This document shows, in pieces, positions 1-64,000 of a stretch of DNA of 64,000 nucleotides. Every line of letters starts with the position of its first letter. Within the stretch, counting starts at the first letter, position 1. The notes under the pieces were generated by a model. It had not been told where the DNA came from and searched no databases. It saw only the letters and a program-made list of their open reading frames with translations. The position numbers were made by a program, and so were the translations under genes. The DNA is taken from positions 63,332 to 127,331 of the forward strand of contig JACKEY010000009.1 of assembly GCA_020632755.1 (NCBI GenBank), given 5' to 3'. This stretch comes from Alphaproteobacteria bacterium. GTDB lineage: Bacteria > Myxococcota_A > UBA796 > UBA2385.

Positions 1-64
1 CGAGCTGCCCGACCTGGGCCGCGACCTGTGCCTGCGGCTGATGCTGGTGCTGTCGCCCGAGCCC

Positions 65-1309
65 TCAGCCGCCCAGCAGCAGCTTGACGGCCAGCACGCT
101 GCCGACGACCCCCATCAGGTCGGCGGTGAGCCCGGCCGGCACGGCGTGGCGCAGCCGGCTGACGCCGACACTGCCGAAGTAGACGGCCAGCACGTAGAAG
201 GTGGTCTCGGTGCTGCCGTTCATGGTGGTGACCAGGTTGCCGATGTAGCTGTCGGGCCCGTGGGTCTCGACCAGCTCGGCGGTGATGCCGAAGGCGCCGC
301 TGCCGGACAGGGGCCGCAGGAGCGCCAGGGGCAGGGCCTCGGGCGGCAGCCCCAGGGGGCCGGTGATCTCGCCCAGGTACCGGGTGATGACCTCGAGCCC
401 GCCGCTCTTCCGCAGCATGCCGACGCTGGACAGGATGGCGACCAGGTACGGGATGATGGTGACCGCTAGGGAGAAGCCCTCCTTCGCGCCGGCCACGAAC
501 ACCTCGTAGACCTTGACCCCGCGCACGACGCCGACGGTGAGCATCAGCAGGATGAGCGAGGGGATGATCCAGACGCTGGCCTTCTCGCCGAGCGCGTAGA
601 CCGTCACCACCAGGGCCAGCAGGCCGGCGATGAACAGGCCGAGCAGCAACAGATCCACGGCCAGGCTGGACAGGTCCACGTTGCGCTTCGCCCGCACCTC
701 GGCCGCCGCGCGGCGCTGGGCTTCGGGGGCGCGGAAGAAGGGCAGCCGGCTGTAGAGGATGGCCGCGGCGATGCCGCACAGCGTCGAGATGCTGGTCGCC
801 ATCAGGGTCGTCGGGAAGATCGCCGCGGGATCGACCGAGCCCTTGAGCGCGCGCAGGCCGATGATGCCGGTCGGCAGCAGCGCCAGGCCGCTGGTGTTGA
901 TGGCCAGGAACAGCACCATGGCGTTGGTGGCGGTGCCCTTCTCGGCGTTGAGCTCGTCGAGCTCCTTCATGGCCTTGAGCCCGAAGGGGGTCGCGGCGTT
1001 GCCGAGCCCCAGCGCGTTGGCGGCGATGTTCATCACCATCGCGCCCATCGCCGGGTGATCGGGCGGCACGTCGGGGAACAGGAGCACCAGCACCGGACGG
1101 ATGAGCCGGGCCATGAACCGGAGCCCGCCGGCTTCTTCGACCACCTTCATCAGCCCCAGGAACAGGGCGATGTAGCCGACCAGACCGATGGCCAGCTCGA
1201 CGCTGGCCTTGGCGCTGTCGAGCGCGGCGGTGCCGACCTCGCCGGGAGTGCCGAACAGGATGGCGGACACGAAGGCGGCCAGCACCAGGCCGTAGAAGAC
1301 GACGTTCAT
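65..1309 (-). CDS. SpmA/SpmB-like nucleoside-recognition (Gate) domain membrane protein
   Basis: 414-aa ORF. MNVVFYGLVLAAF...GLMKVVEEAGGL...HPAMGAMVMNIAANALGLGNAATPFGLKAM matches the SpmA N-terminal pattern by eye. The rest is polytopic and hydrophobic (SpmB-like). Codons have GC-rich third positions. Confidence 0.75.
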   Translation of the reverse strand: MNVVFYGLVLAAFVSAILFGTPGEVGTAALDSAKASVELAIGLVGYIALFLGLMKVVEEAGGLRFMARLIRPVLVLLFPDVPPDHPAMGAMVMNIAANALGLGNAATPFGLKAMKELDELNAEKGTATNAMVLFLAINTSGLALLPTGIIGLRALKGSVDPAAIFPTTLMATSISTLCGIAAAILYSRLPFFRAPEAQRRAAAEVRAKRNVDLSSLAVDLLLLGLFIAGLLALVVTVYALGEKASVWIIPSLILLMLTVGVVRGVKVYEVFVAGAKEGFSLAVTIIPYLVAILSSVGMLRKSGGLEVITRYLGEITGPLGLPPEALPLALLRPLSGSGAFGITAELVETHGPDSYIGNLVTTMNGSTETTFYVLAVYFGSVGVSRLRHAVPAGLTADLMGVVGSVLAVKLLLGG

Positions 1310-1315
1310 GGGGGT

Positions 1316-2416
1316 TCAGCCCTGCGAGGTGAGGCGGAGGGCCAGCAACAGCACCAGACCCCGAGCCAGGACGAGCGGTTCCACGCCCGCGAGGTGCAGC
1401 GGCCCCAGGTCGACGACCTCGACCGGCTGGCGACCCGAGGGGTGGGCCGGCGGCTGGGGGAAGCGCTGGACCCGCCAGGGCTCGGCCAGGGGGTCGGCCG
1501 GGTCCACATCGACGATGTGCAGGTAGGGCACGGTGCGGCGGAGCTCGGTGTCCAGGGCGTTGGCGTCGAAGTGTTCGTCCAGCCAGGGCTGGAACTCGGG
1601 CGTCTGGATGCGCCCGCCGACCGACAGCACCGCCAGGGTCCGGTCCCGGAGCCCGGCGCCGGCCACCAGCGTCGCCAGGGTGCGCTGCACGGAGCGGCCA
1701 GCGGCGACGATGACGACGCGGTCGGAGTCGGCGGTGAGCGCGGCCTCGACCACCTCGAAGAAGGCCTCGACGTGGGTCTCGTCGGTGGGGGTGGAGGGGT
1801 CCGGGAGGCGCGGCGCGACCACGCAGCGCAGGCCGTCCACCGCACCGGACACGGCGTCGGCCAGGGCGGGAGGGAGCCCGTCGAGGACGAGGACCACGCC
1901 GTCCATGCGGCGAGAGAGGACGGTCTGGAGTGCCGCGTCCCAGGAGGCGACGTGGTCCCAACCCGCGTCGGGGCCCAGGATCACGGCGGGATCGTGGTCC
2001 TGACCGAGCACCGCCGGGTCGCCCAGGAGCTCGTTCCGGGCGTGTTCGTCGTCGACGTACATGCGGGCCAGCCGCGGCCCCGGGCCGTCGATGGTGGCCA
2101 GTGCCTCGACCAGGACCCGCTCGCCGGACAGGGCGGGCACCGGGATCTCGTCGAGCCGGGCGTGGGACAGCTTCGCCTCGGCGTCCCGCCCGGCCGGGTG
2201 CCACAACACATGGCCCAGCACGCGGTCCGCCCACTCCTGCTGCGCCTGCTTGTCGGTGCTGCCCCGTTCCTCCTCGACCCGACCGGCGGTGACCACCGAC
2301 AGGCCGACCTTGAACAGGCGCTCCCACTGCAGCGCAGGCGGGCGCGGGATGGACAGGGCGACAGCCCACAGGGCCAGCCCCGCCGCGACGACCTCGACCC
2401 ACAGCTCGACCGTCAT
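1316..2416 (-). CDS. hypothetical membrane-anchored protein
   Basis: Internal ATG (MTVELWVEVVAAGLALWAVALS...) within the 1316..4024 run-through ORF. Its ATG overlaps the stop of the upstream Wzy-like gene (ATGA at 2413-2416). One N-terminal TM helix. No family recognised. Confidence 0.6.
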   Translation of the reverse strand: MTVELWVEVVAAGLALWAVALSIPRPPALQWERLFKVGLSVVTAGRVEEERGSTDKQAQQEWADRVLGHVLWHPAGRDAEAKLSHARLDEIPVPALSGERVLVEALATIDGPGPRLARMYVDDEHARNELLGDPAVLGQDHDPAVILGPDAGWDHVASWDAALQTVLSRRMDGVVLVLDGLPPALADAVSGAVDGLRCVVAPRLPDPSTPTDETHVEAFFEVVEAALTADSDRVVIVAAGRSVQRTLATLVAGAGLRDRTLAVLSVGGRIQTPEFQPWLDEHFDANALDTELRRTVPYLHIVDVDPADPLAEPWRVQRFPQPPAHPSGRQPVEVVDLGPLHLAGVEPLVLARGLVLLLALRLTSQG

Positions 2417-3924
2417 GTCTCCCCCGCCGCGGCCCGCGCCTTGGCGGCCTGCTGGCGCCACGGCAGCCGTGGGCGGTTGTCCCAGCGCGGCAGGGGCGGG
2501 CCTTCGCCGCTCCGGGCCCGCTCCGCGATCAGGTAGAGCGAGGTGTACACGGCCAGGAACTCCCAGAACGGCTTCTCGGTGATGGTGAACTCCACGAAGG
2601 ACCACGCCAGGTAGCCGAGCATGGCCGCCGGCATGGTCCAGGCCACCACCTCGGCCACCGTACCGCGCGTCGCCGCGATCAAGCGGCCCGCCATGCCGAT
2701 GATGGCGACCACCAGCCAGCCGAGCAGCACCAGCCCCGGCACGCCGTAGTGCGCGAGGAACTCCCAGAAGATGCCGTGGGGATAGTCGTACAGGCTCTGG
2801 GACAGGTAGTAGTGGTACTGGGGCAGCAGGTCGGTGTAGCCGCCGGCGCCGATGCCGCGGCCCCACGTGTCCTGGAACATCTGGACGCAGACCTCCCAGT
2901 TCCACTGCCGGTAGCTCTGCCGCAGCGTCAGGGCGTTGGTCGTGATGCGGGTCAGCGCGGCCGCGCCCGACAGGTTCGACGCAACGATGAGCACGCCGAC
3001 GGCGGCGCTGGCGGCGGCCAGGCGGATGAACCAGCGGCGGAACACCGGGTGGGCCAGCGACACGAGCATGCCGCCGATCAGCGTGGCGTAGGCGCCACCG
3101 CGCGAGCCGGACTGCAGCATCGAGTAGAAGATGAACGCCCCGGCGCCGGCCAGGGCCACCCGCAGCCAGGTCCGCCGCTCGACCAGCGCCAGCCCGAAGC
3201 AGGTCGGGATGATGAACATCAGGTTCATCGCGAACCAGTTCGGCTGCTGGCCGAGGCCGGTCTCGCGGCCACCGCCGGCCGCCGCCTGGAAGGCGTTGCC
3301 CGACACCAGCGACGAGCCATCGGTCAGCGCAGCGACCAGGCCGATGGCCACACAGGCGCCGATCCACGCCAGCACCACCCAGCGGAAGTGGGCCCACGTG
3401 CGCACGAAGGCCAGGATCACCAGCGTGTTGGCCAGCACCAGGCCGAGGGGGATGACCTCGCCCAGGGTCTCCTTGAGGGACACGCTCCACAGCACCGTCA
3501 GCGCGACCCAGCTGCAGAGCGCCAGGAAGGGGGTCTTCCACGGCCAGGCGCGCCACAGCCGCTCGCGGTGGAAGACGACGTGGAAGACCAGCGCGGCCAG
3601 GCAGAGCAGCAGCGCAGGCTCGAAGGGGCCGATGCCCATCCGGCCGATCCGGAAGAAGACCGTGGCGCCCGTGGACAGCAGCCGCGCGGCGATGAGCACG
3701 CAGACGCCCAGCAGCGGGTACTCGAGCACGGCCAGGGCCCCGGCCGTGCCGATCACGGCCGCGATGGTGACGCGGGGGTCGAAGGCGAGGGTACTGATCA
3801 GCACGAGCTCGACGACCAGCACGACGAGGAGCCAGGCGGGCCCGCCGATCCAGGAGGTCGCTCGGTGCAGGCGCTCGATCACGGGGCTCCGGAGGGCGGG
3901 GGCGGGCGCGGACCGGGAGAGCAT
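2413..3924 (-). CDS. O-antigen ligase / Wzy_C-like polytopic membrane protein
   Basis: ORF 2413..4098 trimmed to the ATG at 3924 (MLSRSAPAP...). More than 10 hydrophobic segments and a large loop with ...SMLQSGSRGGAYATLIGGMLV..., typical of O-antigen polymerase/ligase family proteins. Confidence 0.65.
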   Translation of the reverse strand: MLSRSAPAPALRSPVIERLHRATSWIGGPAWLLVVLVVELVLISTLAFDPRVTIAAVIGTAGALAVLEYPLLGVCVLIAARLLSTGATVFFRIGRMGIGPFEPALLLCLAALVFHVVFHRERLWRAWPWKTPFLALCSWVALTVLWSVSLKETLGEVIPLGLVLANTLVILAFVRTWAHFRWVVLAWIGACVAIGLVAALTDGSSLVSGNAFQAAAGGGRETGLGQQPNWFAMNLMFIIPTCFGLALVERRTWLRVALAGAGAFIFYSMLQSGSRGGAYATLIGGMLVSLAHPVFRRWFIRLAAASAAVGVLIVASNLSGAAALTRITTNALTLRQSYRQWNWEVCVQMFQDTWGRGIGAGGYTDLLPQYHYYLSQSLYDYPHGIFWEFLAHYGVPGLVLLGWLVVAIIGMAGRLIAATRGTVAEVVAWTMPAAMLGYLAWSFVEFTITEKPFWEFLAVYTSLYLIAERARSGEGPPLPRWDNRPRLPWRQQAAKARAAAGET

Positions 3925-4121
3925 AGGCCCCCGCCCGCAGCCTGTCTCGCGTCCGGATTGCGACGCCTTCGGCACCCCGGCATCCGAAGCGGCACATGCC
4001 CACGGCGGGCGCCGGTGTTGACACGCCCAGATCGAGTTGTCACACTGCCTCCGCCTGGGGTGTGTGCCCCCAGTCGGTCCGGCTCGCCGGACACTCACCG
4101 CAACCCCACGAGGAGATCCCC

Positions 4122-4310
4122 ATGAAGAAGAACCTGCTGATGCTGGCCGCCGGCGCGACCACCCTGGCCCTGGGCGCCACCACCCTCGCCGCCTGCGGCG
4201 ACAAGGATGACGACAGCGGCACCGGCGACAACGCCTGCAACGCCTGCAACGCCTGCAACGCCTGCAACGCCTGCAACGCCTGCAACGCCTGCAACGCTTG
4301 CGGTGGCTGA
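4122..4310 (+). CDS. small cysteine-repeat lipoprotein, (Asn-Ala-Cys)x8
   Basis: ATG at 4122 is preceded by AGGAGA (4111-4116). Signal peptide MKKNLLMLAAGATTLALGATTLAAC carries the lipobox LAAC. Mature part is GDKDDDSGTGD(NAC)x8GG. A strong hairpin lies downstream. Confidence 0.7.
   Translation: MKKNLLMLAAGATTLALGATTLAACGDKDDDSGTGDNACNACNACNACNACNACNACNACGG
4230..4301 (+). repeat. 9-bp tandem repeat AACGCCTGC x8 (last unit AACGCTTGC), in frame
   Basis: Read directly: seven identical units plus one single-base variant, encoding NAC x8. Confidence 0.95.
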
Positions 4311-4331
4311 GCCTTCCCGGCTCACCAGCTC

Positions 4332-4362
4332 GCGCCCCGGCGTCCTCGCGACGCCGGGGCGC
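4332..4362 (+). terminator. GC-rich hairpin (13-bp perfect stem, 5-nt loop) after the NAC-repeat gene
   Basis: GCGCCCCGGCGTC-ctcgc-GACGCCGGGGCGC, 22 nt after the stop. There is no U-tract, as is common in high-GC genomes. Confidence 0.55.
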
Positions 4363-4437
4363 GCTGCGTCTCGGGGTCCCCTCCCCAGCAGCGGTGCGCT
4401 AGACCGACTCCTCGAACGCCACCCCGGACCCTCCACC

Positions 4438-5694
4438 GTGCTCCTGCTCCTCCCCCTGCTCCTGGCCTGCGACGAGCCCGCCCAGGACCAGCACCACGCC
4501 GTCGCCCTGTCGAAGATCCCGGCCACCGTCGAGCCCGTGACCGAGAGCGAGTGGCTGCAGGACCACTGGACCTTCCCGGTGCCGGCCCAGGGGGACGCGC
4601 CGGCCGACTGGGCGCCCATCGAAGCGTCGCTGGACCCGACGGCATGCGGCACCTGCCACCCCGCGCAGTACGCCGACTGGAAGGACAGCTGGCACGCCAT
4701 CGGCATGGGCCCGGGCGTGATGGGACAGCTGGTCGACTGGGACGGCAGCGACGATCGCACGGTGCTGCAGTGCCAGCGCTGCCACGCGCCCCTGACCGAG
4801 CAGCTTCCACGCCTGAAGACCGGCCAGGACGCCGACGGCAAGGCCGTCTACGGCGACAACCCGCTCTACGTGGCCGACCTGCGCGACGACGGGCTGACCT
4901 GTGCGGGCTGCCACGTCCGCCAGCACGTGCGACACGGCCCGCCCAAGGACGGCCGCCCTGCCGACGAGACCGGCCGCGCGCTGGTCGACGGGCCGCACGA
5001 CGGCTTCGTGCCGCGGGACGAGTACCGCGACAGCAGCTTCTGCATGGACTGCCACGACTTCGAGCAGCAGCAGCTGGCGCTCAACGACAAGCTGCTGCAG
5101 GAGACCACGGCCGAGTGGGCGCGCACGTCCTACGCCGCCGACGGCGTGACCTGTCAGTCCTGCCACATGCCGGAAGGCCGCCACCTGTTCCGCGGCATCC
5201 ACGATCGCGACACGGTGCTGCAGGGCGTCGACGTCCAGGCCGCGCTCACCGAGCCCGGCAGCCTGCTGAAGCCCATCCAGGCGACGCTGACGCTGACGAA
5301 CAGCGGCACGGGCCACCGGCTGCCCACCTACACGACCCCCGAGATCAAGCTGTTCATCTGGCAGGTGGACGAAGACGGCGCCGAGCTGGCCGACACCCGG
5401 CGCGAGGGCTCGGTGGGCCGCCGGATCACGCCGAACCTGCAGAAAGAGCTCTACGACACGCGGCTCCTGCCGGGCGAGCAGAGCACCCTGCCCTATGGCG
5501 CCCGCCGTCACCTGCAGGCCCACGCGCTCGTCGCCCGGGTCGAGGTCTGGCCGGACGAGGCCTACCGCCGCTTCTATGAGATCAAGCTCAAGAAGCCGGA
5601 GAACCATCCCCGGGGCGAGGCGCAGCTGCGCGAGGCGATGCAGGCGAGCGTGGACTCGCGCTACACGCTGTGGGAGCAGACGATCCCGCTCTGA
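4438..5694 (+). CDS. multiheme c-type cytochrome (5 CxxCH), probable lipoprotein
   Basis: Five haem-binding motifs: CGTCH, CQRCH, CAGCH, CMDCH, CQSCH. Start placed at the in-frame GTG at 4438 (VLLLLPLLLAC, lipobox-like). The exact start is uncertain, and the 4207 ATG would overlap the NAC gene and the terminator. Confidence 0.7.
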   Translation: MLLLLPLLLACDEPAQDQHHAVALSKIPATVEPVTESEWLQDHWTFPVPAQGDAPADWAPIEASLDPTACGTCHPAQYADWKDSWHAIGMGPGVMGQLVDWDGSDDRTVLQCQRCHAPLTEQLPRLKTGQDADGKAVYGDNPLYVADLRDDGLTCAGCHVRQHVRHGPPKDGRPADETGRALVDGPHDGFVPRDEYRDSSFCMDCHDFEQQQLALNDKLLQETTAEWARTSYAADGVTCQSCHMPEGRHLFRGIHDRDTVLQGVDVQAALTEPGSLLKPIQATLTLTNSGTGHRLPTYTTPEIKLFIWQVDEDGAELADTRREGSVGRRITPNLQKELYDTRLLPGEQSTLPYGARRHLQAHALVARVEVWPDEAYRRFYEIKLKKPENHPRGEAQLREAMQASVDSRYTLWEQTIPL

Positions 5695-5744
5695 TCAGGC
5701 TCGACGGCGACCGCTCGGCGCGCCGGCTCAGCGGCGGCGCTGGC

Positions 5745-5921
5745 TCAGCGGCGGCGACGACGACGCTGGCGCTGGGCACCAGGGTGCTGCGGCCGGTGCA
5801 CCGGCACGGGCACGGGGACCGGCTCGGGTTCCGGGCCCCGCAGCACGTCCTCGAGCCACTCCCGCAGGCGATCGGCCAGCTCGGGCAGAGACCCTCGGTC
5901 ATGCTGCTTGCGGTCCGTCAC
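5745..5921 (-). CDS. small hypothetical protein (58 aa) with a Pro/Val repeat and a poly-Arg tail
   Basis: GTG start 5 nt after GGAGG. Sequence VTDRKQHDRGSLPELADRLREWLEDVLRGPEPEPVPVPVPV...QRRRRRR. No homology recognised. Confidence 0.25.
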   Translation of the reverse strand: MTDRKQHDRGSLPELADRLREWLEDVLRGPEPEPVPVPVPVHRPQHPGAQRQRRRRRR

Positions 5922-6044
5922 TCGCTCCTCCCGGGCGCAGGGGTGGCTTCCCTGTTCACAGTATAGACACTGGAGCGGGACTGGCGAGTCCTTCCTGGCC
6001 GCCGCCCGCTGGCGCTCCGTCCCCCCGCCCCGGACAGCCCCCCG

Positions 6045-7751
6045 TTGTTCCCGCTCCCGCGCAGGTTTCCGCTCTCCCTGGTGCTCGCGCTGGCGGTCTA
6101 CCTGGCGCTGGCGACCGCGACGGTGAGACAAGTCGGGACCGTCGGCGAGGTCGACCTGTCGTGGGGACGAGGCGCCCCCCCGGCGGTGCTGACGTCCCTG
6201 GACCCGCCGACCTGGGCCGACGGCGCGGCCGAGCCGACCAGCGGCGACCGCGCCGGGCCGCTGGTCGCCAGCCAGGTGCGGCCGATCGAGGGCCTGGCGC
6301 TGGGGCCGCTGCGGCTGCCGCTGATGGTGAACAGCTACACGGGCGGGCTGCTGGACTGGCCGGCCCGGTTGCTGTTCCTGGCGACGGGCAGCCGACGGGC
6401 CGTCACCGCGCTGCACGTGCTGCTGGGCGCGCTGCTGCTGGCCGGACTGCACCGGTTCCTGCGGCGACGCGGCACCGACATCGCCGCGGCGGTCGGCGGG
6501 CTGGTGCTGGCGACGGACTGGGGCTTCGTCTTCTACCGGAAGGTGCTGGGCGGCACCGAGCTCGGACTGCTGGCGGGCGGGCTCTTGTGCCTGACCGCCC
6601 TGTGGAGCCGGCGCTGGGGCGGCGGGCGCCACGGGCTCCTGCTGTTCGGCCTGGGCGCGGGCCTCGGCCTGGCCGCCAAGGCCACCTTCGCCCTGTCGCT
6701 GGTGGCGCTGCTGTTCACCGCGCTGCTGATGCGCTGGGACCGTCCGGCGATGGCGCCTCCGCCCCCCAAGGGACTGTGGAAGCCGGCCCTGGCCCTGGTC
6801 CTGCCGCTCGTGCCGCTGCTGGTGGCCGCGGTGCACCACATGACCGCCGTGCCCGCGCATGTGCCGAGCCACGACTTCCCGGCCCTGCAGCTGTCGCGGG
6901 TCGAGGGCGCGCTGCGCGGCGGAGCCGGTCCGGCCCGCGAAGGCCTGGCCAACCTGTGGCTGATGGTGTCGGAGCCGTTGGGCTTCTTCGGGCCGGCCTA
7001 CGGCGTCGCCGACGCCCCTGGCGCCGACCCGCTGCGCCTGCTGGGCTGCCTGCTGGCGCTGGGCGGCGTGGCGCTGGGCTGGCGCTCCTGGCGCGACCGC
7101 AGCCCGGCGGACGCGCTGCTGCGGTTCAGCAGCGTCTACCTGGCGCTGCAGCTGCTGCTGTTGTGGGCCGTGGCCCGCGATCTGCACCACCTGGCCCAGG
7201 CCGCCCCCACCGCCGCCATCGTCGTCGGGCTCTCGCTGGACCGGCTGGCCGGGCGGTTCACACCGCCGCGCTCCCCCGCGCGGGCCCGCTCCGCGCTGCT
7301 GCTCGCCGCCCCGCTGTGCCTGGCCGGCGCCATCAGCCTGGGGCGCACCGACGCCGTCGTGCGCCAGGTGACCGTCCCCACCTTCACCGAGGCAGGCCAG
7401 CAGGCCATCGTCGACCTGCTGCACGACCACGACGCCCGCCGGCTGCTGGTCGCCGACTACGAGAGCTACGGCATGCTCGAGCTGCGGGCCCCCGACGTCG
7501 ACGCCGTGCACGCCTGGCCCGCCATGGCGACGGCCGCGCGCGAGCGACGCGATCCGCTGCCGGCGCTGCTGGCCTACGCCGCCGATCAGGACCGCCTGCT
7601 GCTGACCGTCCAGGCCAGCCAGCCGATGGCCTACAACCTGCGCCGCTCGCCCGCCCAGCTCGAGACCGCCGCCGCAGCCGCGGGGCTGTCGCTCACCGCG
7701 GTCGGACGGCTGCCCGGCGACGCCGCCGTCCTGTGGCGGGTCGACCGCTGA
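6045..7751 (+). CDS. polytopic membrane glycosyltransferase-like protein (GT-C fold, ArnT/PMT-like)
   Basis: 568-aa ORF with about 10 N-terminal TM segments (…NSYTGGLLDWPARLLF…) and a soluble C-terminal domain. The architecture resembles GT39/GT83-type enzymes. The assignment rests on architecture only. Confidence 0.5.
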   Translation: MFPLPRRFPLSLVLALAVYLALATATVRQVGTVGEVDLSWGRGAPPAVLTSLDPPTWADGAAEPTSGDRAGPLVASQVRPIEGLALGPLRLPLMVNSYTGGLLDWPARLLFLATGSRRAVTALHVLLGALLLAGLHRFLRRRGTDIAAAVGGLVLATDWGFVFYRKVLGGTELGLLAGGLLCLTALWSRRWGGGRHGLLLFGLGAGLGLAAKATFALSLVALLFTALLMRWDRPAMAPPPPKGLWKPALALVLPLVPLLVAAVHHMTAVPAHVPSHDFPALQLSRVEGALRGGAGPAREGLANLWLMVSEPLGFFGPAYGVADAPGADPLRLLGCLLALGGVALGWRSWRDRSPADALLRFSSVYLALQLLLLWAVARDLHHLAQAAPTAAIVVGLSLDRLAGRFTPPRSPARARSALLLAAPLCLAGAISLGRTDAVVRQVTVPTFTEAGQQAIVDLLHDHDARRLLVADYESYGMLELRAPDVDAVHAWPAMATAARERRDPLPALLAYAADQDRLLLTVQASQPMAYNLRRSPAQLETAAAAAGLSLTAVGRLPGDAAVLWRVDR

Positions 7752-7760
7752 GCGCCCCGT

Positions 7761-8801
7761 TCAGCGCTGCGCGACCGCGCTGTCCAGCGTCGCCGACAGC
7801 CGGGCGACCTCGGCCTGGAAGGTGGCGAGGTGCTCGGGCGCCAGGGTCCGGTGCGTGGTCTGGTGGTAGTCCAGCGGGTCCACGACCTTGTCGCCCTGGT
7901 GCAGCTCGTAGTGCAGGTGCGGCGCCGTGCTGCGCCCGGTGTTGCCCGACAGGGCCACGACCTGGCCGGCCGAGACGCGCTGGCCGGCCTTCACCTGGGT
8001 CTCCGACAGGTGCAGCATCTTGGCGATGGTGCCGTCGTCGTACTGCAGCTCGACGCAGTTGCCGTTGGCGTGCCAGTTCCAGTCGGTGCGCAGCACGGTC
8101 GCGTTGCGCGGCGACTTGACCGGGGTGCCTTCGGGCGCCTTGAAGTCCATGCCCTTGTGGGTGGGCCGGTCCTTGAGCAGCGAGGTGATCTGCTCGTAGG
8201 ACTCCAGGGGCCCGTCGACCAGGTGCTCGCTGACCTCGCGGCCGTCGGCGTCGAAGTAGCGGGCGAAGGACTCGCCGGGGACCTGGAAGCGGTAGGCGTT
8301 CAGGGTGCGGCCCAGCTTGTTGCTGTGGAACCGTGCGGCGGCGACTTCCGGGTGGCCCTGGGTGTTGACGTACCAGGCGACCTCGACCCGGTCGCCCTGC
8401 TGCAGGTCGCGGCGCAGGTCCAGGTCCCACACGAACAGGCGGGCGTAGGCGGCGGACAGGGCGTCGCCGTCTTCGCCTTCGGCGCTCTGGAAGGTGCGGG
8501 CCAGCGAGTGCGACACATCGGCGGCGGTCAGGCGCCAGTTGGCGGGCACGTCGACGGCGGGCACCGCGGCGACGGGGACGCCAGCCGCATCCGCCAGGGC
8601 GCCGTCCGCCATGGCGGGCGCGGCGGCCAGCCCGTCGCTGTCGGCGGTGGCCGAGGTCGTGAGCGTCAGCTCGACGTCCGGCGCGTCGCAGTCCGCGTCG
8701 TCGCCCGACGGGCGGTCGAGGACCATGACCAGGTTCAGGGCCAGGGAGCTGCCCAGCAGGACGTAGAGGAGCCAGGGCTTGCCGAGGGGGGGCTGCAGCA
8801 T
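7761..8801 (-). CDS. M23 family metallopeptidase (LytM-like)
   Basis: C-terminus reads HKGMDFKAPEGTPV...NGNCVELQYDDGTIAKMLHLS...GNTGRSTAPHLHYELH (HxxxD / HxH M23 signatures). Trimmed to the ATG at 8801 (MLQPPLGKPWLLYVLLGSSLAL, TM/signal). Confidence 0.85.
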   Translation of the reverse strand: MLQPPLGKPWLLYVLLGSSLALNLVMVLDRPSGDDADCDAPDVELTLTTSATADSDGLAAAPAMADGALADAAGVPVAAVPAVDVPANWRLTAADVSHSLARTFQSAEGEDGDALSAAYARLFVWDLDLRRDLQQGDRVEVAWYVNTQGHPEVAAARFHSNKLGRTLNAYRFQVPGESFARYFDADGREVSEHLVDGPLESYEQITSLLKDRPTHKGMDFKAPEGTPVKSPRNATVLRTDWNWHANGNCVELQYDDGTIAKMLHLSETQVKAGQRVSAGQVVALSGNTGRSTAPHLHYELHQGDKVVDPLDYHQTTHRTLAPEHLATFQAEVARLSATLDSAVAQR

Positions 8802-8963
8802 GGGAACACCAGGAACCGGCTCGCGACGAGGAGACGCGGCCGAGGCAGGAGCGACGGGAGGAGCGGGCGGCGGACGATGGGCGCGCCCAGCAGGCCCCGG
8901 TGCGGGGTCGCGCGGGCGCGCGCGAGGGAGGTCCGCAGACCTTCGCAAGCTCACTGGCGCCTG

Positions 8964-9815
8964 TCAAGCCTGGTGTTCGAAATCACCTGAAGGTTCTGCC
9001 GGAGAGAGCGCTCGCTGCTGGGCTCCCAGCGCCTCGATGGCGTCCGCGCAGCGCCGGGCGGCGGCCTTCCAGGCCTTGGGATCCTCCGGACGGTCGCGCA
9101 GCTCGCCGAAGTCCACCGGTGGCCCGAAGACCACGTCGAGGGGGTGGTTGGCCGGGTCCCCGAAGTTCTTGCGCATCTCGGCGAACAGATCGTTGCTGGC
9201 GCCCAGCACGAAGATCGGGATCACCAGCACGTCGGGGCACTGGAGCGCCACCAGGCCGACCCCCCGGGTCAGGCGCGTGAGCCGGTAGGGATCGCCCGTC
9301 TTGTTCCGGGTGCCTTCGGGGTGGATGCCGACCACCGTGCCGGGCAGCTGCAGCTCGGCCACCAGCCGCTCGAGCGCGTATTCGTTGAAGGCCATGCCCT
9401 CGCGGCTGCGCAGGATGGGCGGGAACATCGACATGCCCGACATCAGCAGGTTGAGCGGCGGGCCGAGCGGGTGGTCGTAGAAGAAGGTCGAGCGGACCGG
9501 GAACAGCACCCGGCGCGACAGGCGCGTGTGCCGGAAGGTGACCGCCATCACCTGGAAGAAGTCGAAGAAGCTGCGGTGGTTGGCGACCAGCACCACGCGG
9601 CTGTCGGCCGGCAGGTCCGCGACGTGGTGGAGCCCCGTGATCCGCATGCGGCGGCTGCTGGCCGCCCAGGTCATGAAGATCATGAACGTGGAGTTCCACG
9701 CCTTGGCCCAGAAGCCCAGGTGGCGCACGAACAGGTCGGCCAGCGAGAAGGCCGCCCGCTCCATGGGCTGGAGCACGGCGCGCTGCTGGGGGGTGGGCGG
9801 AGGGGGTGCGGTCAT
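8964..9815 (-). CDS. lysophospholipid (1-acyl-sn-glycerol-3-phosphate) acyltransferase family
   Basis: NHRSFFD (HX4D acyltransferase motif) and PEGTRNKTG block. Confidence 0.75.
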   Translation of the reverse strand: MTAPPPPTPQQRAVLQPMERAAFSLADLFVRHLGFWAKAWNSTFMIFMTWAASSRRMRITGLHHVADLPADSRVVLVANHRSFFDFFQVMAVTFRHTRLSRRVLFPVRSTFFYDHPLGPPLNLLMSGMSMFPPILRSREGMAFNEYALERLVAELQLPGTVVGIHPEGTRNKTGDPYRLTRLTRGVGLVALQCPDVLVIPIFVLGASNDLFAEMRKNFGDPANHPLDVVFGPPVDFGELRDRPEDPKAWKAAARRCADAIEALGAQQRALSPAEPSGDFEHQA

Positions 9816-9924
9816 CGACGGTCTCCTCGGCTAACCAGCCGTCTGCTCCCCGTGCCTCCCGGCGCTACACTGGCGACCTCGCCCGTCCTCCTCCGCACTC
9901 CCCACCGCCCTCCACCGAGCCTCC

Positions 9925-11697
9925 GTGCACGTCACCCCCGTCCACGATGACGTGGCGCCGCCGCTGGCAGACGGTCGCTACCGGCTGATCGGGGTCCTGG
10001 GCGCGGGCGGCATGGCCACCGTCTACAAGGTGTGGGACAGCCGGCTGCAGGTGGCCCGCGCGGTCAAGCTGCTGGCACCGGCCCTGGCCCGCAGCCCCCG
10101 GACGCGCGAGCGCTTCGAGAGCGAGGCCCGCCTGATGGCCCGGCTGCACCACCACAACATGGTGACCGTGCACGACGTCGGCCACGACCCCGGCGGCGCC
10201 GAGGGCGATCGCGCCTGGATGGTGATGGAGCTGCTCACCGGCGGCAGCCTGGCCGACCGGCTGCTCACCGACGGCCCGATGGCCCCGTCGCGGGCCTGCC
10301 AGGTCTGCCACGACGTGCTGCTGGCGCTGCAGGTCGCCCACGACGCCGGCGTCGTGCACCGGGACATCAAGCCCCACAACATCCTGCTGGCCGGCGACGG
10401 CACGCCCAAGATCACCGACTTCGGCATCGCGCGGGCCAACAACCGCAACATCTCGCTGACCCGCACGGGCGCGGTGATGGGCACCTGGGCCTTCATGGCC
10501 CCCGAGATCCGCAGCAACGCCAAGCAGGCCGACGTGCAGTCCGACCTGTACGCGATGGGCGCGACCCTCTACATGATCGCGACGGGCCGCCAGCCGCTGG
10601 ACCTGCAGGCCAGCAACGTCCGGGACCACATCCTGGGCGATCTGCCGCCGGCCCTGCGCACCGTCATCGAGCGCTCCACCGAGTACCTGCCCCAGGACCG
10701 CTACGGCTCGGCCCGCGAGATGGCCGCCGACCTGCTGCCCCTCGTCACGACCCTGGCCGACCTGCCGGCCCCCGAGGTGGAACCTGCTCCCGACTTCGGG
10801 CCCGACTCCGCGCCCGTGCCCGATCACCCGACCACGCTGCTCGGGGACAGCGATCTGCCGCCCGACAGCGACGACGACGAGAGCTCGGCCGAGGCGCCCG
10901 CGGACGAACGAGGCGCGGCCCCGCTCCAGCCGCCGCCCTCGCCGGCGGATGGCCTCCTCGCGGTCGACGAGCCGTCGCACACCATGGTCCCGCCCGAAGG
11001 CCTGGCCGAGCCGCTGCCTTCGGCGAGCTCGCTCGCGCCCCCGCCGAGCCGTGACACCTTCCTGTCGGCAGACCTGGACGACGAGCTGCCCGCGCCCACG
11101 GCCGGCGGGCGCCGCATGTGGGTCCCGGCCCTGGCCGCCCTGCTGCTGGTCGGAGGGGTCGGCGGCATCTGGTGGAACAGCCGCTCGACCCCAGGGGAGG
11201 AGGGAGCCGCGCCGGTCGAGGCGCCGGCCACCGTGACGGCCGAGGGCGTGCGCCGGAAGGACCCGCCGTTGGCGGGAATCGCGGGGGAGGAGGCGGCTGC
11301 GGGAGAGGCGGCTGCGGGAGAGGCGGCTGCGGGAGACGCGGCTGCCAGCGAGGCGCCCGATGCGACGGTGCCCGCCGAGGCGGCCCCTGCGGCCGTGCCT
11401 CGGGAGACGGCTCCTGCCGCCGCGCCGCGCGAGACGGCCCCGCGGGAGCCGGCCGCGCCGGAGCCCGAGCCGGGCCTGCTGCGGATCAACAGCCTGCCGC
11501 CCGCCCAGGTGTCCATCGATGGCGGCCCGCTGCGCGACACGCCGATCCGGGACGGCGTGTCGCTGCGCCCGGGGACGCACCGCCTGCGGTTCGTCGATGC
11601 GTGGGGCACCGAGCGCACCACCTCCGTGACCATCCAGGCCGGCAAGGCCCAGGTGGTCTGCTGGGACATCGAGGCCGACGCCGCCTGCGCCCGATAG
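9925..11697 (+). CDS. Ser/Thr protein kinase with a Pro/Ala-rich linker, TM segment and C-terminal PEGA-like domain
   Basis: GAGGMATVYK, AVK, HRDIKPHNILL, DFGIAR and APE motifs. TM segment WVPALAALLLVGGVGGIWW. C-terminal LLRINSLPPAQVSIDGGPLRDTP...GTHRLRF is PEGA-like. GTG start. Confidence 0.9.
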   Translation: MHVTPVHDDVAPPLADGRYRLIGVLGAGGMATVYKVWDSRLQVARAVKLLAPALARSPRTRERFESEARLMARLHHHNMVTVHDVGHDPGGAEGDRAWMVMELLTGGSLADRLLTDGPMAPSRACQVCHDVLLALQVAHDAGVVHRDIKPHNILLAGDGTPKITDFGIARANNRNISLTRTGAVMGTWAFMAPEIRSNAKQADVQSDLYAMGATLYMIATGRQPLDLQASNVRDHILGDLPPALRTVIERSTEYLPQDRYGSAREMAADLLPLVTTLADLPAPEVEPAPDFGPDSAPVPDHPTTLLGDSDLPPDSDDDESSAEAPADERGAAPLQPPPSPADGLLAVDEPSHTMVPPEGLAEPLPSASSLAPPPSRDTFLSADLDDELPAPTAGGRRMWVPALAALLLVGGVGGIWWNSRSTPGEEGAAPVEAPATVTAEGVRRKDPPLAGIAGEEAAAGEAAAGEAAAGDAAASEAPDATVPAEAAPAAVPRETAPAAAPRETAPREPAAPEPEPGLLRINSLPPAQVSIDGGPLRDTPIRDGVSLRPGTHRLRFVDAWGTERTTSVTIQAGKAQVVCWDIEADAACAR

Positions 11698-11706
11698 ACT
11701 GACCGG

Positions 11707-13014
11707 GTGCGACCTGTCCTTCCCTTCCTGCTGACCCTGGTGCTGGGGTCCGGCGCGGCCCATGCCGCGGACGTGGTGCTGCACGACGGCGTGCAGCCCG
11801 ACGCGGCCCGCGTGGCCCTGGCTGCCGTGCCCGACCTGTCGGCCTCCGCCACCCTGGTGACCCCGACCGGCCTGACCGCCACGCTGCGTCCCGCCCTGCC
11901 CGGCCCCGGCCAGCTGCGTCTGTGCGACGGCCCGCCGCTCACCGCCGCCGCGCTGACCGCCGCCGGCCGCGAAGCCGCCGGCCACGTCGCCTACTTCGAG
12001 TTCGACCAGGCCGCGGGCATCCTGGACGGCGTGCTGCCGCGGCTGGTCTGCCTGGACCACGCGGTCGACCCCCAGGAAGCCGGCCGCACCTGGTTCCTGC
12101 GCGGCTACATCGCCCACGAACAAGGCCAGGACGACGTCGCCCGTCGGGCCTTCCGCCAGGCCCTGCTGTTCTCGCCGGAGATGCCGTGGGACGGCGACTA
12201 CCCCGACAGCGGCCGCCCCCTGCTCGAAGACGCGCGCCAGGCGCTGACCGATCAGCAGCCCCTGACCCTGCTGCCCGCCGCCGACGGCGCGACCGTCTGG
12301 CTGGACGGCCGTCAGGTCGACCCCAGCACGCCCCTGTCCATGGCCCCCGGCGAGCACCTGCTGCAGGTGTCCACGATCCCGATGCTGACCCTGGCGGTGG
12401 ACGCCGGGGCCGGCGCCGACCGCCTGCTGGTCCCGAACCTGGTCGACGACGCCGTCGTGCACCAGGTCGACGGCAGCCGCGGGCGGGCGCGGATCGACGC
12501 TGCGCTGGGCCCGGCGCTGGCGTCCGACGATCGGCTGATCGTCGTGGCCGGCCAGACGGTGTGGGTGCGGTCACCGGATGGGGCCTGGAGCCCCGCCGGA
12601 GCCTCGGCCCCGGCGACGACCGCGACCGTGCAGCCCGACCCGGTGGCGCCGCCCGCCGACCCGCCGCCGGCGGACGACCCGCCGTCCCGCCGCCGCAGCG
12701 GTCCGGGCGCGCTCGGGTGGTCTGGCGTCGGGCTGGCCGTGGCCGGTGGCGGGGTCATCGCCGCCGGACAGGTCGTCGGTCGGTCCGCAGTGTCCGACGC
12801 CCAGACCGCCACCACCGACGGCGACGGCACCGCCTGGAGCCAGGCCGCCTCCCGCTACGACACGGCCGAGCTGCTGCTCCCCATCGGCTACGCGGCTGCC
12901 GGGGTCGGCGGAGCGCTGCTGGTCACCGGCATCGCGCTGGACCACGACGGCCCCACCCTCGCTCCGCTGCTCGGTCCGGGCATGGCGGGCCTGCGCGCCG
13001 AGGTGCCCTGGTGA
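11707..13014 (+). CDS. secreted protein with a C-terminal TM anchor, hypothetical
   Basis: Signal peptide MRPVLPFLLTLVLGSGAAHAADV. C-terminal hydrophobic segments. Starts 10 nt after the kinase stop. Confidence 0.6.
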   Translation: MRPVLPFLLTLVLGSGAAHAADVVLHDGVQPDAARVALAAVPDLSASATLVTPTGLTATLRPALPGPGQLRLCDGPPLTAAALTAAGREAAGHVAYFEFDQAAGILDGVLPRLVCLDHAVDPQEAGRTWFLRGYIAHEQGQDDVARRAFRQALLFSPEMPWDGDYPDSGRPLLEDARQALTDQQPLTLLPAADGATVWLDGRQVDPSTPLSMAPGEHLLQVSTIPMLTLAVDAGAGADRLLVPNLVDDAVVHQVDGSRGRARIDAALGPALASDDRLIVVAGQTVWVRSPDGAWSPAGASAPATTATVQPDPVAPPADPPPADDPPSRRRSGPGALGWSGVGLAVAGGGVIAAGQVVGRSAVSDAQTATTDGDGTAWSQAASRYDTAELLLPIGYAAAGVGGALLVTGIALDHDGPTLAPLLGPGMAGLRAEVPW

Positions 13015-14723
13015 TCCTCCTCCTCCTGGTGACCGGCTGCCTCCCTCCCCTGCCCGCGGGCCCCGGGGCCGGCGACGGCGACACCGACGTCTCCGACAGC
13101 GGCATCTCCGACGGTGGGGACACCGACGCGGACACCGACGCAGACTCGGACACCGACACCGACACCGACACCGGTGCCGACGACGCCGACGGCGACGGCT
13201 TCTCCGTGCCGGACGACTGCGACGACACCGACCCGGACGTGAACCCCGACGCCACCGAGATCTGCGACAACGGCATCGACGACAACTGCGACGGCCGGGC
13301 CACGCCCTGCCAGTTCGACGGCGACTACGGCGTGGACGACGCCGTCGGCACCGTCAGCGGCCAGACGACCAACGGCTACGTCGGCTCGTCGCTCGCGGTC
13401 GTCGTCATGGACACCGGCCCGGCCGTCGCCGTGGGCGCCGGGTGGGACAACCAGGGCGTCGTGTGGTTCTTCCAGGACTTCTCGCCGTCCGACGGCTCGG
13501 CGGACCTCACGACGGCCGACGCGACCCTGTCCCTGCGCGGCGAAGCCACCGGCGATCAGAGCGGCCGGGCCATGGCCGTCGCCGATGTCGACGGCGACGG
13601 CCACCCCGACCTGCTCGTCGGCGGCTACGCCAGCACGCTGCTCGGGTCCATCGCCACGACGCGGACCACCGGCCCCATCGTGCACATCGTCCACGGCCCG
13701 ATCCCCTCGTCGGCCGACGACCTGTACACCGCGGCCGATGTGCGCATCACCGGCGGCACCACCGCGACCGCGACCTACGGCCACATCGAGCTCGACGTGG
13801 CCGACGTCATGGGCCTCCGCCGGGCCGACGTGATCCTGAGCTTCCACACCTTCTCGGATGCCGCCGGCACCAACGCCCCGGTCAACCGGGGCGGGCTGGC
13901 CGTGCTGGCCGACCGACCGGCCGGCGAGCTCGATCTCGAGACCGACGCCGACCTGCGCATCGAAGGCGAGTCGCTGGGGGACGGCCTGGGTGCGGGCCTG
14001 GCCACCGTCGACGTCGATGGGGACGGTATCGACGACATCGTGGTGGGCGGACACGGGGCCGGCGGCGCCGACAGCTCGTCCCACGGCACCGTCTACGTGG
14101 TCGACGCGTCCGACTACGAAGGCGACGGCAACATCGTGTCCATCGACGATATCGCCGATCTGACCATCGAAGCCAGCGGCGCCACCGACCGGCTGGGCTT
14201 CACGGTGGCCGACGTCGGCGACGTGGACGGCGACGGCCGCGAGGACATCGCCATCGGCGCCGACGGCAGCATCTACGGCCAGCCCGACGCCGGCGAGGTG
14301 CTGGTCTTCCACACCGGCGGGCTGCCGGCGAGCGGCGCGCTGACCGCCGGCGACGCCGACTTCCGCCTGCAGGGCCAGGAGTCGGGCCGCTCGGGCGGGC
14401 GGCTCGGCTTCGAGATCGTGCCCGCCGGCGACGTCGATCACGACGGCCACGACGACTTCTACGCCAGCGGGATCTGGGAAGAGGTCGCCGGGACCGCGTC
14501 GGGCCGGGTCCACCTGGTCCCCGGCGGCCTGACCGGCCTGCTCGGCGTCGACGACGACGGGCTGCTCGCCACCTTCAGCGGCGCGGCCGGCACCGACTTC
14601 GGCGTGTCCATGATCAGCAACCGCGATCTGACCGGTGACGGCGTGGCCGATCTGGCCGTCGGCGCCTGGTCGTGGAGCACCGGGCGCGGCCGGGTCTACG
14701 CCTTCGCGAGCCCGACCTGGTGA
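13011..14723 (+). CDS. FG-GAP/integrin-alpha repeat lipoprotein with an Asp/Thr-rich linker and a Cys-rich metal-binding-like motif
   Basis: GTG overlaps the upstream stop (GTGA). VILLLLVTGC lipobox. DxDxDGxxD repeats (ADVDGDGHPDLLVGG, VDVDGDGIDDIVVGG, GDVDGDGREDIAIGA, GDVDHDGHDDFY, DLTGDGVADLAVGA). DCDDTDPDVNPDATEICDNGIDDNCDG motif. Confidence 0.8.
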   Translation: MILLLLVTGCLPPLPAGPGAGDGDTDVSDSGISDGGDTDADTDADSDTDTDTDTGADDADGDGFSVPDDCDDTDPDVNPDATEICDNGIDDNCDGRATPCQFDGDYGVDDAVGTVSGQTTNGYVGSSLAVVVMDTGPAVAVGAGWDNQGVVWFFQDFSPSDGSADLTTADATLSLRGEATGDQSGRAMAVADVDGDGHPDLLVGGYASTLLGSIATTRTTGPIVHIVHGPIPSSADDLYTAADVRITGGTTATATYGHIELDVADVMGLRRADVILSFHTFSDAAGTNAPVNRGGLAVLADRPAGELDLETDADLRIEGESLGDGLGAGLATVDVDGDGIDDIVVGGHGAGGADSSSHGTVYVVDASDYEGDGNIVSIDDIADLTIEASGATDRLGFTVADVGDVDGDGREDIAIGADGSIYGQPDAGEVLVFHTGGLPASGALTAGDADFRLQGQESGRSGGRLGFEIVPAGDVDHDGHDDFYASGIWEEVAGTASGRVHLVPGGLTGLLGVDDDGLLATFSGAAGTDFGVSMISNRDLTGDGVADLAVGAWSWSTGRGRVYAFASPTW

Positions 14724-14914
14724 GCGGGCTGCTGTGGCTGCTGGGCTCCGTCGTCCTGGCCAAGGGCGTCGCGCCCGACAGCCCGGCGCGCGTGGCCGCC
14801 CCGAGCGCTGGCACGCTCATGCGCTGGGCCGCGACGCAGGACCAGACGGTGAAGCTGCTGACGCCGGACGGGGTGAAGTAGCGGTGGGAGGGGCGACGGG
14901 GGCCGACCGGTGGG

Positions 14915-15409
14915 TCAGGGGCCGACCGGACGCCGCAGCGAGGCCGGATCGCGCCGATACTGCGCATCCCGCTCGTCGGAGAAGCCTGAGGTGGCGTGGG
15001 GCAGGTAGGCGCCGAGGGCCTGGAGCACGGCATCTTCGCCGCCGAACTGGACCGGGAGGCGCAGGTGCTTGCCGTCGGCCATCCGCAGCAGGATCCACGA
15101 GGTGGCCTTGTTGCGCACGACGAAGGCGTAGATCCACACGATCTCCTGGGGCCGCTCCCGCAGCAGCTGCAGGGGCCTGGCCTTGCGCGGATCGCCGAGT
15201 GCAGGGATGAAGAACAGCAGCCCCAGCAGGCCGGCACCGGCACACAGCACCCAGAGGTTCCGTTCCGGCGGGGACAGCGCGAAGAACGACGCCGCCGCCA
15301 GCGACAGGAACAGGACCGGCACGACGATGGCCGTCTTCCGGTAGCTTCGCTTGCGGTCGACGACCTGCTGCACGAGCAGGGTCTCGAGCTGTGGAGGGAG
15401 CTCACTCAC
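14915..15409 (-). CDS. hypothetical membrane protein (2 TM)
   Basis: 164-aa ORF with GC-rich third positions and two hydrophobic helices. No family recognised. Confidence 0.55.
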   Translation of the reverse strand: MSELPPQLETLLVQQVVDRKRSYRKTAIVVPVLFLSLAAASFFALSPPERNLWVLCAGAGLLGLLFFIPALGDPRKARPLQLLRERPQEIVWIYAFVVRNKATSWILLRMADGKHLRLPVQFGGEDAVLQALGAYLPHATSGFSDERDAQYRRDPASLRRPVGP

Positions 15410-15551
15410 GGGCCCGCCAGAGGTGGACGTTGGTCTCCGCCCCTATCGGGGCCGCGCTCTCGCCGTCCAGACCTGGCAAGTCGGCCCCAGGCCCGCCCGC
15501 CGCATGGGTCTACGCTCAGCGGATGAAGAGAAGGCCCCTGGCCGCTCTACC

Positions 15552-15612
15552 CGAGACGCAACGAAGCCCGCCGGAGCGGGCTTCGAGCCGAGAGAGCGCT
15601 CATCAGCTGCAA
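15552..15612 (+). repeat. direct repeat, left copy (att-like)
   Basis: CGAGACGCAACGAAGCCCGCCGGAGCGGGCTTCGAGCCGAGAGAGCGCTCATCAGCTGCAA, identical to 23252-23312. Contains a 9-bp-stem hairpin at 15563-15584. Confidence 0.95.
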
Positions 15613-15653
15613 ACACGACTGCCAGCCCGTATGCTCGGCCCGAGGGAGGCCCC

Positions 15654-17975
15654 ATGGACTTGGCTGGCACCTTTGGATGCGTCTTCACTGCTGTCTTCCT
15701 GGCAGCGGTGTTTGGGGTCGCGATCTTCTTGGGCGCTCGCAGCCGCAAGCAGGAAGAGACCTGGGACGAGTTGGCCGACTCCCCGGGTCCTCCTCCCAGC
15801 TTCCCGACGAAGCAGCAGGCTGCTCCAGCCCGGCCCAGGACGCGACCAGCATCCGTCACCCGCAGCCCGCAGACCGCCAACGCCCGGTGGACGGGCGCCG
15901 GAGAGTCCATCAGCGTGGCCGGCCGCACCTTCGACGCCCCCTGGGTGTGGTTCGGAACCGAGCTGAAAGCAGCAGGCGACCGGTACGGGACCGAGGCGGC
16001 CCTCGTGAATCCTCGCTTGCCTGTCGACTTCGCGGCGCCCGATTCCCGGGGCGAAGGCATGGGCTACTGGCCTCGATACGCCGACATCAGCCCCCAGTGT
16101 CGAGCGGCTTACCTCCAGTGGCTTGCCGACGGTCGCCAGGGCCCACACGCCAACATCGGCTACGTGTTCCTGTACTTCTACGGCATCGAGCGGCGGTTGT
16201 TGGTCGACCTCCTCCCCAAGGGCCACGAACAACCAGAGGTGGTGCGTCTCCTGGCGGAAGTGCGCCGGCTGCGTGAGCTCTACAAGGAGAACGCCTCGTT
16301 CGCGAGCTACTCGGGAGGGTTGCTCGACTTCGTCCAGGCGGGTGACCACGCGCGGCAGGACCCGACTCAGCTTCGCCCCCCTCTGCACAGCTCTCACTGG
16401 GACCTCCCTCTCGGCCTTCGCGTTGCGCTGGGCAAGCAGTTGTCCAGCGGGCAACCCCTGACCGCTGACTGGGCACTCGCCTGGGGCCTGCACCACTTCT
16501 CGGTCGGCAAGCGCACTCCCGTGGATCGGTGTCGGGACGAGGTCATCGCCTTGTTCAGGATCCGGTTCGAGGAGCGCTACCCCGGGGGGATGAAGGTCAA
16601 GGCTCCGAAGCGTCGGATCAAGGTGGAGTACCGCTCCGCCAGCCCGTCGTTGCTCCAGTCCGCGTCCTCGCTGGAGATCGACCTCCCGGATGTGGGGGCG
16701 CTCTCGGCGCCTCTCGAGAAGGTCCACGCCGTGCTTGACGCCTGTTGCGATGAGTTGGCTTCGTACAGCCGTTGGGTTGGAAGGAACCCCGACCAGGTGG
16801 GCAGCCTGCAGGCAGCGGCCCTGCTCCCTCCAATCTTGATCGCCACCTTGGACACACCATCGCTCTCCGGGCTTCGGTCGTGGTTGGCTGGTCTGGACTT
16901 GAATGGAGGAGATGTCGGAGCCCAGGAACTGCTGGGTGTCTGGCAGCCAGCGTCGGGAAAGTGGAGCAAGAAGGACTCGGTCCAGCTCTGCCAACTGCTC
17001 GATGGCCATGGTGTCGGGGTCGAGCCGGATGCCCGATTCGGGGGCGCCCGCCTGGACAATGCGAACCGCCTGGTTCTGTTCCGCCTCGAATCCGGTGCGC
17101 CGGACACGCCCTCGAACGCCTACCAGTCAGCCACACTGGCGCTCCACCTCGCTACCGCGGTTGTGCATGCCGACGGAGTGATCGACACCCAGGAGGAGGA
17201 GGGGCTCGAACGATTGCTGGAACGGAACCTCCACCTTTCCTCACCCGAACGAACCCGCCTCCGAGCACACCTGCGCTGGCTACTCCTCGACCACCCCGGG
17301 ATGGGGGGCCTGAGCACGCGACTCAAGGCCCTGGCTCCGAGCGACCGGACCGCACTCGCCAAGACAATGGCCGCCATGGCAACGGCAGGCGGTGGCGCGG
17401 GGCCTTCCGAACTCAAGCTCCTCGAGAAGATCTACAAGCACCTCGGCCAGGACCCGACTCAGCTGTATGAGCATGTCCATCAGGCCGCCGCGGCCCCGGC
17501 ATCGGACCAGGGGCCCATCACCGTCCGCGAAGGACGCCAGGGCCCTGTCGGCCACAGCATCCCAGGCCCACCTCAGACCAGCAGCCCTCCCAGAGCCAAG
17601 CCGGGATTCGAGCTCGACCTCGAACGCGTGGCCCACCGCGTCAAAGAAACCGAGCAGGTCGCCAGGATACTCGGGGACATCTTCGACAGCGACGACCTGC
17701 ACGGGGAACCCGAGCGCACCTCGCCGGACGAGCCCGCCGTGGAAGGCGTCGCCGGATTGGACGAGGCACATTCTGCGCTCGTTCGGATCCTGGTGACGCA
17801 GCCGACCTGGCAGCGCGAAGATGCAGAAGCAAGAGCCGATGCCCTGGGGTTGTTCCTCGGCGGCGCGATCGAGACCATCAACGATGCCACCTACGATCAC
17901 TGTGACGCCCCACTCGTCGAGGGCGACGAAGAACTCGAGATCGACCCTCAGGTCGCTGCGGAGTTGTGCCCATGA
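15654..17975 (+). CDS. sngA: TerB-N / TerB-C domain protein with an N-terminal TM helix (Shango SngA-like)
   Basis: ATG at 15654 after GAGGGAGG. TM segment GTFGCVFTAVFLAAVFGVAIFLGA. ...WPRYADISPQCRAAYLQWLADGR...GYVFLYFYGIERRLL matches the TerB N-terminal domain pattern. A central TerB-like helical region (ATAVVHADGVIDTQEEEGLERLL) and an acidic C-terminal domain follow. Confidence 0.75.
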   Translation: MDLAGTFGCVFTAVFLAAVFGVAIFLGARSRKQEETWDELADSPGPPPSFPTKQQAAPARPRTRPASVTRSPQTANARWTGAGESISVAGRTFDAPWVWFGTELKAAGDRYGTEAALVNPRLPVDFAAPDSRGEGMGYWPRYADISPQCRAAYLQWLADGRQGPHANIGYVFLYFYGIERRLLVDLLPKGHEQPEVVRLLAEVRRLRELYKENASFASYSGGLLDFVQAGDHARQDPTQLRPPLHSSHWDLPLGLRVALGKQLSSGQPLTADWALAWGLHHFSVGKRTPVDRCRDEVIALFRIRFEERYPGGMKVKAPKRRIKVEYRSASPSLLQSASSLEIDLPDVGALSAPLEKVHAVLDACCDELASYSRWVGRNPDQVGSLQAAALLPPILIATLDTPSLSGLRSWLAGLDLNGGDVGAQELLGVWQPASGKWSKKDSVQLCQLLDGHGVGVEPDARFGGARLDNANRLVLFRLESGAPDTPSNAYQSATLALHLATAVVHADGVIDTQEEEGLERLLERNLHLSSPERTRLRAHLRWLLLDHPGMGGLSTRLKALAPSDRTALAKTMAAMATAGGGAGPSELKLLEKIYKHLGQDPTQLYEHVHQAAAAPASDQGPITVREGRQGPVGHSIPGPPQTSSPPRAKPGFELDLERVAHRVKETEQVARILGDIFDSDDLHGEPERTSPDEPAVEGVAGLDEAHSALVRILVTQPTWQREDAEARADALGLFLGGAIETINDATYDHCDAPLVEGDEELEIDPQVAAELCP

Positions 17976-19285
17976 AGACCCGACAGCTTCGTCCCCGAGA
18001 GCGGGACGCCATCCTGCAGTCCTTGCGCGCCGGAGTCGTGCCGCGTGTCGGCCAACAGCACATCCAGGTGGGCCGCGCCCGAGAAGTCGAGGCTGTGGTG
18101 CGTGACATCGATCGCATCGCCGACGGGGGCTCGGCGATTCGCTTCGTCATCGGTGCGTACGGCTCCGGCAAGACCTTCTTCCTGCAGCTCGTGCGGTCGA
18201 TCGCCATGGAGAAGAAGCTGGTCGCCGCACACGCCGACCTGACTCCCGACCGACGCCTGCAGGCGTCGGGAGGCCAGGCGCGCAACCTCTTCGCGGAGCT
18301 GATGCGCAATGTGTCGACGCGCTCGAAGCCGGACGGTGGGGCCCTCCCGAGTGTCGTCGAGCGTTTCGTGTCGAGTGCCCTCCAGGAGGCGCGGGCGGAG
18401 GGTGTCCCGCCCACGGCGGTGCTCCATCGTCGGCTCGAAGCCTTGTCGGAGCTCGTCGGGGGATACGACTTCGCCCACGTCGTCGAGCGGTACTGGACAG
18501 GCCACGACACCGGCAACGACAGGATGAAGGCGGATGCAGTCCGCTGGCTTCGAGGCGAATTCACAACGAAGACGGACGCCCGCAAGGCGCTGGGCGTGCG
18601 GACCATCGTGGACGACAACAACGTCTACGACCAGTTGAAGCTGATGGCAGTCTTCGTTCGGCTGGCAGGGTACTCCGGCCTGCTCGTCGGACTCGATGAG
18701 ATGGTCAACCTCTTCAAGCTCTCCCACACCGCATCGCGCAATGCCAACTACGAACAGATCCTCCGCGTCTTGAATGACAGCCTTCAAGGGTCGGCCGCCG
18801 GGCTGGGGTTCGTGATGGGCGGCACCCCGGAGTTCCTGATGGACACGCGTCGGGGGCTTTACAGCTACGAGGCGCTCCAGACCCGACTCTCCGAGAATCG
18901 GTTCGCCACCGGCGAGCTCGTGGACATGAGTGGTCCCGTGATTCGGCTCGCGAGCCTGTCACCAGAGGATCTCTTCGTCTTGCTGACCAAGCTCCGAAGT
19001 GTCTCCGCGGACAGGGAGACCGGGACCGACCTTGTTCCGGACGAGGCCCTCAAGGCGTTCATGGTCCATTGCCACGAGCGCATCGGGGAGGCGTACTTCC
19101 GCACACCGCGCAACACCATCAAGGCCTTCGTGCAGATGTTGGCCGTCCTGGAGCAGAACCCTGGCACCTCGTGGCAAGACCTCCTCGGCAACGTGGACAT
19201 CTCCGCTGACGAAGGCGGCGCTGATGACCTCGCGCTCGACGACGACGCCCAAGGAGACGACGAGCTCTCCTCGTTTCGGCTGTAG
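17972..19285 (+). CDS. sngB: DUF2791 / BrxD-like P-loop ATPase (Shango SngB-like)
   Basis: ATG overlaps the sngA stop (ATGA at 17972-17975). ...ILQSLRAGVVPRVGQQHIQVGRAREV...FVIGAYGSGKTFFLQL (Walker A). LLVGLDEM (Walker B-like). Confidence 0.75.
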   Translation: MKTRQLRPRERDAILQSLRAGVVPRVGQQHIQVGRAREVEAVVRDIDRIADGGSAIRFVIGAYGSGKTFFLQLVRSIAMEKKLVAAHADLTPDRRLQASGGQARNLFAELMRNVSTRSKPDGGALPSVVERFVSSALQEARAEGVPPTAVLHRRLEALSELVGGYDFAHVVERYWTGHDTGNDRMKADAVRWLRGEFTTKTDARKALGVRTIVDDNNVYDQLKLMAVFVRLAGYSGLLVGLDEMVNLFKLSHTASRNANYEQILRVLNDSLQGSAAGLGFVMGGTPEFLMDTRRGLYSYEALQTRLSENRFATGELVDMSGPVIRLASLSPEDLFVLLTKLRSVSADRETGTDLVPDEALKAFMVHCHERIGEAYFRTPRNTIKAFVQMLAVLEQNPGTSWQDLLGNVDISADEGGADDLALDDDAQGDDELSSFRL

Positions 19286-19288
19286 GCC

Positions 19289-21529
19289 ATGAGCGCGGGA
19301 ACGTCCTCGGCATTCGAGCGCCTGCACCCGGACATCCAGCGCCTCCTCTGGCGGTGGGAGTGGCGAGAGCTCAACGATGCCCAGGAGCGCGCCGTGGCGC
19401 CGATCCTGGCTGGCGAACAGGACGTGGTCATCGCCGCCCCTACCGGCGGAGGCAAGACCGAGGCGGCCTACCTTCCTCTGCTGACGAGGATCCTCAATGC
19501 TTCCGAGCCCGGGTTGCGCGCCTTGTATGTCGCCCCGCTCAAAGCGCTTATCAACGATCAGCATCGGCGCCTGGAGGCGATGACCGAGGCGCTGGAAGTT
19601 CCTGTGCACAAATGGCACGGCGATGTGCCAAGTGCTCGAAAGCGGAAGGTGACCCAGACTCCCAGCGGCGTCTTGCTCATCACTCCAGAGTCACTGGAGG
19701 CCATCTTCGTCAACCATGGCACTCGAGTGGCTCAGCTCTTCGCGGGCCTCTCTCATGTCGTCATCGACGAACTCCACTCGTTCTTCGGCACGGAACGCGG
19801 CAGGCAACTGCAGAGCCTCCTGCACCGCGTGGAGCTGGCTGCAGGTCGACGCGTTCCGCGCGTCGGCCTCAGCGCCACCTTGGGTGATGCGACCCTTGCG
19901 GCCACATTCCTTCGACCGGGACAGGCATTGGGGGTAGAGATCATCGAGGGAGGTGCGGCGACCCACGAGCTTCGGCTTCAAGTGCGAGGCTATCGCCACC
20001 GGGCTCCGCGGCTGTCGAAGGCCGAGCTTCGCGAGCTCGATGAGCACGGTAGGGAAGCAGTCCTTGAGGATGCCGTGGACGGCGACGTGCTGGACATCGC
20101 AGACCACATGTACGGCGCCCTGCGAGGCAAGGACAACTTGGTGTTCGCGAACCGAAGGGCCGAGGTCGAGCTGTTCGCCGACCTGCTCAGGCGTACCTCG
20201 GAGCGGCAACGGGTCCCGAACGAGTTCTGGGCCCACCACGGGAGTCTGTCGCGCGAGCTCCGAGAAGACGCGGAGCGAGCGCTCAAGGAATTGGGGGTAG
20301 CCACGGCCGTGTGCACATCGACGCTCGAAATGGGGATCGACATCGGCACGGTGCACAGCGTGGCGCAGGTAGGCTGCCCGCCCTCGGTTGCAGCGATGCG
20401 TCAGAGACTCGGCCGGTCGGGCCGCCGCGGAGACCCGTCAATTCTCCGCATCTACGTGCAAGAGGCCGAGATCACGGAACGGAGCGCCCCGGCGGACCGC
20501 CTTCGACCGGAGCTTGTTCAGGCCGTGGCAATGGTCCGCCTCATGGTCCGAGACAGGTTCTGCGAGGCACCGAGGACGGGTGCCCTGCACCTGTCGACCA
20601 TGGTGCAGCAGCTGCTCTCGCTCATTGCACAGCACGGGGGTGTTCGGGCAGCCGCAGCGTTCCGCGCCCTATGCGTTGAGGGTCCCTTCGAGGCGGTCGA
20701 CCAGGCAGACTTCATGCTCTTCCTCCGAGGGCTTGGTGCGGCGGAGCTGATCGAGCAGGACTCCACTGGGCTGCTGCTTCACGGTCGCGTCGGAGAGCGA
20801 GTCGTCAACCACTACTCCTTCTACGCTGCCTTTCGGAGCCCCGAAGAGTACCGCCTGGTTTGCAGGGGCCGAACGCTGGGGTCGCTTCCCATCGACTCCC
20901 CCCTCTATGAAGGCGCCTATGTCGTGTTCGGGGGCCGACGCTGGAAGGTGGAGTCCGTCGATCAGGAGCGGCGGGTGATCCATCTGTTGCCTTCCAGTGC
21001 TGGCCGCCCACCCAAGTTCGGTGGTGGCTCGGGGGCACTGGTGGACGACGAGGTGCGCCGAGAAATGCTCCGCGTCTTGACGGATGGCTCGGTGAACCGC
21101 TTCGTCGACCCGACAGGGCTGGACCTGTTGGAGGAAGCCCGCGCCGAGTTCAGCCAGTTGGGACTCACCGGCAACGACATCCTGCGAGATGGCTCGGATG
21201 CGACGATCATCTGCTGGGTGGGCGACCGAGCGCTGGACACAATGGCGGTCCAACTCAAGGCCGAAGGCATCGACGCCGCCAGGCATGGCATCGCAGTCTG
21301 GGTTGCGAAGACCTCGCCGGAAGACCTCACCGCAGTTGCCCGTACCCTCGCCGCCAGGGGTCCCGCAGACGCAGTCGAGCTGGCGCGTGGCGTCGAGAAC
21401 AAGGCCGTCGAGAAGTACGACGAGTTCGTGCCGCACGAGTTGCTGTGCCGGGACTACGCCGGCCGGGCGCTGGATGTGGTGGGGGCCTGGGGGGTTTGGA
21501 AGCGGCTCGCGGCGTCCACCGCCAGCTGA
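19289..21529 (+). CDS. sngC: Lhr-like DEAD/DEAH-box superfamily 2 helicase (Shango SngC-like)
   Basis: Starts 4 nt after the sngB stop. AAPTGGGKTEAAYLPLL (motif I), VIDELHSF (DExH), SATLG (motif III), TSTLEMGIDIG and RLGRSGRRG (motifs V/VI). Long C-terminal domain. Confidence 0.85.
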   Translation: MSAGTSSAFERLHPDIQRLLWRWEWRELNDAQERAVAPILAGEQDVVIAAPTGGGKTEAAYLPLLTRILNASEPGLRALYVAPLKALINDQHRRLEAMTEALEVPVHKWHGDVPSARKRKVTQTPSGVLLITPESLEAIFVNHGTRVAQLFAGLSHVVIDELHSFFGTERGRQLQSLLHRVELAAGRRVPRVGLSATLGDATLAATFLRPGQALGVEIIEGGAATHELRLQVRGYRHRAPRLSKAELRELDEHGREAVLEDAVDGDVLDIADHMYGALRGKDNLVFANRRAEVELFADLLRRTSERQRVPNEFWAHHGSLSRELREDAERALKELGVATAVCTSTLEMGIDIGTVHSVAQVGCPPSVAAMRQRLGRSGRRGDPSILRIYVQEAEITERSAPADRLRPELVQAVAMVRLMVRDRFCEAPRTGALHLSTMVQQLLSLIAQHGGVRAAAAFRALCVEGPFEAVDQADFMLFLRGLGAAELIEQDSTGLLLHGRVGERVVNHYSFYAAFRSPEEYRLVCRGRTLGSLPIDSPLYEGAYVVFGGRRWKVESVDQERRVIHLLPSSAGRPPKFGGGSGALVDDEVRREMLRVLTDGSVNRFVDPTGLDLLEEARAEFSQLGLTGNDILRDGSDATIICWVGDRALDTMAVQLKAEGIDAARHGIAVWVAKTSPEDLTAVARTLAARGPADAVELARGVENKAVEKYDEFVPHELLCRDYAGRALDVVGAWGVWKRLAASTAS

Positions 21530-21868
21530 CAGCCGACGCGCGCCGTCCGGCGCCCACACCAGTAGGCCCACCTACGGTCAGCCGGCGAGCAAGCCCTCGA
21601 CGAACCCATCCGGCCCGCGAACGGTGACCCGCCTATCCGCCCCTCCCCGGAAGGAGTCGGCATGCCTTGAGGTCCCGGCACCGATCCCGCAGTCCGTGAA
21701 CGATGACGCAGCCAAGTCGCGGCGCAGGCGGCGTCCGGCCTGACGGTCCGTGCGTTCGCTCAACAACAGGGGATGGGATCGGCGCCGAGTCGCTGCATCG
21801 CTGGCGCGCGTGTCAAGCGACATCAGAAACTGACCCACCGACGACACCAAGAACTGCCCCCCCCCTCT

Positions 21869-22090
21869 TCACTGGTGGTGGGTGGTGTCGGCAGCCCGGA
21901 GAAGCCCGGACCACCGCTTCTCGCGAAGGCGGTAGCTGTCGCCGCGGATGGTGACGTCGTGGCTGTGGTGGAGCAGGCGATCGAGGATCGCGGTGGCGAC
22001 GACGCTGTCGCCGAAAACGGTGCCCGACTCGGCGACGTTGCGGTTGCTGGTGACCAGCGTGCTGCCGCGCTCGTAGCGGCGGCTGACCAG
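21869..22090 (-). pseudogene. IS21-family istB (helper ATPase) C-terminal fragment
   Basis: LVSRRYERGSTLVTSNRNVAESGTVFGDSVVATAILDRLLHHSHDVTIRGDSYRLREKR is the conserved IstB C-terminus. The N-terminal two thirds and istA are absent. Truncation sits at the hairpin CCCCCTCC-cttgcga-GGAGGGGG (22091-22113). Confidence 0.8.
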
Positions 22091-22623
22091 CCCCCTCCCT
22101 TGCGAGGAGGGGGTCGAGCTCAGTCTCAAAGCCGAGATCCGGCCGATGGCCCCAAGCGGTGACGATCAGCGGTACATGCTGGTGGTCGACCTGTACAAGA
22201 CCACTGCCGCCGACGGCAAGGAGTTCGTGACCCGCGGAATTCCAGACGTCGGCTACGAGCTCTACTACAAGTCCGAACTCTGTGGTGGGCTGGTCCTTGA
22301 GGTTCGATCGAAGGCCATTGCGAGCGAGTAGAGCAGCCGTTGGCCGCGAAATCGCCGGGGAGGCGGGCACCTGACCAACAGCCTCCCCCGCCTCCTGTGT
22401 AGCGAGATTCGGCGCGCCATCAGTGACCCACCAACCCCCTCCCCTCCAGCACCCAGCTCAGCCCCAACAGGTTGAGCACGGCCCCCAGGATCGCCACCGC
22501 CACCGCGTGCGCGACCGGTGACCGGGCAAGGGTGCGCACGAGCTCCCAGCTGTCCTTGCGCTGCTCGACGCGGGTATGGTCGACGGCGAGAGGGCTCGCT
22601 CGGAGAACACGGTCAGGTGAGCC

Positions 22624-22857
22624 CTACCTGAGCGGATAGTACTCCTGCTCGACTGTGCGCCCGTCGTAGAGCTCGAAGACGATGGTGTAGGTCTCGGGCC
22701 CGGCGCGCACGGTCGCAGACTTCAAGACTGTATCGGCCGATGTCTTGAAGGAGTACGTGCCGGATGTCGGGAGCCGATTCTCGGCACATTCGCGATGCGG
22801 TTCACACGAAACCGACACCAGGAGAACGAGACCAGCCATGCAGGTTCGATGGCTCAT
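22624..22857 (-). CDS. small hypothetical secreted/lipoprotein-like protein
   Basis: MSHRTCMAGLVLLVSVSCEPH... then a beta-rich 55 aa. Its start overlaps the stop of the upstream small ORF. Island cargo. Weak support. Confidence 0.3.
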   Translation of the reverse strand: MSHRTCMAGLVLLVSVSCEPHRECAENRLPTSGTYSFKTSADTVLKSATVRAGPETYTIVFELYDGRTVEQEYYPLR

Positions 22858-23168
22858 TCTGCATCGGCGGGGAACAGGGTGATGTCTCGGTCGTCGATAC
22901 CCCGGACCTCGATCCACATGATCCCATCCCCCCGGTAGGAGATGACCACCTCCTCCAGGTCGAGCTCCCGCGCGACGCTCCCCGAATCCGCCTCGGTCCA
23001 GGTCGAGTCCACCGCTCGCCACGGGTCCGAGAACCAATCACAGAACGCCTTGGCGCTCCCTCCCAGCGCCACCGACAGCGCGATCAGGGCGCCCGCCGCG
23101 TGAACACAGCGACGTCTGACACCGGCGCTGCCTCCGGCAGGCAACTGGTTCGATTCGGTCTCCACCAA
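22854..23168 (-). CDS. small hypothetical secreted protein
   Basis: 104-aa ORF with the hydrophobic segment AAGALIALSVALGGSA. Adjacent to and co-oriented with 22624..22857. Weak support. Confidence 0.3.
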   Translation of the reverse strand: MVETESNQLPAGGSAGVRRRCVHAAGALIALSVALGGSAKAFCDWFSDPWRAVDSTWTEADSGSVARELDLEEVVISYRGDGIMWIEVRGIDDRDITLFPADAE

Positions 23169-23251
23169 GAACAGCGTAGCACTGGCGCTGAGGCCGCAAA
23201 CAGTGGAGGTTCATGCGTCCGACCGCCAACCACTCCCCTCCCCAACCCACT

Positions 23252-23312
23252 CGAGACGCAACGAAGCCCGCCGGAGCGGGCTTCGAGCCGAGAGAGCGCT
23301 CATCAGCTGCAA
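23252..23312 (+). repeat. direct repeat, right copy (att-like)
   Basis: Identical to 15552-15612. Confidence 0.95.
23263..23284 (-). terminator. hairpin GAAGCCCGC-nnnn-GCGGGCTTC, 65 nt downstream of the stop of the 23350..24480 gene
   Basis: Perfect 9-bp stem and 4-nt loop, positioned as an intrinsic terminator for the minus-strand lipoprotein gene. No U-tract. Confidence 0.45.
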
Positions 23313-23349
23313 GGTCGCGCTGAATCGCAGCGGCTCCGCCGCCTGCGAT

Positions 23350-24480
23350 TCAGAGGTTGTACATCATGTACTGCAGCACCTGCAGCACGTCGCTGTTGGC
23401 GTTCTTGGCGACGCGGAAGGTGCTGTAGACCACCTTGCCTTCGCCGGCGCCGAAGCTGACCAGCATGGGGGCGGTGGGGATGTTCCGGGTGACGGTGCCC
23501 TGGCGGTAGGTCACGTCGCCGCGCAGGTGCACGCTGACGGAGTCGCTGGCGGTCTCGATGGGCGGCCAGACCGGCAGGTCGTACTCGACCTCGATGTAGT
23601 CCTTGTCGAGCCAGGCGCCCATGGACGCGTCGCTGACGGCGGCGCTGACCAGGTCGTACTCGCCGAGCTGGGCGGCGTCGGGGACGTTGTCGTCGCCGAC
23701 GAAGTCCAGGCGGTCGGGGTAGGCCTGCTCGACCACGTCGTAGGCCCAGTCGCTGGCGTAGATGCTGCCGCCGCCCTCGACGTAGGCGCGGATGTTGTCC
23801 ATCACCTCTTCGGACACGGGGATGGTGCCGGTGTCCACTTCTTCGCCACCGCCCAGGCCGGGCTCGTCCTCGTCGTCCTGGACCTCGTAGATCAGGCCCT
23901 CTTCGACATGGCCGCCGTTGAAGAAGATGATGTCGTAGGACTGCATGGCCGTCAGGTCGGTCAGGAAGCCCTCGACCTCGCTGCGGTCCAGCCCGTCGAT
24001 CTCGGTGTAGTTGGCGAAGCCCATGTTCGACAGCACCAGCTCGAAGCTGTCGTAGCTGCCGGAGATGATGGCCACGTCGATGGTCAGCGGGTCGAAGCAG
24101 TCCGGCTCGGCCAGGACCTTGTCTTCGCCGTCGCCCAGCCACAGGCCGTACTTCTGCTGGTCGCCCAGCGTGTCGCCGCCGAACTGGATCAGCACGTCGT
24201 ACTCGGCTTCACCGGGCAGCTCTTCCAGCAGGAAGTAGCCGTCGCGGTCGGTGTAGGCGATGCGGGTCTCGATGACGCGGTCGCCGCCCCGTTCCTTGAC
24301 GTGGGTGTAGACCGTCGCGTCCTGGAGCCAGGTCTTGCCCGACGCATCGCAGACGCGGCCGGAGATCTGTCCCGGGCTGATGACAGGGTTGCTGTCGTCG
24401 ATGCGGGTGAAGGTCTTGTCCTGGGTGCAGCCGGCGGCCAGGGTGGCGAGGCCGGCGGCCAGAAGGAAGCGAGTGCGCAC
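23350..24480 (-). CDS. lipoprotein, CarboxypepD_reg-like N-domain plus GATase1-like/ThuA-like domain (paralog A)
   Basis: MRTRFLLAAGLATLAAGC lipobox. Similar along its full length to 25296..26363 (shared blocks CFDPL.IDVAI, MGFANY, FFNGGH.EEG, YASDW.YDVVEQ, RLDFVGDD.VPDAAQ.GEYDL, DLPVWPP, LQY..Y.L). Fold assignment is inference. Confidence 0.75.
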   Translation of the reverse strand: MRTRFLLAAGLATLAAGCTQDKTFTRIDDSNPVISPGQISGRVCDASGKTWLQDATVYTHVKERGGDRVIETRIAYTDRDGYFLLEELPGEAEYDVLIQFGGDTLGDQQKYGLWLGDGEDKVLAEPDCFDPLTIDVAIISGSYDSFELVLSNMGFANYTEIDGLDRSEVEGFLTDLTAMQSYDIIFFNGGHVEEGLIYEVQDDEDEPGLGGGEEVDTGTIPVSEEVMDNIRAYVEGGGSIYASDWAYDVVEQAYPDRLDFVGDDNVPDAAQLGEYDLVSAAVSDASMGAWLDKDYIEVEYDLPVWPPIETASDSVSVHLRGDVTYRQGTVTRNIPTAPMLVSFGAGEGKVVYSTFRVAKNANSDVLQVLQYMMYNL

Positions 24481-24549
24481 GTTGGCCTCCGAGAGGGGTG
24501 CGGAACGGATGCATTGTAGTCGCGCCAGACCGGGATGGTCAACTGCGTG

Positions 24550-25299
24550 TCACAGGGCGGAGACCACGTACTGGACGGCCTGGAGGAAGTCGGCGGGGGC
24601 ATCGCCCGAGAGCCGTGGAACGCTGTGCACGATCCGGCCCTCGCCCAGCCGGGCCGAGGTCAGCAGCGGGGCGGCGGGCAGCTCGCCCGCGGGCAGCACG
24701 ACGCGGGCCACCAGGTGCACGCCGACCGCATCGCCGGCGCGCTCGATCGGCGCGCTGCCAGCACCCAGCGACAGGGCCTCGATGTCGTTGGCGCCGAGCA
24801 GCGCCGACAGGCTGGCGTCCGCGATCGTGGCGTCCACCGTCTGCGCCGGCGCGACCTCGGCGGCCCCGGCGACGGACTCCTCGCCGACGAAGTCCAGCAC
24901 GTCGGGCGCGACGCCGTGCACGACCTCGTAGCTGCGGCCGGTCGACAGCAGGATGCCGCCTCCCTCCACCCATGCCGCCAGCGCCGCCAGCCCGGGCCCG
25001 CTGGCCTCGCCCCACAAGACGCCCTCCTCCGACAGCCCCTCGTCCAGGACCACCAGCTCGAAGGCGTCGAGGGAACCCTCCAGCGCCCCCGCGGTCGCGA
25101 CCGGGTCGCCGCCGTCGACGATGGCGAAGGCGCTGAGCCCGAGCGCGGCCATGCCGTCGAAGGTGTCGACCCCGCCGTCGCCGTGGACGAGCAGGGTGTC
25201 GAGGTCGACGACCTGCTGCCCCCCGCCCGTGTCGTGGGGCTCCGCGCCCGAGTCCAGCGGCTCCGAGCCCGCGGCGCAGGCCAGGAACAAGGCGATCAC
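24550..25299 (-). CDS. shorter divergent paralog lacking the N-terminal domain (possible lipoprotein; start uncertain)
   Basis: GTG overlaps the stop of the upstream paralog (GTGA). VIALFLACAAG... Retains blocks WVEGGG, DVLDFVGEE and LQAVQYVVSAL. The signal peptide would be unusually short. Confidence 0.5.
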   Translation of the reverse strand: MIALFLACAAGSEPLDSGAEPHDTGGGQQVVDLDTLLVHGDGGVDTFDGMAALGLSAFAIVDGGDPVATAGALEGSLDAFELVVLDEGLSEEGVLWGEASGPGLAALAAWVEGGGILLSTGRSYEVVHGVAPDVLDFVGEESVAGAAEVAPAQTVDATIADASLSALLGANDIEALSLGAGSAPIERAGDAVGVHLVARVVLPAGELPAAPLLTSARLGEGRIVHSVPRLSGDAPADFLQAVQYVVSAL

Positions 25300-26363
25300 A
25301 GCGTGTAGAGCAGGTACTGCAGGCTGCTCTGCAGGTCGGCGCTGGCGTTGCGGGCGACCCGGAACGAGCTGTAGATGACGCGGCCCTCGCCCTGGCTGAA
25401 GCTGACCAGCAGCGGGGCGGACGGCAACGTCTGCACGACCGTGCCCTGGCGCCAGCGCACGTCGCCGGAGATGTGCACGGACACGCCGTCGTCGACGGCG
25501 ATTACGGGCGGCCAGACGGGCAGGTCGAACTCGACCTCGACGTGCAGGCGGTCGAGGTACTCGGACAGCGCCACGTCGGAGACGGCGGCGTTGATCAGAT
25601 CGTACTCGCCGGTCTGGGCGGCGTCGGGCACGTCGTCGTCGCCGACGAAGTCGAGCCGTGCGGGGAACACCTGCTCGACGACGTCGTAGGACCAGTCGCT
25701 GGCGTAGAGCATGCCGCCCGCCTCGACGTAGGCGGCGATGTTGTCGGCGACGGCCAGGGCCACGTCTTCGCCGGTGCCGTCGGCCGCCGGGTAGATGATG
25801 CCCTCCTCCAGGTGGCCGCCGTTGAAGAAGACCACGTCGTAGCGGGACAGATCGCTGGTCAGGAAGCTGGTCAGCTCCGCCTCGTCCAGCCCGTCGATGA
25901 CGTCGTAGTTGGCGAAGCCCATCGCCCGCAGCACGGCCTCGAAGTCGTCGTAGGCGCCCTGGACGATGGCCACGTCGATCTGCAGCGGGTCGAAACAGTC
26001 GGGCTCGTCCAGGATCAGGAGCCCGCCGCCTTCGAGCCACAGCCCGCCGTGTTCCTGGTCGTCGAGGTGCAGGCCGCCGACCTGGACGTACACGTCGTAG
26101 GCCTGCTCGCCGGGGAGCTCGTCGAGGACGTAGCGGCCATCGGGATCGGTGTAGACCTGCCGGGTCTCGACCACCCGCCCGTCGTCGTTGAGGATGTTCG
26201 TGTAGACCAGCGCGTCCTGCTGCCAGGTGCGGCCGTCGGCCGAGCAGACGCGGCCTTCGATCTGGCCGTCCGCCGCTGCGGCCGGGGCGGGCGGGTCCTT
26301 GTCGAGGCCGTACTCTGGGGTGCAGGCGAGGAGCAGGACGGGCAGGAGAGCGAGCGAGCGCAT
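25296..26363 (-). CDS. lipoprotein, CarboxypepD_reg-like N-domain plus GATase1-like domain (paralog B)
   Basis: Trimmed to MRSLALLPVLLLAC (lipobox). Colinear with paralog A. Confidence 0.75.
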   Translation of the reverse strand: MRSLALLPVLLLACTPEYGLDKDPPAPAAAADGQIEGRVCSADGRTWQQDALVYTNILNDDGRVVETRQVYTDPDGRYVLDELPGEQAYDVYVQVGGLHLDDQEHGGLWLEGGGLLILDEPDCFDPLQIDVAIVQGAYDDFEAVLRAMGFANYDVIDGLDEAELTSFLTSDLSRYDVVFFNGGHLEEGIIYPAADGTGEDVALAVADNIAAYVEAGGMLYASDWSYDVVEQVFPARLDFVGDDDVPDAAQTGEYDLINAAVSDVALSEYLDRLHVEVEFDLPVWPPVIAVDDGVSVHISGDVRWRQGTVVQTLPSAPLLVSFSQGEGRVIYSSFRVARNASADLQSSLQYLLYTL

Positions 26364-26436
26364 GGGGGGCCTCCGGGCAAGACGAAACCGTGCCGCTGCA
26401 CGGTAGGCGGCCCCGGGGCCGATTGTCAACGCGATG

Positions 26437-26961
26437 TCAGGAGCGTGCAGGGACGGCGGCGGCGACGAAGGAACCGCTGCGTCCGCCGTGCTTCTCGAGC
26501 AGCCGGATGTCCTGGATCTGCATGCCGCGGTCGATGGCCTTGACCATGTCGTAGACGGTCAGGCAGGCCGCGGTGACGCAGGTGAGCGCTTCCATCTCGA
26601 CCCCGGTCCTCCACCGGGTGCGCACGGTGGCGACCACCCGGATGCGGCCGTCGAGGGGGGCCACGTCGACCTCGACCCCGTCGATGGGCAGGGGGTGGCA
26701 GAGGGGGATGAGGTCGGCCGTGCGCTTGGCGGCCTGGATGCCGGCGAGGCGGGCGATCTGCAGCACGTCGCCCTTCTTGCTGCGGCCTTCGAGGATGGTG
26801 GCCAGGGCGTCGGGGGACAGGCGCACGAAGCCTTCGGCCCGGGCCATACGATCGCTGTCGGCCTTGGCGCCGACATCGACCATGCGCGGGTTCCCGTCGG
26901 CGTCGAGGTGGGTGAGCCCGCCGACACCGGGCGCCGGATCGCCGCGAGTGGGGTCGCCCAT
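26437..26961 (-). CDS. moaC: cyclic pyranopterin monophosphate synthase MoaC
   Basis: [47 protein letters not shown]...LT.YDM.KA, all typical MoaC blocks. Confidence 0.9.
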
Positions 26962-26964
26962 CGC

Positions 26965-28233
26965 TCAGTCCCGCAGCAGGGGCAGGGTCAGGCAGCGCGG
27001 GCCGCCGCGGCCCCGCGACAGCTCGTGCCCGACGATGTGGATGGCGTAGCGCCGGCCGCTGGCGACCAGCGCGTCGGGATCGCCGCCGAAGTCCCGGGAC
27101 AGCTCTTCGAGGAAGACGCCAGGGGCCACGACGCGGAAGCCGGCCTCGGACATCGCCCGGGCGGTGTAGGCGTTGCGTGCGTAGCCGACGACGATCCCGG
27201 GGGCGAGGGCGACGTAGTTGGCGCCGTCGGTCCACTGCTCGCGGGGGCCGTGCACGGGGTGGCCGCCGCCGCAGAAGACGGGCTCGACCGGGTGGCCTTC
27301 GTCGGCGAGGGCGGTGAGCAGGTCGCCGTCGAGGTGGCGCACGACCACCCCGCCGGGGCCGAGCTCCAGGCGGACGATCTCGGCTTCTTCGGGGCCGCCG
27401 GGGCCGAGCAGGCCCTTGTAGACGGCGCAGCGCCCCTGATCGAGCAGCGTGAACACCGTGTCCAGGTGCATCGCGCTGCGCTGCTTGGGCATCTCGACGA
27501 CCAGCACGCGCGTGAAGCCGTGGTCGCCGAGCTCTTCGGCCAGCTGGGTGACCATCGACCAGCTGGTGCGCTCGCTGGCGCCGATCATGGCCAGGGTGGG
27601 CGACACGCAGAGCACGTCGCCACCTTCGATGGTCAGCGGCGCCGAGCCGCCGCGGGCGCGGATCCAGCGGCTGATCTCGGCCAGGTGGTTGCCGTCGAAG
27701 GCCGGGTGGTCGTCGAAGACGGCCCAGGCCAGCACGGCCTCGCGCTGGCGGGCGACCTTGCGGGCGTTGCCGACGACGACGACGTCGCCCAGCACCGCGG
27801 CCAGGTCGCGGGTGAAGATCAGGTTGGGGACCGGCGGGAAGAACTCGGGGGCGTCCAGGTCGCCGCCCTCGGTGCCGACGATGAGCGTGGCGGCCAGCGC
27901 TTCGGCGTCCAGGGCTTCGAGCCGGGCGACCTGGGGGGCGTGCAGGTCGTGCAGCCGGCGGACGCGATCGATGACCTTGCCGCGGACGGCGGCGTCTTCG
28001 AGCACCTCGCGCAGCAGATCGTCGAACTGCAGCACCTCGGCGAAGGCGGCGAGCACGGCCTGGAGCTGGGCGTGCTCGTCCCGTGCGGTGGGCACGTGCA
28101 CCAGGTCGTCGAACAGCAGGTAGTCGGGGCTGCCGGGTTCGATGTGGCGGGGGAGCATGCGCTCGTGCGCGGGGCCCGGGGCTTGGACCACGACGCGGCG
28201 CAGGCGGCCGATCTCGCTGGTGACACGTACCAT
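26965..28233 (-). CDS. arcA: arginine deiminase family protein
   Basis: VTSEIGRLRRVVVQAPG...LLFDDL...EH..L at the N-terminus and ...ELSRGRGGPRCLTLPLLRD at the C-terminus (catalytic Cys context). Length about 420 aa. Confidence 0.75.
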   Translation of the reverse strand: MVRVTSEIGRLRRVVVQAPGPAHERMLPRHIEPGSPDYLLFDDLVHVPTARDEHAQLQAVLAAFAEVLQFDDLLREVLEDAAVRGKVIDRVRRLHDLHAPQVARLEALDAEALAATLIVGTEGGDLDAPEFFPPVPNLIFTRDLAAVLGDVVVVGNARKVARQREAVLAWAVFDDHPAFDGNHLAEISRWIRARGGSAPLTIEGGDVLCVSPTLAMIGASERTSWSMVTQLAEELGDHGFTRVLVVEMPKQRSAMHLDTVFTLLDQGRCAVYKGLLGPGGPEEAEIVRLELGPGGVVVRHLDGDLLTALADEGHPVEPVFCGGGHPVHGPREQWTDGANYVALAPGIVVGYARNAYTARAMSEAGFRVVAPGVFLEELSRDFGGDPDALVASGRRYAIHIVGHELSRGRGGPRCLTLPLLRD

Positions 28234-28298
28234 GCGTCGCACCCTACCCCGTCGCGCCGGCTCCCACCCGGGCCCGCGGGGCTGGTACCCTGCGCCCC

Positions 28299-29672
28299 AT
28301 GCTGGACTGGCTCGAGCGGCTGTACCACGACCTCGCCACCGGGCGACGGGCGGTGGACCACCCCCTGATGGCGTGGGTCCTCGAGGCCATGCACGTCGCC
28401 GTGGTGCTCGCCAGAGAGGTCCGGCGCGACCGGCTGCACGTGCGCGCCGCCATGCTGGCCTACTGGACCGCCGTCGCCATCGTGCCGATCTTGCTGGTCG
28501 CCTTCTCGGTGGCCGGGCCGCTGGGGCTCGGAGAGACCAGCCGCGAGGCCGTGCGCAGCCTGCTGTGGAACACGATCCTGGCCGAGAGCGTGGAAGACGT
28601 CGGCAAGGCGCTCGACGTGCTGCTGGACACGGCCAACTTCAAGGCGCTCGGCATCGTCGGCATCGGCGCCACCATGGCGATCGGCGCGCAGCTCTACTTC
28701 AACGCAGAGCTGGCCTACAACGACATCTTCCGCACCCGCGTGCGACGCAGCCTGCTGCTGCGTTTCTCGCTGTTCTACGTGGGCCTGACCATCGCGCCCG
28801 TGCTGGTCGCCGCGGGCTTCGTGGCGACGGCCTGGCTGCCCGACCAGGTCAACGTCTTCGCCCGTGCCGTGCCGGTGCTGCTGACCTCGGTCGCGATGAT
28901 CGGCGCCATCCGCGTGCTGCCCTACCGCCCGGTCCGTTGGCGCAGCAGCATCCTGGGCGGCCTGTTCAGCGCCGTGCTGTTCGAAGCCGCCAAGGTCGGC
29001 TTCGGCGCGTACACCGACCTGATGGGCACCGCCGACAGCATGGCGGGCATCTACGGGTCGCTGGCCTTCCTGCCGGCCTTCCTCATCTGGCTCTACGTGC
29101 TGTGGATGACTGTGCTGGTCGGCGTCGAGATGGCCTACCTGACCGAGCACTACGACGTGCTGGTCGGCCAGCAGCGCCGCGAGGCGACGGACCCCTTCAG
29201 CCACCACCGCCACCCCGACGCCCTGTTCGCCATCGGCATCATGGGGGTGATCGCCCGCAGCTGGCTGGATGGAAAGGGCGCCCTGGCGCCCGACGAGCTC
29301 GTGCAGGCGAGCGGCGCCGACCCGCAGCACGTGCAGACCTGCCTGGAGGTGCTCCAGGACGCCGGGCTGCTGGTCGAGACCCAGGACAAGCGCTTCGTGC
29401 CCGCCCGGCCGCCGACCGAGCTGTCGGCATCCGACATCATCGAGCGCTGGCGGGACACGGCCGCCGCCCCCCTCCCGACCAGCACCGCGTCCGAGATCGT
29501 CGAGCACACCGCCCGCGCGGCCCGCCGCCACCTCTCGGCTCCCGGCGCATGGATCCCCGGCACGGTTCGGATACCTGGGCCCGACGACGCCCGCCCCCTG
29601 CTGTCCGCGGTGCCCGACCCTCCTCCCTCCGACTCCGTCCCCCCGACTCCCTCCTCCCGACCCAAGGGCTGA
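28299..29672 (+). CDS. YihY/BrkB family membrane protein with a C-terminal soluble extension
   Basis: ...RAAMLAYWTAVAIVPILLVAF..., six TM segments, ...YGSLAFLPAFLIWLYVLWMTVLVGVE..., the typical YihY pattern. Confidence 0.75.
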   Translation: MLDWLERLYHDLATGRRAVDHPLMAWVLEAMHVAVVLAREVRRDRLHVRAAMLAYWTAVAIVPILLVAFSVAGPLGLGETSREAVRSLLWNTILAESVEDVGKALDVLLDTANFKALGIVGIGATMAIGAQLYFNAELAYNDIFRTRVRRSLLLRFSLFYVGLTIAPVLVAAGFVATAWLPDQVNVFARAVPVLLTSVAMIGAIRVLPYRPVRWRSSILGGLFSAVLFEAAKVGFGAYTDLMGTADSMAGIYGSLAFLPAFLIWLYVLWMTVLVGVEMAYLTEHYDVLVGQQRREATDPFSHHRHPDALFAIGIMGVIARSWLDGKGALAPDELVQASGADPQHVQTCLEVLQDAGLLVETQDKRFVPARPPTELSASDIIERWRDTAAAPLPTSTASEIVEHTARAARRHLSAPGAWIPGTVRIPGPDDARPLLSAVPDPPPSDSVPPTPSSRPKG

Positions 29673-29675
29673 GTG

Positions 29676-30551
29676 ATGGCCATCCCCGACTCCCGCCTGC
29701 AGCGCGGCGAGGTCCATCGCATCCTGTGGATGACCGACCTGAGCGAGCGCGCCGCCGCCTGCGAAGCCGCCGTGCGCTGGTTCGCGGCCCTGGCCACCGC
29801 CCGCGGCGACGACCCCGCCCAGGTGATCGTCGCCCACGCCCTGGGGGTCGAAGCCGGCGAGTCGCCCGAGCGGCACGAGGCCCGCAAGGCCGAAGCCAAG
29901 GCCCACCTCGCCGCCCTGGCCGGCGATCTCGAGAGCGTCGGCATCTCGTCCCAGGCGGTGGTGTCCCGCGGCCGCGCGTCCGAGGTCACCCGCACCCTGG
30001 CCGACGAACACGACGTCGACCTGGTCGTCATCGGCCGCACCGGCGTGTCCGGCATCGACCGGGTCCTGCTGGGCAGCACCGCCCGCCGGATCGTGCGCGA
30101 AGCCGGCCGGGCCGTGCTGGCCGTGGCCCACGACGGCTTCGGCGTGCCCCAGCGCATCGCCTGCCCGGTGGACCCGACCGACACGAAGGCCGCCGACGCC
30201 AGCGACGCGGGCATCCGGGTCGCCGCTGCCCTGGGCCGGGCCGCCGGCGCGCGCGTCACCTTCCTGAGCGTGGCCCTGGCCACCGGCTTCGTGCCCGAGG
30301 ACCGGCTCGAGGTCGGCCACCGCCTGGAGCGCAAGGTCGCGCGGGTGCTGGGCGACCCGTCCGACCTGGACCACGGCGTGCGCGTGATCATCTCGCAGGC
30401 CATCTCCGACGGCGTGGCCGAAGCTTCGCACCACGCGGATCTGCTGGTCATCGGCACCGCCGGCCGGCGGGGGCTGGCGCGCCTGGTGCTGGGCAGCGTG
30501 GCCGAGGACCTGGTCGAGCGCTGTCCGATCACCGTGCTCGTGGCGCACTGA
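29676..30551 (+). CDS. tandem universal stress protein (two UspA domains)
   Basis: Two repeats each ending DLVVIGRTGVSGIDRVLLGSTARRIVREAGRAVLAV and DLLVIGTAGRRGLARLVLGSVAEDLVERCPITVLV. Confidence 0.85.
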   Translation: MAIPDSRLQRGEVHRILWMTDLSERAAACEAAVRWFAALATARGDDPAQVIVAHALGVEAGESPERHEARKAEAKAHLAALAGDLESVGISSQAVVSRGRASEVTRTLADEHDVDLVVIGRTGVSGIDRVLLGSTARRIVREAGRAVLAVAHDGFGVPQRIACPVDPTDTKAADASDAGIRVAAALGRAAGARVTFLSVALATGFVPEDRLEVGHRLERKVARVLGDPSDLDHGVRVIISQAISDGVAEASHHADLLVIGTAGRRGLARLVLGSVAEDLVERCPITVLVAH

Positions 30552-30556
30552 GCACG

Positions 30557-32149
30557 GTGTCCTCGCGACGGCTGGTGGGGGCTGCGGTCGCCCTGGGGGC
30601 GACCCTGGTGGTGCTGGCCGGCGGCGCCCGACTGGCGGCGGTGAAGCTGGCGGACGACGCGCTGACCGGGCTCGGGGCCCGGTGGGACAGCGCCTCGCAC
30701 GGGCTCCTCCACAGCGAGTGGCGCGGGCTGCAGCGCGGGCCGGTGCGCGTCGAGCGGGCGCGGCTCACCCTCCTCCCCTCCCCCGCCCTGCTGGCCGACG
30801 GGGTCGACGTCGATCTGTCGGCGGGCGGCTGGTCACCCGGGGGAGGCGGGAGCGCGGCGGGCGGAGGCGGCGCCCCGGGCTGGGCCGCCGGTGCTCCGGT
30901 GCGGGTCGAGGGCCTGACGGTCCGCTGGGGCGAGGAGGTGCTGGCCGAGGGGCTGTCGGGGAGCCTGGCACCGACGCTGTCGCTGCACGGAGAGGGCGTG
31001 TCGGTCGGCCGCGAGGCGGGGGCCTGGACCGCCCGCGTGGAGCGCCCGCTGGCGGTCGGGCCGGCGACGGCGACGACGACGCTGGATCTGCGGACCGAGG
31101 CGGGGGCCGTGCAGTTCACGCTGTCGGCGCCAGACCTGGTGCTGGAGCACCCGCTGCTGGCCCGTGGGGCCCTGCCGCCGAGCGCGCTGCAGCTGGCCGG
31201 CCGGTTCGACCCCACCACGCACGGCGTCGACGCGACGGGCACCGTGGGCGACGTGGCCCTGCGGATCGAGGGCCGGCTGGACCCGAGCGACCGGAGCGGC
31301 GCCGTCGAGCTGGACCTGTCCGGCGAGCTGCCGGCCGTGCTGGCCCTGTTCGGGGACCAGGTGCCCGAGGCCCGCCGGGCGACCTGCAGCGGCGAGCTCG
31401 GCCTGCACCTGGCCGTCGCGCTGCCCGACCGCAGCTGGACGGGCACGCCCCGCGCGACGGACCTGACCTGCGAGGGCGTGCTCACCGACGTCGACGGCCT
31501 GAAGAGCGGCGAGGTGACCTGGCGCACCACGGACGAAGAAGGCAACCCGGTGCTACGCCGCACCGGCCCCGGCGAGCGCGGCTGGACCAGCTGGCAGGAG
31601 GGCCGTCGGCTGGCCGACGCCATCATGGCCAGCGAGGACATCGGCTTCCCCGAGCACCCCGGCTACGATCTGCGCGCCATCGAGGCCGCCATGGCCGAAG
31701 CCGCCGCCGGCGACACCCGCCCGCGCGGCGGCAGCACGCTGACCCAGCAGCTGGCCAAGAACCTGTACCTGTCGGGCGAGCGGACCCTGGCGCGCAAGCT
31801 GCGCGAGCTGGTCTACGCGCTGGCGCTCGAGCGGCAGCTCGGCAAGCGCCACATCCTGCAGCTCTACATCAACATCGTCGAGCTCGGGCCCGACCTGTAC
31901 GGCGTCGGCGCGGCGTCCGAGGCCTACTTCGCCAAGCGGCCGGGCGGGCTCACCGACCGCGAGGCCGCCTTCCTGGCGACCCTGCTGCCGTCGCCGTCGC
32001 GGGGACACGCGCGCGCCCTGCAGGGCCGCGCCAACCAGGCCCGCGTCGACGACATCCTGGCGAACATGGGGCGGGCCGGCATGCGCACGCCCGAAGAGCT
32101 GGCGGCGGCCCGACGACAGCCGCTGACGCTCCTGCTGACGGGAGACTGA
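30557..32149 (+). CDS. membrane-anchored protein with a C-terminal GT51 peptidoglycan glycosyltransferase domain (MtgA-like)
   Basis: GTG start with TM segment (LVGAAVALGATLVVLAGG). C-terminal ASEDIGFPEHPGYD, RGGSTLTQQLAKNLYLS, RKLRELVYALALE and ILQLYINIVELG match the transglycosylase motifs. Confidence 0.8.
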   Translation: MSSRRLVGAAVALGATLVVLAGGARLAAVKLADDALTGLGARWDSASHGLLHSEWRGLQRGPVRVERARLTLLPSPALLADGVDVDLSAGGWSPGGGGSAAGGGGAPGWAAGAPVRVEGLTVRWGEEVLAEGLSGSLAPTLSLHGEGVSVGREAGAWTARVERPLAVGPATATTTLDLRTEAGAVQFTLSAPDLVLEHPLLARGALPPSALQLAGRFDPTTHGVDATGTVGDVALRIEGRLDPSDRSGAVELDLSGELPAVLALFGDQVPEARRATCSGELGLHLAVALPDRSWTGTPRATDLTCEGVLTDVDGLKSGEVTWRTTDEEGNPVLRRTGPGERGWTSWQEGRRLADAIMASEDIGFPEHPGYDLRAIEAAMAEAAAGDTRPRGGSTLTQQLAKNLYLSGERTLARKLRELVYALALERQLGKRHILQLYINIVELGPDLYGVGAASEAYFAKRPGGLTDREAAFLATLLPSPSRGHARALQGRANQARVDDILANMGRAGMRTPEELAAARRQPLTLLLTGD

Positions 32150-32224
32150 TCCCCCCTTCGCGGATGCTCGTGGCTCGCGAACCTGCGGTACCCTGCACAC
32201 GACAAGGTCCTGGAGTCATACGCG

Positions 32225-32851
32225 ATGCGAATCGGGCTCATCGGAGCCGGACGGCTGGGGAGCACCCTGGCCCGGTACTGGGTGCGTGCGGGTCACGAGC
32301 TGCTGCTGTCGGCGCGCCGACGCGAGCCGGTCGAGGAGCTGATCGAGGAGCTCGGTCCGCTCGCAGTGTCGGGCACCCCCGCCGAAGCCGCCGCTTTCGG
32401 CGAGGTCGTGGTGCTGGCGGTGCCACTCGGGGCGGTGGCGGCGCTGGCAGAGGAGCTCGCGGAGCCCGTATCGGACCGGGTGGTGCTGGACGCCACCAAC
32501 CCCTTCCCCAAGCGGGACGGGGCGGCGGCCGAGCGGGCGCTGCGATCGCCGCTGGGGTCGTTCGGCCACACGGCGGCCTGCTTTCCGCAGGCCCGGGTGG
32601 TGAAGGGCTTCAACACGGTGTTCGTGGCGACGCTGCGCAGCCGCCTGCAAGCGACCGACCCGCCGCTGGCGCTGCCGCTGGCCGGTCACCCCGACGGGTG
32701 CCCCGTGGTCGAGCGGCTGGTCCGGGACGCAGGGCTGGTGCCGGTCGTCGTCGGCGGGCCAGAGCGGGCCGTGCTGCTGGACCCCGGCGGTCCGCTGTGG
32801 AACCGGGCCCTGGACGAGCGCGCCCTGCGGGCCGAGCTCGGCGGCGGCTGA
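32225..32851 (+). CDS. NAD(P)-binding oxidoreductase (F420-dependent NADP reductase/ProC-like family)
   Basis: MRIGLIGAGRLGSTLARYW Rossmann GxGxxG at the N-terminus. About 208 aa. Confidence 0.65.
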   Translation: MRIGLIGAGRLGSTLARYWVRAGHELLLSARRREPVEELIEELGPLAVSGTPAEAAAFGEVVVLAVPLGAVAALAEELAEPVSDRVVLDATNPFPKRDGAAAERALRSPLGSFGHTAACFPQARVVKGFNTVFVATLRSRLQATDPPLALPLAGHPDGCPVVERLVRDAGLVPVVVGGPERAVLLDPGGPLWNRALDERALRAELGGG

Positions 32852-32869
32852 CGAAGCCGCAGGGGCGCG

Positions 32870-33217
32870 TCAGTCCGGCGAGGTGAACCGGCCGGCGTCA
32901 CGCACGCGCAGCTTGGTCATGGTCGCCTCGAAGGCGGCGTCCAGATCGATGCCCTGCTGGTTGGCCATGCAGAGCACGATCCACAGCACGTCGGCGAGCT
33001 CCTCCTGGAGCGCGGCGTCTCCTTCGGACGCCTTCTTCCTCTTCGCCCCGAACCGGTGGTTGTACTCGCGGGCCAGCTCGCCCACCTCCTCGGTCAGCCG
33101 GGCGAGGAGGGAGAGCTCGTCCCAGTAGCCGCCGTTCTCGGCGATCCAGCGGTCGATGTCGCGCTGCAGGCCGCCGATGCTGCGGTCGAGGGAGGGAGGC
33201 GGAGGGGAAGCGGCCAC
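32870..33217 (-). CDS. MazG-like nucleotide pyrophosphohydrolase
   Basis: LTEEVGELARE...EELADVLWIVLCMAN..GIDL (EExxE/ExxD helices of the all-alpha NTP-PPase fold). Confidence 0.8.
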   Translation of the reverse strand: MAASPPPPSLDRSIGGLQRDIDRWIAENGGYWDELSLLARLTEEVGELAREYNHRFGAKRKKASEGDAALQEELADVLWIVLCMANQQGIDLDAAFEATMTKLRVRDAGRFTSPD

Positions 33218-33278
33218 GGGCTCCTCCAGGGGCGCGGTTGTGGGCGTCTGCCGACCCCGTTAGCCGGTGCACCTTCGC

Positions 33279-33509
33279 ATGGAGGCCATCTTGGCTGCAG
33301 ACGATCTGATTCCTGTCGAGGGGGTCATCACCGAGGTCTTTCCCGGTGGCGCCTTCCTCGTCGAGACCGAAGCGGGCACGCAGGTGCACGCCCATCTCTC
33401 CGGCAAGCTCCGCCGGTTCCGCATCCGTGTCGTGCTCGGCGACAAGGTCACCGTCGAGGTGAGCCCGTATGATCTGAGCAAGGGGCGGATCACCTACCGC
33501 CACAAGTAG
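33279..33509 (+). CDS. infA: translation initiation factor IF-1
   Basis: ...LIPVEGVITEVFPGGAFLVETEAGTQVHAHLSGKLRRFRIRVVLGDKVTVEVSPYDLSKGRITYRHK. Start could also be 33267 or the TTG at 33291. Confidence 0.9.
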   Translation: MEAILAADDLIPVEGVITEVFPGGAFLVETEAGTQVHAHLSGKLRRFRIRVVLGDKVTVEVSPYDLSKGRITYRHK

Positions 33510-33524
33510 AGAGTCTCGCAGAAA

Positions 33525-33540
33525 GCCCGTGATTACGGGC
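33525..33540 (+). terminator. short hairpin GCCCGT-gatt-ACGGGC after infA
   Basis: 6-bp stem, 16 nt after the infA stop. Weak. Confidence 0.35.
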
Positions 33541-33597
33541 CCTTAGCGAGGGCGGCAGTCCCGCTGTACGGCTATTTGGGGCCATTTCCGGCCCGAT

Positions 33598-33619
33598 ACC
33601 CGTACAGCAACCCGTACAC
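33598..33619 (+). repeat. left border motif pair ACCCGTACAG / ACCCGTACAC (12-bp period), plus an inverted CCGTACAGC copy at 33563-33571
   Basis: Read directly from the sequence. Confidence 0.8.
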
Positions 33620-33722
33620 GGCGGTGTCGCCGGGATGGGGCGTCGACCCTTCAATGTGGGCGCCGGCCTTGACGGCTGCCACTTGGTGAGCATGAGGGGC
33701 AAGTCCGCTTCGAGGAGGACTT

Positions 33723-34667
33723 GTGTTCACGTTGCCCGGCTTCACCACGATTCGATCCCTGGGCCGCGGCGGCTTCGGGCAGACTTGGCTCCTCCGGCGG
33801 GATTCGGACGGGATGCACTTCGCCGTGAAGGTGCTCCACCAGTACACGCAGGACGCGTTCGACCGCTTCGCGCGGGAGGCGCGGATGCTCCAGCGCAACC
33901 AGAGCAACCCCTACGTCGTCAACATCGAGGGCAGCTTCTTCCAGCAGGGGTACACGCCCTACCTCCTCCTTGAGTACTGCGAAGGCGGATCCCTCGACGC
34001 GTGGGTGACCCATAGGCGGGAGTGGAAGGCGGTGACGTTCGCGCTGGCCCATGCGAGCGCCGGGCTGGACTACCTCCATGGTCTGTCCGACGGGTTCCAT
34101 CGGGACATCAAGCCCGCGAACCTCCTGCTGAAGTACCTGACTCCCGACAAGAGCCAGTGGGTCGTCAAGGTCTGCGACTTCGGCATGGCGCGCACCCCGG
34201 AGACGGTCGGTCCGGGCATGACCTGGTCTCCGGCGGGAACCCCCGGCTACACGGCACCGGAGCTGGTGACGGGCATGTACCATCGGCCCGCGGACATCTA
34301 CTCCCTTGGCGTCACCGGCATCGAGCTGTTGACCGGTAGGAAGGAGCCGGCGGCACTCCTCGGCGCGCTGGGCCCCACCGCGCTGCACCAGCTCCTCCGG
34401 CAGATGGTCTCCCCTGACTGGACCCAGCGGCCGAGCATGTCCGAGGTCAGCGCGCGCCTTCGCCAGATCCTCAACCCGCCCAGGCCGAAGGTGCAGGCGC
34501 GCCCTGCCCCTCGGCCGCAGCCGCCGTCGTCTGGCGGTGGCGGATGGGGCTGGCTGGCGGCGGCGGCGGGGCTCACCGCCCTCGCCCTGGGAACGATGAA
34601 CTCGAAGGACTCCAACGGGCGCTGGCGCGGCAAGGACGGGCGCTACCGCAGCGGGCCGTGGGGCTGA
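33723..34667 (+). CDS. membrane-anchored Hanks-type Ser/Thr protein kinase (island cargo)
   Basis: GTG after GAGGAGGA. GRGGFG, FAVK, HRDIKPANLL, DFGMAR and GYTAPE motifs are all intact. C-terminal TM segment WGWLAAAAGLTALALG. Confidence 0.85.
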   Translation: MFTLPGFTTIRSLGRGGFGQTWLLRRDSDGMHFAVKVLHQYTQDAFDRFAREARMLQRNQSNPYVVNIEGSFFQQGYTPYLLLEYCEGGSLDAWVTHRREWKAVTFALAHASAGLDYLHGLSDGFHRDIKPANLLLKYLTPDKSQWVVKVCDFGMARTPETVGPGMTWSPAGTPGYTAPELVTGMYHRPADIYSLGVTGIELLTGRKEPAALLGALGPTALHQLLRQMVSPDWTQRPSMSEVSARLRQILNPPRPKVQARPAPRPQPPSSGGGGWGWLAAAAGLTALALGTMNSKDSNGRWRGKDGRYRSGPWG

Positions 34668-34692
34668 ACACGGTTGAACTTGGGAGAGGACT

Positions 34693-34941
34693 ATGAGCAA
34701 GAAGTACCTTGTGACCTACGATGTCAAAGACGGAGAGTCTGACGACTACTCAGCAATTGACGAGGCGCTTGAGAAGCACGGAACCATTCAGGCCCGACAG
34801 GGCTCGTCCCGGTGGCTGAAGGACTCTGGCAGCACAGCCCAGGCGGTCCTCGACGCCGTGGTGAAGGCCGTGAAGCCGAAGAGGGCCACGGTCTGGGTCT
34901 TGGAGGCGGCCTCGGGCGCCGACAGGGCTTTCACCGAGTAG
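34693..34941 (+). CDS. 82-aa protein with a Cas2/VapD-like beta-alpha-beta-beta-alpha-beta pattern (hypothetical)
   Basis: ATG is 26 nt after the kinase stop, preceded by GGGAGAGGA. MSKKYLVTYDV... resembles the Cas2 N-terminal strand. Visibly more A/T-ending codons than host genes. Fold is inferred, not demonstrated. Confidence 0.55.
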   Translation: MSKKYLVTYDVKDGESDDYSAIDEALEKHGTIQARQGSSRWLKDSGSTAQAVLDAVVKAVKPKRATVWVLEAASGADRAFTE

Positions 34942-34989
34942 ATCCACGGCGATCGGTCGGGGGGCCTTCCGCCGAAATTGCCAGGTTGG

Positions 34990-35322
34990 CTACGGCGGTG
35001 CTCCTGCGAGAGCGAGCAACGCGGCCCGCAGGCGCTCCCGGGCCTCGACCGGATCCGCCGGCTGCCGGTCGAGCAGAGCGGCCACGGCTGTCTCCGCAGG
35101 CGGGGGGCCGGCGTCGAACTCGAACAGGGCGGACTCCCGCACGCCCAGGGCCGACGAGAGCCGCTCGATGGCTTCGAGCGACGGCCCCTGCTGCCCGCGC
35201 TCGATGCGGCTGAGCGTGTGGGGCGCGAGGTCCGCGGCCTCGGCGAGTTGAGCCTGCGTCAGGTGCCGGGCGGTCCGAAGCTCCCGGACCCGCGCGCCGA
35301 CCTTGCTGACGATGGTGCTCAT
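34990..35322 (-). CDS. XRE-family helix-turn-helix transcriptional regulator
   Basis: MSTIVSKVGARVRELRTARHLTQAQLAEAADLAPHTLSRIERGQQGPSLEAIERLSSALG (classic Cro/C1 HTH). Confidence 0.85.
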   Translation of the reverse strand: MSTIVSKVGARVRELRTARHLTQAQLAEAADLAPHTLSRIERGQQGPSLEAIERLSSALGVRESALFEFDAGPPPAETAVAALLDRQPADPVEARERLRAALLALAGAPP

Positions 35323-35460
35323 CCTGCTCTGCTCCGGGGGGAGCAGCAGAATTGGCCTCGTCACGGCTGGACACAAGGCCGCATGGCGGCCTATCTATGA
35401 GCCGTTATGCGGCTATCCCTTGCGCCGTGATGGGGCGAGCAGGGCCGCGACGGAGGGACC

Positions 35461-35817
35461 ATGCGGCTACTCGTCTTCGCGCTCCTGTTGACCGCCTGCG
35501 GCGAGGATCCGCCGATGACCAAGGCGCACGAGGATGCGCTGTGCCGCGCCGCCCGCGGTGCCTACGCGGAGGTCTACGGGGAGCAGGACCGCGCCCAGGA
35601 CATGAACATCAGCACGGACCGCTGCGCCGTGCAGCTCTTCACGGGCGACGAGCGCGCGGGCGTGGTGATCGACCTCCGGTGGACCCGGACCGGGGGCGGC
35701 CGGACCGCCACGTGGCGCCGGGACTGGACCTGCACGGCGAATCGGGGCGGGCCGGTCGGCTGGGCCTTGAAGTCGGACACGTGCTGGATGGGGGACCGCT
35801 GGCTGGACGCCAAGTAG
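35461..35817 (+). CDS. small lipoprotein, hypothetical
   Basis: MRLLVFALLLTACG lipobox. 118 aa with six Cys. Confidence 0.55.
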   Translation: MRLLVFALLLTACGEDPPMTKAHEDALCRAARGAYAEVYGEQDRAQDMNISTDRCAVQLFTGDERAGVVIDLRWTRTGGGRTATWRRDWTCTANRGGPVGWALKSDTCWMGDRWLDAK

Positions 35818-35843
35818 GGCGCGCATGGCGGGATAGGCCGCGC

Positions 35844-36188
35844 ATGGGACGACGCTCCGCCATCACGCTTCTACGCTCCCCGCCGCCTCAACCCGCGGCG
35901 CCTGAGCGCCGGCTACCGCTCCGCTTGAGTCGCCGCGACCGGCGGCTTCTACTGGGCCGGGCTGGGGTGTTCTCCGTGACGGAAGCGGCGGAGCTGCTGC
36001 CGTTGTCCGACAACGACGCACGCGACTGGATCCGAGGCAAGGGGCTCGTGAGGCGCATCGGGGGCAAGCCCCTCGTGGTCTGGGGCGATGTGCTGGATGC
36101 CTTGGAGCCGGATCCGGGGCTATCCCGGCGTGAACAACGCCGGTCGGGATGCAAGGGCATCGCACGCACGCCGCTGCCTCCCATCTGA
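35844..36188 (+). CDS. excisionase/MerR-like HTH DNA-binding protein (putative)
   Basis: Internal ATG of ORF 35352..36188. ...VFSVTEAAELLPLSDNDARDWIRGKGLV... resembles excisionase-type HTH_17 motifs. Confidence 0.45.
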   Translation: MGRRSAITLLRSPPPQPAAPERRLPLRLSRRDRRLLLGRAGVFSVTEAAELLPLSDNDARDWIRGKGLVRRIGGKPLVVWGDVLDALEPDPGLSRREQRRSGCKGIARTPLPPI

Positions 36189-36239
36189 ATCCCAGCACGG
36201 TGCGCGGATTGGAGATGAACTCGCGGGGATAGGGGGCTC

Positions 36240-37742
36240 ATGCGCCCCTACTCGCCAGTCCCCCGGCTCCCGGTCTACCGCCACGTCGAGCGGCTTCACT
36301 ACATCGTGGCAGGCTGCGGGGACCTCGACCTCGACGTCATCCACAAGCGGCTCCGGGTCAAACTCCGGCGCCGTCTGCGGCGCAAGGGCAGCAAGCTTCG
36401 CCTGCACTTCGACGGCACCCCGCCGCAGGGTGCCGTTCGCCTCGCCCTCACGTTGGCGAAGACCGAGCGCCCACGGCCGCCCGTTGACCTGAAGGCGGCG
36501 GGCCTCCCCGACACGACCTGGTTGCGCTTCCACGGCGGCGGGTCCCGACAACTCAGGCTGTCCATCCACACGAAGGCCGGGCCGCTGGATCCGACAGGCG
36601 GCCTGCGGGACGGCGTCGCATGGCTGCTCGGAGAGCCATGCCTGCGGCTGGAGCGCACCCGTGTCGCCTCCAGTGAAGTCTACGCCGTCTTCACGGAAGC
36701 CTCAGTCACGGCCGCGCGTGCCGCCGGGTGCCCATGGACCCGCTGCTCACGAAGGCGGTCCATCTTCGGAACCGTGCTGGCCTCCTGGAAGGGATGGGCG
36801 ACGGGTGCCCACGTGCCGCTGGACTTCTCGGTGCGGTGCTACCGGGTTCGGGCGGGCGGCTACAAACTTGAAGTCCGGGTCGGCCCTCGCGGGCGCGATG
36901 CCAAGAAACTCGATGCCACCGGCAAGGCGCCGTTGGTGGGTGCGGCTGATCTCCACAGAGCGGCCCTGCGGGTTCTGCGGGCGGCGATCCGGGACGGGCA
37001 CCTCGTCGAGGTCGACAAGCCCGCCCATTGGAAGGGGATCCCGCTCGGCCCTCATCGACGGAGGGGCTGCTTACGGGTTCGCCTGCTCCATGAGCTCGCT
37101 CTCCGCGACGATGGGGCGCCGCTGCCGCTGCTCCACGCTCGCGCCGACCTCCGGGTGGCTCTCGACGTCTCAGAGCCGAGCATGACCCGCCTGCTGCAGG
37201 AGTGCGCGCAGCTCGATCTCGTCGAGGTCCTCAATGCTCCGGGGGCAGCCTCGCGCGGTCACTACGTCCGGCTCGCGGACCCGGCAGGCGCGCGGGCTTG
37301 GCCGTCCATCCTGGGACCTTTCTATGGTTCCTCTTCCCATCGACACAGGCAGGGAGAGGCCGTAGCCGCAGAGCAGGTCCAGGCGGCTGCACACGCCTGC
37401 CCGCGGGAGGGCGATCCCGGACAGGGCACTCCCGAGAGCGGGGCTCCCGCGTGGGGGCTCATCCGAGCGGCGGTCTCTGAGCCCTGGGGCACCTGGGGGC
37501 CCTCCCGAGCGGACCTACGACCCGTGGAGCGGCCGGATGAGGCGGCCATCGCCCGGGGGGCCTTCGAGCTTCGGGAGTGCGGCCGCACGGTGCTTTGCCC
37601 TGGCGTGGACGCGGGCCCGCACCCGCCGTGGTCCGAGGTCGCCCGGGTCCTCAATGACCACCTCATCCCCACGCGCAGAGGACAGGCGTGGAATGAGCGC
37701 TCCGCCAAGCGGTGCGCTAATACCTCGGGAACTACACCATGA
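36240..37742 (+). CDS. 500-aa hypothetical protein (possible Rep_trans-like replication initiator)
   Basis: Long ORF with coding-type codon bias. FSVRCYRVRAGGYKLEVRVGPRG loosely resembles the YdK...RvE core of Rep_trans initiators. The assignment is weak. Confidence 0.5.
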   Translation: MRPYSPVPRLPVYRHVERLHYIVAGCGDLDLDVIHKRLRVKLRRRLRRKGSKLRLHFDGTPPQGAVRLALTLAKTERPRPPVDLKAAGLPDTTWLRFHGGGSRQLRLSIHTKAGPLDPTGGLRDGVAWLLGEPCLRLERTRVASSEVYAVFTEASVTAARAAGCPWTRCSRRRSIFGTVLASWKGWATGAHVPLDFSVRCYRVRAGGYKLEVRVGPRGRDAKKLDATGKAPLVGAADLHRAALRVLRAAIRDGHLVEVDKPAHWKGIPLGPHRRRGCLRVRLLHELALRDDGAPLPLLHARADLRVALDVSEPSMTRLLQECAQLDLVEVLNAPGAASRGHYVRLADPAGARAWPSILGPFYGSSSHRHRQGEAVAAEQVQAAAHACPREGDPGQGTPESGAPAWGLIRAAVSEPWGTWGPSRADLRPVERPDEAAIARGAFELRECGRTVLCPGVDAGPHPPWSEVARVLNDHLIPTRRGQAWNERSAKRCANTSGTTP

Positions 37743-38080
37743 CGCGCGGACGCGGGAGATCGGCGAGCAGCCGCGGCCCCGAGGGACGCGCCCGACCGGA
37801 TGACCGTCCCCGGCGGGCCGCCAGGGGTCCTCTGGCCGCTCAGCCGGCGGCCGGTGGATCCTCTCCGCCCCTCGGCCCCCGTGAGGGCTCTCGCGGCGAG
37901 CGGCGGGTCCATTGGGGCGGCCTCTGGCCCGAATGCGGGACCTCGTTTCATGGGGGTCCCCCTCCCCGGCCCAGATGGACCAAGGGGGCGAGTCGAGCGT
38001 GGGCAGGAGGTGTCTCGGCGGCGCCCGACCCCGTTACCGCCCGGACCTGCGGTAACGCATCCCATTTGCATCCCATTAGA

Positions 38081-38110
38081 ATCCCGTTCGGGATACTATT
38101 GACGTGTCAA
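38081..38110 (+). promoter_or_regulatory. operator-like palindromes upstream of the serine recombinase gene
   Basis: ATCCCG-tt-CGGGAT (38081-38094) and TTGAC-gt-GTCAA (38099-38110), preceded by the direct repeats GCATCCCATT x2 (38058-38077), in an AT-richer patch. Confidence 0.35.
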
Positions 38111-38122
38111 GCGGGAGTCAAG

Positions 38123-38827
38123 ATGAGCACGTCCAAGCCGACCCGAGCCGTCGCCTACCTCCGCGTCTCCACGGACAAGCAGGCCGAGGGCGGGATCTCC
38201 CTCGAAGCCCAGCGGGCGAAGGTCGAGGCGTACGCCGCCCTTTACGACCTCGAACTCGTGGCGGTGGACGTGGACGCGGGGGTGTCCGCCAAGTCCCTCG
38301 ACCGCCCCGCGCTGGACACCGCCCTCGGCCGCCTCCGGTCCGGTGAGGCCGACGCCCTGCTCGTCGTCAAGCTCGACCGCCTGACCCGCTCCGTACGGGA
38401 CCTCGGCGAGCTCGTCGATGCGTACTTCGCGCGGGAGCGCTGGGCGCTCCTGTCCGTCTCGGAGCAGATCGACACGCGCAGCGCCGCCGGCCGGCTTGTC
38501 CTGAACGTCCTCGCCTCCGTCGCCCAGTGGGAGCGGGAGGCCACGGGTGAGCGCACCGCGGCGGCCCTGGCCCACAAGCGGCGCCAGAACGAGTACACCG
38601 GCGGACACCCGCCCTACGGCTGGGCGCTGGCCGACGACGGCCGCACCCTCGTCCCCGTCGAGGCGGAGCAGGAGGCCATCGCGCTGGCCTCCCGCCTCCG
38701 GGATGAGGGCCTGTCGCTCCGCAAGATCGGCGCCCGGCTCGAAGCCCGCGGCGTGCGGCCCCGCTCCGGCGGCGGCTGGCACGCCAAGACCGTCCGTTCC
38801 CTGATCAACGCCAAGGAGGCAGCCTGA
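38123..38827 (+). CDS. serine recombinase (resolvase/invertase catalytic domain plus recombinase domain)
   Basis: AVAYLRVSTDKQ (catalytic Ser), LLVVKLDRLTRS, VLASVAQWEREATGERT. Confidence 0.9.
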   Translation: MSTSKPTRAVAYLRVSTDKQAEGGISLEAQRAKVEAYAALYDLELVAVDVDAGVSAKSLDRPALDTALGRLRSGEADALLVVKLDRLTRSVRDLGELVDAYFARERWALLSVSEQIDTRSAAGRLVLNVLASVAQWEREATGERTAAALAHKRRQNEYTGGHPPYGWALADDGRTLVPVEAEQEAIALASRLRDEGLSLRKIGARLEARGVRPRSGGGWHAKTVRSLINAKEAA

Positions 38828-39108
38828 TGCCACGCAGACCGATCCACCGAAACACCCCGCCGACGCCGGCCAGCCCCGGCCCCGATAGCGGCGGCACCAC
38901 GCAGCTCTCGCTGCGGCTCCCCACCTCGCTCGTCGCCCGGGCCGAGGCGCTCGTCGAGGCGATGCGGGTATCCCCGCCGCCCGGGGTGACCCGCGTGACC
39001 CGCACGCTGGTGCTGCGCCTCGCCCTGGAGCGCGGCCTGAGCGCCCTGGAGGCTGACCACGGCCTCATGGACCCCGAAGGGGGCTCCGCCCCGGGGAGGT
39101 CCCGATGA
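38827..39108 (+). CDS. ribbon-helix-helix (CopG-like) protein
   Basis: ATG overlaps the recombinase stop (TGATG). TQLSLRLPTSLVARAEALV is a beta-strand plus helix RHH pattern. Confidence 0.5.
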   Translation: MPRRPIHRNTPPTPASPGPDSGGTTQLSLRLPTSLVARAEALVEAMRVSPPPGVTRVTRTLVLRLALERGLSALEADHGLMDPEGGSAPGRSR

Positions 39109-40223
39109 GCCGCCGTCGCGTGACGAAGCGCCCCAGGAAGGTCGTCGTCGGCAAGGTCCGCGCCCGCCCCCGCCGCGGACCCAGGAACGCCGGGGAGTGG
39201 TACTGGCAGGCCGTGGTCTACGAGGACAGCAAGGAGCGCACCGTCTGGACGGGGTGGGCGACGCCCACGGACGTCGAGCGGATCCTCGCCAAGCTCGTTG
39301 CGGAGGGCGGGGTGGAGACGCCCCGCGCCGCCTCGGTCTCCGAGATCGAGACCGTGCGGGACCTCATGGAGTGCTGGGTGGCCGTCCAGGAGGCGCGCGC
39401 TGACCTCTCGCCCCGCACCGTTGTCGGCTACCGCAACAACGCCCGCCACGTCGCGGCGGTGTTGGATGAGACGCGGCTCGACCGCGCGGACACCACGACC
39501 GTCGAGCGGTACCGCGATGAGCGGCTGAGGGCCGGCTACGCGTCGAGCACGGTCAAGGCCGAGATGGGGGTGCTCCACATGGCCTGGAACTGGGGCCGAC
39601 AGATGGGCGCGTGCCCTGACCGGCAGCTCCCGAAGGTTCACCTCAAGGTGAAGCCGGCGCGGGAGAAGTACACGCCCCCGCTGCGGGACGTCCTCGCCGT
39701 CATCGACAAACTCGACCGCTGGCCCCGTTTGGCGGCGGTGTTGATGATGGGAACCGGCGCCCGGATCCGCGAGATCGCGACGCTCCGGTGGGCTGACGTG
39801 AACTTCGACGCCGGCACCATCCGCATCCGGGAGTCGAAGACCCGGCCGCGCACCATCCCGGTCGCCGAGGACGTGATGGCCGAGCTTTGGAGGCACGGCC
39901 CCGGTCGCCCCGAAGCCGGCCTGTTCGGTGTCCTGCCTGAGACGGTCATGGGCCAGATGCGGGTGCGCTACCTCCCCCGCGCCTGCGAGCAGGCCGGCGT
40001 CAAGCGGTTCACGCCGCACGCGCTGCGCCGGGCCGCGGTGGACCGCTTCGCCCGCAACGGCGTGGACATCGGCACGGCGGCGGCGTACCTCGGCCACTCG
40101 CCGAAGGTCATGCTCAATCACTACCGGCAGGCGACCGAGGCGGACCTGCGGGATGCGGTGGAGCGGTCGGGGCTTGGCAAGGCAAGCGCGGGCGTCGTGG
40201 TGCCCTTCCGCCAGAGGTCATAG
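39105..40223 (+). CDS. tyrosine recombinase / phage-type integrase
   Basis: ATGA overlap with the RHH gene. ...GTGARIREIATLRWADVNF (Arg box), HALRRAAV, LGHSPKVMLNHYRQ (His...Tyr box). Confidence 0.9.
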   Translation: MSRRRVTKRPRKVVVGKVRARPRRGPRNAGEWYWQAVVYEDSKERTVWTGWATPTDVERILAKLVAEGGVETPRAASVSEIETVRDLMECWVAVQEARADLSPRTVVGYRNNARHVAAVLDETRLDRADTTTVERYRDERLRAGYASSTVKAEMGVLHMAWNWGRQMGACPDRQLPKVHLKVKPAREKYTPPLRDVLAVIDKLDRWPRLAAVLMMGTGARIREIATLRWADVNFDAGTIRIRESKTRPRTIPVAEDVMAELWRHGPGRPEAGLFGVLPETVMGQMRVRYLPRACEQAGVKRFTPHALRRAAVDRFARNGVDIGTAAAYLGHSPKVMLNHYRQATEADLRDAVERSGLGKASAGVVVPFRQRS

Positions 40224-40270
40224 GCGACAGGCGTCCAGGTGATGTACGCCCCTGGGGCAGGAGCAACGCA

Positions 40271-41404
40271 ATGTCGAAGTCGAGCATCAAGGCCAAGGTT
40301 CGTGAGACGCTGTTCGGCAAGGCGGGGGGGCGGTGCGAGTACCGGGGCTGCAACGAGTTGTTGACGGTGGACCACCTGACTCGGAAGCCCGGGAAGTTCT
40401 CCGCCTTTGCCCACATCGTCGCAGACAGTGCTGACGGGCCCCGTGGTCACGAGACGCGCTCCGAGGAGCTGAAGACGGACATCGACAACATCATGTTGCT
40501 CTGCCTCCGGCACCACAAACTCATCGACGTGGATGATGTTGACGGACACTCCGAGGACCGGTTGTGCGAGATGAAGAAGGAGCATGAAGCGCGAATCGAG
40601 CGGCTGACAGCGATAGATGACACGCACAGGACCGTGGTCCTTTCCATGGAGGCCAACATCGGGGGCCGCAAGGGAGTCGTTGACCAGAACCAAGCGTTCC
40701 AGGCGGTTCTCCCGAGGTACCCTGCGGAGCACATCGCAATCGACCTGGCTCACTGGGACTTGCGCGATGGCAAGCGGATCACGTGGGCGGCATGCGTCGA
40801 ACAGATCTCTTCTCGCCTGGAGGACCTTCAAAAGGCCCTGGTGAGAACCGACGCCAAGCACGTGTCAGTCTTCGCTCTGGCTCCGATGCCTCTCCTCATG
40901 TGGCTGGGCCGCTGCCTCGGCGACATAGTCGGCGGGACGGCATTCCAGCGCCACCGCGAGACCGAAGACTGGCAGTGGCGCGAGCCGGTTTCGCCTCCAG
41001 TGCAGTTCGGTTTGGAGCGCCCCGAAGAGCACCAGCCTGACGAGGACGTTGTGCTCGTCCTCTCCATAAGCGCCGAGATTGCTCCAGAACGGCTTGACAC
41101 GGCCCCAGTGGACACCTCCCAGTGGTTCCATCTGCGTGCGCATCCGCAGTCGGTACATGCAGTGCGCACGGCGGAGGACGTGGGAGCCTTCCGGGCCATC
41201 GCTCGGGAAGTGATGACCGAGATCGCAGGCAACTACCCCGCCGGCACCAAAGTCCACGTTCTTCCCGCGGCTCCGAACTCGCTCTGCGTCGAGTTTGGGC
41301 GCCTCCTCCTGCCGAAGGCGGACCCCGATCTCATCGTCTACGACTGGAACGGAGATCTCGGGGGATGGGTCGAGGCGCTGACCCTTGTGCAGCAGCCGGC
41401 CTGA
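40271..41404 (+). CDS. cap5: CBASS effector Cap5: HNH endonuclease fused to a SAVED sensor domain
   Basis: N-terminal CEYRGC...FAHIVA...MLLCLRHHKLID (HNH ββα-Me). The C-terminal ~250 aa have the SAVED-like pattern. Immediately upstream of the CD-NTase. Confidence 0.75.
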   Translation: MSKSSIKAKVRETLFGKAGGRCEYRGCNELLTVDHLTRKPGKFSAFAHIVADSADGPRGHETRSEELKTDIDNIMLLCLRHHKLIDVDDVDGHSEDRLCEMKKEHEARIERLTAIDDTHRTVVLSMEANIGGRKGVVDQNQAFQAVLPRYPAEHIAIDLAHWDLRDGKRITWAACVEQISSRLEDLQKALVRTDAKHVSVFALAPMPLLMWLGRCLGDIVGGTAFQRHRETEDWQWREPVSPPVQFGLERPEEHQPDEDVVLVLSISAEIAPERLDTAPVDTSQWFHLRAHPQSVHAVRTAEDVGAFRAIAREVMTEIAGNYPAGTKVHVLPAAPNSLCVEFGRLLLPKADPDLIVYDWNGDLGGWVEALTLVQQPA

Positions 41405-41557
41405 ACCTCCGGCCACGGGTGATGGCCTTGGTCCGCCTCTGACGGCCCTGATCAGGGGACCTGTCTTGACGAGGGCTTGACGCTGCCGCTCCGGTGACCA
41501 CATTGCGGTCCTTCGCGCCGGCGCTTCCCCAGCCGGCCGCTTGTCCGCGAGGTTTTC

Positions 41558-42616
41558 ATGGCTCATCCGCTCCAGCGCCACTTCATCACCTTCCACGAGA
41601 AGATCAAGCTCGACCGCTTCGACGAGAACGCGACCCTCCGGGAAAAGCGCGACATCGTCCTTGAAAAGCTCCGAAACAACTTGAAGAAGGCCTGGGAGGA
41701 GAAGGACGAAGCGGTGCCGACGTTCGAGCCCCGCAACCAGGGGAGCTACGAAATGGGCACGGGCGTCGTGCCCCTGGATGGCGACTTCGACATTGACGTC
41801 GCGATCATCTTCAACGTCGCCGTCGCAGACCACCCCGACCCTGTCGAGGTGAAGAAGTGGGTGCTGGACGCGCTCGACGGGCACACCAAGGACGTGAGGA
41901 TGAAGCGCCCCTGCGTCACGGTTCAGTACCAGAAGTCCGGTGAGCCGGTCTACCACGTCGATCTGGCGATCTACTCGTCGGGCAAGGAGAACCCTGACGG
42001 CAACACCCGGATCGCGATGGGCAAGCTCAACTCTTCGGATGAGAACAAGGAGTGGCAGCCCTCGGATCCTGTCGCTCTCTGCAAGGCCGTCGGAGACAAG
42101 TTCAACGGCGACGATGCAGCGCAGTTCCGCCGCGTCATCCGGTACCTCAAGCGCTGGAAGGACCACCGCTTCAACTCCAACGGCAATGGTGCTCCTGTGG
42201 GGATCGGGCTGACGATGGCCGCGTACCACTGGTTCACGCCGAAGCAGGAGGACCCGTTCGCTGGCAAGACCGACCACGTCGACCTCGCCGCACTGCGTGC
42301 GCTCGTGGATCGGATGCTGGCGCAGTTCTCCCTCAAGTGGACCGAGGACGGCTGGGCAGAGCGGCTGGAGGCAAAGCTCCCGATCGAGCCTAGGGACGAC
42401 CCATTCCAGCGGATGACCAACAAGCAGATGGGCGACTTCAAGACGAAGCTCGGGGAGCTGGCCGCCGCGCTGAAGGAGGCAGACGAAGAGGTGGCCCCCG
42501 AGGATGCCTGTGCGACGCTTGCGAAGGTCTTCGGTGACGACTTCCCGGTCCCGAAGAAGGATGAGACCGCCAAGTCGAGCAGGGTGTCTGTCCTGTCCAC
42601 CAGTTCGTCGGCCTGA
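41558..42616 (+). CDS. CD-NTase (cGAS/DncV-like cyclic oligonucleotide synthase)
   Basis: QGSYEMGTGV...DGDFDIDV (G[S/G] activation loop plus the DxD catalytic dyad) and a later VDLAIY acidic strand. About 350 aa. Confidence 0.8.
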   Translation: MAHPLQRHFITFHEKIKLDRFDENATLREKRDIVLEKLRNNLKKAWEEKDEAVPTFEPRNQGSYEMGTGVVPLDGDFDIDVAIIFNVAVADHPDPVEVKKWVLDALDGHTKDVRMKRPCVTVQYQKSGEPVYHVDLAIYSSGKENPDGNTRIAMGKLNSSDENKEWQPSDPVALCKAVGDKFNGDDAAQFRRVIRYLKRWKDHRFNSNGNGAPVGIGLTMAAYHWFTPKQEDPFAGKTDHVDLAALRALVDRMLAQFSLKWTEDGWAERLEAKLPIEPRDDPFQRMTNKQMGDFKTKLGELAAALKEADEEVAPEDACATLAKVFGDDFPVPKKDETAKSSRVSVLSTSSSA

Positions 42617-42622
42617 GCTGAG

Positions 42623-44371
42623 GTGACCGAGGACGACGACATGGGCGCCGCCACGTCGGAGGTCGACTGGCGAGCGCTGGCGGCACTCTTGGACGGTCTC
42701 AAGCTGGTACCGCCCGCCGTGGTCAGCCGCCGTCTTGCCAACCCGAAGTGGGTTGTTGAAGGGACCGTTGACGTGGAGGGCCGGTCGGTGCGTGTCAGGG
42801 TGGCCGTGCCCGCCAGTTTCCCTGCCGCCCGCCCGGAGATCTTCCTGATCGAGCAGATTGGCAGCCCGGTCCTGCTGCCGCACGTCGAACCAGACGGCTT
42901 CGTCTGCTACGCGCGAGAGGGACGCTTGGTCCTCGACCCCTTGGACGCCGAGGGGGCCCTGCTTGGCTGCACGGAGCTGGCCCTGAACGTCGTCAGGGAA
43001 AGCCTCGAGGGGCCGCGCCGCGAGGCGGTCGCGCAGGAGTTCGTGGCATTCTGGCGTCAGACGCCTGAATGTGTCGAGGTCAGGGGCTTCGTGACGCCAT
43101 CGGGGCAACCCAGGCGTCTGGTGGCTCGGAAGAGCACCAAGAACTCCGACAAGCCGTTCATGATCGCCGACAACGTCGCCGCCTTCACGTCGTACTACGC
43201 GGTACAGCCTTGGTGCGGAGACATCCACGGCCGCGCCATCTACGTGCCCCTCCGCCCCGGAAGCCTGCCGGAGCCGCCCGGCTGGGGGAAGAAGTGGGCT
43301 CCAGTGGACTATCGACGCTTGGTTCGCGACTGGTGCTCGGAGGAGACCATCTCCTGGCTGAGCGACCAGATCACCCGCTGGAAGCGGCAGGAGCTCGTCG
43401 TGTTCGGGCTCCCCCTCCGCGGTGGTTCGACCGCGCTCTTCGGTGTGTGGTTCCAGCACGCCTTCGGCGGGCACCCGCTGTCTGCAGAGGGCAATGCGAA
43501 GCGCTGTGTACCCCTTCACCTTGTTCGGAAAGACAGGTCCTTCCTGCTCCCACGTGGGGGAGGGATCGAGGGCCTCGAAGACAAGGAGGTGTGCCTTGTG
43601 GGCTGCGGGTCCGTTGGCGGGCTCATTGCCGCCGAACTCGTTCGGGCCGGAGTGCGGAACCTCACGCTGGTCGATCCCGACATCATGCAGGACGAGAACA
43701 CCTACCGACACGCGCTTGGCAGGGTCGGGCTCGGCCACGGCAAGGCCGCCTCCGTCGCTGCCGACCTGGAGGTGCGCTACCCCTACACCAAGATCCGCCA
43801 GGAGCCAGGACGCGCTGAGGCGCTCATCGCCGGCGGCAAGGTCGCCCCCGGGCGGTTTGATCTCTTCGTCATCGCCGTCGATGACATGACAGCTGCCCTG
43901 CATCTCGGACAAGCGCTCCAGTCGAAGCCCCCGCGACAAGGGGCGGTGAATGCGTGGGTGGACCCAATGGGATTGGGTGGACACGTGCTCACGACGATCC
44001 CCGGCTCCTCGGGTTGCCTACGGTGCCTCTTCACCAAGCCCACCACGGGCCGCGGGCTCTTCACACACAACCGGGCGTCGTTCGTCGCAGAAGGGGAGAA
44101 GGTCGAAGCTGACCTCGGTGGCTGTGGCAACCGGTTCACGCCGTTCGGGACGCTGGACGCGAGCCAGACCGCGGTGATTGCGGCCCGTGCGGCGGTGGAC
44201 GTCCTGCTCGGCAGAGCTACTGAGGCGACCTTGCGAAGCTGGAAGGGCGATGCGCGCGAGTTCCAGGCCGCGGGGTACGCTACGTCCGACCGCTACTCCA
44301 TGTCGCAGGCTGAGCTTGATCTTGCCGCTCCCCGATTCGTCAACGCCCGCTGCCCCCAGTGCTCAAGCTGA
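42623..44371 (+). CDS. cap2: Cap2: E2-like N-domain fused to an E1/ThiF-like adenylation domain
   Basis: VCLVGCGSVGGLIAAELVRAGVRNLTLVDPD (ThiF Rossmann), CLRC / CPQC Cys pairs, N-terminal HVEPDGFVCY E2-like Cys. Alternative start is the ATG at 42641. Confidence 0.8.
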   Translation: MTEDDDMGAATSEVDWRALAALLDGLKLVPPAVVSRRLANPKWVVEGTVDVEGRSVRVRVAVPASFPAARPEIFLIEQIGSPVLLPHVEPDGFVCYAREGRLVLDPLDAEGALLGCTELALNVVRESLEGPRREAVAQEFVAFWRQTPECVEVRGFVTPSGQPRRLVARKSTKNSDKPFMIADNVAAFTSYYAVQPWCGDIHGRAIYVPLRPGSLPEPPGWGKKWAPVDYRRLVRDWCSEETISWLSDQITRWKRQELVVFGLPLRGGSTALFGVWFQHAFGGHPLSAEGNAKRCVPLHLVRKDRSFLLPRGGGIEGLEDKEVCLVGCGSVGGLIAAELVRAGVRNLTLVDPDIMQDENTYRHALGRVGLGHGKAASVAADLEVRYPYTKIRQEPGRAEALIAGGKVAPGRFDLFVIAVDDMTAALHLGQALQSKPPRQGAVNAWVDPMGLGGHVLTTIPGSSGCLRCLFTKPTTGRGLFTHNRASFVAEGEKVEADLGGCGNRFTPFGTLDASQTAVIAARAAVDVLLGRATEATLRSWKGDAREFQAAGYATSDRYSMSQAELDLAAPRFVNARCPQCSS

Positions 44372-44387
44372 CGTCACCGCCCTGACG

Positions 44388-44903
44388 ATGCGCCGAGCGG
44401 AAGCTGGGCGGGTGAAGTTCACCGAGTCCGTGGTCCGAGAGTTCCTCGCCAAACGCCAGCTCTCGCCCTCCGCGGCGGAGTCCGGCGGCATTCTTGTCGG
44501 TCGGTGGATCCTGGATTCCGACGACGTCGTCGTGGATACGGCGACGTGCCCACTCTCGGGCGACCGCAGATCGAGGGCTTCGTTTCACAGGAGTCGCCGC
44601 CCCCATCAGGCTGTTCTCAACCGCCTATGGAGGGCATCCAAGGGCACAGCGAACTACCTGGGCGAATGGCACACGCATCCCGAGCCTGTGCCATCGCCGT
44701 CGATGGTGGATCGCTCCGGGTGGGCCTACCAGTTGATGCGCCCAGGTGTGGCTGCGCCGGCCCTGTTCTTCGTCATCGTCGGCCAAAAGGCCATCGGTGT
44801 CTGGGAAGGACGCCGCGGCCGTCCGGGAACGTTCCAGATCCTTCCGCGTGAGCGTGAAGGTGGACCCCCGACCCGTACACTCCACCCGTACACATGCCGC
44901 TAA
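44388..44903 (+). CDS. cap3: Cap3: JAB/JAMM isopeptidase
   Basis: ESGGILVG (Glu) ... YLGEWHTHPEPVPSPSMVD (HxH...S..D JAMM motif). The 3' end runs through the right border repeat. Confidence 0.8.
   Translation: MRRAEAGRVKFTESVVREFLAKRQLSPSAAESGGILVGRWILDSDDVVVDTATCPLSGDRRSRASFHRSRRPHQAVLNRLWRASKGTANYLGEWHTHPEPVPSPSMVDRSGWAYQLMRPGVAAPALFFVIVGQKAIGVWEGRRGRPGTFQILPREREGGPPTRTLHPYTCR
44871..44893 (+). repeat. right border motif pair ACCCGTACAC x2 (13-bp period)
   Basis: Read directly. Same 10-mer as at 33610-33619. Confidence 0.8.
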
Positions 44904-44983
44904 GCGGTGGTGATTACTGAATAGTACCGACTACCGTCACAAGTAGGGCATAGGCAGACGCGCGAAGCGCGCTGCAGAAGCGG

Positions 44984-45036
44984 GTCGGACTTGCAGCTGG
45001 GGGACCGGACGAGCCGGTCCCCAGCTGAAGTCCGAC
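44984..45036. other. long imperfect hairpin (about 23-bp arms) in the island/chromosome junction
   Basis: GTCGGACTTGCAGCTGGGGGACCGG-acga-GCCGGTCCCCAGCTGAAGTCCGAC with two single-base bulges. Lies between the convergent cap3 and the 45109..45906 gene. Confidence 0.6.
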
Positions 45037-45108
45037 CTCGGGGGCGGCGATCAGGGGGGGCGGGAATCAGGGGGGCGGAGATCTAGGGCGTGGACGACGC
45101 CGGCCGCC

Positions 45109-45906
45109 TCAGCCCAGCATGAGCCCTCGGCCGAACACGCCGATCGCCAGCACCAGCGCGACGAGGCCCGCGGCCATCCAGCCGCGGCTGGCCTGCACGT
45201 CCGTGCTGGGGACGGCTGACGTGGGCGGATCGACCAGGGTCGCCAGCCAGGCCATGCCCGACGTGCCGCCGAGCGTCGCCAGGGCCGAAGACGCTGCGTA
45301 GTCCAGCCCGAGCCGGTTGAAGGCCGCGGCCGTGGTCATCGCCGCGCCTCCGACCACCAGGTAGGGCACCAGGCTGAGCTGCCGGGCCCGCGGGCGTCGA
45401 GCATCCGGATCGGCCCCGAACCAGGGCGAGCCCGCGGCGACCAGGAGCTTCATGCTGGCGAAGTACAGGACACCGCCCACGCCGGCCAGCCCGTAGCGCC
45501 AGGCGGCCGCGGGCTCGAGGCCCTGCAGGAAGGCGGTCCAGTCGCCGAAGCCGAACAGGGGATCGGTGAGCAGGTAGCCCGCGCCCAGCAGCAGGTTGAC
45601 CGCGGCGAGCACCCACAGGAAGTAGCCGGTGGCTCCACCCGGTCCCCGGCGCACGGCCAACAGCGCGGCCGCACCGAGCAGCAGGTTCACGCCGGTGCCG
45701 GCCGCCTTGCGGATGCGCAGGGCGCCGACCGCCTCGTCCACGCCGTGCTCGCACATGCACCAGGACGTCGAGAAACCCTGCAGGTCGCCGCCGACGCCCA
45801 GGCAGGCCACGCCGTGCCCCAGCCCCTCATGGGCGAGCTTGGCCACCAGGTAGGCGACCATCGCGACGGCGAGCACGGTGGGCAGGTGGTGGCGGCCGGT
45901 CGACAT
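45109..45906 (-). CDS. polytopic membrane protein with an HExxH motif (putative intramembrane metalloprotease)
   Basis: AKLAHEGLGHGVAC in TM1, followed by 6-7 TM segments. Confidence 0.55.
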   Translation of the reverse strand: MSTGRHHLPTVLAVAMVAYLVAKLAHEGLGHGVACLGVGGDLQGFSTSWCMCEHGVDEAVGALRIRKAAGTGVNLLLGAAALLAVRRGPGGATGYFLWVLAAVNLLLGAGYLLTDPLFGFGDWTAFLQGLEPAAAWRYGLAGVGGVLYFASMKLLVAAGSPWFGADPDARRPRARQLSLVPYLVVGGAAMTTAAAFNRLGLDYAASSALATLGGTSGMAWLATLVDPPTSAVPSTDVQASRGWMAAGLVALVLAIGVFGRGLMLG

Positions 45907-45933
45907 GCCCGGAGCTTGCCACAGGCGCAGCGC

Positions 45934-48453
45934 TCACTCGTCCCAGTAGCCCAGCGCCTTCAGGTCCTCGGCCAGCTCGCTGTCCACGCCCGACAGTGCG
46001 GTGCGCGAGGTGTCGGCCACCGGGGCGACGGTGCGATCGATCTCGAAGCGACGCCCGCCGACGCTGCCGCGCCAGAGCACGTCGCGCCGGCCGACGTAGG
46101 GGCCCAGCGCCGCCAGGTCGGCCGAGGGGGCCACGGCGGCCTCGGCGCCGGTGGTGCGGCCGAAGACCTGCACGCTGCCGGCGACTTCTTCGATCGGGGC
46201 GCGCGGCAGGACATAGGCCTCGCGCGAGCCCCGCGACTTGCCGCCCCAGGTGAACACGACCTCGTCCTCGCCGCGCTTCTCGACGGACAGGGTCGAGTAG
46301 TCCAGGGGGTCGTCGCCGGCCCAGGCCTCGGCGATGCCGCCGGGCACGACCACCCGCACGGACAGGGGCCGGTCGGACTGCTCGCGCATGCCTTCGATGC
46401 GCAGGGCGACCGCGGCCGGGCGATCGACGCCGGGGCCCAGGTCATGGCGCCAGGGTTCCGTGGACGCGCCGGAGCGGGCGACCAGATCGCGGCCTTCCCC
46501 CGGATCGGTCGCCAGGTCGTAGAGCCGCTCGCGTCCGTCTTCCGCCCAGTACTTGTGATCGCGGGAGATGACGCCCCAGGCGCGGTTCCCGTAGAGCGGC
46601 CGGCCGATGCCGACGGGGCGCGCGGCGAAGGCGGCCGCGGCCGTGCCGTCGGCGACACCCTGGAGCGGCATGCCGAACATGCCGTCGTCGTCGAGCCCCA
46701 TGACCCGGGCCAGGGTCGGCGCGATGTCCATCAGGCTGACCGGCGCGTCGTAGCGGCCGGCGGCAAGACCGGGGCCCTTGACGACCAGCGGCACCCGCAG
46801 GAGCTCCTCGTAGAGGGTGTGGCCGTGCTCGAAGCCGTTGTGGTCCCAGAATTCCTCGCCGTGGTCGGCCATGATGACCACGGTGTCGTCGGGACCGAGC
46901 GCCTGCATGAACCGGTGCAGCTCGTCGTCGATGAACCGCAGGTTCTGGTCGTAGCGGTCGCGGACGTACTGCTTGCCGTCGTCGCCGAGCTTGCGCACGT
47001 CGGCCACGACTTCCTTGCGCTGGAAGTCGTCGCTGGACAGGACCGCGGGCCGGTCCCCCGCCCAGATCCGCCGGTAGGCCCGGGGCTCGGTGTAGGGCAG
47101 GTGCATGTCCATGAAGTGCAGGGTCAGGAGCGCGGCGCGGTCGGGGTGTGCGTCGAGCCACTCGAGCGCCCGGTCGACCTGGATGTCCGCGGTCGGCCAG
47201 TTGATGCAGCGGTGGGTGCCCCAGCCGCGATCCATGGCGAAGTTGCTCGACAGGTAGACGTTGCCGGACATGAAGGCCGTGGCCCAGCCGGCCTGCGCGG
47301 CTCGTTCCTGCAGGGTCGTCTGCGCGTCCCAGCGCTCGGGCTGGTCGCCCAGGAACATCGCCCGGGTGCTCGGCAGGGTCCACGGGGCCACCGACCGCGC
47401 GGTCTCGAAGACGGCGGCGTCTTCGGCCCAGGCGTCGAGGTGCGGCGAGGTCGGGCGCTCGTAGCCGTAGAGCGACATGCCGTCCTGGCGCATCGTGTCG
47501 ATGAACACGATGACGACGCGCGGCGGGGCGGCCATCGGCCGATGGACCGTCGGCGTCGCCACGAAGACGTAGTCGAGCTCGGCGCTGTCGCCCGGATCGA
47601 CCTGGAGCGACAGCTGCACCTGCTGGCCGGCCCAGGCGGACAGGTCCACGCGCAGGTCGTCGAACCACCCGACGTGGACGGGCTGGCGCGCGACCTCCTG
47701 GCCGTCGATCGCCACGATCAGCTCGGCCCCGTCGCTGCGGGCGCCGGGCGGGGTCGCCTCGGGCGGCAGGATGCCGGGGCTCAGGTCGAAGACGGCGCCT
47801 TCGGGCACCTCGACCTCGAACACGGCCCGTGCGGGAGCCGGCAGGTAGAGCCCGTGGCGGGTCGTGTCGTCGACCTGGGCGCTGCGGAAGACGAACTCCT
47901 CCTCCTCGCCCTCGAACAGGTCGGGGTGCAGATCGTGCTCGCGCTCGACCGCCTTGCTGTAGGTGACCGCGTACTCGCCGTCCCGGGGGCGACCGTTGCT
48001 GGCCAGTCGCCGCACGCGCACGGCGTGGGTCGAGAACTCCCAGGTGGCCACGTCGTCGGCGTCTTCGATGCCGGCCTTGTGGGCCAGCTGCCGGGCCTTG
48101 GACCAGGGCGCCGCGACGTCCTCGCGCTGGTGGAGCGCCATGTCGTCGGGCGGCCGGTGGAAGAACAGGGTCCGCGGGCGCACCGGCAGTGGCGCCTCCC
48201 ACATGCGGGCCTTGCCGACCGTCGACACGAGCTTCCAGGCGGACGCCGGGATCTCGACGTACTCGGGCACCTCGCCGCGCGACTCCTGCGGAAGGGTCAG
48301 CTCGGACAGCAGCTCGGGGCGACGATCCAGGGAGATCGCCTGGAGGCCCGCCACCCGCGCGTCGGCCGCGTCGACCGGGGCCCCGACGGCGGACAGGCCG
48401 CCCCCCCCGAAGAGGAAGCAGCCTGTCAGCACCCAGCGCAGCGCGCTCCGCAC
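45934..48453 (-). CDS. sulfatase / alkaline-phosphatase superfamily protein with a large N-terminal domain
   Basis: VVIVFIDTMRQDGMSLYGY...PWTLPS...ADHGEEFWDHNGFEHGHTLYEELLRVPLVV sulfatase blocks. Start placed at the GTG at 48453, just after the upstream stop. Confidence 0.75.
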   Translation of the reverse strand: MRSALRWVLTGCFLFGGGGLSAVGAPVDAADARVAGLQAISLDRRPELLSELTLPQESRGEVPEYVEIPASAWKLVSTVGKARMWEAPLPVRPRTLFFHRPPDDMALHQREDVAAPWSKARQLAHKAGIEDADDVATWEFSTHAVRVRRLASNGRPRDGEYAVTYSKAVEREHDLHPDLFEGEEEEFVFRSAQVDDTTRHGLYLPAPARAVFEVEVPEGAVFDLSPGILPPEATPPGARSDGAELIVAIDGQEVARQPVHVGWFDDLRVDLSAWAGQQVQLSLQVDPGDSAELDYVFVATPTVHRPMAAPPRVVIVFIDTMRQDGMSLYGYERPTSPHLDAWAEDAAVFETARSVAPWTLPSTRAMFLGDQPERWDAQTTLQERAAQAGWATAFMSGNVYLSSNFAMDRGWGTHRCINWPTADIQVDRALEWLDAHPDRAALLTLHFMDMHLPYTEPRAYRRIWAGDRPAVLSSDDFQRKEVVADVRKLGDDGKQYVRDRYDQNLRFIDDELHRFMQALGPDDTVVIMADHGEEFWDHNGFEHGHTLYEELLRVPLVVKGPGLAAGRYDAPVSLMDIAPTLARVMGLDDDGMFGMPLQGVADGTAAAAFAARPVGIGRPLYGNRAWGVISRDHKYWAEDGRERLYDLATDPGEGRDLVARSGASTEPWRHDLGPGVDRPAAVALRIEGMREQSDRPLSVRVVVPGGIAEAWAGDDPLDYSTLSVEKRGEDEVVFTWGGKSRGSREAYVLPRAPIEEVAGSVQVFGRTTGAEAAVAPSADLAALGPYVGRRDVLWRGSVGGRRFEIDRTVAPVADTSRTALSGVDSELAEDLKALGYWDE

Positions 48454-48454
48454 C

Positions 48455-49798
48455 TCAGGCGCGCCGGCGGCGGCGCCCCAGGGCAGCGCCCAGCCCGGCG
48501 AACATGCCCAGCAGGCCGGCGGCCGCGGGAACGGCGCTGCAGCCACCCTTCTCGGAGCCGACATCGACCGTGAGGGTCTCGGCCGCGATGCCGCCCGGAC
48601 CACCCAGGTTCAGGACGATGTCGTAGGTGCCCTCGGCGCCGAAGTCGATCTTGGGCGACCAGGCGCCGATGCTCTGCACCAGCTCGCCGCCCTTGAACAC
48701 GTCCCACTGGACCCGATCGATGCAGCCGTACACCGACGTGTCGGCCTGGTTGACCATCTGGTAGGTCGTGCCGTCCACGTAGTCGACGGTGAACATGCCC
48801 TCGAAGCCTTCGGCGGCCTGGGGGGCCTCGCAGGCCAGCACCAGGGCGGGCTCGCGGAAGTCGTACGAGAAGTCGCCGCACTCGGCCGAGTCGCCGGAGA
48901 CCGTGATGAACACGGTGTACTGGCCCTTGGTCGTGTAGGTGTGGCAGGGGCTGAACTCGTTGCTGGTCTCGCCGTCGCCGAAGTTCCAGGTCACGACGAG
49001 CTCGTCGTCGTTCACGCCCTTGGTCTCGAGGTCGAAGCAGACCTCGAGGGGCACGCCGCCGTAGCTGTCCGTGTCGGGGTCCAGCGAGAAGGTGGCGTAG
49101 GGCCCGTACAGGAAGTTGATCGACGTGATGTCGTCGGTCTTGGGCGTCGAGGGAGCGTTGTCGCAGGGCGAGCCCGACCAGAACATCGTGGCTTCGAGCA
49201 GGTCGGTGGCCGAGCAGTTGCCGTCCGCGACTTCATCTTCTTCGCAGGAGTGGCCCAGGCCCCACCAGTGACCGAACTCGTGGGTGGCGACCGACTGGAT
49301 CGTGTACCCGTTCGAGCAGGCGCCGGCTTCGACGTCTTCGGGCGAGACCCAGTTCACCCACTCGCTCAGGACGATGTCCGAGTCGCGGGTGAAGGTGTAG
49401 ACGTTGGTGACGCCTTCATCGACGGGATCGGCCAGGTCGAAGGCGTACTCGCCGGTGCTGACCGAGTAGGTCACGCCCAGGGCGGAGTCGCCGTTCTGCT
49501 CGGCCGGGTCGTCCATGTACATGGTCGGGATGCCTTCCGAGGCGACACCGCCGGCCCAGACACCCTCGCGGACGCCCATGTACTCGCTCTCGAGCTGGGC
49601 ACAGGGCGCGGCGACCGGCCAGTTGGCGACCGATTCCTGCATGGCCTGTTCGGCGTAGTCGAAGCCGAGGTCGGTCTCACCGCCACCGGCCATGTACCAC
49701 TGGACGGGGAAGTCCTCGCGGTTCCACACGAAGGTGGTGTGGCGCCAGGCGTGGGCGGGGTTCGAGGCGAGGGCGACGAGGGCGAGGAGCGAGGTCAT
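48455..49798 (-). CDS. secreted matrixin-like zinc metalloprotease with a PKD domain and a MYXO-CTERM-like sorting tail
   Basis: HEFGHWWGLGH zincin motif. PKD-like WNFGDGETSNEFSPCHTYTTKGQYTVFITV. C-terminus GGCSAVPAAAGLLGMFAGLGAALGRRRRRA. ATGA overlap with the upstream gene. Confidence 0.85.
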   Translation of the reverse strand: MTSLLALVALASNPAHAWRHTTFVWNREDFPVQWYMAGGGETDLGFDYAEQAMQESVANWPVAAPCAQLESEYMGVREGVWAGGVASEGIPTMYMDDPAEQNGDSALGVTYSVSTGEYAFDLADPVDEGVTNVYTFTRDSDIVLSEWVNWVSPEDVEAGACSNGYTIQSVATHEFGHWWGLGHSCEEDEVADGNCSATDLLEATMFWSGSPCDNAPSTPKTDDITSINFLYGPYATFSLDPDTDSYGGVPLEVCFDLETKGVNDDELVVTWNFGDGETSNEFSPCHTYTTKGQYTVFITVSGDSAECGDFSYDFREPALVLACEAPQAAEGFEGMFTVDYVDGTTYQMVNQADTSVYGCIDRVQWDVFKGGELVQSIGAWSPKIDFGAEGTYDIVLNLGGPGGIAAETLTVDVGSEKGGCSAVPAAAGLLGMFAGLGAALGRRRRRA

Positions 49799-50463
49799 CA
49801 CTTCACCTCCGCAGGGGCGGTGGGCAGGGCGACCGCGTTGCGACGCTGGAGCTCGACGGGGTCGATGCCGGGGATGGCCTGGCCGTCCCAGCCGCTGTCC
49901 AGGCGGTCCTGGATGGTGTCGAGGAAGCTGTCGAGGGAGAGGCGGTCGGCTTCGGCCGGGAGGGGCAGGAACCGGTGGTCGTAGGCGACCAGGGGCTCGA
50001 GCACGACGCGCTGCACGATGGGCTGCCGGGAGTAGGGGTCCATCCGGACCGTGTACTTGCCCTGGGCCATGCCCACGACCTGAACCCGCTCGCCGTGGCC
50101 GCGGGTGCTCAGGAAGAAGACGCCTTCTTCGCCTTCGCTGAACCGCGCGGTGCCGAACACCTTCATGGCGGTCGAGCCGTGCACGCCGCCGGCGTGGCTG
50201 ACCACGATGGTCTGGACGGGCGCGCCCTTGAGCTGGCGCTCGACCTCGAGGGTGCCGTGGGTCCACACCATGCCGCGGTCGTCGAGCTCGGTCCAGACAT
50301 CGACGATGGTGCCGACGACGATGTACTCGGCGGCATCGGTCAGCTGCTCGGTCGACAGCTTCGCGACGGTCGTCGCGGAGGCGTCCCGCGGAGCCAGCGG
50401 GGCCGCGAGCCCGACCAGCAGGGCGGCGCCGAGGAGCGCACGACGGAGGGGAGACGTGGACAT
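49798..50463 (-). CDS. secreted hypothetical protein
   Basis: MSTSPLRRALLGAALLVGLAAPLAP signal peptide. Translationally coupled to the protease gene. Confidence 0.55.
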   Translation of the reverse strand: MSTSPLRRALLGAALLVGLAAPLAPRDASATTVAKLSTEQLTDAAEYIVVGTIVDVWTELDDRGMVWTHGTLEVERQLKGAPVQTIVVSHAGGVHGSTAMKVFGTARFSEGEEGVFFLSTRGHGERVQVVGMAQGKYTVRMDPYSRQPIVQRVVLEPLVAYDHRFLPLPAEADRLSLDSFLDTIQDRLDSGWDGQAIPGIDPVELQRRNAVALPTAPAEVK

Positions 50464-50858
50464 GGCAGTGTCCTCCAGAGATGAGCGCCGCGCGCGCACG
50501 TGGAGAGGCGCGGACGCAGGAAGGCCGAAGCCTCACCCACGATGGGCAGGCCGTCAACTTCCGGAACCTACAGCCCGCCCGGCGACACCGTCAACCAGCG
50601 CGTCTGCGGCATCCGGTCCGCGCCGGGGGACGCCGTCGTGTGTATGGAACGCTCCCGTCGGTGAGCCGCTCCCCCAGGCCGTGGAACGGTGCCCGCCGAT
50701 CGGCGCGTTTCACGGAATTCCAGCCCGTGGCCGGATCTATCGTCGACAACTCCGTGAGGACGCATCCATCGGGGTTGACTTTCCCGGGCGGGTCGCCTAT
50801 CCCCTGCGTTCTGCGCGCCTGGGCGCGCCCTCGGACTGGACCCCTCAGGAAGGCCCCG

Positions 50859-53591
50859 ATGCCCCGAATCCTCCACTTCGCGCGGATGCTGCTGCTGTTG
50901 CTGCTGGTGCTTCCGGGCCTCGCGCACGCCTCGGTCACGACCGGTACCATCAAGGGTACCGCCGTCGATGAAGGCGGCCTGCCCGTTCCCGGCGTTCTCG
51001 TGACGATCCAGTCCGAGAACCTGATGGGCGTGCGGCAGAACGAGACCGACATGGAAGGTCGGTTCTTCTTCCCCGAGCTGCCCCCCGGCAGCTACGAGCT
51101 GCGGGCCGAAGGCCCCGGCTTCGCCACGGTCGTGCGGCCCAACCTCCAGGTCAACATCGGCCGCAACGTCATCCTGACCATCGAGATGACGCTGGACGAG
51201 GCGGGCGAGGAGATCGTGATCGAGGAGTCGCGGCCCGTCGTCGACACCGAGTCGGCGCAGCGCGGCAGCGTGCTCACGAAGGAATTCCTCGAGCGCATCC
51301 CCGCCGGCCGCTCCTACCAGAGCGCCGTGCAGATGGCGGCGGGCGTCACCGGCGGCAGCAACCCCAACGTGGGCGGCGCGGCCTACAACGAGAACACCTA
51401 CCTGCTCGACGGCGTCAACATCACCGACCCCGTCACCGGTACCTTCTCGCTGAACTTCAACTTCGACGCGATCGAGCAGGTCGAGGTCCTCACCAACGCC
51501 TTCGACCCCGAGTACGGCTACAACCTCGGCGGCGCCATCAACGTCGTCACCGAGACCGGCACCAACGTCCTCGAGTTCGAGACCAACGCCTACTACACGA
51601 ACGGCAACTGGGCCCCGAAGCTCGACGCCCGCTACGCCGCCGACGGCACCCAGCTGGCCCCGACCGACTTCGACAGCCGCTTCGAGCTGTTCCAGGCCGG
51701 TGTGAAGATCTCCGGCCCGATCATTCGCGACCGGGCCTGGTTCATCGCCAGCTACCAGCACAGCCGCTCGCTCATCGCGAACGTGGGTATCGACCTGCCG
51801 CGCGACTTCGACGGCCACTACGTGCTCGGCAAGCTGACCTTCCAGCCGTCCAGCGAGCACCGGTTCACCCTGCTGATGCAGACGAACCCGACCAGCATCG
51901 ACAACACGAACCAGTACGACCGGTTCGTGTCGGCCGAAGCCCAGGGTCGCCAGGCCCAGGGCGGCTTCGTCAGCAGCCTGCAGTGGGACTGGTTCATCAG
52001 CCCCGAGACCTTCCTCGAGACCGACGTCACCCTGCAGAAGCTCTACCTGGAGAACACCCAGGTCCCCTGTACCCACGATCCGAAGACCGGGTACAACCCC
52101 TGTGACGCGACCGAGCTCGAGAACAACATCGACTTCACGACGCCGGGTCGCCTGGGCTTCAACAACGCCTTCGACAGCGGCAACTACCCGAGCTTCGACT
52201 TCGACGATCGCTGGCGGTACAGCGTCAGCAGCAAGTTCAGCCTGCTGCAGGTCGAAGCCCTGGGCAGCCACGACCTCAAGGCCGGCGTGTCCCTGGACGT
52301 GACCCGCTGGAACCGGACCTTCGGCTACACCGGCGACACGTACTTCTACGACCTCAACGAGCTCGCCTACAACCCCGACACGCTGAAGAACTACTACTGG
52401 ATCGAGACCACCGGTCCGGTCGACTTCACCGCGCGGGCCGAGAACATCGGCGCCTTCGTCCAGGACGTCTACAAGCCGATCGACAACCTGACCTTCCGGT
52501 TCGGCACCCGCTACGACCGGGCGATCATCCGCAACGACGTCGGCGAGTCCATCATCAACGTCGGCCTGTGGGGCCCGCGGTTCAGCGTCATCTGGGACCC
52601 CTGGGGCAACAACAAGAGCAAGCTGGTCGGCTCGCTGGGTCGGTTCAACGACTCCGGCCGCCTGGCGGTGCCGAGCTACCTGTCGCAGTCCGGCTTCGGC
52701 TACAAGCTGTTCCTGGGCGAGTACTTCAGCCAGTTCGGCTACGAGGGCTACAGCAGCGGCCTGGACAACGCCTACGACTACGCGCCGAACGAGCAGACCC
52801 GCACGGTCCTCGACGGGACCATCGCCCCCCACAGCGACGAGTTCAGCGTCGGCGCCGAGCGCGAGCTCATCCGCGACCTGGCCGCGGCGGTCTACTTCAC
52901 CGGCAAGTACACCCGGAACCTGTACGCCTTCGACGAGACCAACCTGGTCTGGGACGAAGACGGCTACAACGTCCTGGGCAGCAGCGACGGCACGCAGAAC
53001 ATCTACCAGCGGATGCGCACCCCCAACATCGCGCGCCGTGACTACTTCCGCGGCGACCTGCAGCTGAACAAGGTGTGGAGCAACCGCTGGGAGGTCCAGG
53101 CGACCTACAGCTACACCGTCAGCCGCGGCACGGTGCAGACCAGCCCCTCGGGCTTCCTGAGCGTGCCCCAGCAGGTCCAGTACTACGTCAACGGCCTGCT
53201 CTACACCGACGTCCGCCACGACGTGTCCGCCGGCTTCGCCTGGGACATCCCCAACGACCCGTGGACCACCAAGGTCGGCATGACGTTCTTCTACGAGAGC
53301 GGCAACCCGGTCACCCGGTACTACGACAACGGCTCGTCGATCGGCTTCAACAGCATCCTGCGGCAGACCGTCGGCACCTACGCCCGGGAAGAGGCCTACT
53401 TCACCGCCAGCATCCTGGTGCAGCAGGGCATCCCGATCCGCAAGGGCAAGCTCTACGGCGTGCTCGAGCTCCAGAACCTGGCGAACCTGCGCCAGGGCGA
53501 CGGCGCCTACGTCAGCTTCGACAACCGGTGGATCATCGCTGGCCGCCAGGACCCCCTCGAAATCAGCATCGGAGGCCGGTATGAGTTCTGA
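50859..53591 (+). CDS. Oar-like outer-membrane protein (CarboxypepD_reg domain plus TonB-dependent-receptor-type plug/barrel)
   Basis: Signal peptide ...LVLPGLAHA. GTIKGTAVDEGGLPVPGVLVTIQS...TDMEGRFFFPELPPGSY. LLDGVNITDP plug-like motif. Beta-rich 900 aa ending ...GGRYEF (terminal Phe). Confidence 0.8.
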   Translation: MPRILHFARMLLLLLLVLPGLAHASVTTGTIKGTAVDEGGLPVPGVLVTIQSENLMGVRQNETDMEGRFFFPELPPGSYELRAEGPGFATVVRPNLQVNIGRNVILTIEMTLDEAGEEIVIEESRPVVDTESAQRGSVLTKEFLERIPAGRSYQSAVQMAAGVTGGSNPNVGGAAYNENTYLLDGVNITDPVTGTFSLNFNFDAIEQVEVLTNAFDPEYGYNLGGAINVVTETGTNVLEFETNAYYTNGNWAPKLDARYAADGTQLAPTDFDSRFELFQAGVKISGPIIRDRAWFIASYQHSRSLIANVGIDLPRDFDGHYVLGKLTFQPSSEHRFTLLMQTNPTSIDNTNQYDRFVSAEAQGRQAQGGFVSSLQWDWFISPETFLETDVTLQKLYLENTQVPCTHDPKTGYNPCDATELENNIDFTTPGRLGFNNAFDSGNYPSFDFDDRWRYSVSSKFSLLQVEALGSHDLKAGVSLDVTRWNRTFGYTGDTYFYDLNELAYNPDTLKNYYWIETTGPVDFTARAENIGAFVQDVYKPIDNLTFRFGTRYDRAIIRNDVGESIINVGLWGPRFSVIWDPWGNNKSKLVGSLGRFNDSGRLAVPSYLSQSGFGYKLFLGEYFSQFGYEGYSSGLDNAYDYAPNEQTRTVLDGTIAPHSDEFSVGAERELIRDLAAAVYFTGKYTRNLYAFDETNLVWDEDGYNVLGSSDGTQNIYQRMRTPNIARRDYFRGDLQLNKVWSNRWEVQATYSYTVSRGTVQTSPSGFLSVPQQVQYYVNGLLYTDVRHDVSAGFAWDIPNDPWTTKVGMTFFYESGNPVTRYYDNGSSIGFNSILRQTVGTYAREEAYFTASILVQQGIPIRKGKLYGVLELQNLANLRQGDGAYVSFDNRWIIAGRQDPLEISIGGRYEF

Positions 53592-54441
53592 TCGCCTGCA
53601 GCGCGTCGCGCTCGCCGCGATCGTCGGCAGCCTCTCCCTCAGCGCCGCCTGCACCTACACCGAAGACCTCGGCATGGCCGATCTGCGGGGCACGGTGCGC
53701 GTCAAGAAGGAAGACGCCACCATCACCCTCACCAACCTCGCCGGCGAGATCTGGGAGGTCACCGACCCCCGCGCGATCGGGCCGGTCTACGTGGGCGTGT
53801 ACGCCGGGCTGGACGACAGCCTGTACGAGTACCCGCACCCCGAGTGGGGTCCGGTGCTCGGCGACGGCGCCGGCGACGCCTTCCCCTATGGCGGCGGCAC
53901 CGTCGGGCGCTTCGCCTGGGGCTGCTACGAAGCCACGGTCTGCAAGACCGTCAGCGGCCGCTACGACAGCTACCAGTCGGTGCTCGACTTCTTCAAGGAC
54001 GAGCTGCGCAGCCCCCTGACCGACGCCGAGGGCAACGAGATCACCTCGGCGATCGAGTTCCAGGAGAAGTGCTTCCAGGCCGAGTACGTCACCAGCGACG
54101 GCGAGCTCGACATCGTCGGCGACACCGACTTCGTCGAGAACGGCGACTACTACGAAGCCGAGATCCAGATCCTGGGCACCCGCTTCGAGCCAGGCGTCAC
54201 CGTCTGGGGCTTCATCGACCAGCCCGACGAGACCTTCTCGTTCTCGACCTGCGACGACAGTGACGGCGACTACAACGCCTACTACGACGAGCGCTACTAC
54301 AAGGGCACCAACTTCGAGGAAGTGCTCAACTTCCCCGGCGAGTACATCCGCAACGGCGACCTGGTGTCCGACACCGCCGCCGTGGTCGATGATCCCGAGC
54401 AGCCCTTCACCATCGAATTCGGGTTCAAGTATGAAGACTGA
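53581..54441 (+). CDS. lipoprotein, hypothetical
   Basis: ATG overlaps the end of the Oar-like gene. ...GSLSLSAAC lipobox. Confidence 0.6.
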   Translation: MSSDRLQRVALAAIVGSLSLSAACTYTEDLGMADLRGTVRVKKEDATITLTNLAGEIWEVTDPRAIGPVYVGVYAGLDDSLYEYPHPEWGPVLGDGAGDAFPYGGGTVGRFAWGCYEATVCKTVSGRYDSYQSVLDFFKDELRSPLTDAEGNEITSAIEFQEKCFQAEYVTSDGELDIVGDTDFVENGDYYEAEIQILGTRFEPGVTVWGFIDQPDETFSFSTCDDSDGDYNAYYDERYYKGTNFEEVLNFPGEYIRNGDLVSDTAAVVDDPEQPFTIEFGFKYED

Positions 54442-55396
54442 GATGCTGGCTGCCGCCGCGCTCGCCGTGGGTCTCGTGGGCTGCGACCGCGCCGCCGACG
54501 ACCTGCTGCCGCAGGCCAACGAAGCAGCGCCCCAGATCATCGAGATCGGCGAGCTGCCGGTCCTGCCCCAGTCCGCCACCGACGAGATCAGCGCCACCTA
54601 CTGCGACAGCGAAGGCGACGCGCCCAACTGCTACTACGGCCAGGTTCGGGCCACCGACGGCACGACCGTGGGCGGCGCGACCTTCACCTTCAAGGGCACC
54701 GGCTCCCCCGTCTGCGTGGTGGTCGATCCCGAGTCGTTGACCTGGAACCAGTACATCGGCGCGGGCAGCTCCACGGTCACGTGGGGCTACCCGGACAACA
54801 ACGCCGACGACGGCGACATGGACCTGTTCGGCGGCCTGACCAGCTACTACACCGGCTCGCCCGGCATCGAGATCGGCGACTTCTCGGGCTTCTACACCGA
54901 CAGCCTGGGTCGCGAGATCGAGATCGACTACGTCGAGTGCTACAACGAGAGCCCGTACACCGGTGGTGAAGCCCACGCCGGCCGCGGCGCCCCCGAGTTC
55001 TGCACCATCAACACGGCGGGCCGCGAAGGCATCGACTACACCGTGGTGCTCGAGACCTTCAGCGTGCCCCGCGACGACGGTCTCCTGGCGTTCAGCGCGG
55101 CCGTGTTCGAGGGTCGCTGCACCAACCAGACCGACTCGATCGGCCTGGCGGGCATCACCGAGTGCACGATGACCGGCGAGGCCCGGACCGAGAGCGGCGA
55201 GCTGCGCGAGTGCTCCCGGCAGCTCGAGTTCGCCTACTGCCTGAACACGAACCAGCCGAGCAAGCAGTACCTGACCGGCTTCTGCTGCGCGAACCCCGGC
55301 GTGTGCGGCGACGACCCGCCGGACGGCATCTGCAGCGAGATCGATGTCGGAGCTTTCTGCGACGACAACCCGAGCCTCTGCAACTGCGGCACCTGA
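54431..55396 (+). CDS. Cys-rich lipoprotein, hypothetical
   Basis: MKTEMLAAAALAVGLVGC lipobox. Overlaps the upstream stop. About 20 Cys, including a C-terminal CCANPGVCGDDPPDGICSEIDVGAFCDDNPSLCNC. Confidence 0.6.
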   Translation: MKTEMLAAAALAVGLVGCDRAADDLLPQANEAAPQIIEIGELPVLPQSATDEISATYCDSEGDAPNCYYGQVRATDGTTVGGATFTFKGTGSPVCVVVDPESLTWNQYIGAGSSTVTWGYPDNNADDGDMDLFGGLTSYYTGSPGIEIGDFSGFYTDSLGREIEIDYVECYNESPYTGGEAHAGRGAPEFCTINTAGREGIDYTVVLETFSVPRDDGLLAFSAAVFEGRCTNQTDSIGLAGITECTMTGEARTESGELRECSRQLEFAYCLNTNQPSKQYLTGFCCANPGVCGDDPPDGICSEIDVGAFCDDNPSLCNCGT

Positions 55397-55525
55397 GCCC
55401 GCTCGGGCAGGGCCGGGTCCTTCGGTCCTCCCCTCCCCTGCCGACGCGCCCCGATCGCCACCGAGCGGCCGGGGCGCTCGCCGTCTCGGCTGCGGACGAT
55501 CGCGCCGGCCCGGCGCACCGGCCGA

Positions 55526-57067
55526 CTACGGCGTGGTAGCCGGGACCGGCGCAGGCAGCGACACGGGGATGATGGCCACCGGCTCGCGCGTGCCGGGGAC
55601 GCGCAGCGCGGGCGTGCCGTCCGGCAGGCGCACGGCCTGGGCGCGGTCGGGCAGGGCCCCCAGCTCCACCCGGGTGGTGCGGCCTTCGAGCCACAGACCC
55701 TTGCCGGCGGCGACGAACAGCAGGCCCAGCGAGGTCGCGCCATCGGGCGCCACGCCGACCAGCGCCGCGCCGTCGGGGACGGCGACTGGAGGCACGTCCG
55801 TGATGCGCCGGCCCTGCAGGTCGCGCCAGCGGCCGACCAGGCCGCCGGGCTGCTCGACCATCAACAGCACCGCGAGGCCGCCCGGATCGTCGTCGGTCCG
55901 CGGCAGGCTGCCGAACTGCGCGCCGTGCAGGGTCAGGCCCGGCGCCGGCTTCCAGATGCGCAGGCCCGGCGGGGGCAGCGCATCGGCCCCGAAGGGCGTG
56001 TCGGGTCGGACGGTGTAGAGGTCGACGCCTTCGTCGTGGCGCACCAGGAAGTGGGCCGCGCCGGAGCTGTCCACCAGCGCGCGCACGTCCAGGGGGCGGT
56101 GGTCGTAGCGGTCGACGCGGGGAAAGCCGGGCTTTCCGCGGTGGTCGATGCTGACCAGCCGCAGCTCGCCGCCGTCCCCCTTGGGCGCCGGCACCCACAG
56201 GGGCACCAGCGTGCCGCCCGCCACGGCCGCGGGGCGCCCGATGGGCTCGGCCGCGGGCCACGGGGCGTCGACCTGGACGTCGGTGGCCGCACCGCCGACG
56301 CCCTCCACGCGCAGCACGTGCAGCCCCCGGCTGCCGGTCGCCCACACGACGGTGGCGCTGCTGGCGTCGGCCGGCGCCTGGGCCGCCAACAGCGGCGTCA
56401 CGGGACCGTCCAGGTGGGCCAGGTGCCGGATCGTGGTCGGACCCCGGGGGTCGGCGCCGACCGCGCTGTGCAGCATGAGCTCGGCGCCCTCGGCAGAGCG
56501 GTGCACCCAGGCCGCCACCGGGCCCCCGCGTGCACCGGTGCTGCGGTCGGGGCCCAGATCGACGGCCGCCACCACCGGCGCCGTGCGGCGCACCGCCTGT
56601 CGCGCGATCTCGGTCGAGCGGTCCCCCTCGACCAGCCGCACCACCAGCTCGAAGCGGGGGAAGTCGCCGAAGCCGCCGGGCACCTCGAGCAGGGCCCGCC
56701 GGCTGCCGCGGGGGCTCAGCCGCCAGGTGGTGCTGGGATCCCACTCGGGCGGCGTGTTGTACCGGGAGATGGTGCGGCCGTCCGGCAGGATCATGTCGAA
56801 GCGGACCAACCACGGCCGCTCGCCCACGTCGGGCACGGCGAGCGTGTCGGTGCCGGGATTGCGGACGCTGATCGGGATGATGACCTGCTCGCCCTGGACG
56901 TACTCGGCGCGCAGCTCGGCGGACCATCGGGGTCCGGCGGGCTCGGCTTCCGGCGGGCTGGCCGCGGCGTCCGCGGTGGCAGCGCCTTCGTCCTGGGCCC
57001 ACGCGGGCGCCTGGGCCAGCAACAGGGCGGCCAGGGGCAGGAGGAGGGCGGGAGGAGGGGCGGCCAT
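55526..57067 (-). CDS. secreted hypothetical protein
   Basis: MAAPPPALLLPLAALLLAQAPAWAQ signal peptide. 513 aa, beta-rich. Confidence 0.55.
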   Translation of the reverse strand: MAAPPPALLLPLAALLLAQAPAWAQDEGAATADAAASPPEAEPAGPRWSAELRAEYVQGEQVIIPISVRNPGTDTLAVPDVGERPWLVRFDMILPDGRTISRYNTPPEWDPSTTWRLSPRGSRRALLEVPGGFGDFPRFELVVRLVEGDRSTEIARQAVRRTAPVVAAVDLGPDRSTGARGGPVAAWVHRSAEGAELMLHSAVGADPRGPTTIRHLAHLDGPVTPLLAAQAPADASSATVVWATGSRGLHVLRVEGVGGAATDVQVDAPWPAAEPIGRPAAVAGGTLVPLWVPAPKGDGGELRLVSIDHRGKPGFPRVDRYDHRPLDVRALVDSSGAAHFLVRHDEGVDLYTVRPDTPFGADALPPPGLRIWKPAPGLTLHGAQFGSLPRTDDDPGGLAVLLMVEQPGGLVGRWRDLQGRRITDVPPVAVPDGAALVGVAPDGATSLGLLFVAAGKGLWLEGRTTRVELGALPDRAQAVRLPDGTPALRVPGTREPVAIIPVSLPAPVPATTP

Positions 57068-57085
57068 GCAAGCTCCGAGGGGGTC

Positions 57086-58348
57086 TCAGCCGTCGAGGAG
57101 GGAACGGACCAGCGCGAGGGCCTCTTCCCGGTTGCCTACCCTCCCCGCGAGCTGCGCGTGGCGCACATCCGCGAGGATCCGGCCCATGGTCGGACCGGGG
57201 GGCGTGCCGAGGTCCATCAGGTCCCGCCCCTGGACCAGGGCCGGGAGGGGTTCGTGCAGCACACCCAGCATGCCCGCCCGCCGCAGCACGTGCTCGACGG
57301 AGACGGCCCCCGACGCCGCCAGCGCCACACCGCCCACCACCGCGACCTCGCCGTCCTCGGCGAGTCGCCGCAGCAGCGTGTCGTCGACGTCGGCGCCCAC
57401 GAGCTCCCGCCAGTGGGCGACCGCGTGCAGCACCCGGTCCCGCAGGGGATAGCGCCCGCTGCGGTGGACGCGCAGGTGCAGCAGCGCGGCTTCCGCGTCC
57501 TCGACGGCCTCGCGGTGCAGCAGGGCCCCCAGCATCAGCGCCAGCGACCGGGGCGCGCGGCCCACCTGGGGCTGCCAGGCCGCGGCCCGGTCCACCGCCG
57601 CGTCGACCTCGGCCGCGTCGCGCTCCCAGCCGCGGACCTGCGGCAGCACCCGGGGCAGCACCGCCGTCTCGCGGCCGACCCGCAGGCCGACGCTCGGTCG
57701 CTCGCTGCGCAGCAGGAGCTTCTCGAGCTCCATCCAGATGCGCTCGGCGGGCAGCTCGTGCAGATCGGCCTTCCGGCACAGCGCGACCAGCCCCGCGTCC
57801 ACCGAGAAGCCGAGCCGCCCGGCGAACTGCACCACACGGACCGCCCGCAGCGGATCCTCCAGGAAGCAGTCGTCATCGACCGCGCGCAGCTTGCCGGCCG
57901 CCAGGTCGGCGCGCCCTCCGTGCGGGTCCAGCACCTCGCCCGTCAGGGGGTCGAGCAGCATCGCGTTGATGGTCAGGTCGCGCCGTCGGGCCGCCTCGAC
58001 GACGCCCATGTGGGGATCCCCCTGCACGTCGATGCCGCGGTGCCCCGGGCCCGCCTTGCTGTCGCGCCGCGGCAGGCTGACGTCCAGCCCCAGCGGCCCC
58101 GCCGACAGCTTGTAGACCCCGAAGCTGCGGCCCACCTCGCTGACCCGGCCCAGCCGGCGCAGCAGCGCCTGCAGGTCGTCGGCTTCGATGCCGTGCACCT
58201 CGATGTCCAGGTCCTTGGGCGGCGGCGGCTCGCGGCCCTGCAGCTCGGCCAGCACGCGATCCCGCACGATGCCGCCCACCACGTAGGCCCGACCGCCGGC
58301 GTCCCGACAGGCGGCGGCGAGCTGGTGCACGACAGGCGGGAAGGGCAT
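57086..58348 (-). CDS. cca: CCA-adding tRNA nucleotidyltransferase / poly(A) polymerase family
   Basis: YVVGGIVRDRVL...DLDIEV (GG..RD, DxD), RRDLTINAML. C-terminal helical body. Confidence 0.8.
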   Translation of the reverse strand: MPFPPVVHQLAAACRDAGGRAYVVGGIVRDRVLAELQGREPPPPKDLDIEVHGIEADDLQALLRRLGRVSEVGRSFGVYKLSAGPLGLDVSLPRRDSKAGPGHRGIDVQGDPHMGVVEAARRRDLTINAMLLDPLTGEVLDPHGGRADLAAGKLRAVDDDCFLEDPLRAVRVVQFAGRLGFSVDAGLVALCRKADLHELPAERIWMELEKLLLRSERPSVGLRVGRETAVLPRVLPQVRGWERDAAEVDAAVDRAAAWQPQVGRAPRSLALMLGALLHREAVEDAEAALLHLRVHRSGRYPLRDRVLHAVAHWRELVGADVDDTLLRRLAEDGEVAVVGGVALAASGAVSVEHVLRRAGMLGVLHEPLPALVQGRDLMDLGTPPGPTMGRILADVRHAQLAGRVGNREEALALVRSLLDG

Positions 58349-58378
58349 CGGCTATATGCTGGGCGCGAGGAGGAGTGC

Positions 58379-58894
58379 ATGCTGTACCCGATCCTGGCCC
58401 TCGGCGCGGTCCTGATGGGCCCCGCCAGCGCCGCAGAGCCCGTCGCCCTGGGGGGTCCCGCCCGGGCCCTCTCCCTGCCCGCCGCCAACCTCGACGGCGA
58501 GAAGGTGGTGCTGCACGACTACGTCGGCCTGCGCGCGCCCGAGCCCCGCTCGGCCGTGGTCCTGCACTTCTACACGGGCAGCGCCGGCGCCCAGACCCTG
58601 CTGGCGCTCGGCAAGATCGCCCGCGCCAGCAACGACGTCCAGGTGATCGCCGTGACCCGCGACCGCCGCGGCGTCGGTGCCGTCGCCAGCGAGGTCGCGC
58701 GCAAGGGCGTCACCTTCCCCGTGCTGTTCGACGAACACGGCGTCGTCTTCGAGCGCTACGCCGTCACCGACGGCCCCCTGACCCTGGTCATCGACGCCGA
58801 CGGCGACATCGCGTCGATCGGCGCCGAGAGCGATCCCGACGCCCTGGCCCAGGGCATCGAAGAAGCGCTGGCCGGGCTGACCGCCGACAAGTAG
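58379..58894 (+). CDS. thioredoxin-fold (TlpA/AhpC-like) periplasmic protein lacking the CxxC motif
   Basis: Signal peptide MLYPILALGAVLMGPASAA. Redoxin-like layout (VVLHFYTGSAGAQ where CxxC is expected, ...VTFPVLFDEHG...). Confidence 0.5.
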   Translation: MLYPILALGAVLMGPASAAEPVALGGPARALSLPAANLDGEKVVLHDYVGLRAPEPRSAVVLHFYTGSAGAQTLLALGKIARASNDVQVIAVTRDRRGVGAVASEVARKGVTFPVLFDEHGVVFERYAVTDGPLTLVIDADGDIASIGAESDPDALAQGIEEALAGLTADK

Positions 58895-58963
58895 CCGGCG
58901 GCCCACCGGGCGCGGGCTGCCGACGGACCGCCGCGCGGGCCTCATCCCGTGCACGACCGGGAC

Positions 58964-60388
58964 TCAGTCCCCGGTGTGGACGATGAGCACCGTGATGTTG
59001 TCGCGGCCACCGCCGTGGTGGGCGGCGCGCACCAGCTCGCGACACATGACCCGCGGGTCGTCGTGGTCGTTCATGATCGCTTCGAGGTCGACGTCTTCGA
59101 CCTCGCCCCACAGCCCGTCGCTGTTGAGCAGGATGCGATCGCCGCGCTCGAGCTCGACCCGGAAGATGTCGATGTCCACATTGCGCTCGGTGCCCACCGT
59201 GCGCAGCAGGATGTTGCTGTGCGGGTGGTTGCGCGCTTCTTCGGGGGTCAGCCGGTTCTGCTCGACCATGCGGGCGACCAGGCTGTGGTCGCGAGTCACC
59301 TGGTGCAGCACGCCCTGGCGCAGCAGGTAGCCGCGCGAGTCGCCGACGTTGGCGACCAGCGCCAGCCGCTCTTCGTGCACCAGGGCCGCGACCAGGGTGG
59401 TGCCCATGTCGTTGCCCATGCGCACCGAGTGGTCCTTGACCGTGTTGTTCGCGGTCTGGAACGCCTCGTCGAGCAGGTTCTCCAGGAAGTCGTCGCTCGG
59501 GTCGTCCGACTCCAGCAGGCGCTCGCGGGCCACCCGGCAGATCGTGGCGACCGCCATCTCGCTGGCGACCTCGCCCGACTCGTGCCCGCCCATGCCGTCG
59601 GCCACCACGTACAGGTAGGTGCCTTCCTTCAGGCAGACCCAGCCCCAGTTGTCCTCGTTGAGGACCCGGCACAGGCCGACGTCGCTCATCGCGCCGGCGT
59701 GCACGCGGTGTTCGGGCAGGTCCGACGCGAGCAATTCCTCGAGCGCGCGGCCGAAATCGAAGGGGCTGCTGTAGGCGCCTTCTTCGGCCCCCAGGAAGAA
59801 GTCGTGGATCTCGCCGGACTTCACGGGGGTGTAGCGCCGCAGGATGGCGCCGAGGTGCGCGACCTCGATGCTGCGGTGCGCGTCGGGCACGGGGCCGTCG
59901 TAGACCTGGGCCACTTCGGGGTCGAACAGCAGGAACTGCCCGTCGCGGCGCACCAGGAAGTTGGCCCGCGACAGGTGCGCCAGCCGGATGCCGTTGGCCT
60001 GCAGGAAGGCCAGCATGCCGGTCGCGCGCTGGGACAGCTCGAGGATGGCCTGGGTCGACAGGGGCGAGCCTTCGTCCAGCATCAGGCCTTCGCCCGACCA
60101 CGGCGTGACCGAGCACAGCACGCCGTCCTGGAAGAACAGGTCGACCGGGGACACGAGCCCCGGGTGGTCGAGCTGCTTGTCGAAGAAGGCGGCGTAGGGT
60201 TCGTAGCCGCTGGTCTCCCACCGGACGGAGATCAGGAACCGCCGCGGGCTGAGATCCGCCCCGCAGCGCACGCAGGAGGTGCCGTTGCGGGGCGTGTCGT
60301 CACAGCCGCACTCCCAGCAGAACTTGCGCGGCCGGTCCGACCGGTCGTCGTTCGCCAGGTAGAACATGCGGCCTTCGGACAGCCGCAC
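58964..60388 (-). CDS. PP2C-family Ser/Thr phosphatase fused to an N-terminal zinc ribbon and a kinase-like (degenerate) domain
   Basis: CWECGC...CVRCG zinc ribbon. C-terminal MSDVGLCRVLNEDN...VVADGMGGH...NSDGLWG...GGRDNITVLIV PP2C motifs. Start is at 60388 or the ATG at 60367. Confidence 0.85.
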   Translation of the reverse strand: MRLSEGRMFYLANDDRSDRPRKFCWECGCDDTPRNGTSCVRCGADLSPRRFLISVRWETSGYEPYAAFFDKQLDHPGLVSPVDLFFQDGVLCSVTPWSGEGLMLDEGSPLSTQAILELSQRATGMLAFLQANGIRLAHLSRANFLVRRDGQFLLFDPEVAQVYDGPVPDAHRSIEVAHLGAILRRYTPVKSGEIHDFFLGAEEGAYSSPFDFGRALEELLASDLPEHRVHAGAMSDVGLCRVLNEDNWGWVCLKEGTYLYVVADGMGGHESGEVASEMAVATICRVARERLLESDDPSDDFLENLLDEAFQTANNTVKDHSVRMGNDMGTTLVAALVHEERLALVANVGDSRGYLLRQGVLHQVTRDHSLVARMVEQNRLTPEEARNHPHSNILLRTVGTERNVDIDIFRVELERGDRILLNSDGLWGEVEDVDLEAIMNDHDDPRVMCRELVRAAHHGGGRDNITVLIVHTGD

Positions 60389-60718
60389 CAGGCCCTCGAC
60401 CGAGTAGTGCTCGGAGAGGTGCGTCCCGGGGGGAAAGGGCGGCGGTCGGGGCGTCAGGGGGGCCTTCCGCGGGCTGGCTCGTCGAGGAGGAAGGGGCGAC
60501 CGTGAAGTGCCCGCCGACCCCTATCCCGTAGAGCCCGCCGAGCCGTCGCATCCTAAACCCCCCTCCCCCACCGAAGCAACGCACCGAGACGAACGCCGAC
60601 GGAAGCCCTGCCCGGACCGGCCGCACCGCCCCGTGGCAGGCCCGCGCGCGCGCCCTCGCCTGACGCGCGAGCATGGTGCGGATACCTGCGCTCACGCCCT
60701 CTCCCCCGAGCCCGCGCC

Positions 60719-62044
60719 ATGTACCGCTTCCCCTTCACCGTCGATGCCACCGCGGGCGCCGCGCGCGCCACCACCCTGCACCTGCGGCGGGGCGACGTGA
60801 AGACCCCCGTCTTCATGCCGGTCGGCACCCAGGGCGCGCTCCGGGCGCTGGCGCCCTCCCTCGTCCCCGAGACCCACAGCCAGATCGTCCTGGCGAACAC
60901 CTACCACCTGTCCCAGCGGCCCGGCGAGCGCATCGTCGCCAAGCACGGCGGCCTGCACGACTTCATGGGCATCGACCTGCCGATCCTGACCGACTCCGGC
61001 GGCTTCCAGGTCTTCTCCCTCAAGAAGTCCAGCGTCACCGAAGACGGCGTGGAATTCGCCTACGAAGTCGACGGCAAGCGGACCTTCCTGTCCCCCGAGC
61101 GCAGCATGGAGATCCAGCAGGCGCTGGGCGCGGACATCGCCATGGTGTTCGACGAGTGCCTGGGCTTCGGCACGACCGAGGCCTGCGCCGTCGAGAGCGT
61201 CGACCGCACCGCCCGCTGGGAGGAGCGCAGCCGCAAGGCCCACACCCGCGAGGACCAGAGCCTGTTCGGCATCGTCCAGGGCGGCTTCTGGCCCCACCTG
61301 CGCGAGCGCTCCGCCGCCCAGATCCGCGACCTGGACTTCGACGGCTACGCGGTCGGCGGCCTGTCCGTCGGCGAAGGCCACGACAAGATGATCGAGGTGC
61401 TGGACTGGACCACGCCGCACATGCCCCACGACCGGCCCCGGTACCTGATGGGCGTCGGCCGTCCCCAGGACCTGGTCGAAGGCGTGGCCCGCGGCATCGA
61501 CATGTTCGACTGCGTGATCCAGACACGGCACAGCCGCAGCGGCATCTTCTGGACCTGGCAGGGCCGGCTGCGCCTGACCGACAAGCGCTACCGCACCGAC
61601 ATGTACCCGCCGGACACCGCCTGCAGCTGCCTGGTCTGCCGCAAGCACACGCGGTCCTACCTCCACCACCTGTTCCGCGTCGGCGAGGTCGTCGGCAGCA
61701 CCCTGGCCGTCATCCACAACCTGTACTTCTTCGCCGAGTTCATGGATCGGATGCGCCAGAGCATCATCGAGGGCCCCGAAGCCTTCGCGTCCTTCCGCAA
61801 GCTCGTGCACGAGCTGTTCCCCATGCAGGCCGGCGACGAGGACGAAGAAGCCGTGCCCGCCCCTGCCGGACCCAAGCGGCCGGGCGGCGCCGGTCCGTCC
61901 CGGGGGAGCGGGGGAGGAGGAGGTCCCGGACGAGGCGGGCCCCGGGGAGGAGGTCCCCGGGGAGGAGGTCCCGGGCGAGGCGGCTCCGGACGAGGCGGCT
62001 CCGGACGAGGCGGCCCCGGACGAAGCGGGCGCGGCGGGCGCTGA
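60719..62044 (+). CDS. tgt: tRNA-guanine transglycosylase (queuine tRNA-ribosyltransferase) with a C-terminal RGG-rich extension
   Basis: TPVFMPVGTQG, TDSGGFQV, GGLSVGE, MGVGRPQDL and the CxCxxC zinc site (CSCLVCRKH). The tail is ...GPGRGGPRGGGPRGGGPGRGGSGRGGSGRGGPGRSGRGGR. Confidence 0.9.
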   Translation: MYRFPFTVDATAGAARATTLHLRRGDVKTPVFMPVGTQGALRALAPSLVPETHSQIVLANTYHLSQRPGERIVAKHGGLHDFMGIDLPILTDSGGFQVFSLKKSSVTEDGVEFAYEVDGKRTFLSPERSMEIQQALGADIAMVFDECLGFGTTEACAVESVDRTARWEERSRKAHTREDQSLFGIVQGGFWPHLRERSAAQIRDLDFDGYAVGGLSVGEGHDKMIEVLDWTTPHMPHDRPRYLMGVGRPQDLVEGVARGIDMFDCVIQTRHSRSGIFWTWQGRLRLTDKRYRTDMYPPDTACSCLVCRKHTRSYLHHLFRVGEVVGSTLAVIHNLYFFAEFMDRMRQSIIEGPEAFASFRKLVHELFPMQAGDEDEEAVPAPAGPKRPGGAGPSRGSGGGGGPGRGGPRGGGPRGGGPGRGGSGRGGSGRGGPGRSGRGGR

Positions 62045-62530
62045 CTACCAGCCGCCCAGCACCAGCCAGGCCCCGGCCGCTCCCGCGCACAGGGCCACGG
62101 CCACCGCGACGAACAGCAGGGGGGCGCCGATCTCACCCTCGCCAGGCGGCGGTGCGGGGATCGCCGGAGCGGGCGGTTGCTCCGGGAGCGGCGCGGGCTG
62201 TGGCGGGTCGGCACGGGGGAGCGGATCCAGCGGCTCGTCGGCGATGCGCGCCCGGACCGCCCGCGACGGGACGCCCCGCAGCGGAGCCAGCCGCTCCGGA
62301 TCGGCCCCCCGCGCGTAGCCGGCGGCCAGCCACGACGACATCGCAGCCTGCCCGGGCCCCTGCTCCTGGAGCACGCCCGTGACCTCGCCGCTGGTCTCCG
62401 CGGCAGGCTGGGTGCGCCCCGACCAGGTGTCGAGCAGCCCGTGCCCGGCCTCGTCCGGCCCCAGGTCGATGCCGACCTCGTCCACCGGTCCGTCGACCGC
62501 CGGGCCGCGGGCCGGAGTGCGCTCGGCCAC
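62045..62530 (-). CDS. hypothetical protein with a C-terminal TM anchor
   Basis: GTG at 62530 follows the FHA-EAL stop by 2 nt. Pro-rich region, then LLFVAVAVALCAGAAGAWLVLGGW. Its stop abuts the tgt stop. Confidence 0.4.
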   Translation of the reverse strand: MAERTPARGPAVDGPVDEVGIDLGPDEAGHGLLDTWSGRTQPAAETSGEVTGVLQEQGPGQAAMSSWLAAGYARGADPERLAPLRGVPSRAVRARIADEPLDPLPRADPPQPAPLPEQPPAPAIPAPPPGEGEIGAPLLFVAVAVALCAGAAGAWLVLGGW

Positions 62531-62532
62531 CC

Positions 62533-63648
62533 TCAGAACCGCCGGGTCGGTGCGGGCTCCGGCCGGCCGAAGGCCCAGCCCTGGCCGTAGATGAACCCGA
62601 GGTCCGTGCAGGCCGTGACCTGGTCTTCGGTCTCGATGCCCTCGCACAGCGGCGCGATGCCCATCTCCAGGACGACATCGACCAGGGTGCGCAGCATGCG
62701 GGCGTGCCGGGCCGTGTCCGAGCCACCCAGCCCGCGGGTCCAGGCCTTGTCGAACTTCACGTAGGCCGGCGTCGCGTCCACCAGCTCGAGCAGCCGGGCC
62801 TGGCCGGCGCCGAAGTCGTCGTAGGCCGCGGCGATGCCGAGCTCTTCGAGGGCCTGGACCAGGCTGCGCATGCGGCCCACGTCCGTGACCGCCTTCTCGT
62901 GGATCTCGAGCACCATGCGCGCCCGGGGCGCGAGCGCCCGCAGGCCCGCCAGCCGCCCGATCAGCCGGTCCGCCGCCGCGAGCTCGTCGGGGTGGCAGTT
63001 CAGGAAGATGACCGGGTGCGTGCCGAAGGCGTTGGCGTCGGCCATCGCCTGCTGACGGAACAGGTCCGACAGGGCCGTGGCCTGGCCGCAGCGGGCGGCT
63101 TCGTCGAGCAGCACCGCGGGGGACGCCGGCAGGCCTTCCAGCGCCCCGCGGCCCAGCGCTTCCCAGCCGTGCACGTCGCGGGTGCGGTTGAGCTTCACGA
63201 TGGGCTGGAACACCGCCCGCACGGCCCGCTGCTGGATCATGCGGCCGACCAGCTCGCGGTAGCCGATCCGGTGGGGCAGGTCTTCGATGGTGCGGTGCAC
63301 CGTCTGCTCGTCCAGGTCCTCGTCGCCCTGCAGCCGCAGCACGAACTCGGTCGTGGCGAAGTGCAGCACGTCGCCGTCCTTGACCGACACCTTGCCGCGC
63401 ACCCGCTGCCGGTTCACGTAGGTCCCGTTGGTGCTGTTGAGGTCGCGCAGCCACAGCTGCTGGCCGTCGTGGTCCAGCTCGGCGTGGCGGCTGGACACGC
63501 CGCTGCTGGGCAGCCGCAGGCCCCCGGTCGCCTTGCGACCGATCCGGAAGGGAAAGGCGGAGATCGGCGTCACCACGAGATTGCGGGTGCCCTCGAGGTA
63601 GCCCTCGAGCACCCACCCGGTCGCGGGAGCGGGCTCAGCCGTGTGCAT
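62533..63648 (-). CDS. FHA domain - EAL phosphodiesterase fusion protein
   Basis: FHA: FRIGRK...SSRHAEL...LWLRDLNSTNGTYVN. EAL: WEALGRG, FLNCHP, EIHE, DDFGAG, KFDK, EGIETE, GQGWAFGRP. Confidence 0.85.
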   Translation of the reverse strand: MHTAEPAPATGWVLEGYLEGTRNLVVTPISAFPFRIGRKATGGLRLPSSGVSSRHAELDHDGQQLWLRDLNSTNGTYVNRQRVRGKVSVKDGDVLHFATTEFVLRLQGDEDLDEQTVHRTIEDLPHRIGYRELVGRMIQQRAVRAVFQPIVKLNRTRDVHGWEALGRGALEGLPASPAVLLDEAARCGQATALSDLFRQQAMADANAFGTHPVIFLNCHPDELAAADRLIGRLAGLRALAPRARMVLEIHEKAVTDVGRMRSLVQALEELGIAAAYDDFGAGQARLLELVDATPAYVKFDKAWTRGLGGSDTARHARMLRTLVDVVLEMGIAPLCEGIETEDQVTACTDLGFIYGQGWAFGRPEPAPTRRF

Positions 63649-63753
63649 GCAGGGCCCAGCATGCCCCGCCGAGCCCCCCACGTCCACGTCGCAGGCCCCC
63701 GGTGCTACGCTCCGCGCCTCGATTCGCCCTTGTCCAGCAGGAGGGACGCCGAC

Positions 63754-64000
63754 GTGGCCCACCTCATCTTCCGGCGCGGCGACACGCGCATCGTCGACTA
63801 CCGCCTGCGCCCCGGTCCCACGACCATCGGCCGGGCAGACTCCTGCGACGTGGCGCTGCCGGGCGGCGAGATCAGCCGCACCCACTGCATCGTGCAGTCC
63901 CGCGACGACGGCTGGGAGCTGGTCGACCGGTCCAGGCACGGGGTCACCGTCGACGGCGAGCCCGTCAAGCGCGCCCTGTTGGCGGACGGCGCCCGGATCG
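63754..64000 (+). CDS. FHA-domain protein, 5' part (runs off the window)
   Basis: GTG after GGAGGGA. VAHLIFRRGD...TTIGRADSCDVALPGGEISRTHCIV...WELVDRSRHGVTVDGEPV. Not in the ORF track because there is no stop inside the window. Confidence 0.7.
   Translation, partial: MAHLIFRRGDTRIVDYRLRPGPTTIGRADSCDVALPGGEISRTHCIVQSRDDGWELVDRSRHGVTVDGEPVKRALLADGARI

What the first reader, a model, noticed from the sequence alone, without database searches (positions are those of the whole stretch)
33598..44893. Integrative island after infA with both a serine and a tyrosine recombinase, bordered by clustered ACCCGTACAC motifs
Directly after the infA hairpin the gene content switches to mobile-element functions. 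It switches back to chromosomal membrane and hydrolase genes after cap3. The 10-mer ACCCGTACAC is AT-containing and should be rare in this composition. It occurs at 33610, with the variant ACCCGTACAG 12 bp upstream and an inverted CCGTACAGC at 33563. It occurs twice more at 44871 and 44884. These paired half-sites at both ends look like recombinase binding sites or att remnants. The right pair lies inside the last codons of cap3 (…TRTLHPYTCR), so the cap3 C-terminus may be partly set by the junction. The core recombination module (serine recombinase - RHH - tyrosine integrase) is translationally coupled by TGATG and ATGA overlaps, which is an unusual pairing.
Basis: partly seen in the sequence, partly recalled or inferred. 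Interest (0 to 1): 0.6.

Follow-up and report, generated by a model that had tools for sequence, protein, structure and literature searches.

The report
CBASS defence island inserted in infA
An 11.4-kb mobile island carrying an anti-phage CBASS system sits in the last five codons of the translation-factor gene infA; the ACCCGTACAC repeats are most likely docking ("arm") sites for its lambda-type integrase, so this is an ordinary kind of element at an apparently unreported insertion site.

Summary
ACCCGTACAC is rare: 8 exact copies in the 5.4-Mb genome. Three copies plus two variants cluster at the two island ends. The other five are singletons, four clearly inside well-supported ORFs.

The motifs are not the junctions. 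The true att core is a 15-bp direct repeat, TACCG(C/T)CACAAGTAG. It is the last four codons and stop of infA (33495-33509) and recurs at 44932-44946. These are its only two copies in the genome. The island is 11,437 bp.

Relatives show mobility at this locus:
- G011 and G003 have an empty infA site. G018 shows one core and no arm motif, but its locus is split over two contigs.
- G020, in another genus, has a sister island with the same core, motif pairs and 46-nt spacing, but different cargo.
- G014 keeps a 1-kb remnant with both att copies.

The motifs lie 46-103 bp inside the cores on both arms. The tyrosine integrase model aligns with full-length lambda Int, including the N-terminal arm-binding domain. 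I read the motifs as arm-type sites.

The serine recombinase is a short (234 aa) resolvase-like enzyme. It is probably not the integrase.

Cap3's stop lies 28 nt (29 bp) inside the element, so the junction does not set its C-terminus.

Verdict: a new member of a known kind, of modest interest.

The parts
33267..33509 (+). infA (translation initiation factor IF-1); likely start ATG 33279. This is the target gene.
   Evidence: PF01176 3.4e-20. TIGR00008 infA equivalog 93.8 bits against a cut-off of 61.15. It is the only PF01176 hit in the assembly.
33495..33509 (+). attL core TACCGCCACAAGTAG: infA's last four codons (Y R H K) plus the TAG stop
   Evidence: One of only two copies in the genome. 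Relatives' attB reads TACCGGCACAAGTAG.
33525..33540 (+). Element-borne hairpin GCCCGTgattACGGGC that now follows the restored infA (inferred terminator)
   Evidence: The same hairpin with compensatory changes sits at the left end of the G020 island.
33563..33571 (-). Inverted arm-like site (CCGTACAGC on the minus strand), 56 nt after the core
   Evidence: Conserved in G020.
33598..33619 (+). Left pair of arm-type sites, ACCCGTACAG ca ACCCGTACAC, 91-103 nt after the attL core
   Evidence: G020 has ACCCGTACAGCGACCCGTACAC at the same place.
33723..34667 (+). Hanks-type Ser/Thr kinase (cargo; resembles defence-associated kinases)
   Evidence: Pkinase 1.1e-38. PADLOC mad6 4.5e-51 and PD-T4-6. 83% identical DNA in the G020 island.
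34693..34941 (+). 82-aa protein of unknown function
   Evidence: Coding bias. phrog_1090 1.9e-5, function unknown.
34990..35376 (-). XRE-family HTH regulator (candidate element repressor)
   Evidence: NCBIfam HTH_XRE-type hits such as RstR 8e-9. 89% identical DNA in G020.
35461..35817 (+). 118-aa putative lipoprotein of unknown function
   Evidence: GC3 0.95. A similar ORF in the G020 island (by eye).
35925..36188 (+). Small HTH_17 (excisionase-family fold) protein, candidate Xis; start uncertain (35925, 35967 or 35976)
   Evidence: HTH_17 5e-5, 23.9 bits, below the cut-off of 27. Homologues lie next to integrase homologues in 6 other loci.
36240..37742 (+). 500-aa orphan protein specific to this element family
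   Evidence: No Pfam, NCBIfam, PHROG or PADLOC hit. Within the order it occurs only in G000 and G020. Three relatives among 1.8 billion representatives.
38032..38110 (.). Control region before the Ser recombinase: inverted repeat CGTTACCG-N10-CGGTAACG (38032-38057), direct GCATCCCATT x2, and palindromes at 38081 and 38099
   Evidence: The inverted repeat is conserved before the G051 homologue.
38123..38827 (+). Short serine recombinase (234 aa): catalytic domain plus the first half of the 'Recombinase' domain
   Evidence: Resolvase 6.3e-35 and Recombinase positions 2-50 of 102. phrog_95 positions 84-308 of 651. CcrB positions 3-215 of 542. A 74%-identical homologue covering residues 5-233 in G051.
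38827..39108 (+). 93-aa protein, possibly ribbon-helix-helix; overlaps both neighbours (TGATG, ATGA)
   Evidence: No family hit. One relative at 60% identity. The AF2 model has pLDDT 62 and two helices after an extended segment.
39105..40223 (+). Heterobivalent (lambda-type) tyrosine integrase
   Evidence: PF00589 3e-20. R220, K245, H305, R308, H331 and Y340 are present. AF2 pLDDT 88.5 with an N-terminal beta-sheet plus helix. Aligns with full-length lambda Int: residues 7-354 to 8-356, Z 18.9.
40271..41404 (+). CBASS effector Cap5 (HNH endonuclease-SAVED)
   Evidence: SAVED 3.4e-40. PADLOC SAVED_HNH 1.7e-108.
41558..42616 (+). CD-NTase (oligonucleotide cyclase)
   Evidence: PADLOC Cyclase 1.1e-128. 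DncV-like NTFase 1.6e-12.
42623..44371 (+). Cap2 (E2/E1 fusion)
   Evidence: PADLOC E1-E2 1.3e-132. ThiF and Prok-E2_B.
44388..44903 (+). Cap3 (JAB deubiquitinase-like). Its last 10 codons overlap the right arm sites.
   Evidence: PADLOC JAB 2.2e-44. Prok-JAB 1e-11. Start read.
44871..44893 (+). Right pair of arm-type sites, ACCCGTACAC tcc ACCCGTACAC, 46-59 nt before the attR core
   Evidence: G020 has AACCCGTACACCCGACCCGCACAC with the same 46-nt gap to CACAAGTAG.
44932..44946 (+). attR core TACCGTCACAAGTAG: the displaced original 3' end of infA
44955..45036 (.). Hairpins directly after attR: inferred native infA terminator, displaced 11.4 kb from its gene
   Evidence: Read. In G020 a hairpin also follows the attR TAG. 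Inference.

Best explanation
The region is an 11,437-bp site-specific integrative island, a small defence island. A lambda-type tyrosine integrase, encoded in the island at 39105-40223, inserted it into the 3' end of the single-copy infA gene.

How it works:
- Recombination took place between a 15-bp core in the element's attP and the identical last four codons plus stop of infA (attB).
- The element carries its own copy of that 3' end and a terminator hairpin, so infA stays intact. The protein still ends ...GRITYRHK.
- The original infA 3' end and its terminator are left at the far side as attR.
- The ACCCGTACA(C) repeats are the integrase's arm-type sites. There are two direct copies on the arm left of the attP core, which is now the right end. 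There are one inverted and two direct copies on the other arm, now the left end.
- The integrase's N-terminal domain would bind these repeats while its core-binding and catalytic domains act at the core. This would build a lambda-like intasome, probably helped by the small HTH_17 protein and perhaps the 93-aa protein as directionality factors.

Cargo is a type II CBASS (Cap5, CD-NTase, Cap2, Cap3) plus a kinase module.

The short serine recombinase, which overlaps the 93-aa gene and sits just before the integrase, is most likely a resolvase or regulator. It would act at the inverted repeat in front of its own gene, not at the infA junctions.

Shown: the repeats, the empty sites, the sister island, the domain architecture and the catalytic residues.
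Inferred: which protein binds the motif, present-day activity, and the role of the serine recombinase.
For: Core repeat:
- The core occurs exactly twice in the 5.4-Mb genome, at the infA stop and at 44932. None of 100 shuffles gave 2 matches.

Empty and occupied sites:
- G011 and G003 keep infA and the sulfatase gene 1.4-2.8 kb apart, against 13 kb here. They have one core and no motif. G018 also shows one core and no arm pattern, but its two flanks lie on separate contigs.
- G003, G014 and G020 are the same genus yet differ: empty, a 1-kb remnant with two cores and a motif pair, and a full island.
- The G020 island shares the left backbone (kinase, XRE, 500-aa orphan), the arm motifs, the hairpin and the 46-nt arm-to-core spacing. 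Its right-hand cargo differs.

Motif distribution:
- 5 of the 10 CCGTACA heptamers in 64 kb lie within 103 bp of a core.
- The other genomic 10-mers are singletons; four lie in ORFs with strong coding bias.

Integrase:
- A full catalytic set is present.
- The N-terminal domain is conserved across homologues.
- The AF2 model has strands 13-52 plus helix 54-66.
- It aligns with full-length lambda Int including the arm-binding domain.
- HTH_17 genes sit beside integrase homologues in 6 loci.

Other:
- Island GC is 68.5% against 71.4% elsewhere; the CBASS part is 63-67%.
- About 95%-identical copies of 35021-44915 occur in an unrelated aquatic metagenome, with different sequence on both sides.
- Site-specific tyrosine integrases often target the exact 3' end of conserved translation genes. 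They leave 12-54-bp direct repeats without changing the product (PMC4701971).
Against: - No excised circle or repaired attB was seen. Only assembled contigs could be laid, and they cannot show rare forms.
- Binding of the integrase to the motif is inferred, not measured.
- Pfam does not recognise the N-terminal domain as an arm-binding family.
- The sister island in G020 breaks at a contig end just where its recombinase genes should be. The best integrase matches in that genome are only 40-41% identical and lie on other contigs. The link between this integrase and these arm sites therefore could not be cross-checked.
- The integrase gene sits mid-island, 5.6 kb from attL, rather than next to an att site.
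- attL and attR differ at one core position (C against T, where relatives have G).
Confidence: 0.78

Rival explanations
1. The island is as described, but a different island protein binds the ACCCGTACAC repeats. Candidates are the excisionase-like HTH_17 protein, the XRE repressor, the 93-aa protein, or the 500-aa orphan acting as a replication initiator with iterons. On this view the repeats are accessory-factor or origin sites, not integrase arm sites.
For: - The proteins demonstrably shared by the two islands that carry the motif (G000 and G020) are the kinase, XRE, the small lipoprotein-like ORF and the 500-aa orphan. A closely related integrase is not among them.
- Direct repeats at 12-13-bp spacing could also serve a Xis-like or iteron-binding protein.
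- In the circular form all five copies would fall within about 250 bp.
Against: - The motif lies on both sides of the core, at distances typical of arm sites. Xis sites in lambda lie on one arm only (established knowledge).
- The integrase has the three-domain heterobivalent architecture, which implies arm sites somewhere in attP. No other repeat family is seen near the cores.
- The G020 integrase may simply be unassembled, since the contig ends right after the orphan gene.
Confidence: 0.15
2. The serine recombinase, alone or with the 93-aa protein, is the enzyme that integrated the island at infA. The tyrosine recombinase would be the accessory or resolution enzyme.
For: - The serine recombinase overlaps the 93-aa gene, which overlaps the integrase gene, so the three look like one operon.
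- Its best family hits are large serine integrases (phrog_95 8.2e-66, CcrB, XisF).
- The same Ser-Tyr pairing recurs in G051.
Against: - It is only 234 aa and matches only the N-terminal parts of those models: about a third of phrog_95 (positions 84-308 of 651) and about 40% of CcrB (3-215 of 542). It therefore lacks the zinc-ribbon and coiled-coil domains that large serine integrases use to recognise att sites.
- Serine integrases leave a 2-bp crossover, not a 15-bp repeat, and use no arm sites (established knowledge).
- In G051 the 74%-identical homologue sits next to a tyrosine integrase only 37% identical, so it behaves as a separable module.
- It has its own conserved inverted repeat upstream.
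Confidence: 0.04
3. The motif clusters and the 15-bp repeat are coincidence, or the block is vertically inherited DNA with no site-specific history.
For: There is no direct evidence of excision.
Against: - The core occurs twice in 5.4 Mb, exactly at the two borders.
- The motif statistics argue against chance.
- Empty sites exist in relatives, and a sister island has the same core, arms and spacing.
Confidence: 0.02

Closest known systems
Lambda-type (heterobivalent) tyrosine integrase systems with arm-type sites: lambda Int with P1, P2, P'1-P'3; also HP1, L5 and Tn916 integrases
   Same: - Three-domain integrase whose model aligns with full-length lambda Int.
- A short core shared by attP and attB.
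- Repeated 9-10-bp motifs tens of bp away on both arms.
- A small HTH excisionase-like gene in the element.
   Different: - Sequence identity to lambda Int is only 15-18%.
- The arm motif, ACCCGTACAC, is its own.
- The target is a protein-coding gene.
- The element is a phage-gene-free island.
- The integrase gene sits mid-element.
ICEs, IMEs and genomic islands integrated in the exact 3' end of conserved housekeeping or translation genes, such as streptococcal elements in rplL, rpsI, rpmG, lysS and guaA (PMC4701971), and their decayed integrase-less remnants (CIMEs)
   Same: - The direct repeat consists of the target gene's 3' end.
- The gene product is unchanged.
- The target is the last or only gene of its transcription unit.
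- A tyrosine integrase is paired with an excisionase-like gene.
- G014 carries a 1-kb integrase-less remnant flanked by both att copies.
   Different: - The target gene is infA. I found no paper naming it as an attB in the library searched.
- No relaxase, coupling protein or T4SS was recognised, so it is not an ICE.
- The host lineage is a high-GC, activated-sludge, probably myxobacterial group.
Type II CBASS operons (Cap5 HNH-SAVED, CD-NTase, Cap2 E1/E2, Cap3 JAB) carried on mobile defence islands
   Same: All four components are present and score strongly against the PADLOC CBASS models. They are carried as lower-GC terminal cargo of a mobile element.
   Different: Nothing unusual in the operon itself. 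The only oddity is that the last 10 codons of Cap3 overlap the integrase arm sites.
Small serine recombinases (resolvases/invertases such as Tn3/gamma-delta TnpR, Sin, beta) that act at a site just upstream of their own gene
   Same: - Catalytic domain with the RVSTDKQ serine motif.
- Short C-terminal DNA-binding part.
- A conserved inverted repeat and palindromes directly upstream.
   Different: - Its closest sequence relatives are large serine integrases (CcrB, XisF, phrog_95), of which it keeps only the N-terminal portion.
- It overlaps the 93-aa gene, which in turn overlaps the tyrosine integrase gene.
- Its site and role are untested.

Membership tests
Tyrosine (lambda-type, heterobivalent) integrase element | Tyrosine-recombinase catalytic domain with the R-K-H-R-H/W-Y residues | tested here: met
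   PF00589 3e-20. R220, K245, H305, R308, H331 and Y340 are present and conserved in 22-25 of 25 homologues.
Tyrosine (lambda-type, heterobivalent) integrase element | Separate N-terminal arm-binding domain (three-stranded sheet plus helix) | tested here: met
   AF2 model with strands 13-52 and helix 54-66, block pLDDT 78-94. VIA alignment to full-length lambda Int 1z1b_A covers model 7-354 against chain 8-356, 312 residues, Z 18.9, rmsd 18.3 because of domain placement. There is no Pfam hit for this domain.
Tyrosine (lambda-type, heterobivalent) integrase element | Repeated arm-type sites on both arms of attP, distinct from the core | tested here: met
   Five CCGTACA sites lie 46-103 bp from the cores, on both ends. 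They are conserved in the G020 sister island with the same 46-nt spacing. That the integrase binds them is inferred.
Tyrosine (lambda-type, heterobivalent) integrase element | Direct repeat (core) at both junctions, identical to a single attB in empty genomes | tested here: met
   A 15-bp core occurs twice in the genome. A single copy is seen in G011, G003 and G018.
Tyrosine (lambda-type, heterobivalent) integrase element | Excisionase / recombination directionality factor | tested here: inconclusive
   The HTH_17 protein scores 23.9 bits against a cut-off of 27. Homologues neighbour related integrases in 6 loci. The 93-aa protein has no family hit.
Tyrosine (lambda-type, heterobivalent) integrase element | Excision to a circle and re-integration | not testable with these tools
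   Only assembled contigs were available. No attP or attB joint was listed.
Large serine integrase | Catalytic domain followed by a complete recombinase domain, zinc ribbon and coiled coil (about 450-700 aa) | tested here: not met
   The protein is 234 aa. It matches only phrog_95 positions 84-308 of 651, CcrB 3-215 of 542 and Pfam Recombinase 2-50 of 102. The G051 homologue matches residues 5-233 of the 234.
Integrative and conjugative element (ICE) | Relaxase, coupling protein and type IV secretion genes | tested here: not met
   No such family appeared in Pfam, NCBIfam or PHROG scans of the backbone ORFs; the CBASS genes were scanned with Pfam and PADLOC only. At 11.4 kb there is no room for a T4SS. 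A novel relaxase in the 500-aa orphan is not excluded.
Type II CBASS | CD-NTase plus effector plus Cap2 (E1/E2) plus Cap3 (JAB) in one operon | tested here: met
   PADLOC Cyclase 1.1e-128, SAVED_HNH 1.7e-108, E1-E2 1.3e-132 and JAB 2.2e-44.

The most novel reading that the evidence does not exclude
The serine recombinase, the 93-aa protein and the tyrosine integrase form one functional two-recombinase unit specific to a rare family of infA-targeting islands. In this reading the short serine enzyme acts at the conserved inverted repeat before its own gene. It would resolve, invert or gate the element and so control when the tyrosine integrase is made. The 500-aa orphan would be a new kind of replication or transfer initiator. 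Together these would make a new type of small mobilisable defence island.
Probability: 0.12. Interest if true: 0.55.

Novelty: new member of a known kind. Interest (0 to 1): 0.3.

Why it matters
- It gives a clean, fully delimited example of how a CBASS anti-phage system travels in high-GC environmental bacteria. Core, arm sites, empty site, sister element and decayed remnant are all identified.
- It adds infA to the list of essential translation genes whose 3' ends serve as landing pads.
- The defined ~260-bp attP, 15-bp core and compact integrase could become an integration tool for these hard-to-engineer bacteria.
- The biology itself follows the established lambda/ICE pattern, so it does not open a new question.

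Tried and rejected
- Excision evidence. Contigs of four public runs were laid on 32001-46500. No joint matched attB (33509 to 44947) or attP, and the joints listed have 20-25-nt sides and look spurious. Contigs cannot show rare forms, so this says nothing either way.
- More family members in metagenomes. The arms + spacing + core pattern gave 0 hits. The arm pair alone gave at least 117 hits of all GC contents; among the 80 stretches that were listed and screened, none encoded a relative of an island protein, so they look like chance.
- The search for related loci with the integrase in genome contigs gave only hits at 33% identity or less over substantial stretches (one 33-residue segment reached 58%).
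An exhaustive phmmer search found only 3 relatives, so its function stays unknown.
- Arm-pair hits in the order. Those in G034 and G055 lie in a membrane-protein coding sequence and are chance. Those in G072, G088 (two loci) and G137 are intergenic with several copies, but have no infA core and no island genes on their short contigs.
- The G020 integrase was not found next to its island because of a contig break. The best matches, at 40-41%, lie elsewhere.
- The 35-nt similarity between 33243-33277 (before infA) and 38017-38051 (before the Ser recombinase), 71% identical, is judged chance in 72%-GC DNA.
- Literature. I found no paper in the library naming infA as an attB. Word-start hits were 'infant' and the E. 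coli serW/infA neighbourhood.
- RHH fold of the 93-aa protein. The model has low confidence (pLDDT 62). It is compatible with RHH but does not show it.

Full report
**The observation**

The window is a 72%-GC stretch of a 5.4-Mb, 82%-complete metagenome-assembled genome. The source is activated sludge.

With up to one mismatch the window holds 9 matches against 2.7 expected, and none of 100 shuffles reached 9. The whole genome holds only 8 exact copies of ACCCGTACAC. Three are at the island ends. The other five are singletons; four lie in ORFs with strong coding bias, and the fifth has only a weakly supported covering ORF.

**Gene content**

Domain hits are; coding bias is.

| Coordinates | Strand | Gene |
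|---|---|---|
| to 33509 | + | infA |
| 33723-34667 | + | Hanks-type kinase |
| 34693-34941 | + | 82-aa protein, unknown |
| 34990-35376 | - | XRE regulator |
| 35461-35817 | + | 118-aa lipoprotein-like protein |
| ~35925-36188 | + | small HTH_17 protein |
| 36240-37742 | + | 500-aa orphan |
| 38123-38827 | + | serine recombinase |
| 38827-39108 | + | 93-aa protein |
| 39105-40223 | + | tyrosine integrase |
| 40271-41404 | + | Cap5 (HNH-SAVED) |
| 41558-42616 | + | CD-NTase |
| 42623-44371 | + | Cap2 |
| 44388-44903 | + | Cap3 |

The four CBASS genes form a complete type II system. infA is genuine and single-copy. It passes the TIGR00008 equivalog cut-off and is the only PF01176 hit in the assembly.

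**The real junctions**

Comparing the window with relatives showed that the motifs are not the borders. The last 15 bases of infA, TACCGCCACAAGTAG (33495-33509), recur as TACCGTCACAAGTAG at 44932-44946. These are the only two copies in the window at up to 2 mismatches, where 0.03 were expected. They are also the only two in the whole genome.

The island, counting one core, is 11,437 bp. Its GC content is 68.5% against 71.4% outside. The infA product is unchanged and ends ...GRITYRHK, as in relatives.

**Empty, occupied and decayed sites**

- **G011 and G003.** infA and the sulfatase gene that flanks the island on the right lie 1.4 and 2.8 kb apart, against 13 kb here. Each has one core and no motif in that interval.
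- **G018.** One core copy after infA and no arm-pair pattern anywhere in the genome, but infA and the sulfatase gene lie on separate contigs, so adjacency is not shown.
- **G020.** This genome, from a different genus of the same family, has a sister island. The left end follows infA with the same hairpin (carrying compensatory changes), the inverted site and ACCCGTACAGCGACCCGTACAC. It also has the kinase (83% DNA identity), XRE (89%) and a 42%-identical copy of the 500-aa orphan. The right end reads AACCCGTACACCCGACCCGCACAC, then the same 46-nt gap, then CACAAGTAG and the sulfatase flank. The cargo before the right end is unrelated to CBASS.
- **G014.** This is the same genus as G020 and the empty G003. 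It has a 1-kb integrase-less remnant after infA, with AACCCGTACATCGACCCGTACGG and a second, decayed core.

Across 182 genomes of the class, the composite right end (arms, spacing, core) occurs only in G000 and G020. The second refuting outcome, conserved synteny with no variable boundary, is also excluded.

**What the motifs are**

Five of the ten CCGTACA heptamers in the 64-kb window lie within 103 bp of a core:
- two direct copies 59 and 46 nt before the attR core;
- one inverted copy 56 nt after the attL core;
- two direct copies 91 and 103 nt after the attL core.

In the circular form they would flank a single core on both sides within about 250 bp. That is the layout of a lambda-type attP.

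The integrase fits this reading.
- It has the full catalytic set R220, K245, H305, R308, H331 and Y340.
- Its N-terminal region is conserved across 24 homologues.
- The AlphaFold model has mean pLDDT 88.5. It shows a beta-sheet at residues 13-52 plus a helix at 54-66, ahead of the core-binding and catalytic domains.
- Foldseek and VIA-align match it to full-length lambda Int. For 1z1b_A, model residues 7-354 align with chain residues 8-356, 312 residues at Z 18.9. Structures lacking the arm-binding domain align only from residue ~82.

I therefore read ACCCGTACA(C) as arm-type sites of a heterobivalent integrase. The binding itself is inferred.

The main weakness is in G020. Its contig ends exactly where the recombinase genes should be, and the best integrase matches in that genome are only 40-41% identical and lie elsewhere. 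I could not confirm that the same arms go with the same integrase. This leaves about 15% for another island protein binding the motif.

**The recombinase module**

- The TGATG and ATGA overlaps around the 93-aa gene follow from the ORF coordinates.
- Homology of the serine recombinase starts at the Met at 38123. The 128 codons before it are low-complexity and unmatched.
- At 234 aa it covers only the N-terminal part of the large-serine-integrase models: phrog_95 positions 84-308 of 651, CcrB 3-215 of 542, and Pfam Recombinase 2-50 of 102. It fails the membership test for a large serine integrase.
- A 74%-identical homologue in G051, matching residues 5-233, lies between a RepA-like ATPase gene (my reading of the translated ORF; not scanned) and a tyrosine integrase only 37% identical to this one. 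The short form is therefore conserved and behaves as a separable module.
- Upstream of it lies the inverted repeat CGTTACCG-N10-CGGTAACG (38032-38057). This repeat is also present before the G051 gene. Direct repeats and two palindromes follow. This is what one expects of a resolvase-type enzyme acting at, and regulating from, a site by its own gene. That role is inferred.
- The 93-aa protein has one relative, which sits on contigs of the same number and longest length as the 78%-identical integrase. Its low-confidence model shows an extended segment followed by two helices. This is compatible with ribbon-helix-helix but does not show it.
- HTH_17 genes neighbour integrase homologues in six other loci, which supports an excisionase role for the one at ~35925-36188.

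**Cap3 and the junction**

Cap3's JAB domain ends about 6-14 residues before the stop. The stop at 44901-44903 is followed by 28 nt before the core, so excision or integration cannot change the protein. Only its non-conserved tail overlaps the arm sites. In G020 a different gene precedes the same arms.

**Signs of circulation**

- A second sludge sample holds an identical contig across infA and attL.
- An aquatic metagenome from another study holds contigs covering 35021-44915 at roughly 93-97% identity. They diverge both left of the XRE gene and 17 nt before the core.
- Integrases 92% and 78% identical exist in public assemblies.

**Comparison and verdict**

The element follows the textbook pattern of lambda-type integration. 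It also fits the pattern of ICE, IME and island insertion into the exact 3' end of conserved translation genes, with 12-54-bp repeats and an unchanged product (PMC4701971). No conjugation genes were recognised, so it is not an ICE. The G014 remnant resembles a CIME.

I found no paper in the searched library that names infA as an attachment site. That is weak evidence for novelty of the target.

The 500-aa orphan has three relatives among 1.8 billion representative proteins, and its function remains open.

Overall this is a new member of a known kind. Interest is modest.

Noticed in passing
window 36240-37742; L023 (G020:C331) 74-1681: The 500-aa orphan has no family hit and only three relatives among 1.8 billion representative proteins. 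Within the order it occurs only in the two infA islands. It is a candidate element-specific replication or transfer protein.
   Followed up: partly
window 38032-38110: The inverted repeat CGTTACCG-N10-CGGTAACG before the serine recombinase is conserved before the 74%-identical G051 homologue. It is followed by GCATCCCATT x2 and two perfect palindromes. This may be the recombinase's own site or operator.
   Followed up: partly
L027 (G014:C6) 88-1139 and 1321-1950: G014 has a 1-kb integrase-less remnant between two infA-3' copies, holding two minus-strand ORFs. Just beyond its attR lies an AbrB/MazE-type antitoxin plus a Doc/Fic-type toxin pair (read by eye). The infA downstream region is a hotspot with different content in each genome (Tad-like genes in G003, a RibD_C-like gene in G011; gene names read by eye, not scanned).
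   Followed up: partly
L032 (G088:C153) ~300-380 and L037 (G088:C561) ~1250-1330: Two short contigs of G088 share an 86-bp, 85%-identical intergenic stretch with three ACCCGTACAG-type sites each. G072:C180 and G137:C194 also have intergenic pairs. These may be arm sites of related elements with other targets. No integrase lies on these contigs.
   Followed up: partly
window 33723-34941: The island's kinase scores 4.5e-51 against the PADLOC mad6 model and matches many PD-T4-6 models. With the adjacent 82-aa protein it may be a second defence module. An aquatic-metagenome variant of the island lacks this left part.
   Followed up: no
Genome-search hits G052:C46, G053:C732, G054:C29: Homologues of this integrase often occur as tandem pairs 40-1,000 bp apart, and in several copies per genome within the order.
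   Followed up: no
window 44955-45088: The hairpins and short tandem repeats right after attR are best explained as infA's original terminator region, displaced 11.4 kb by the insertion. G020 also has a hairpin directly after its attR.
   Followed up: partly
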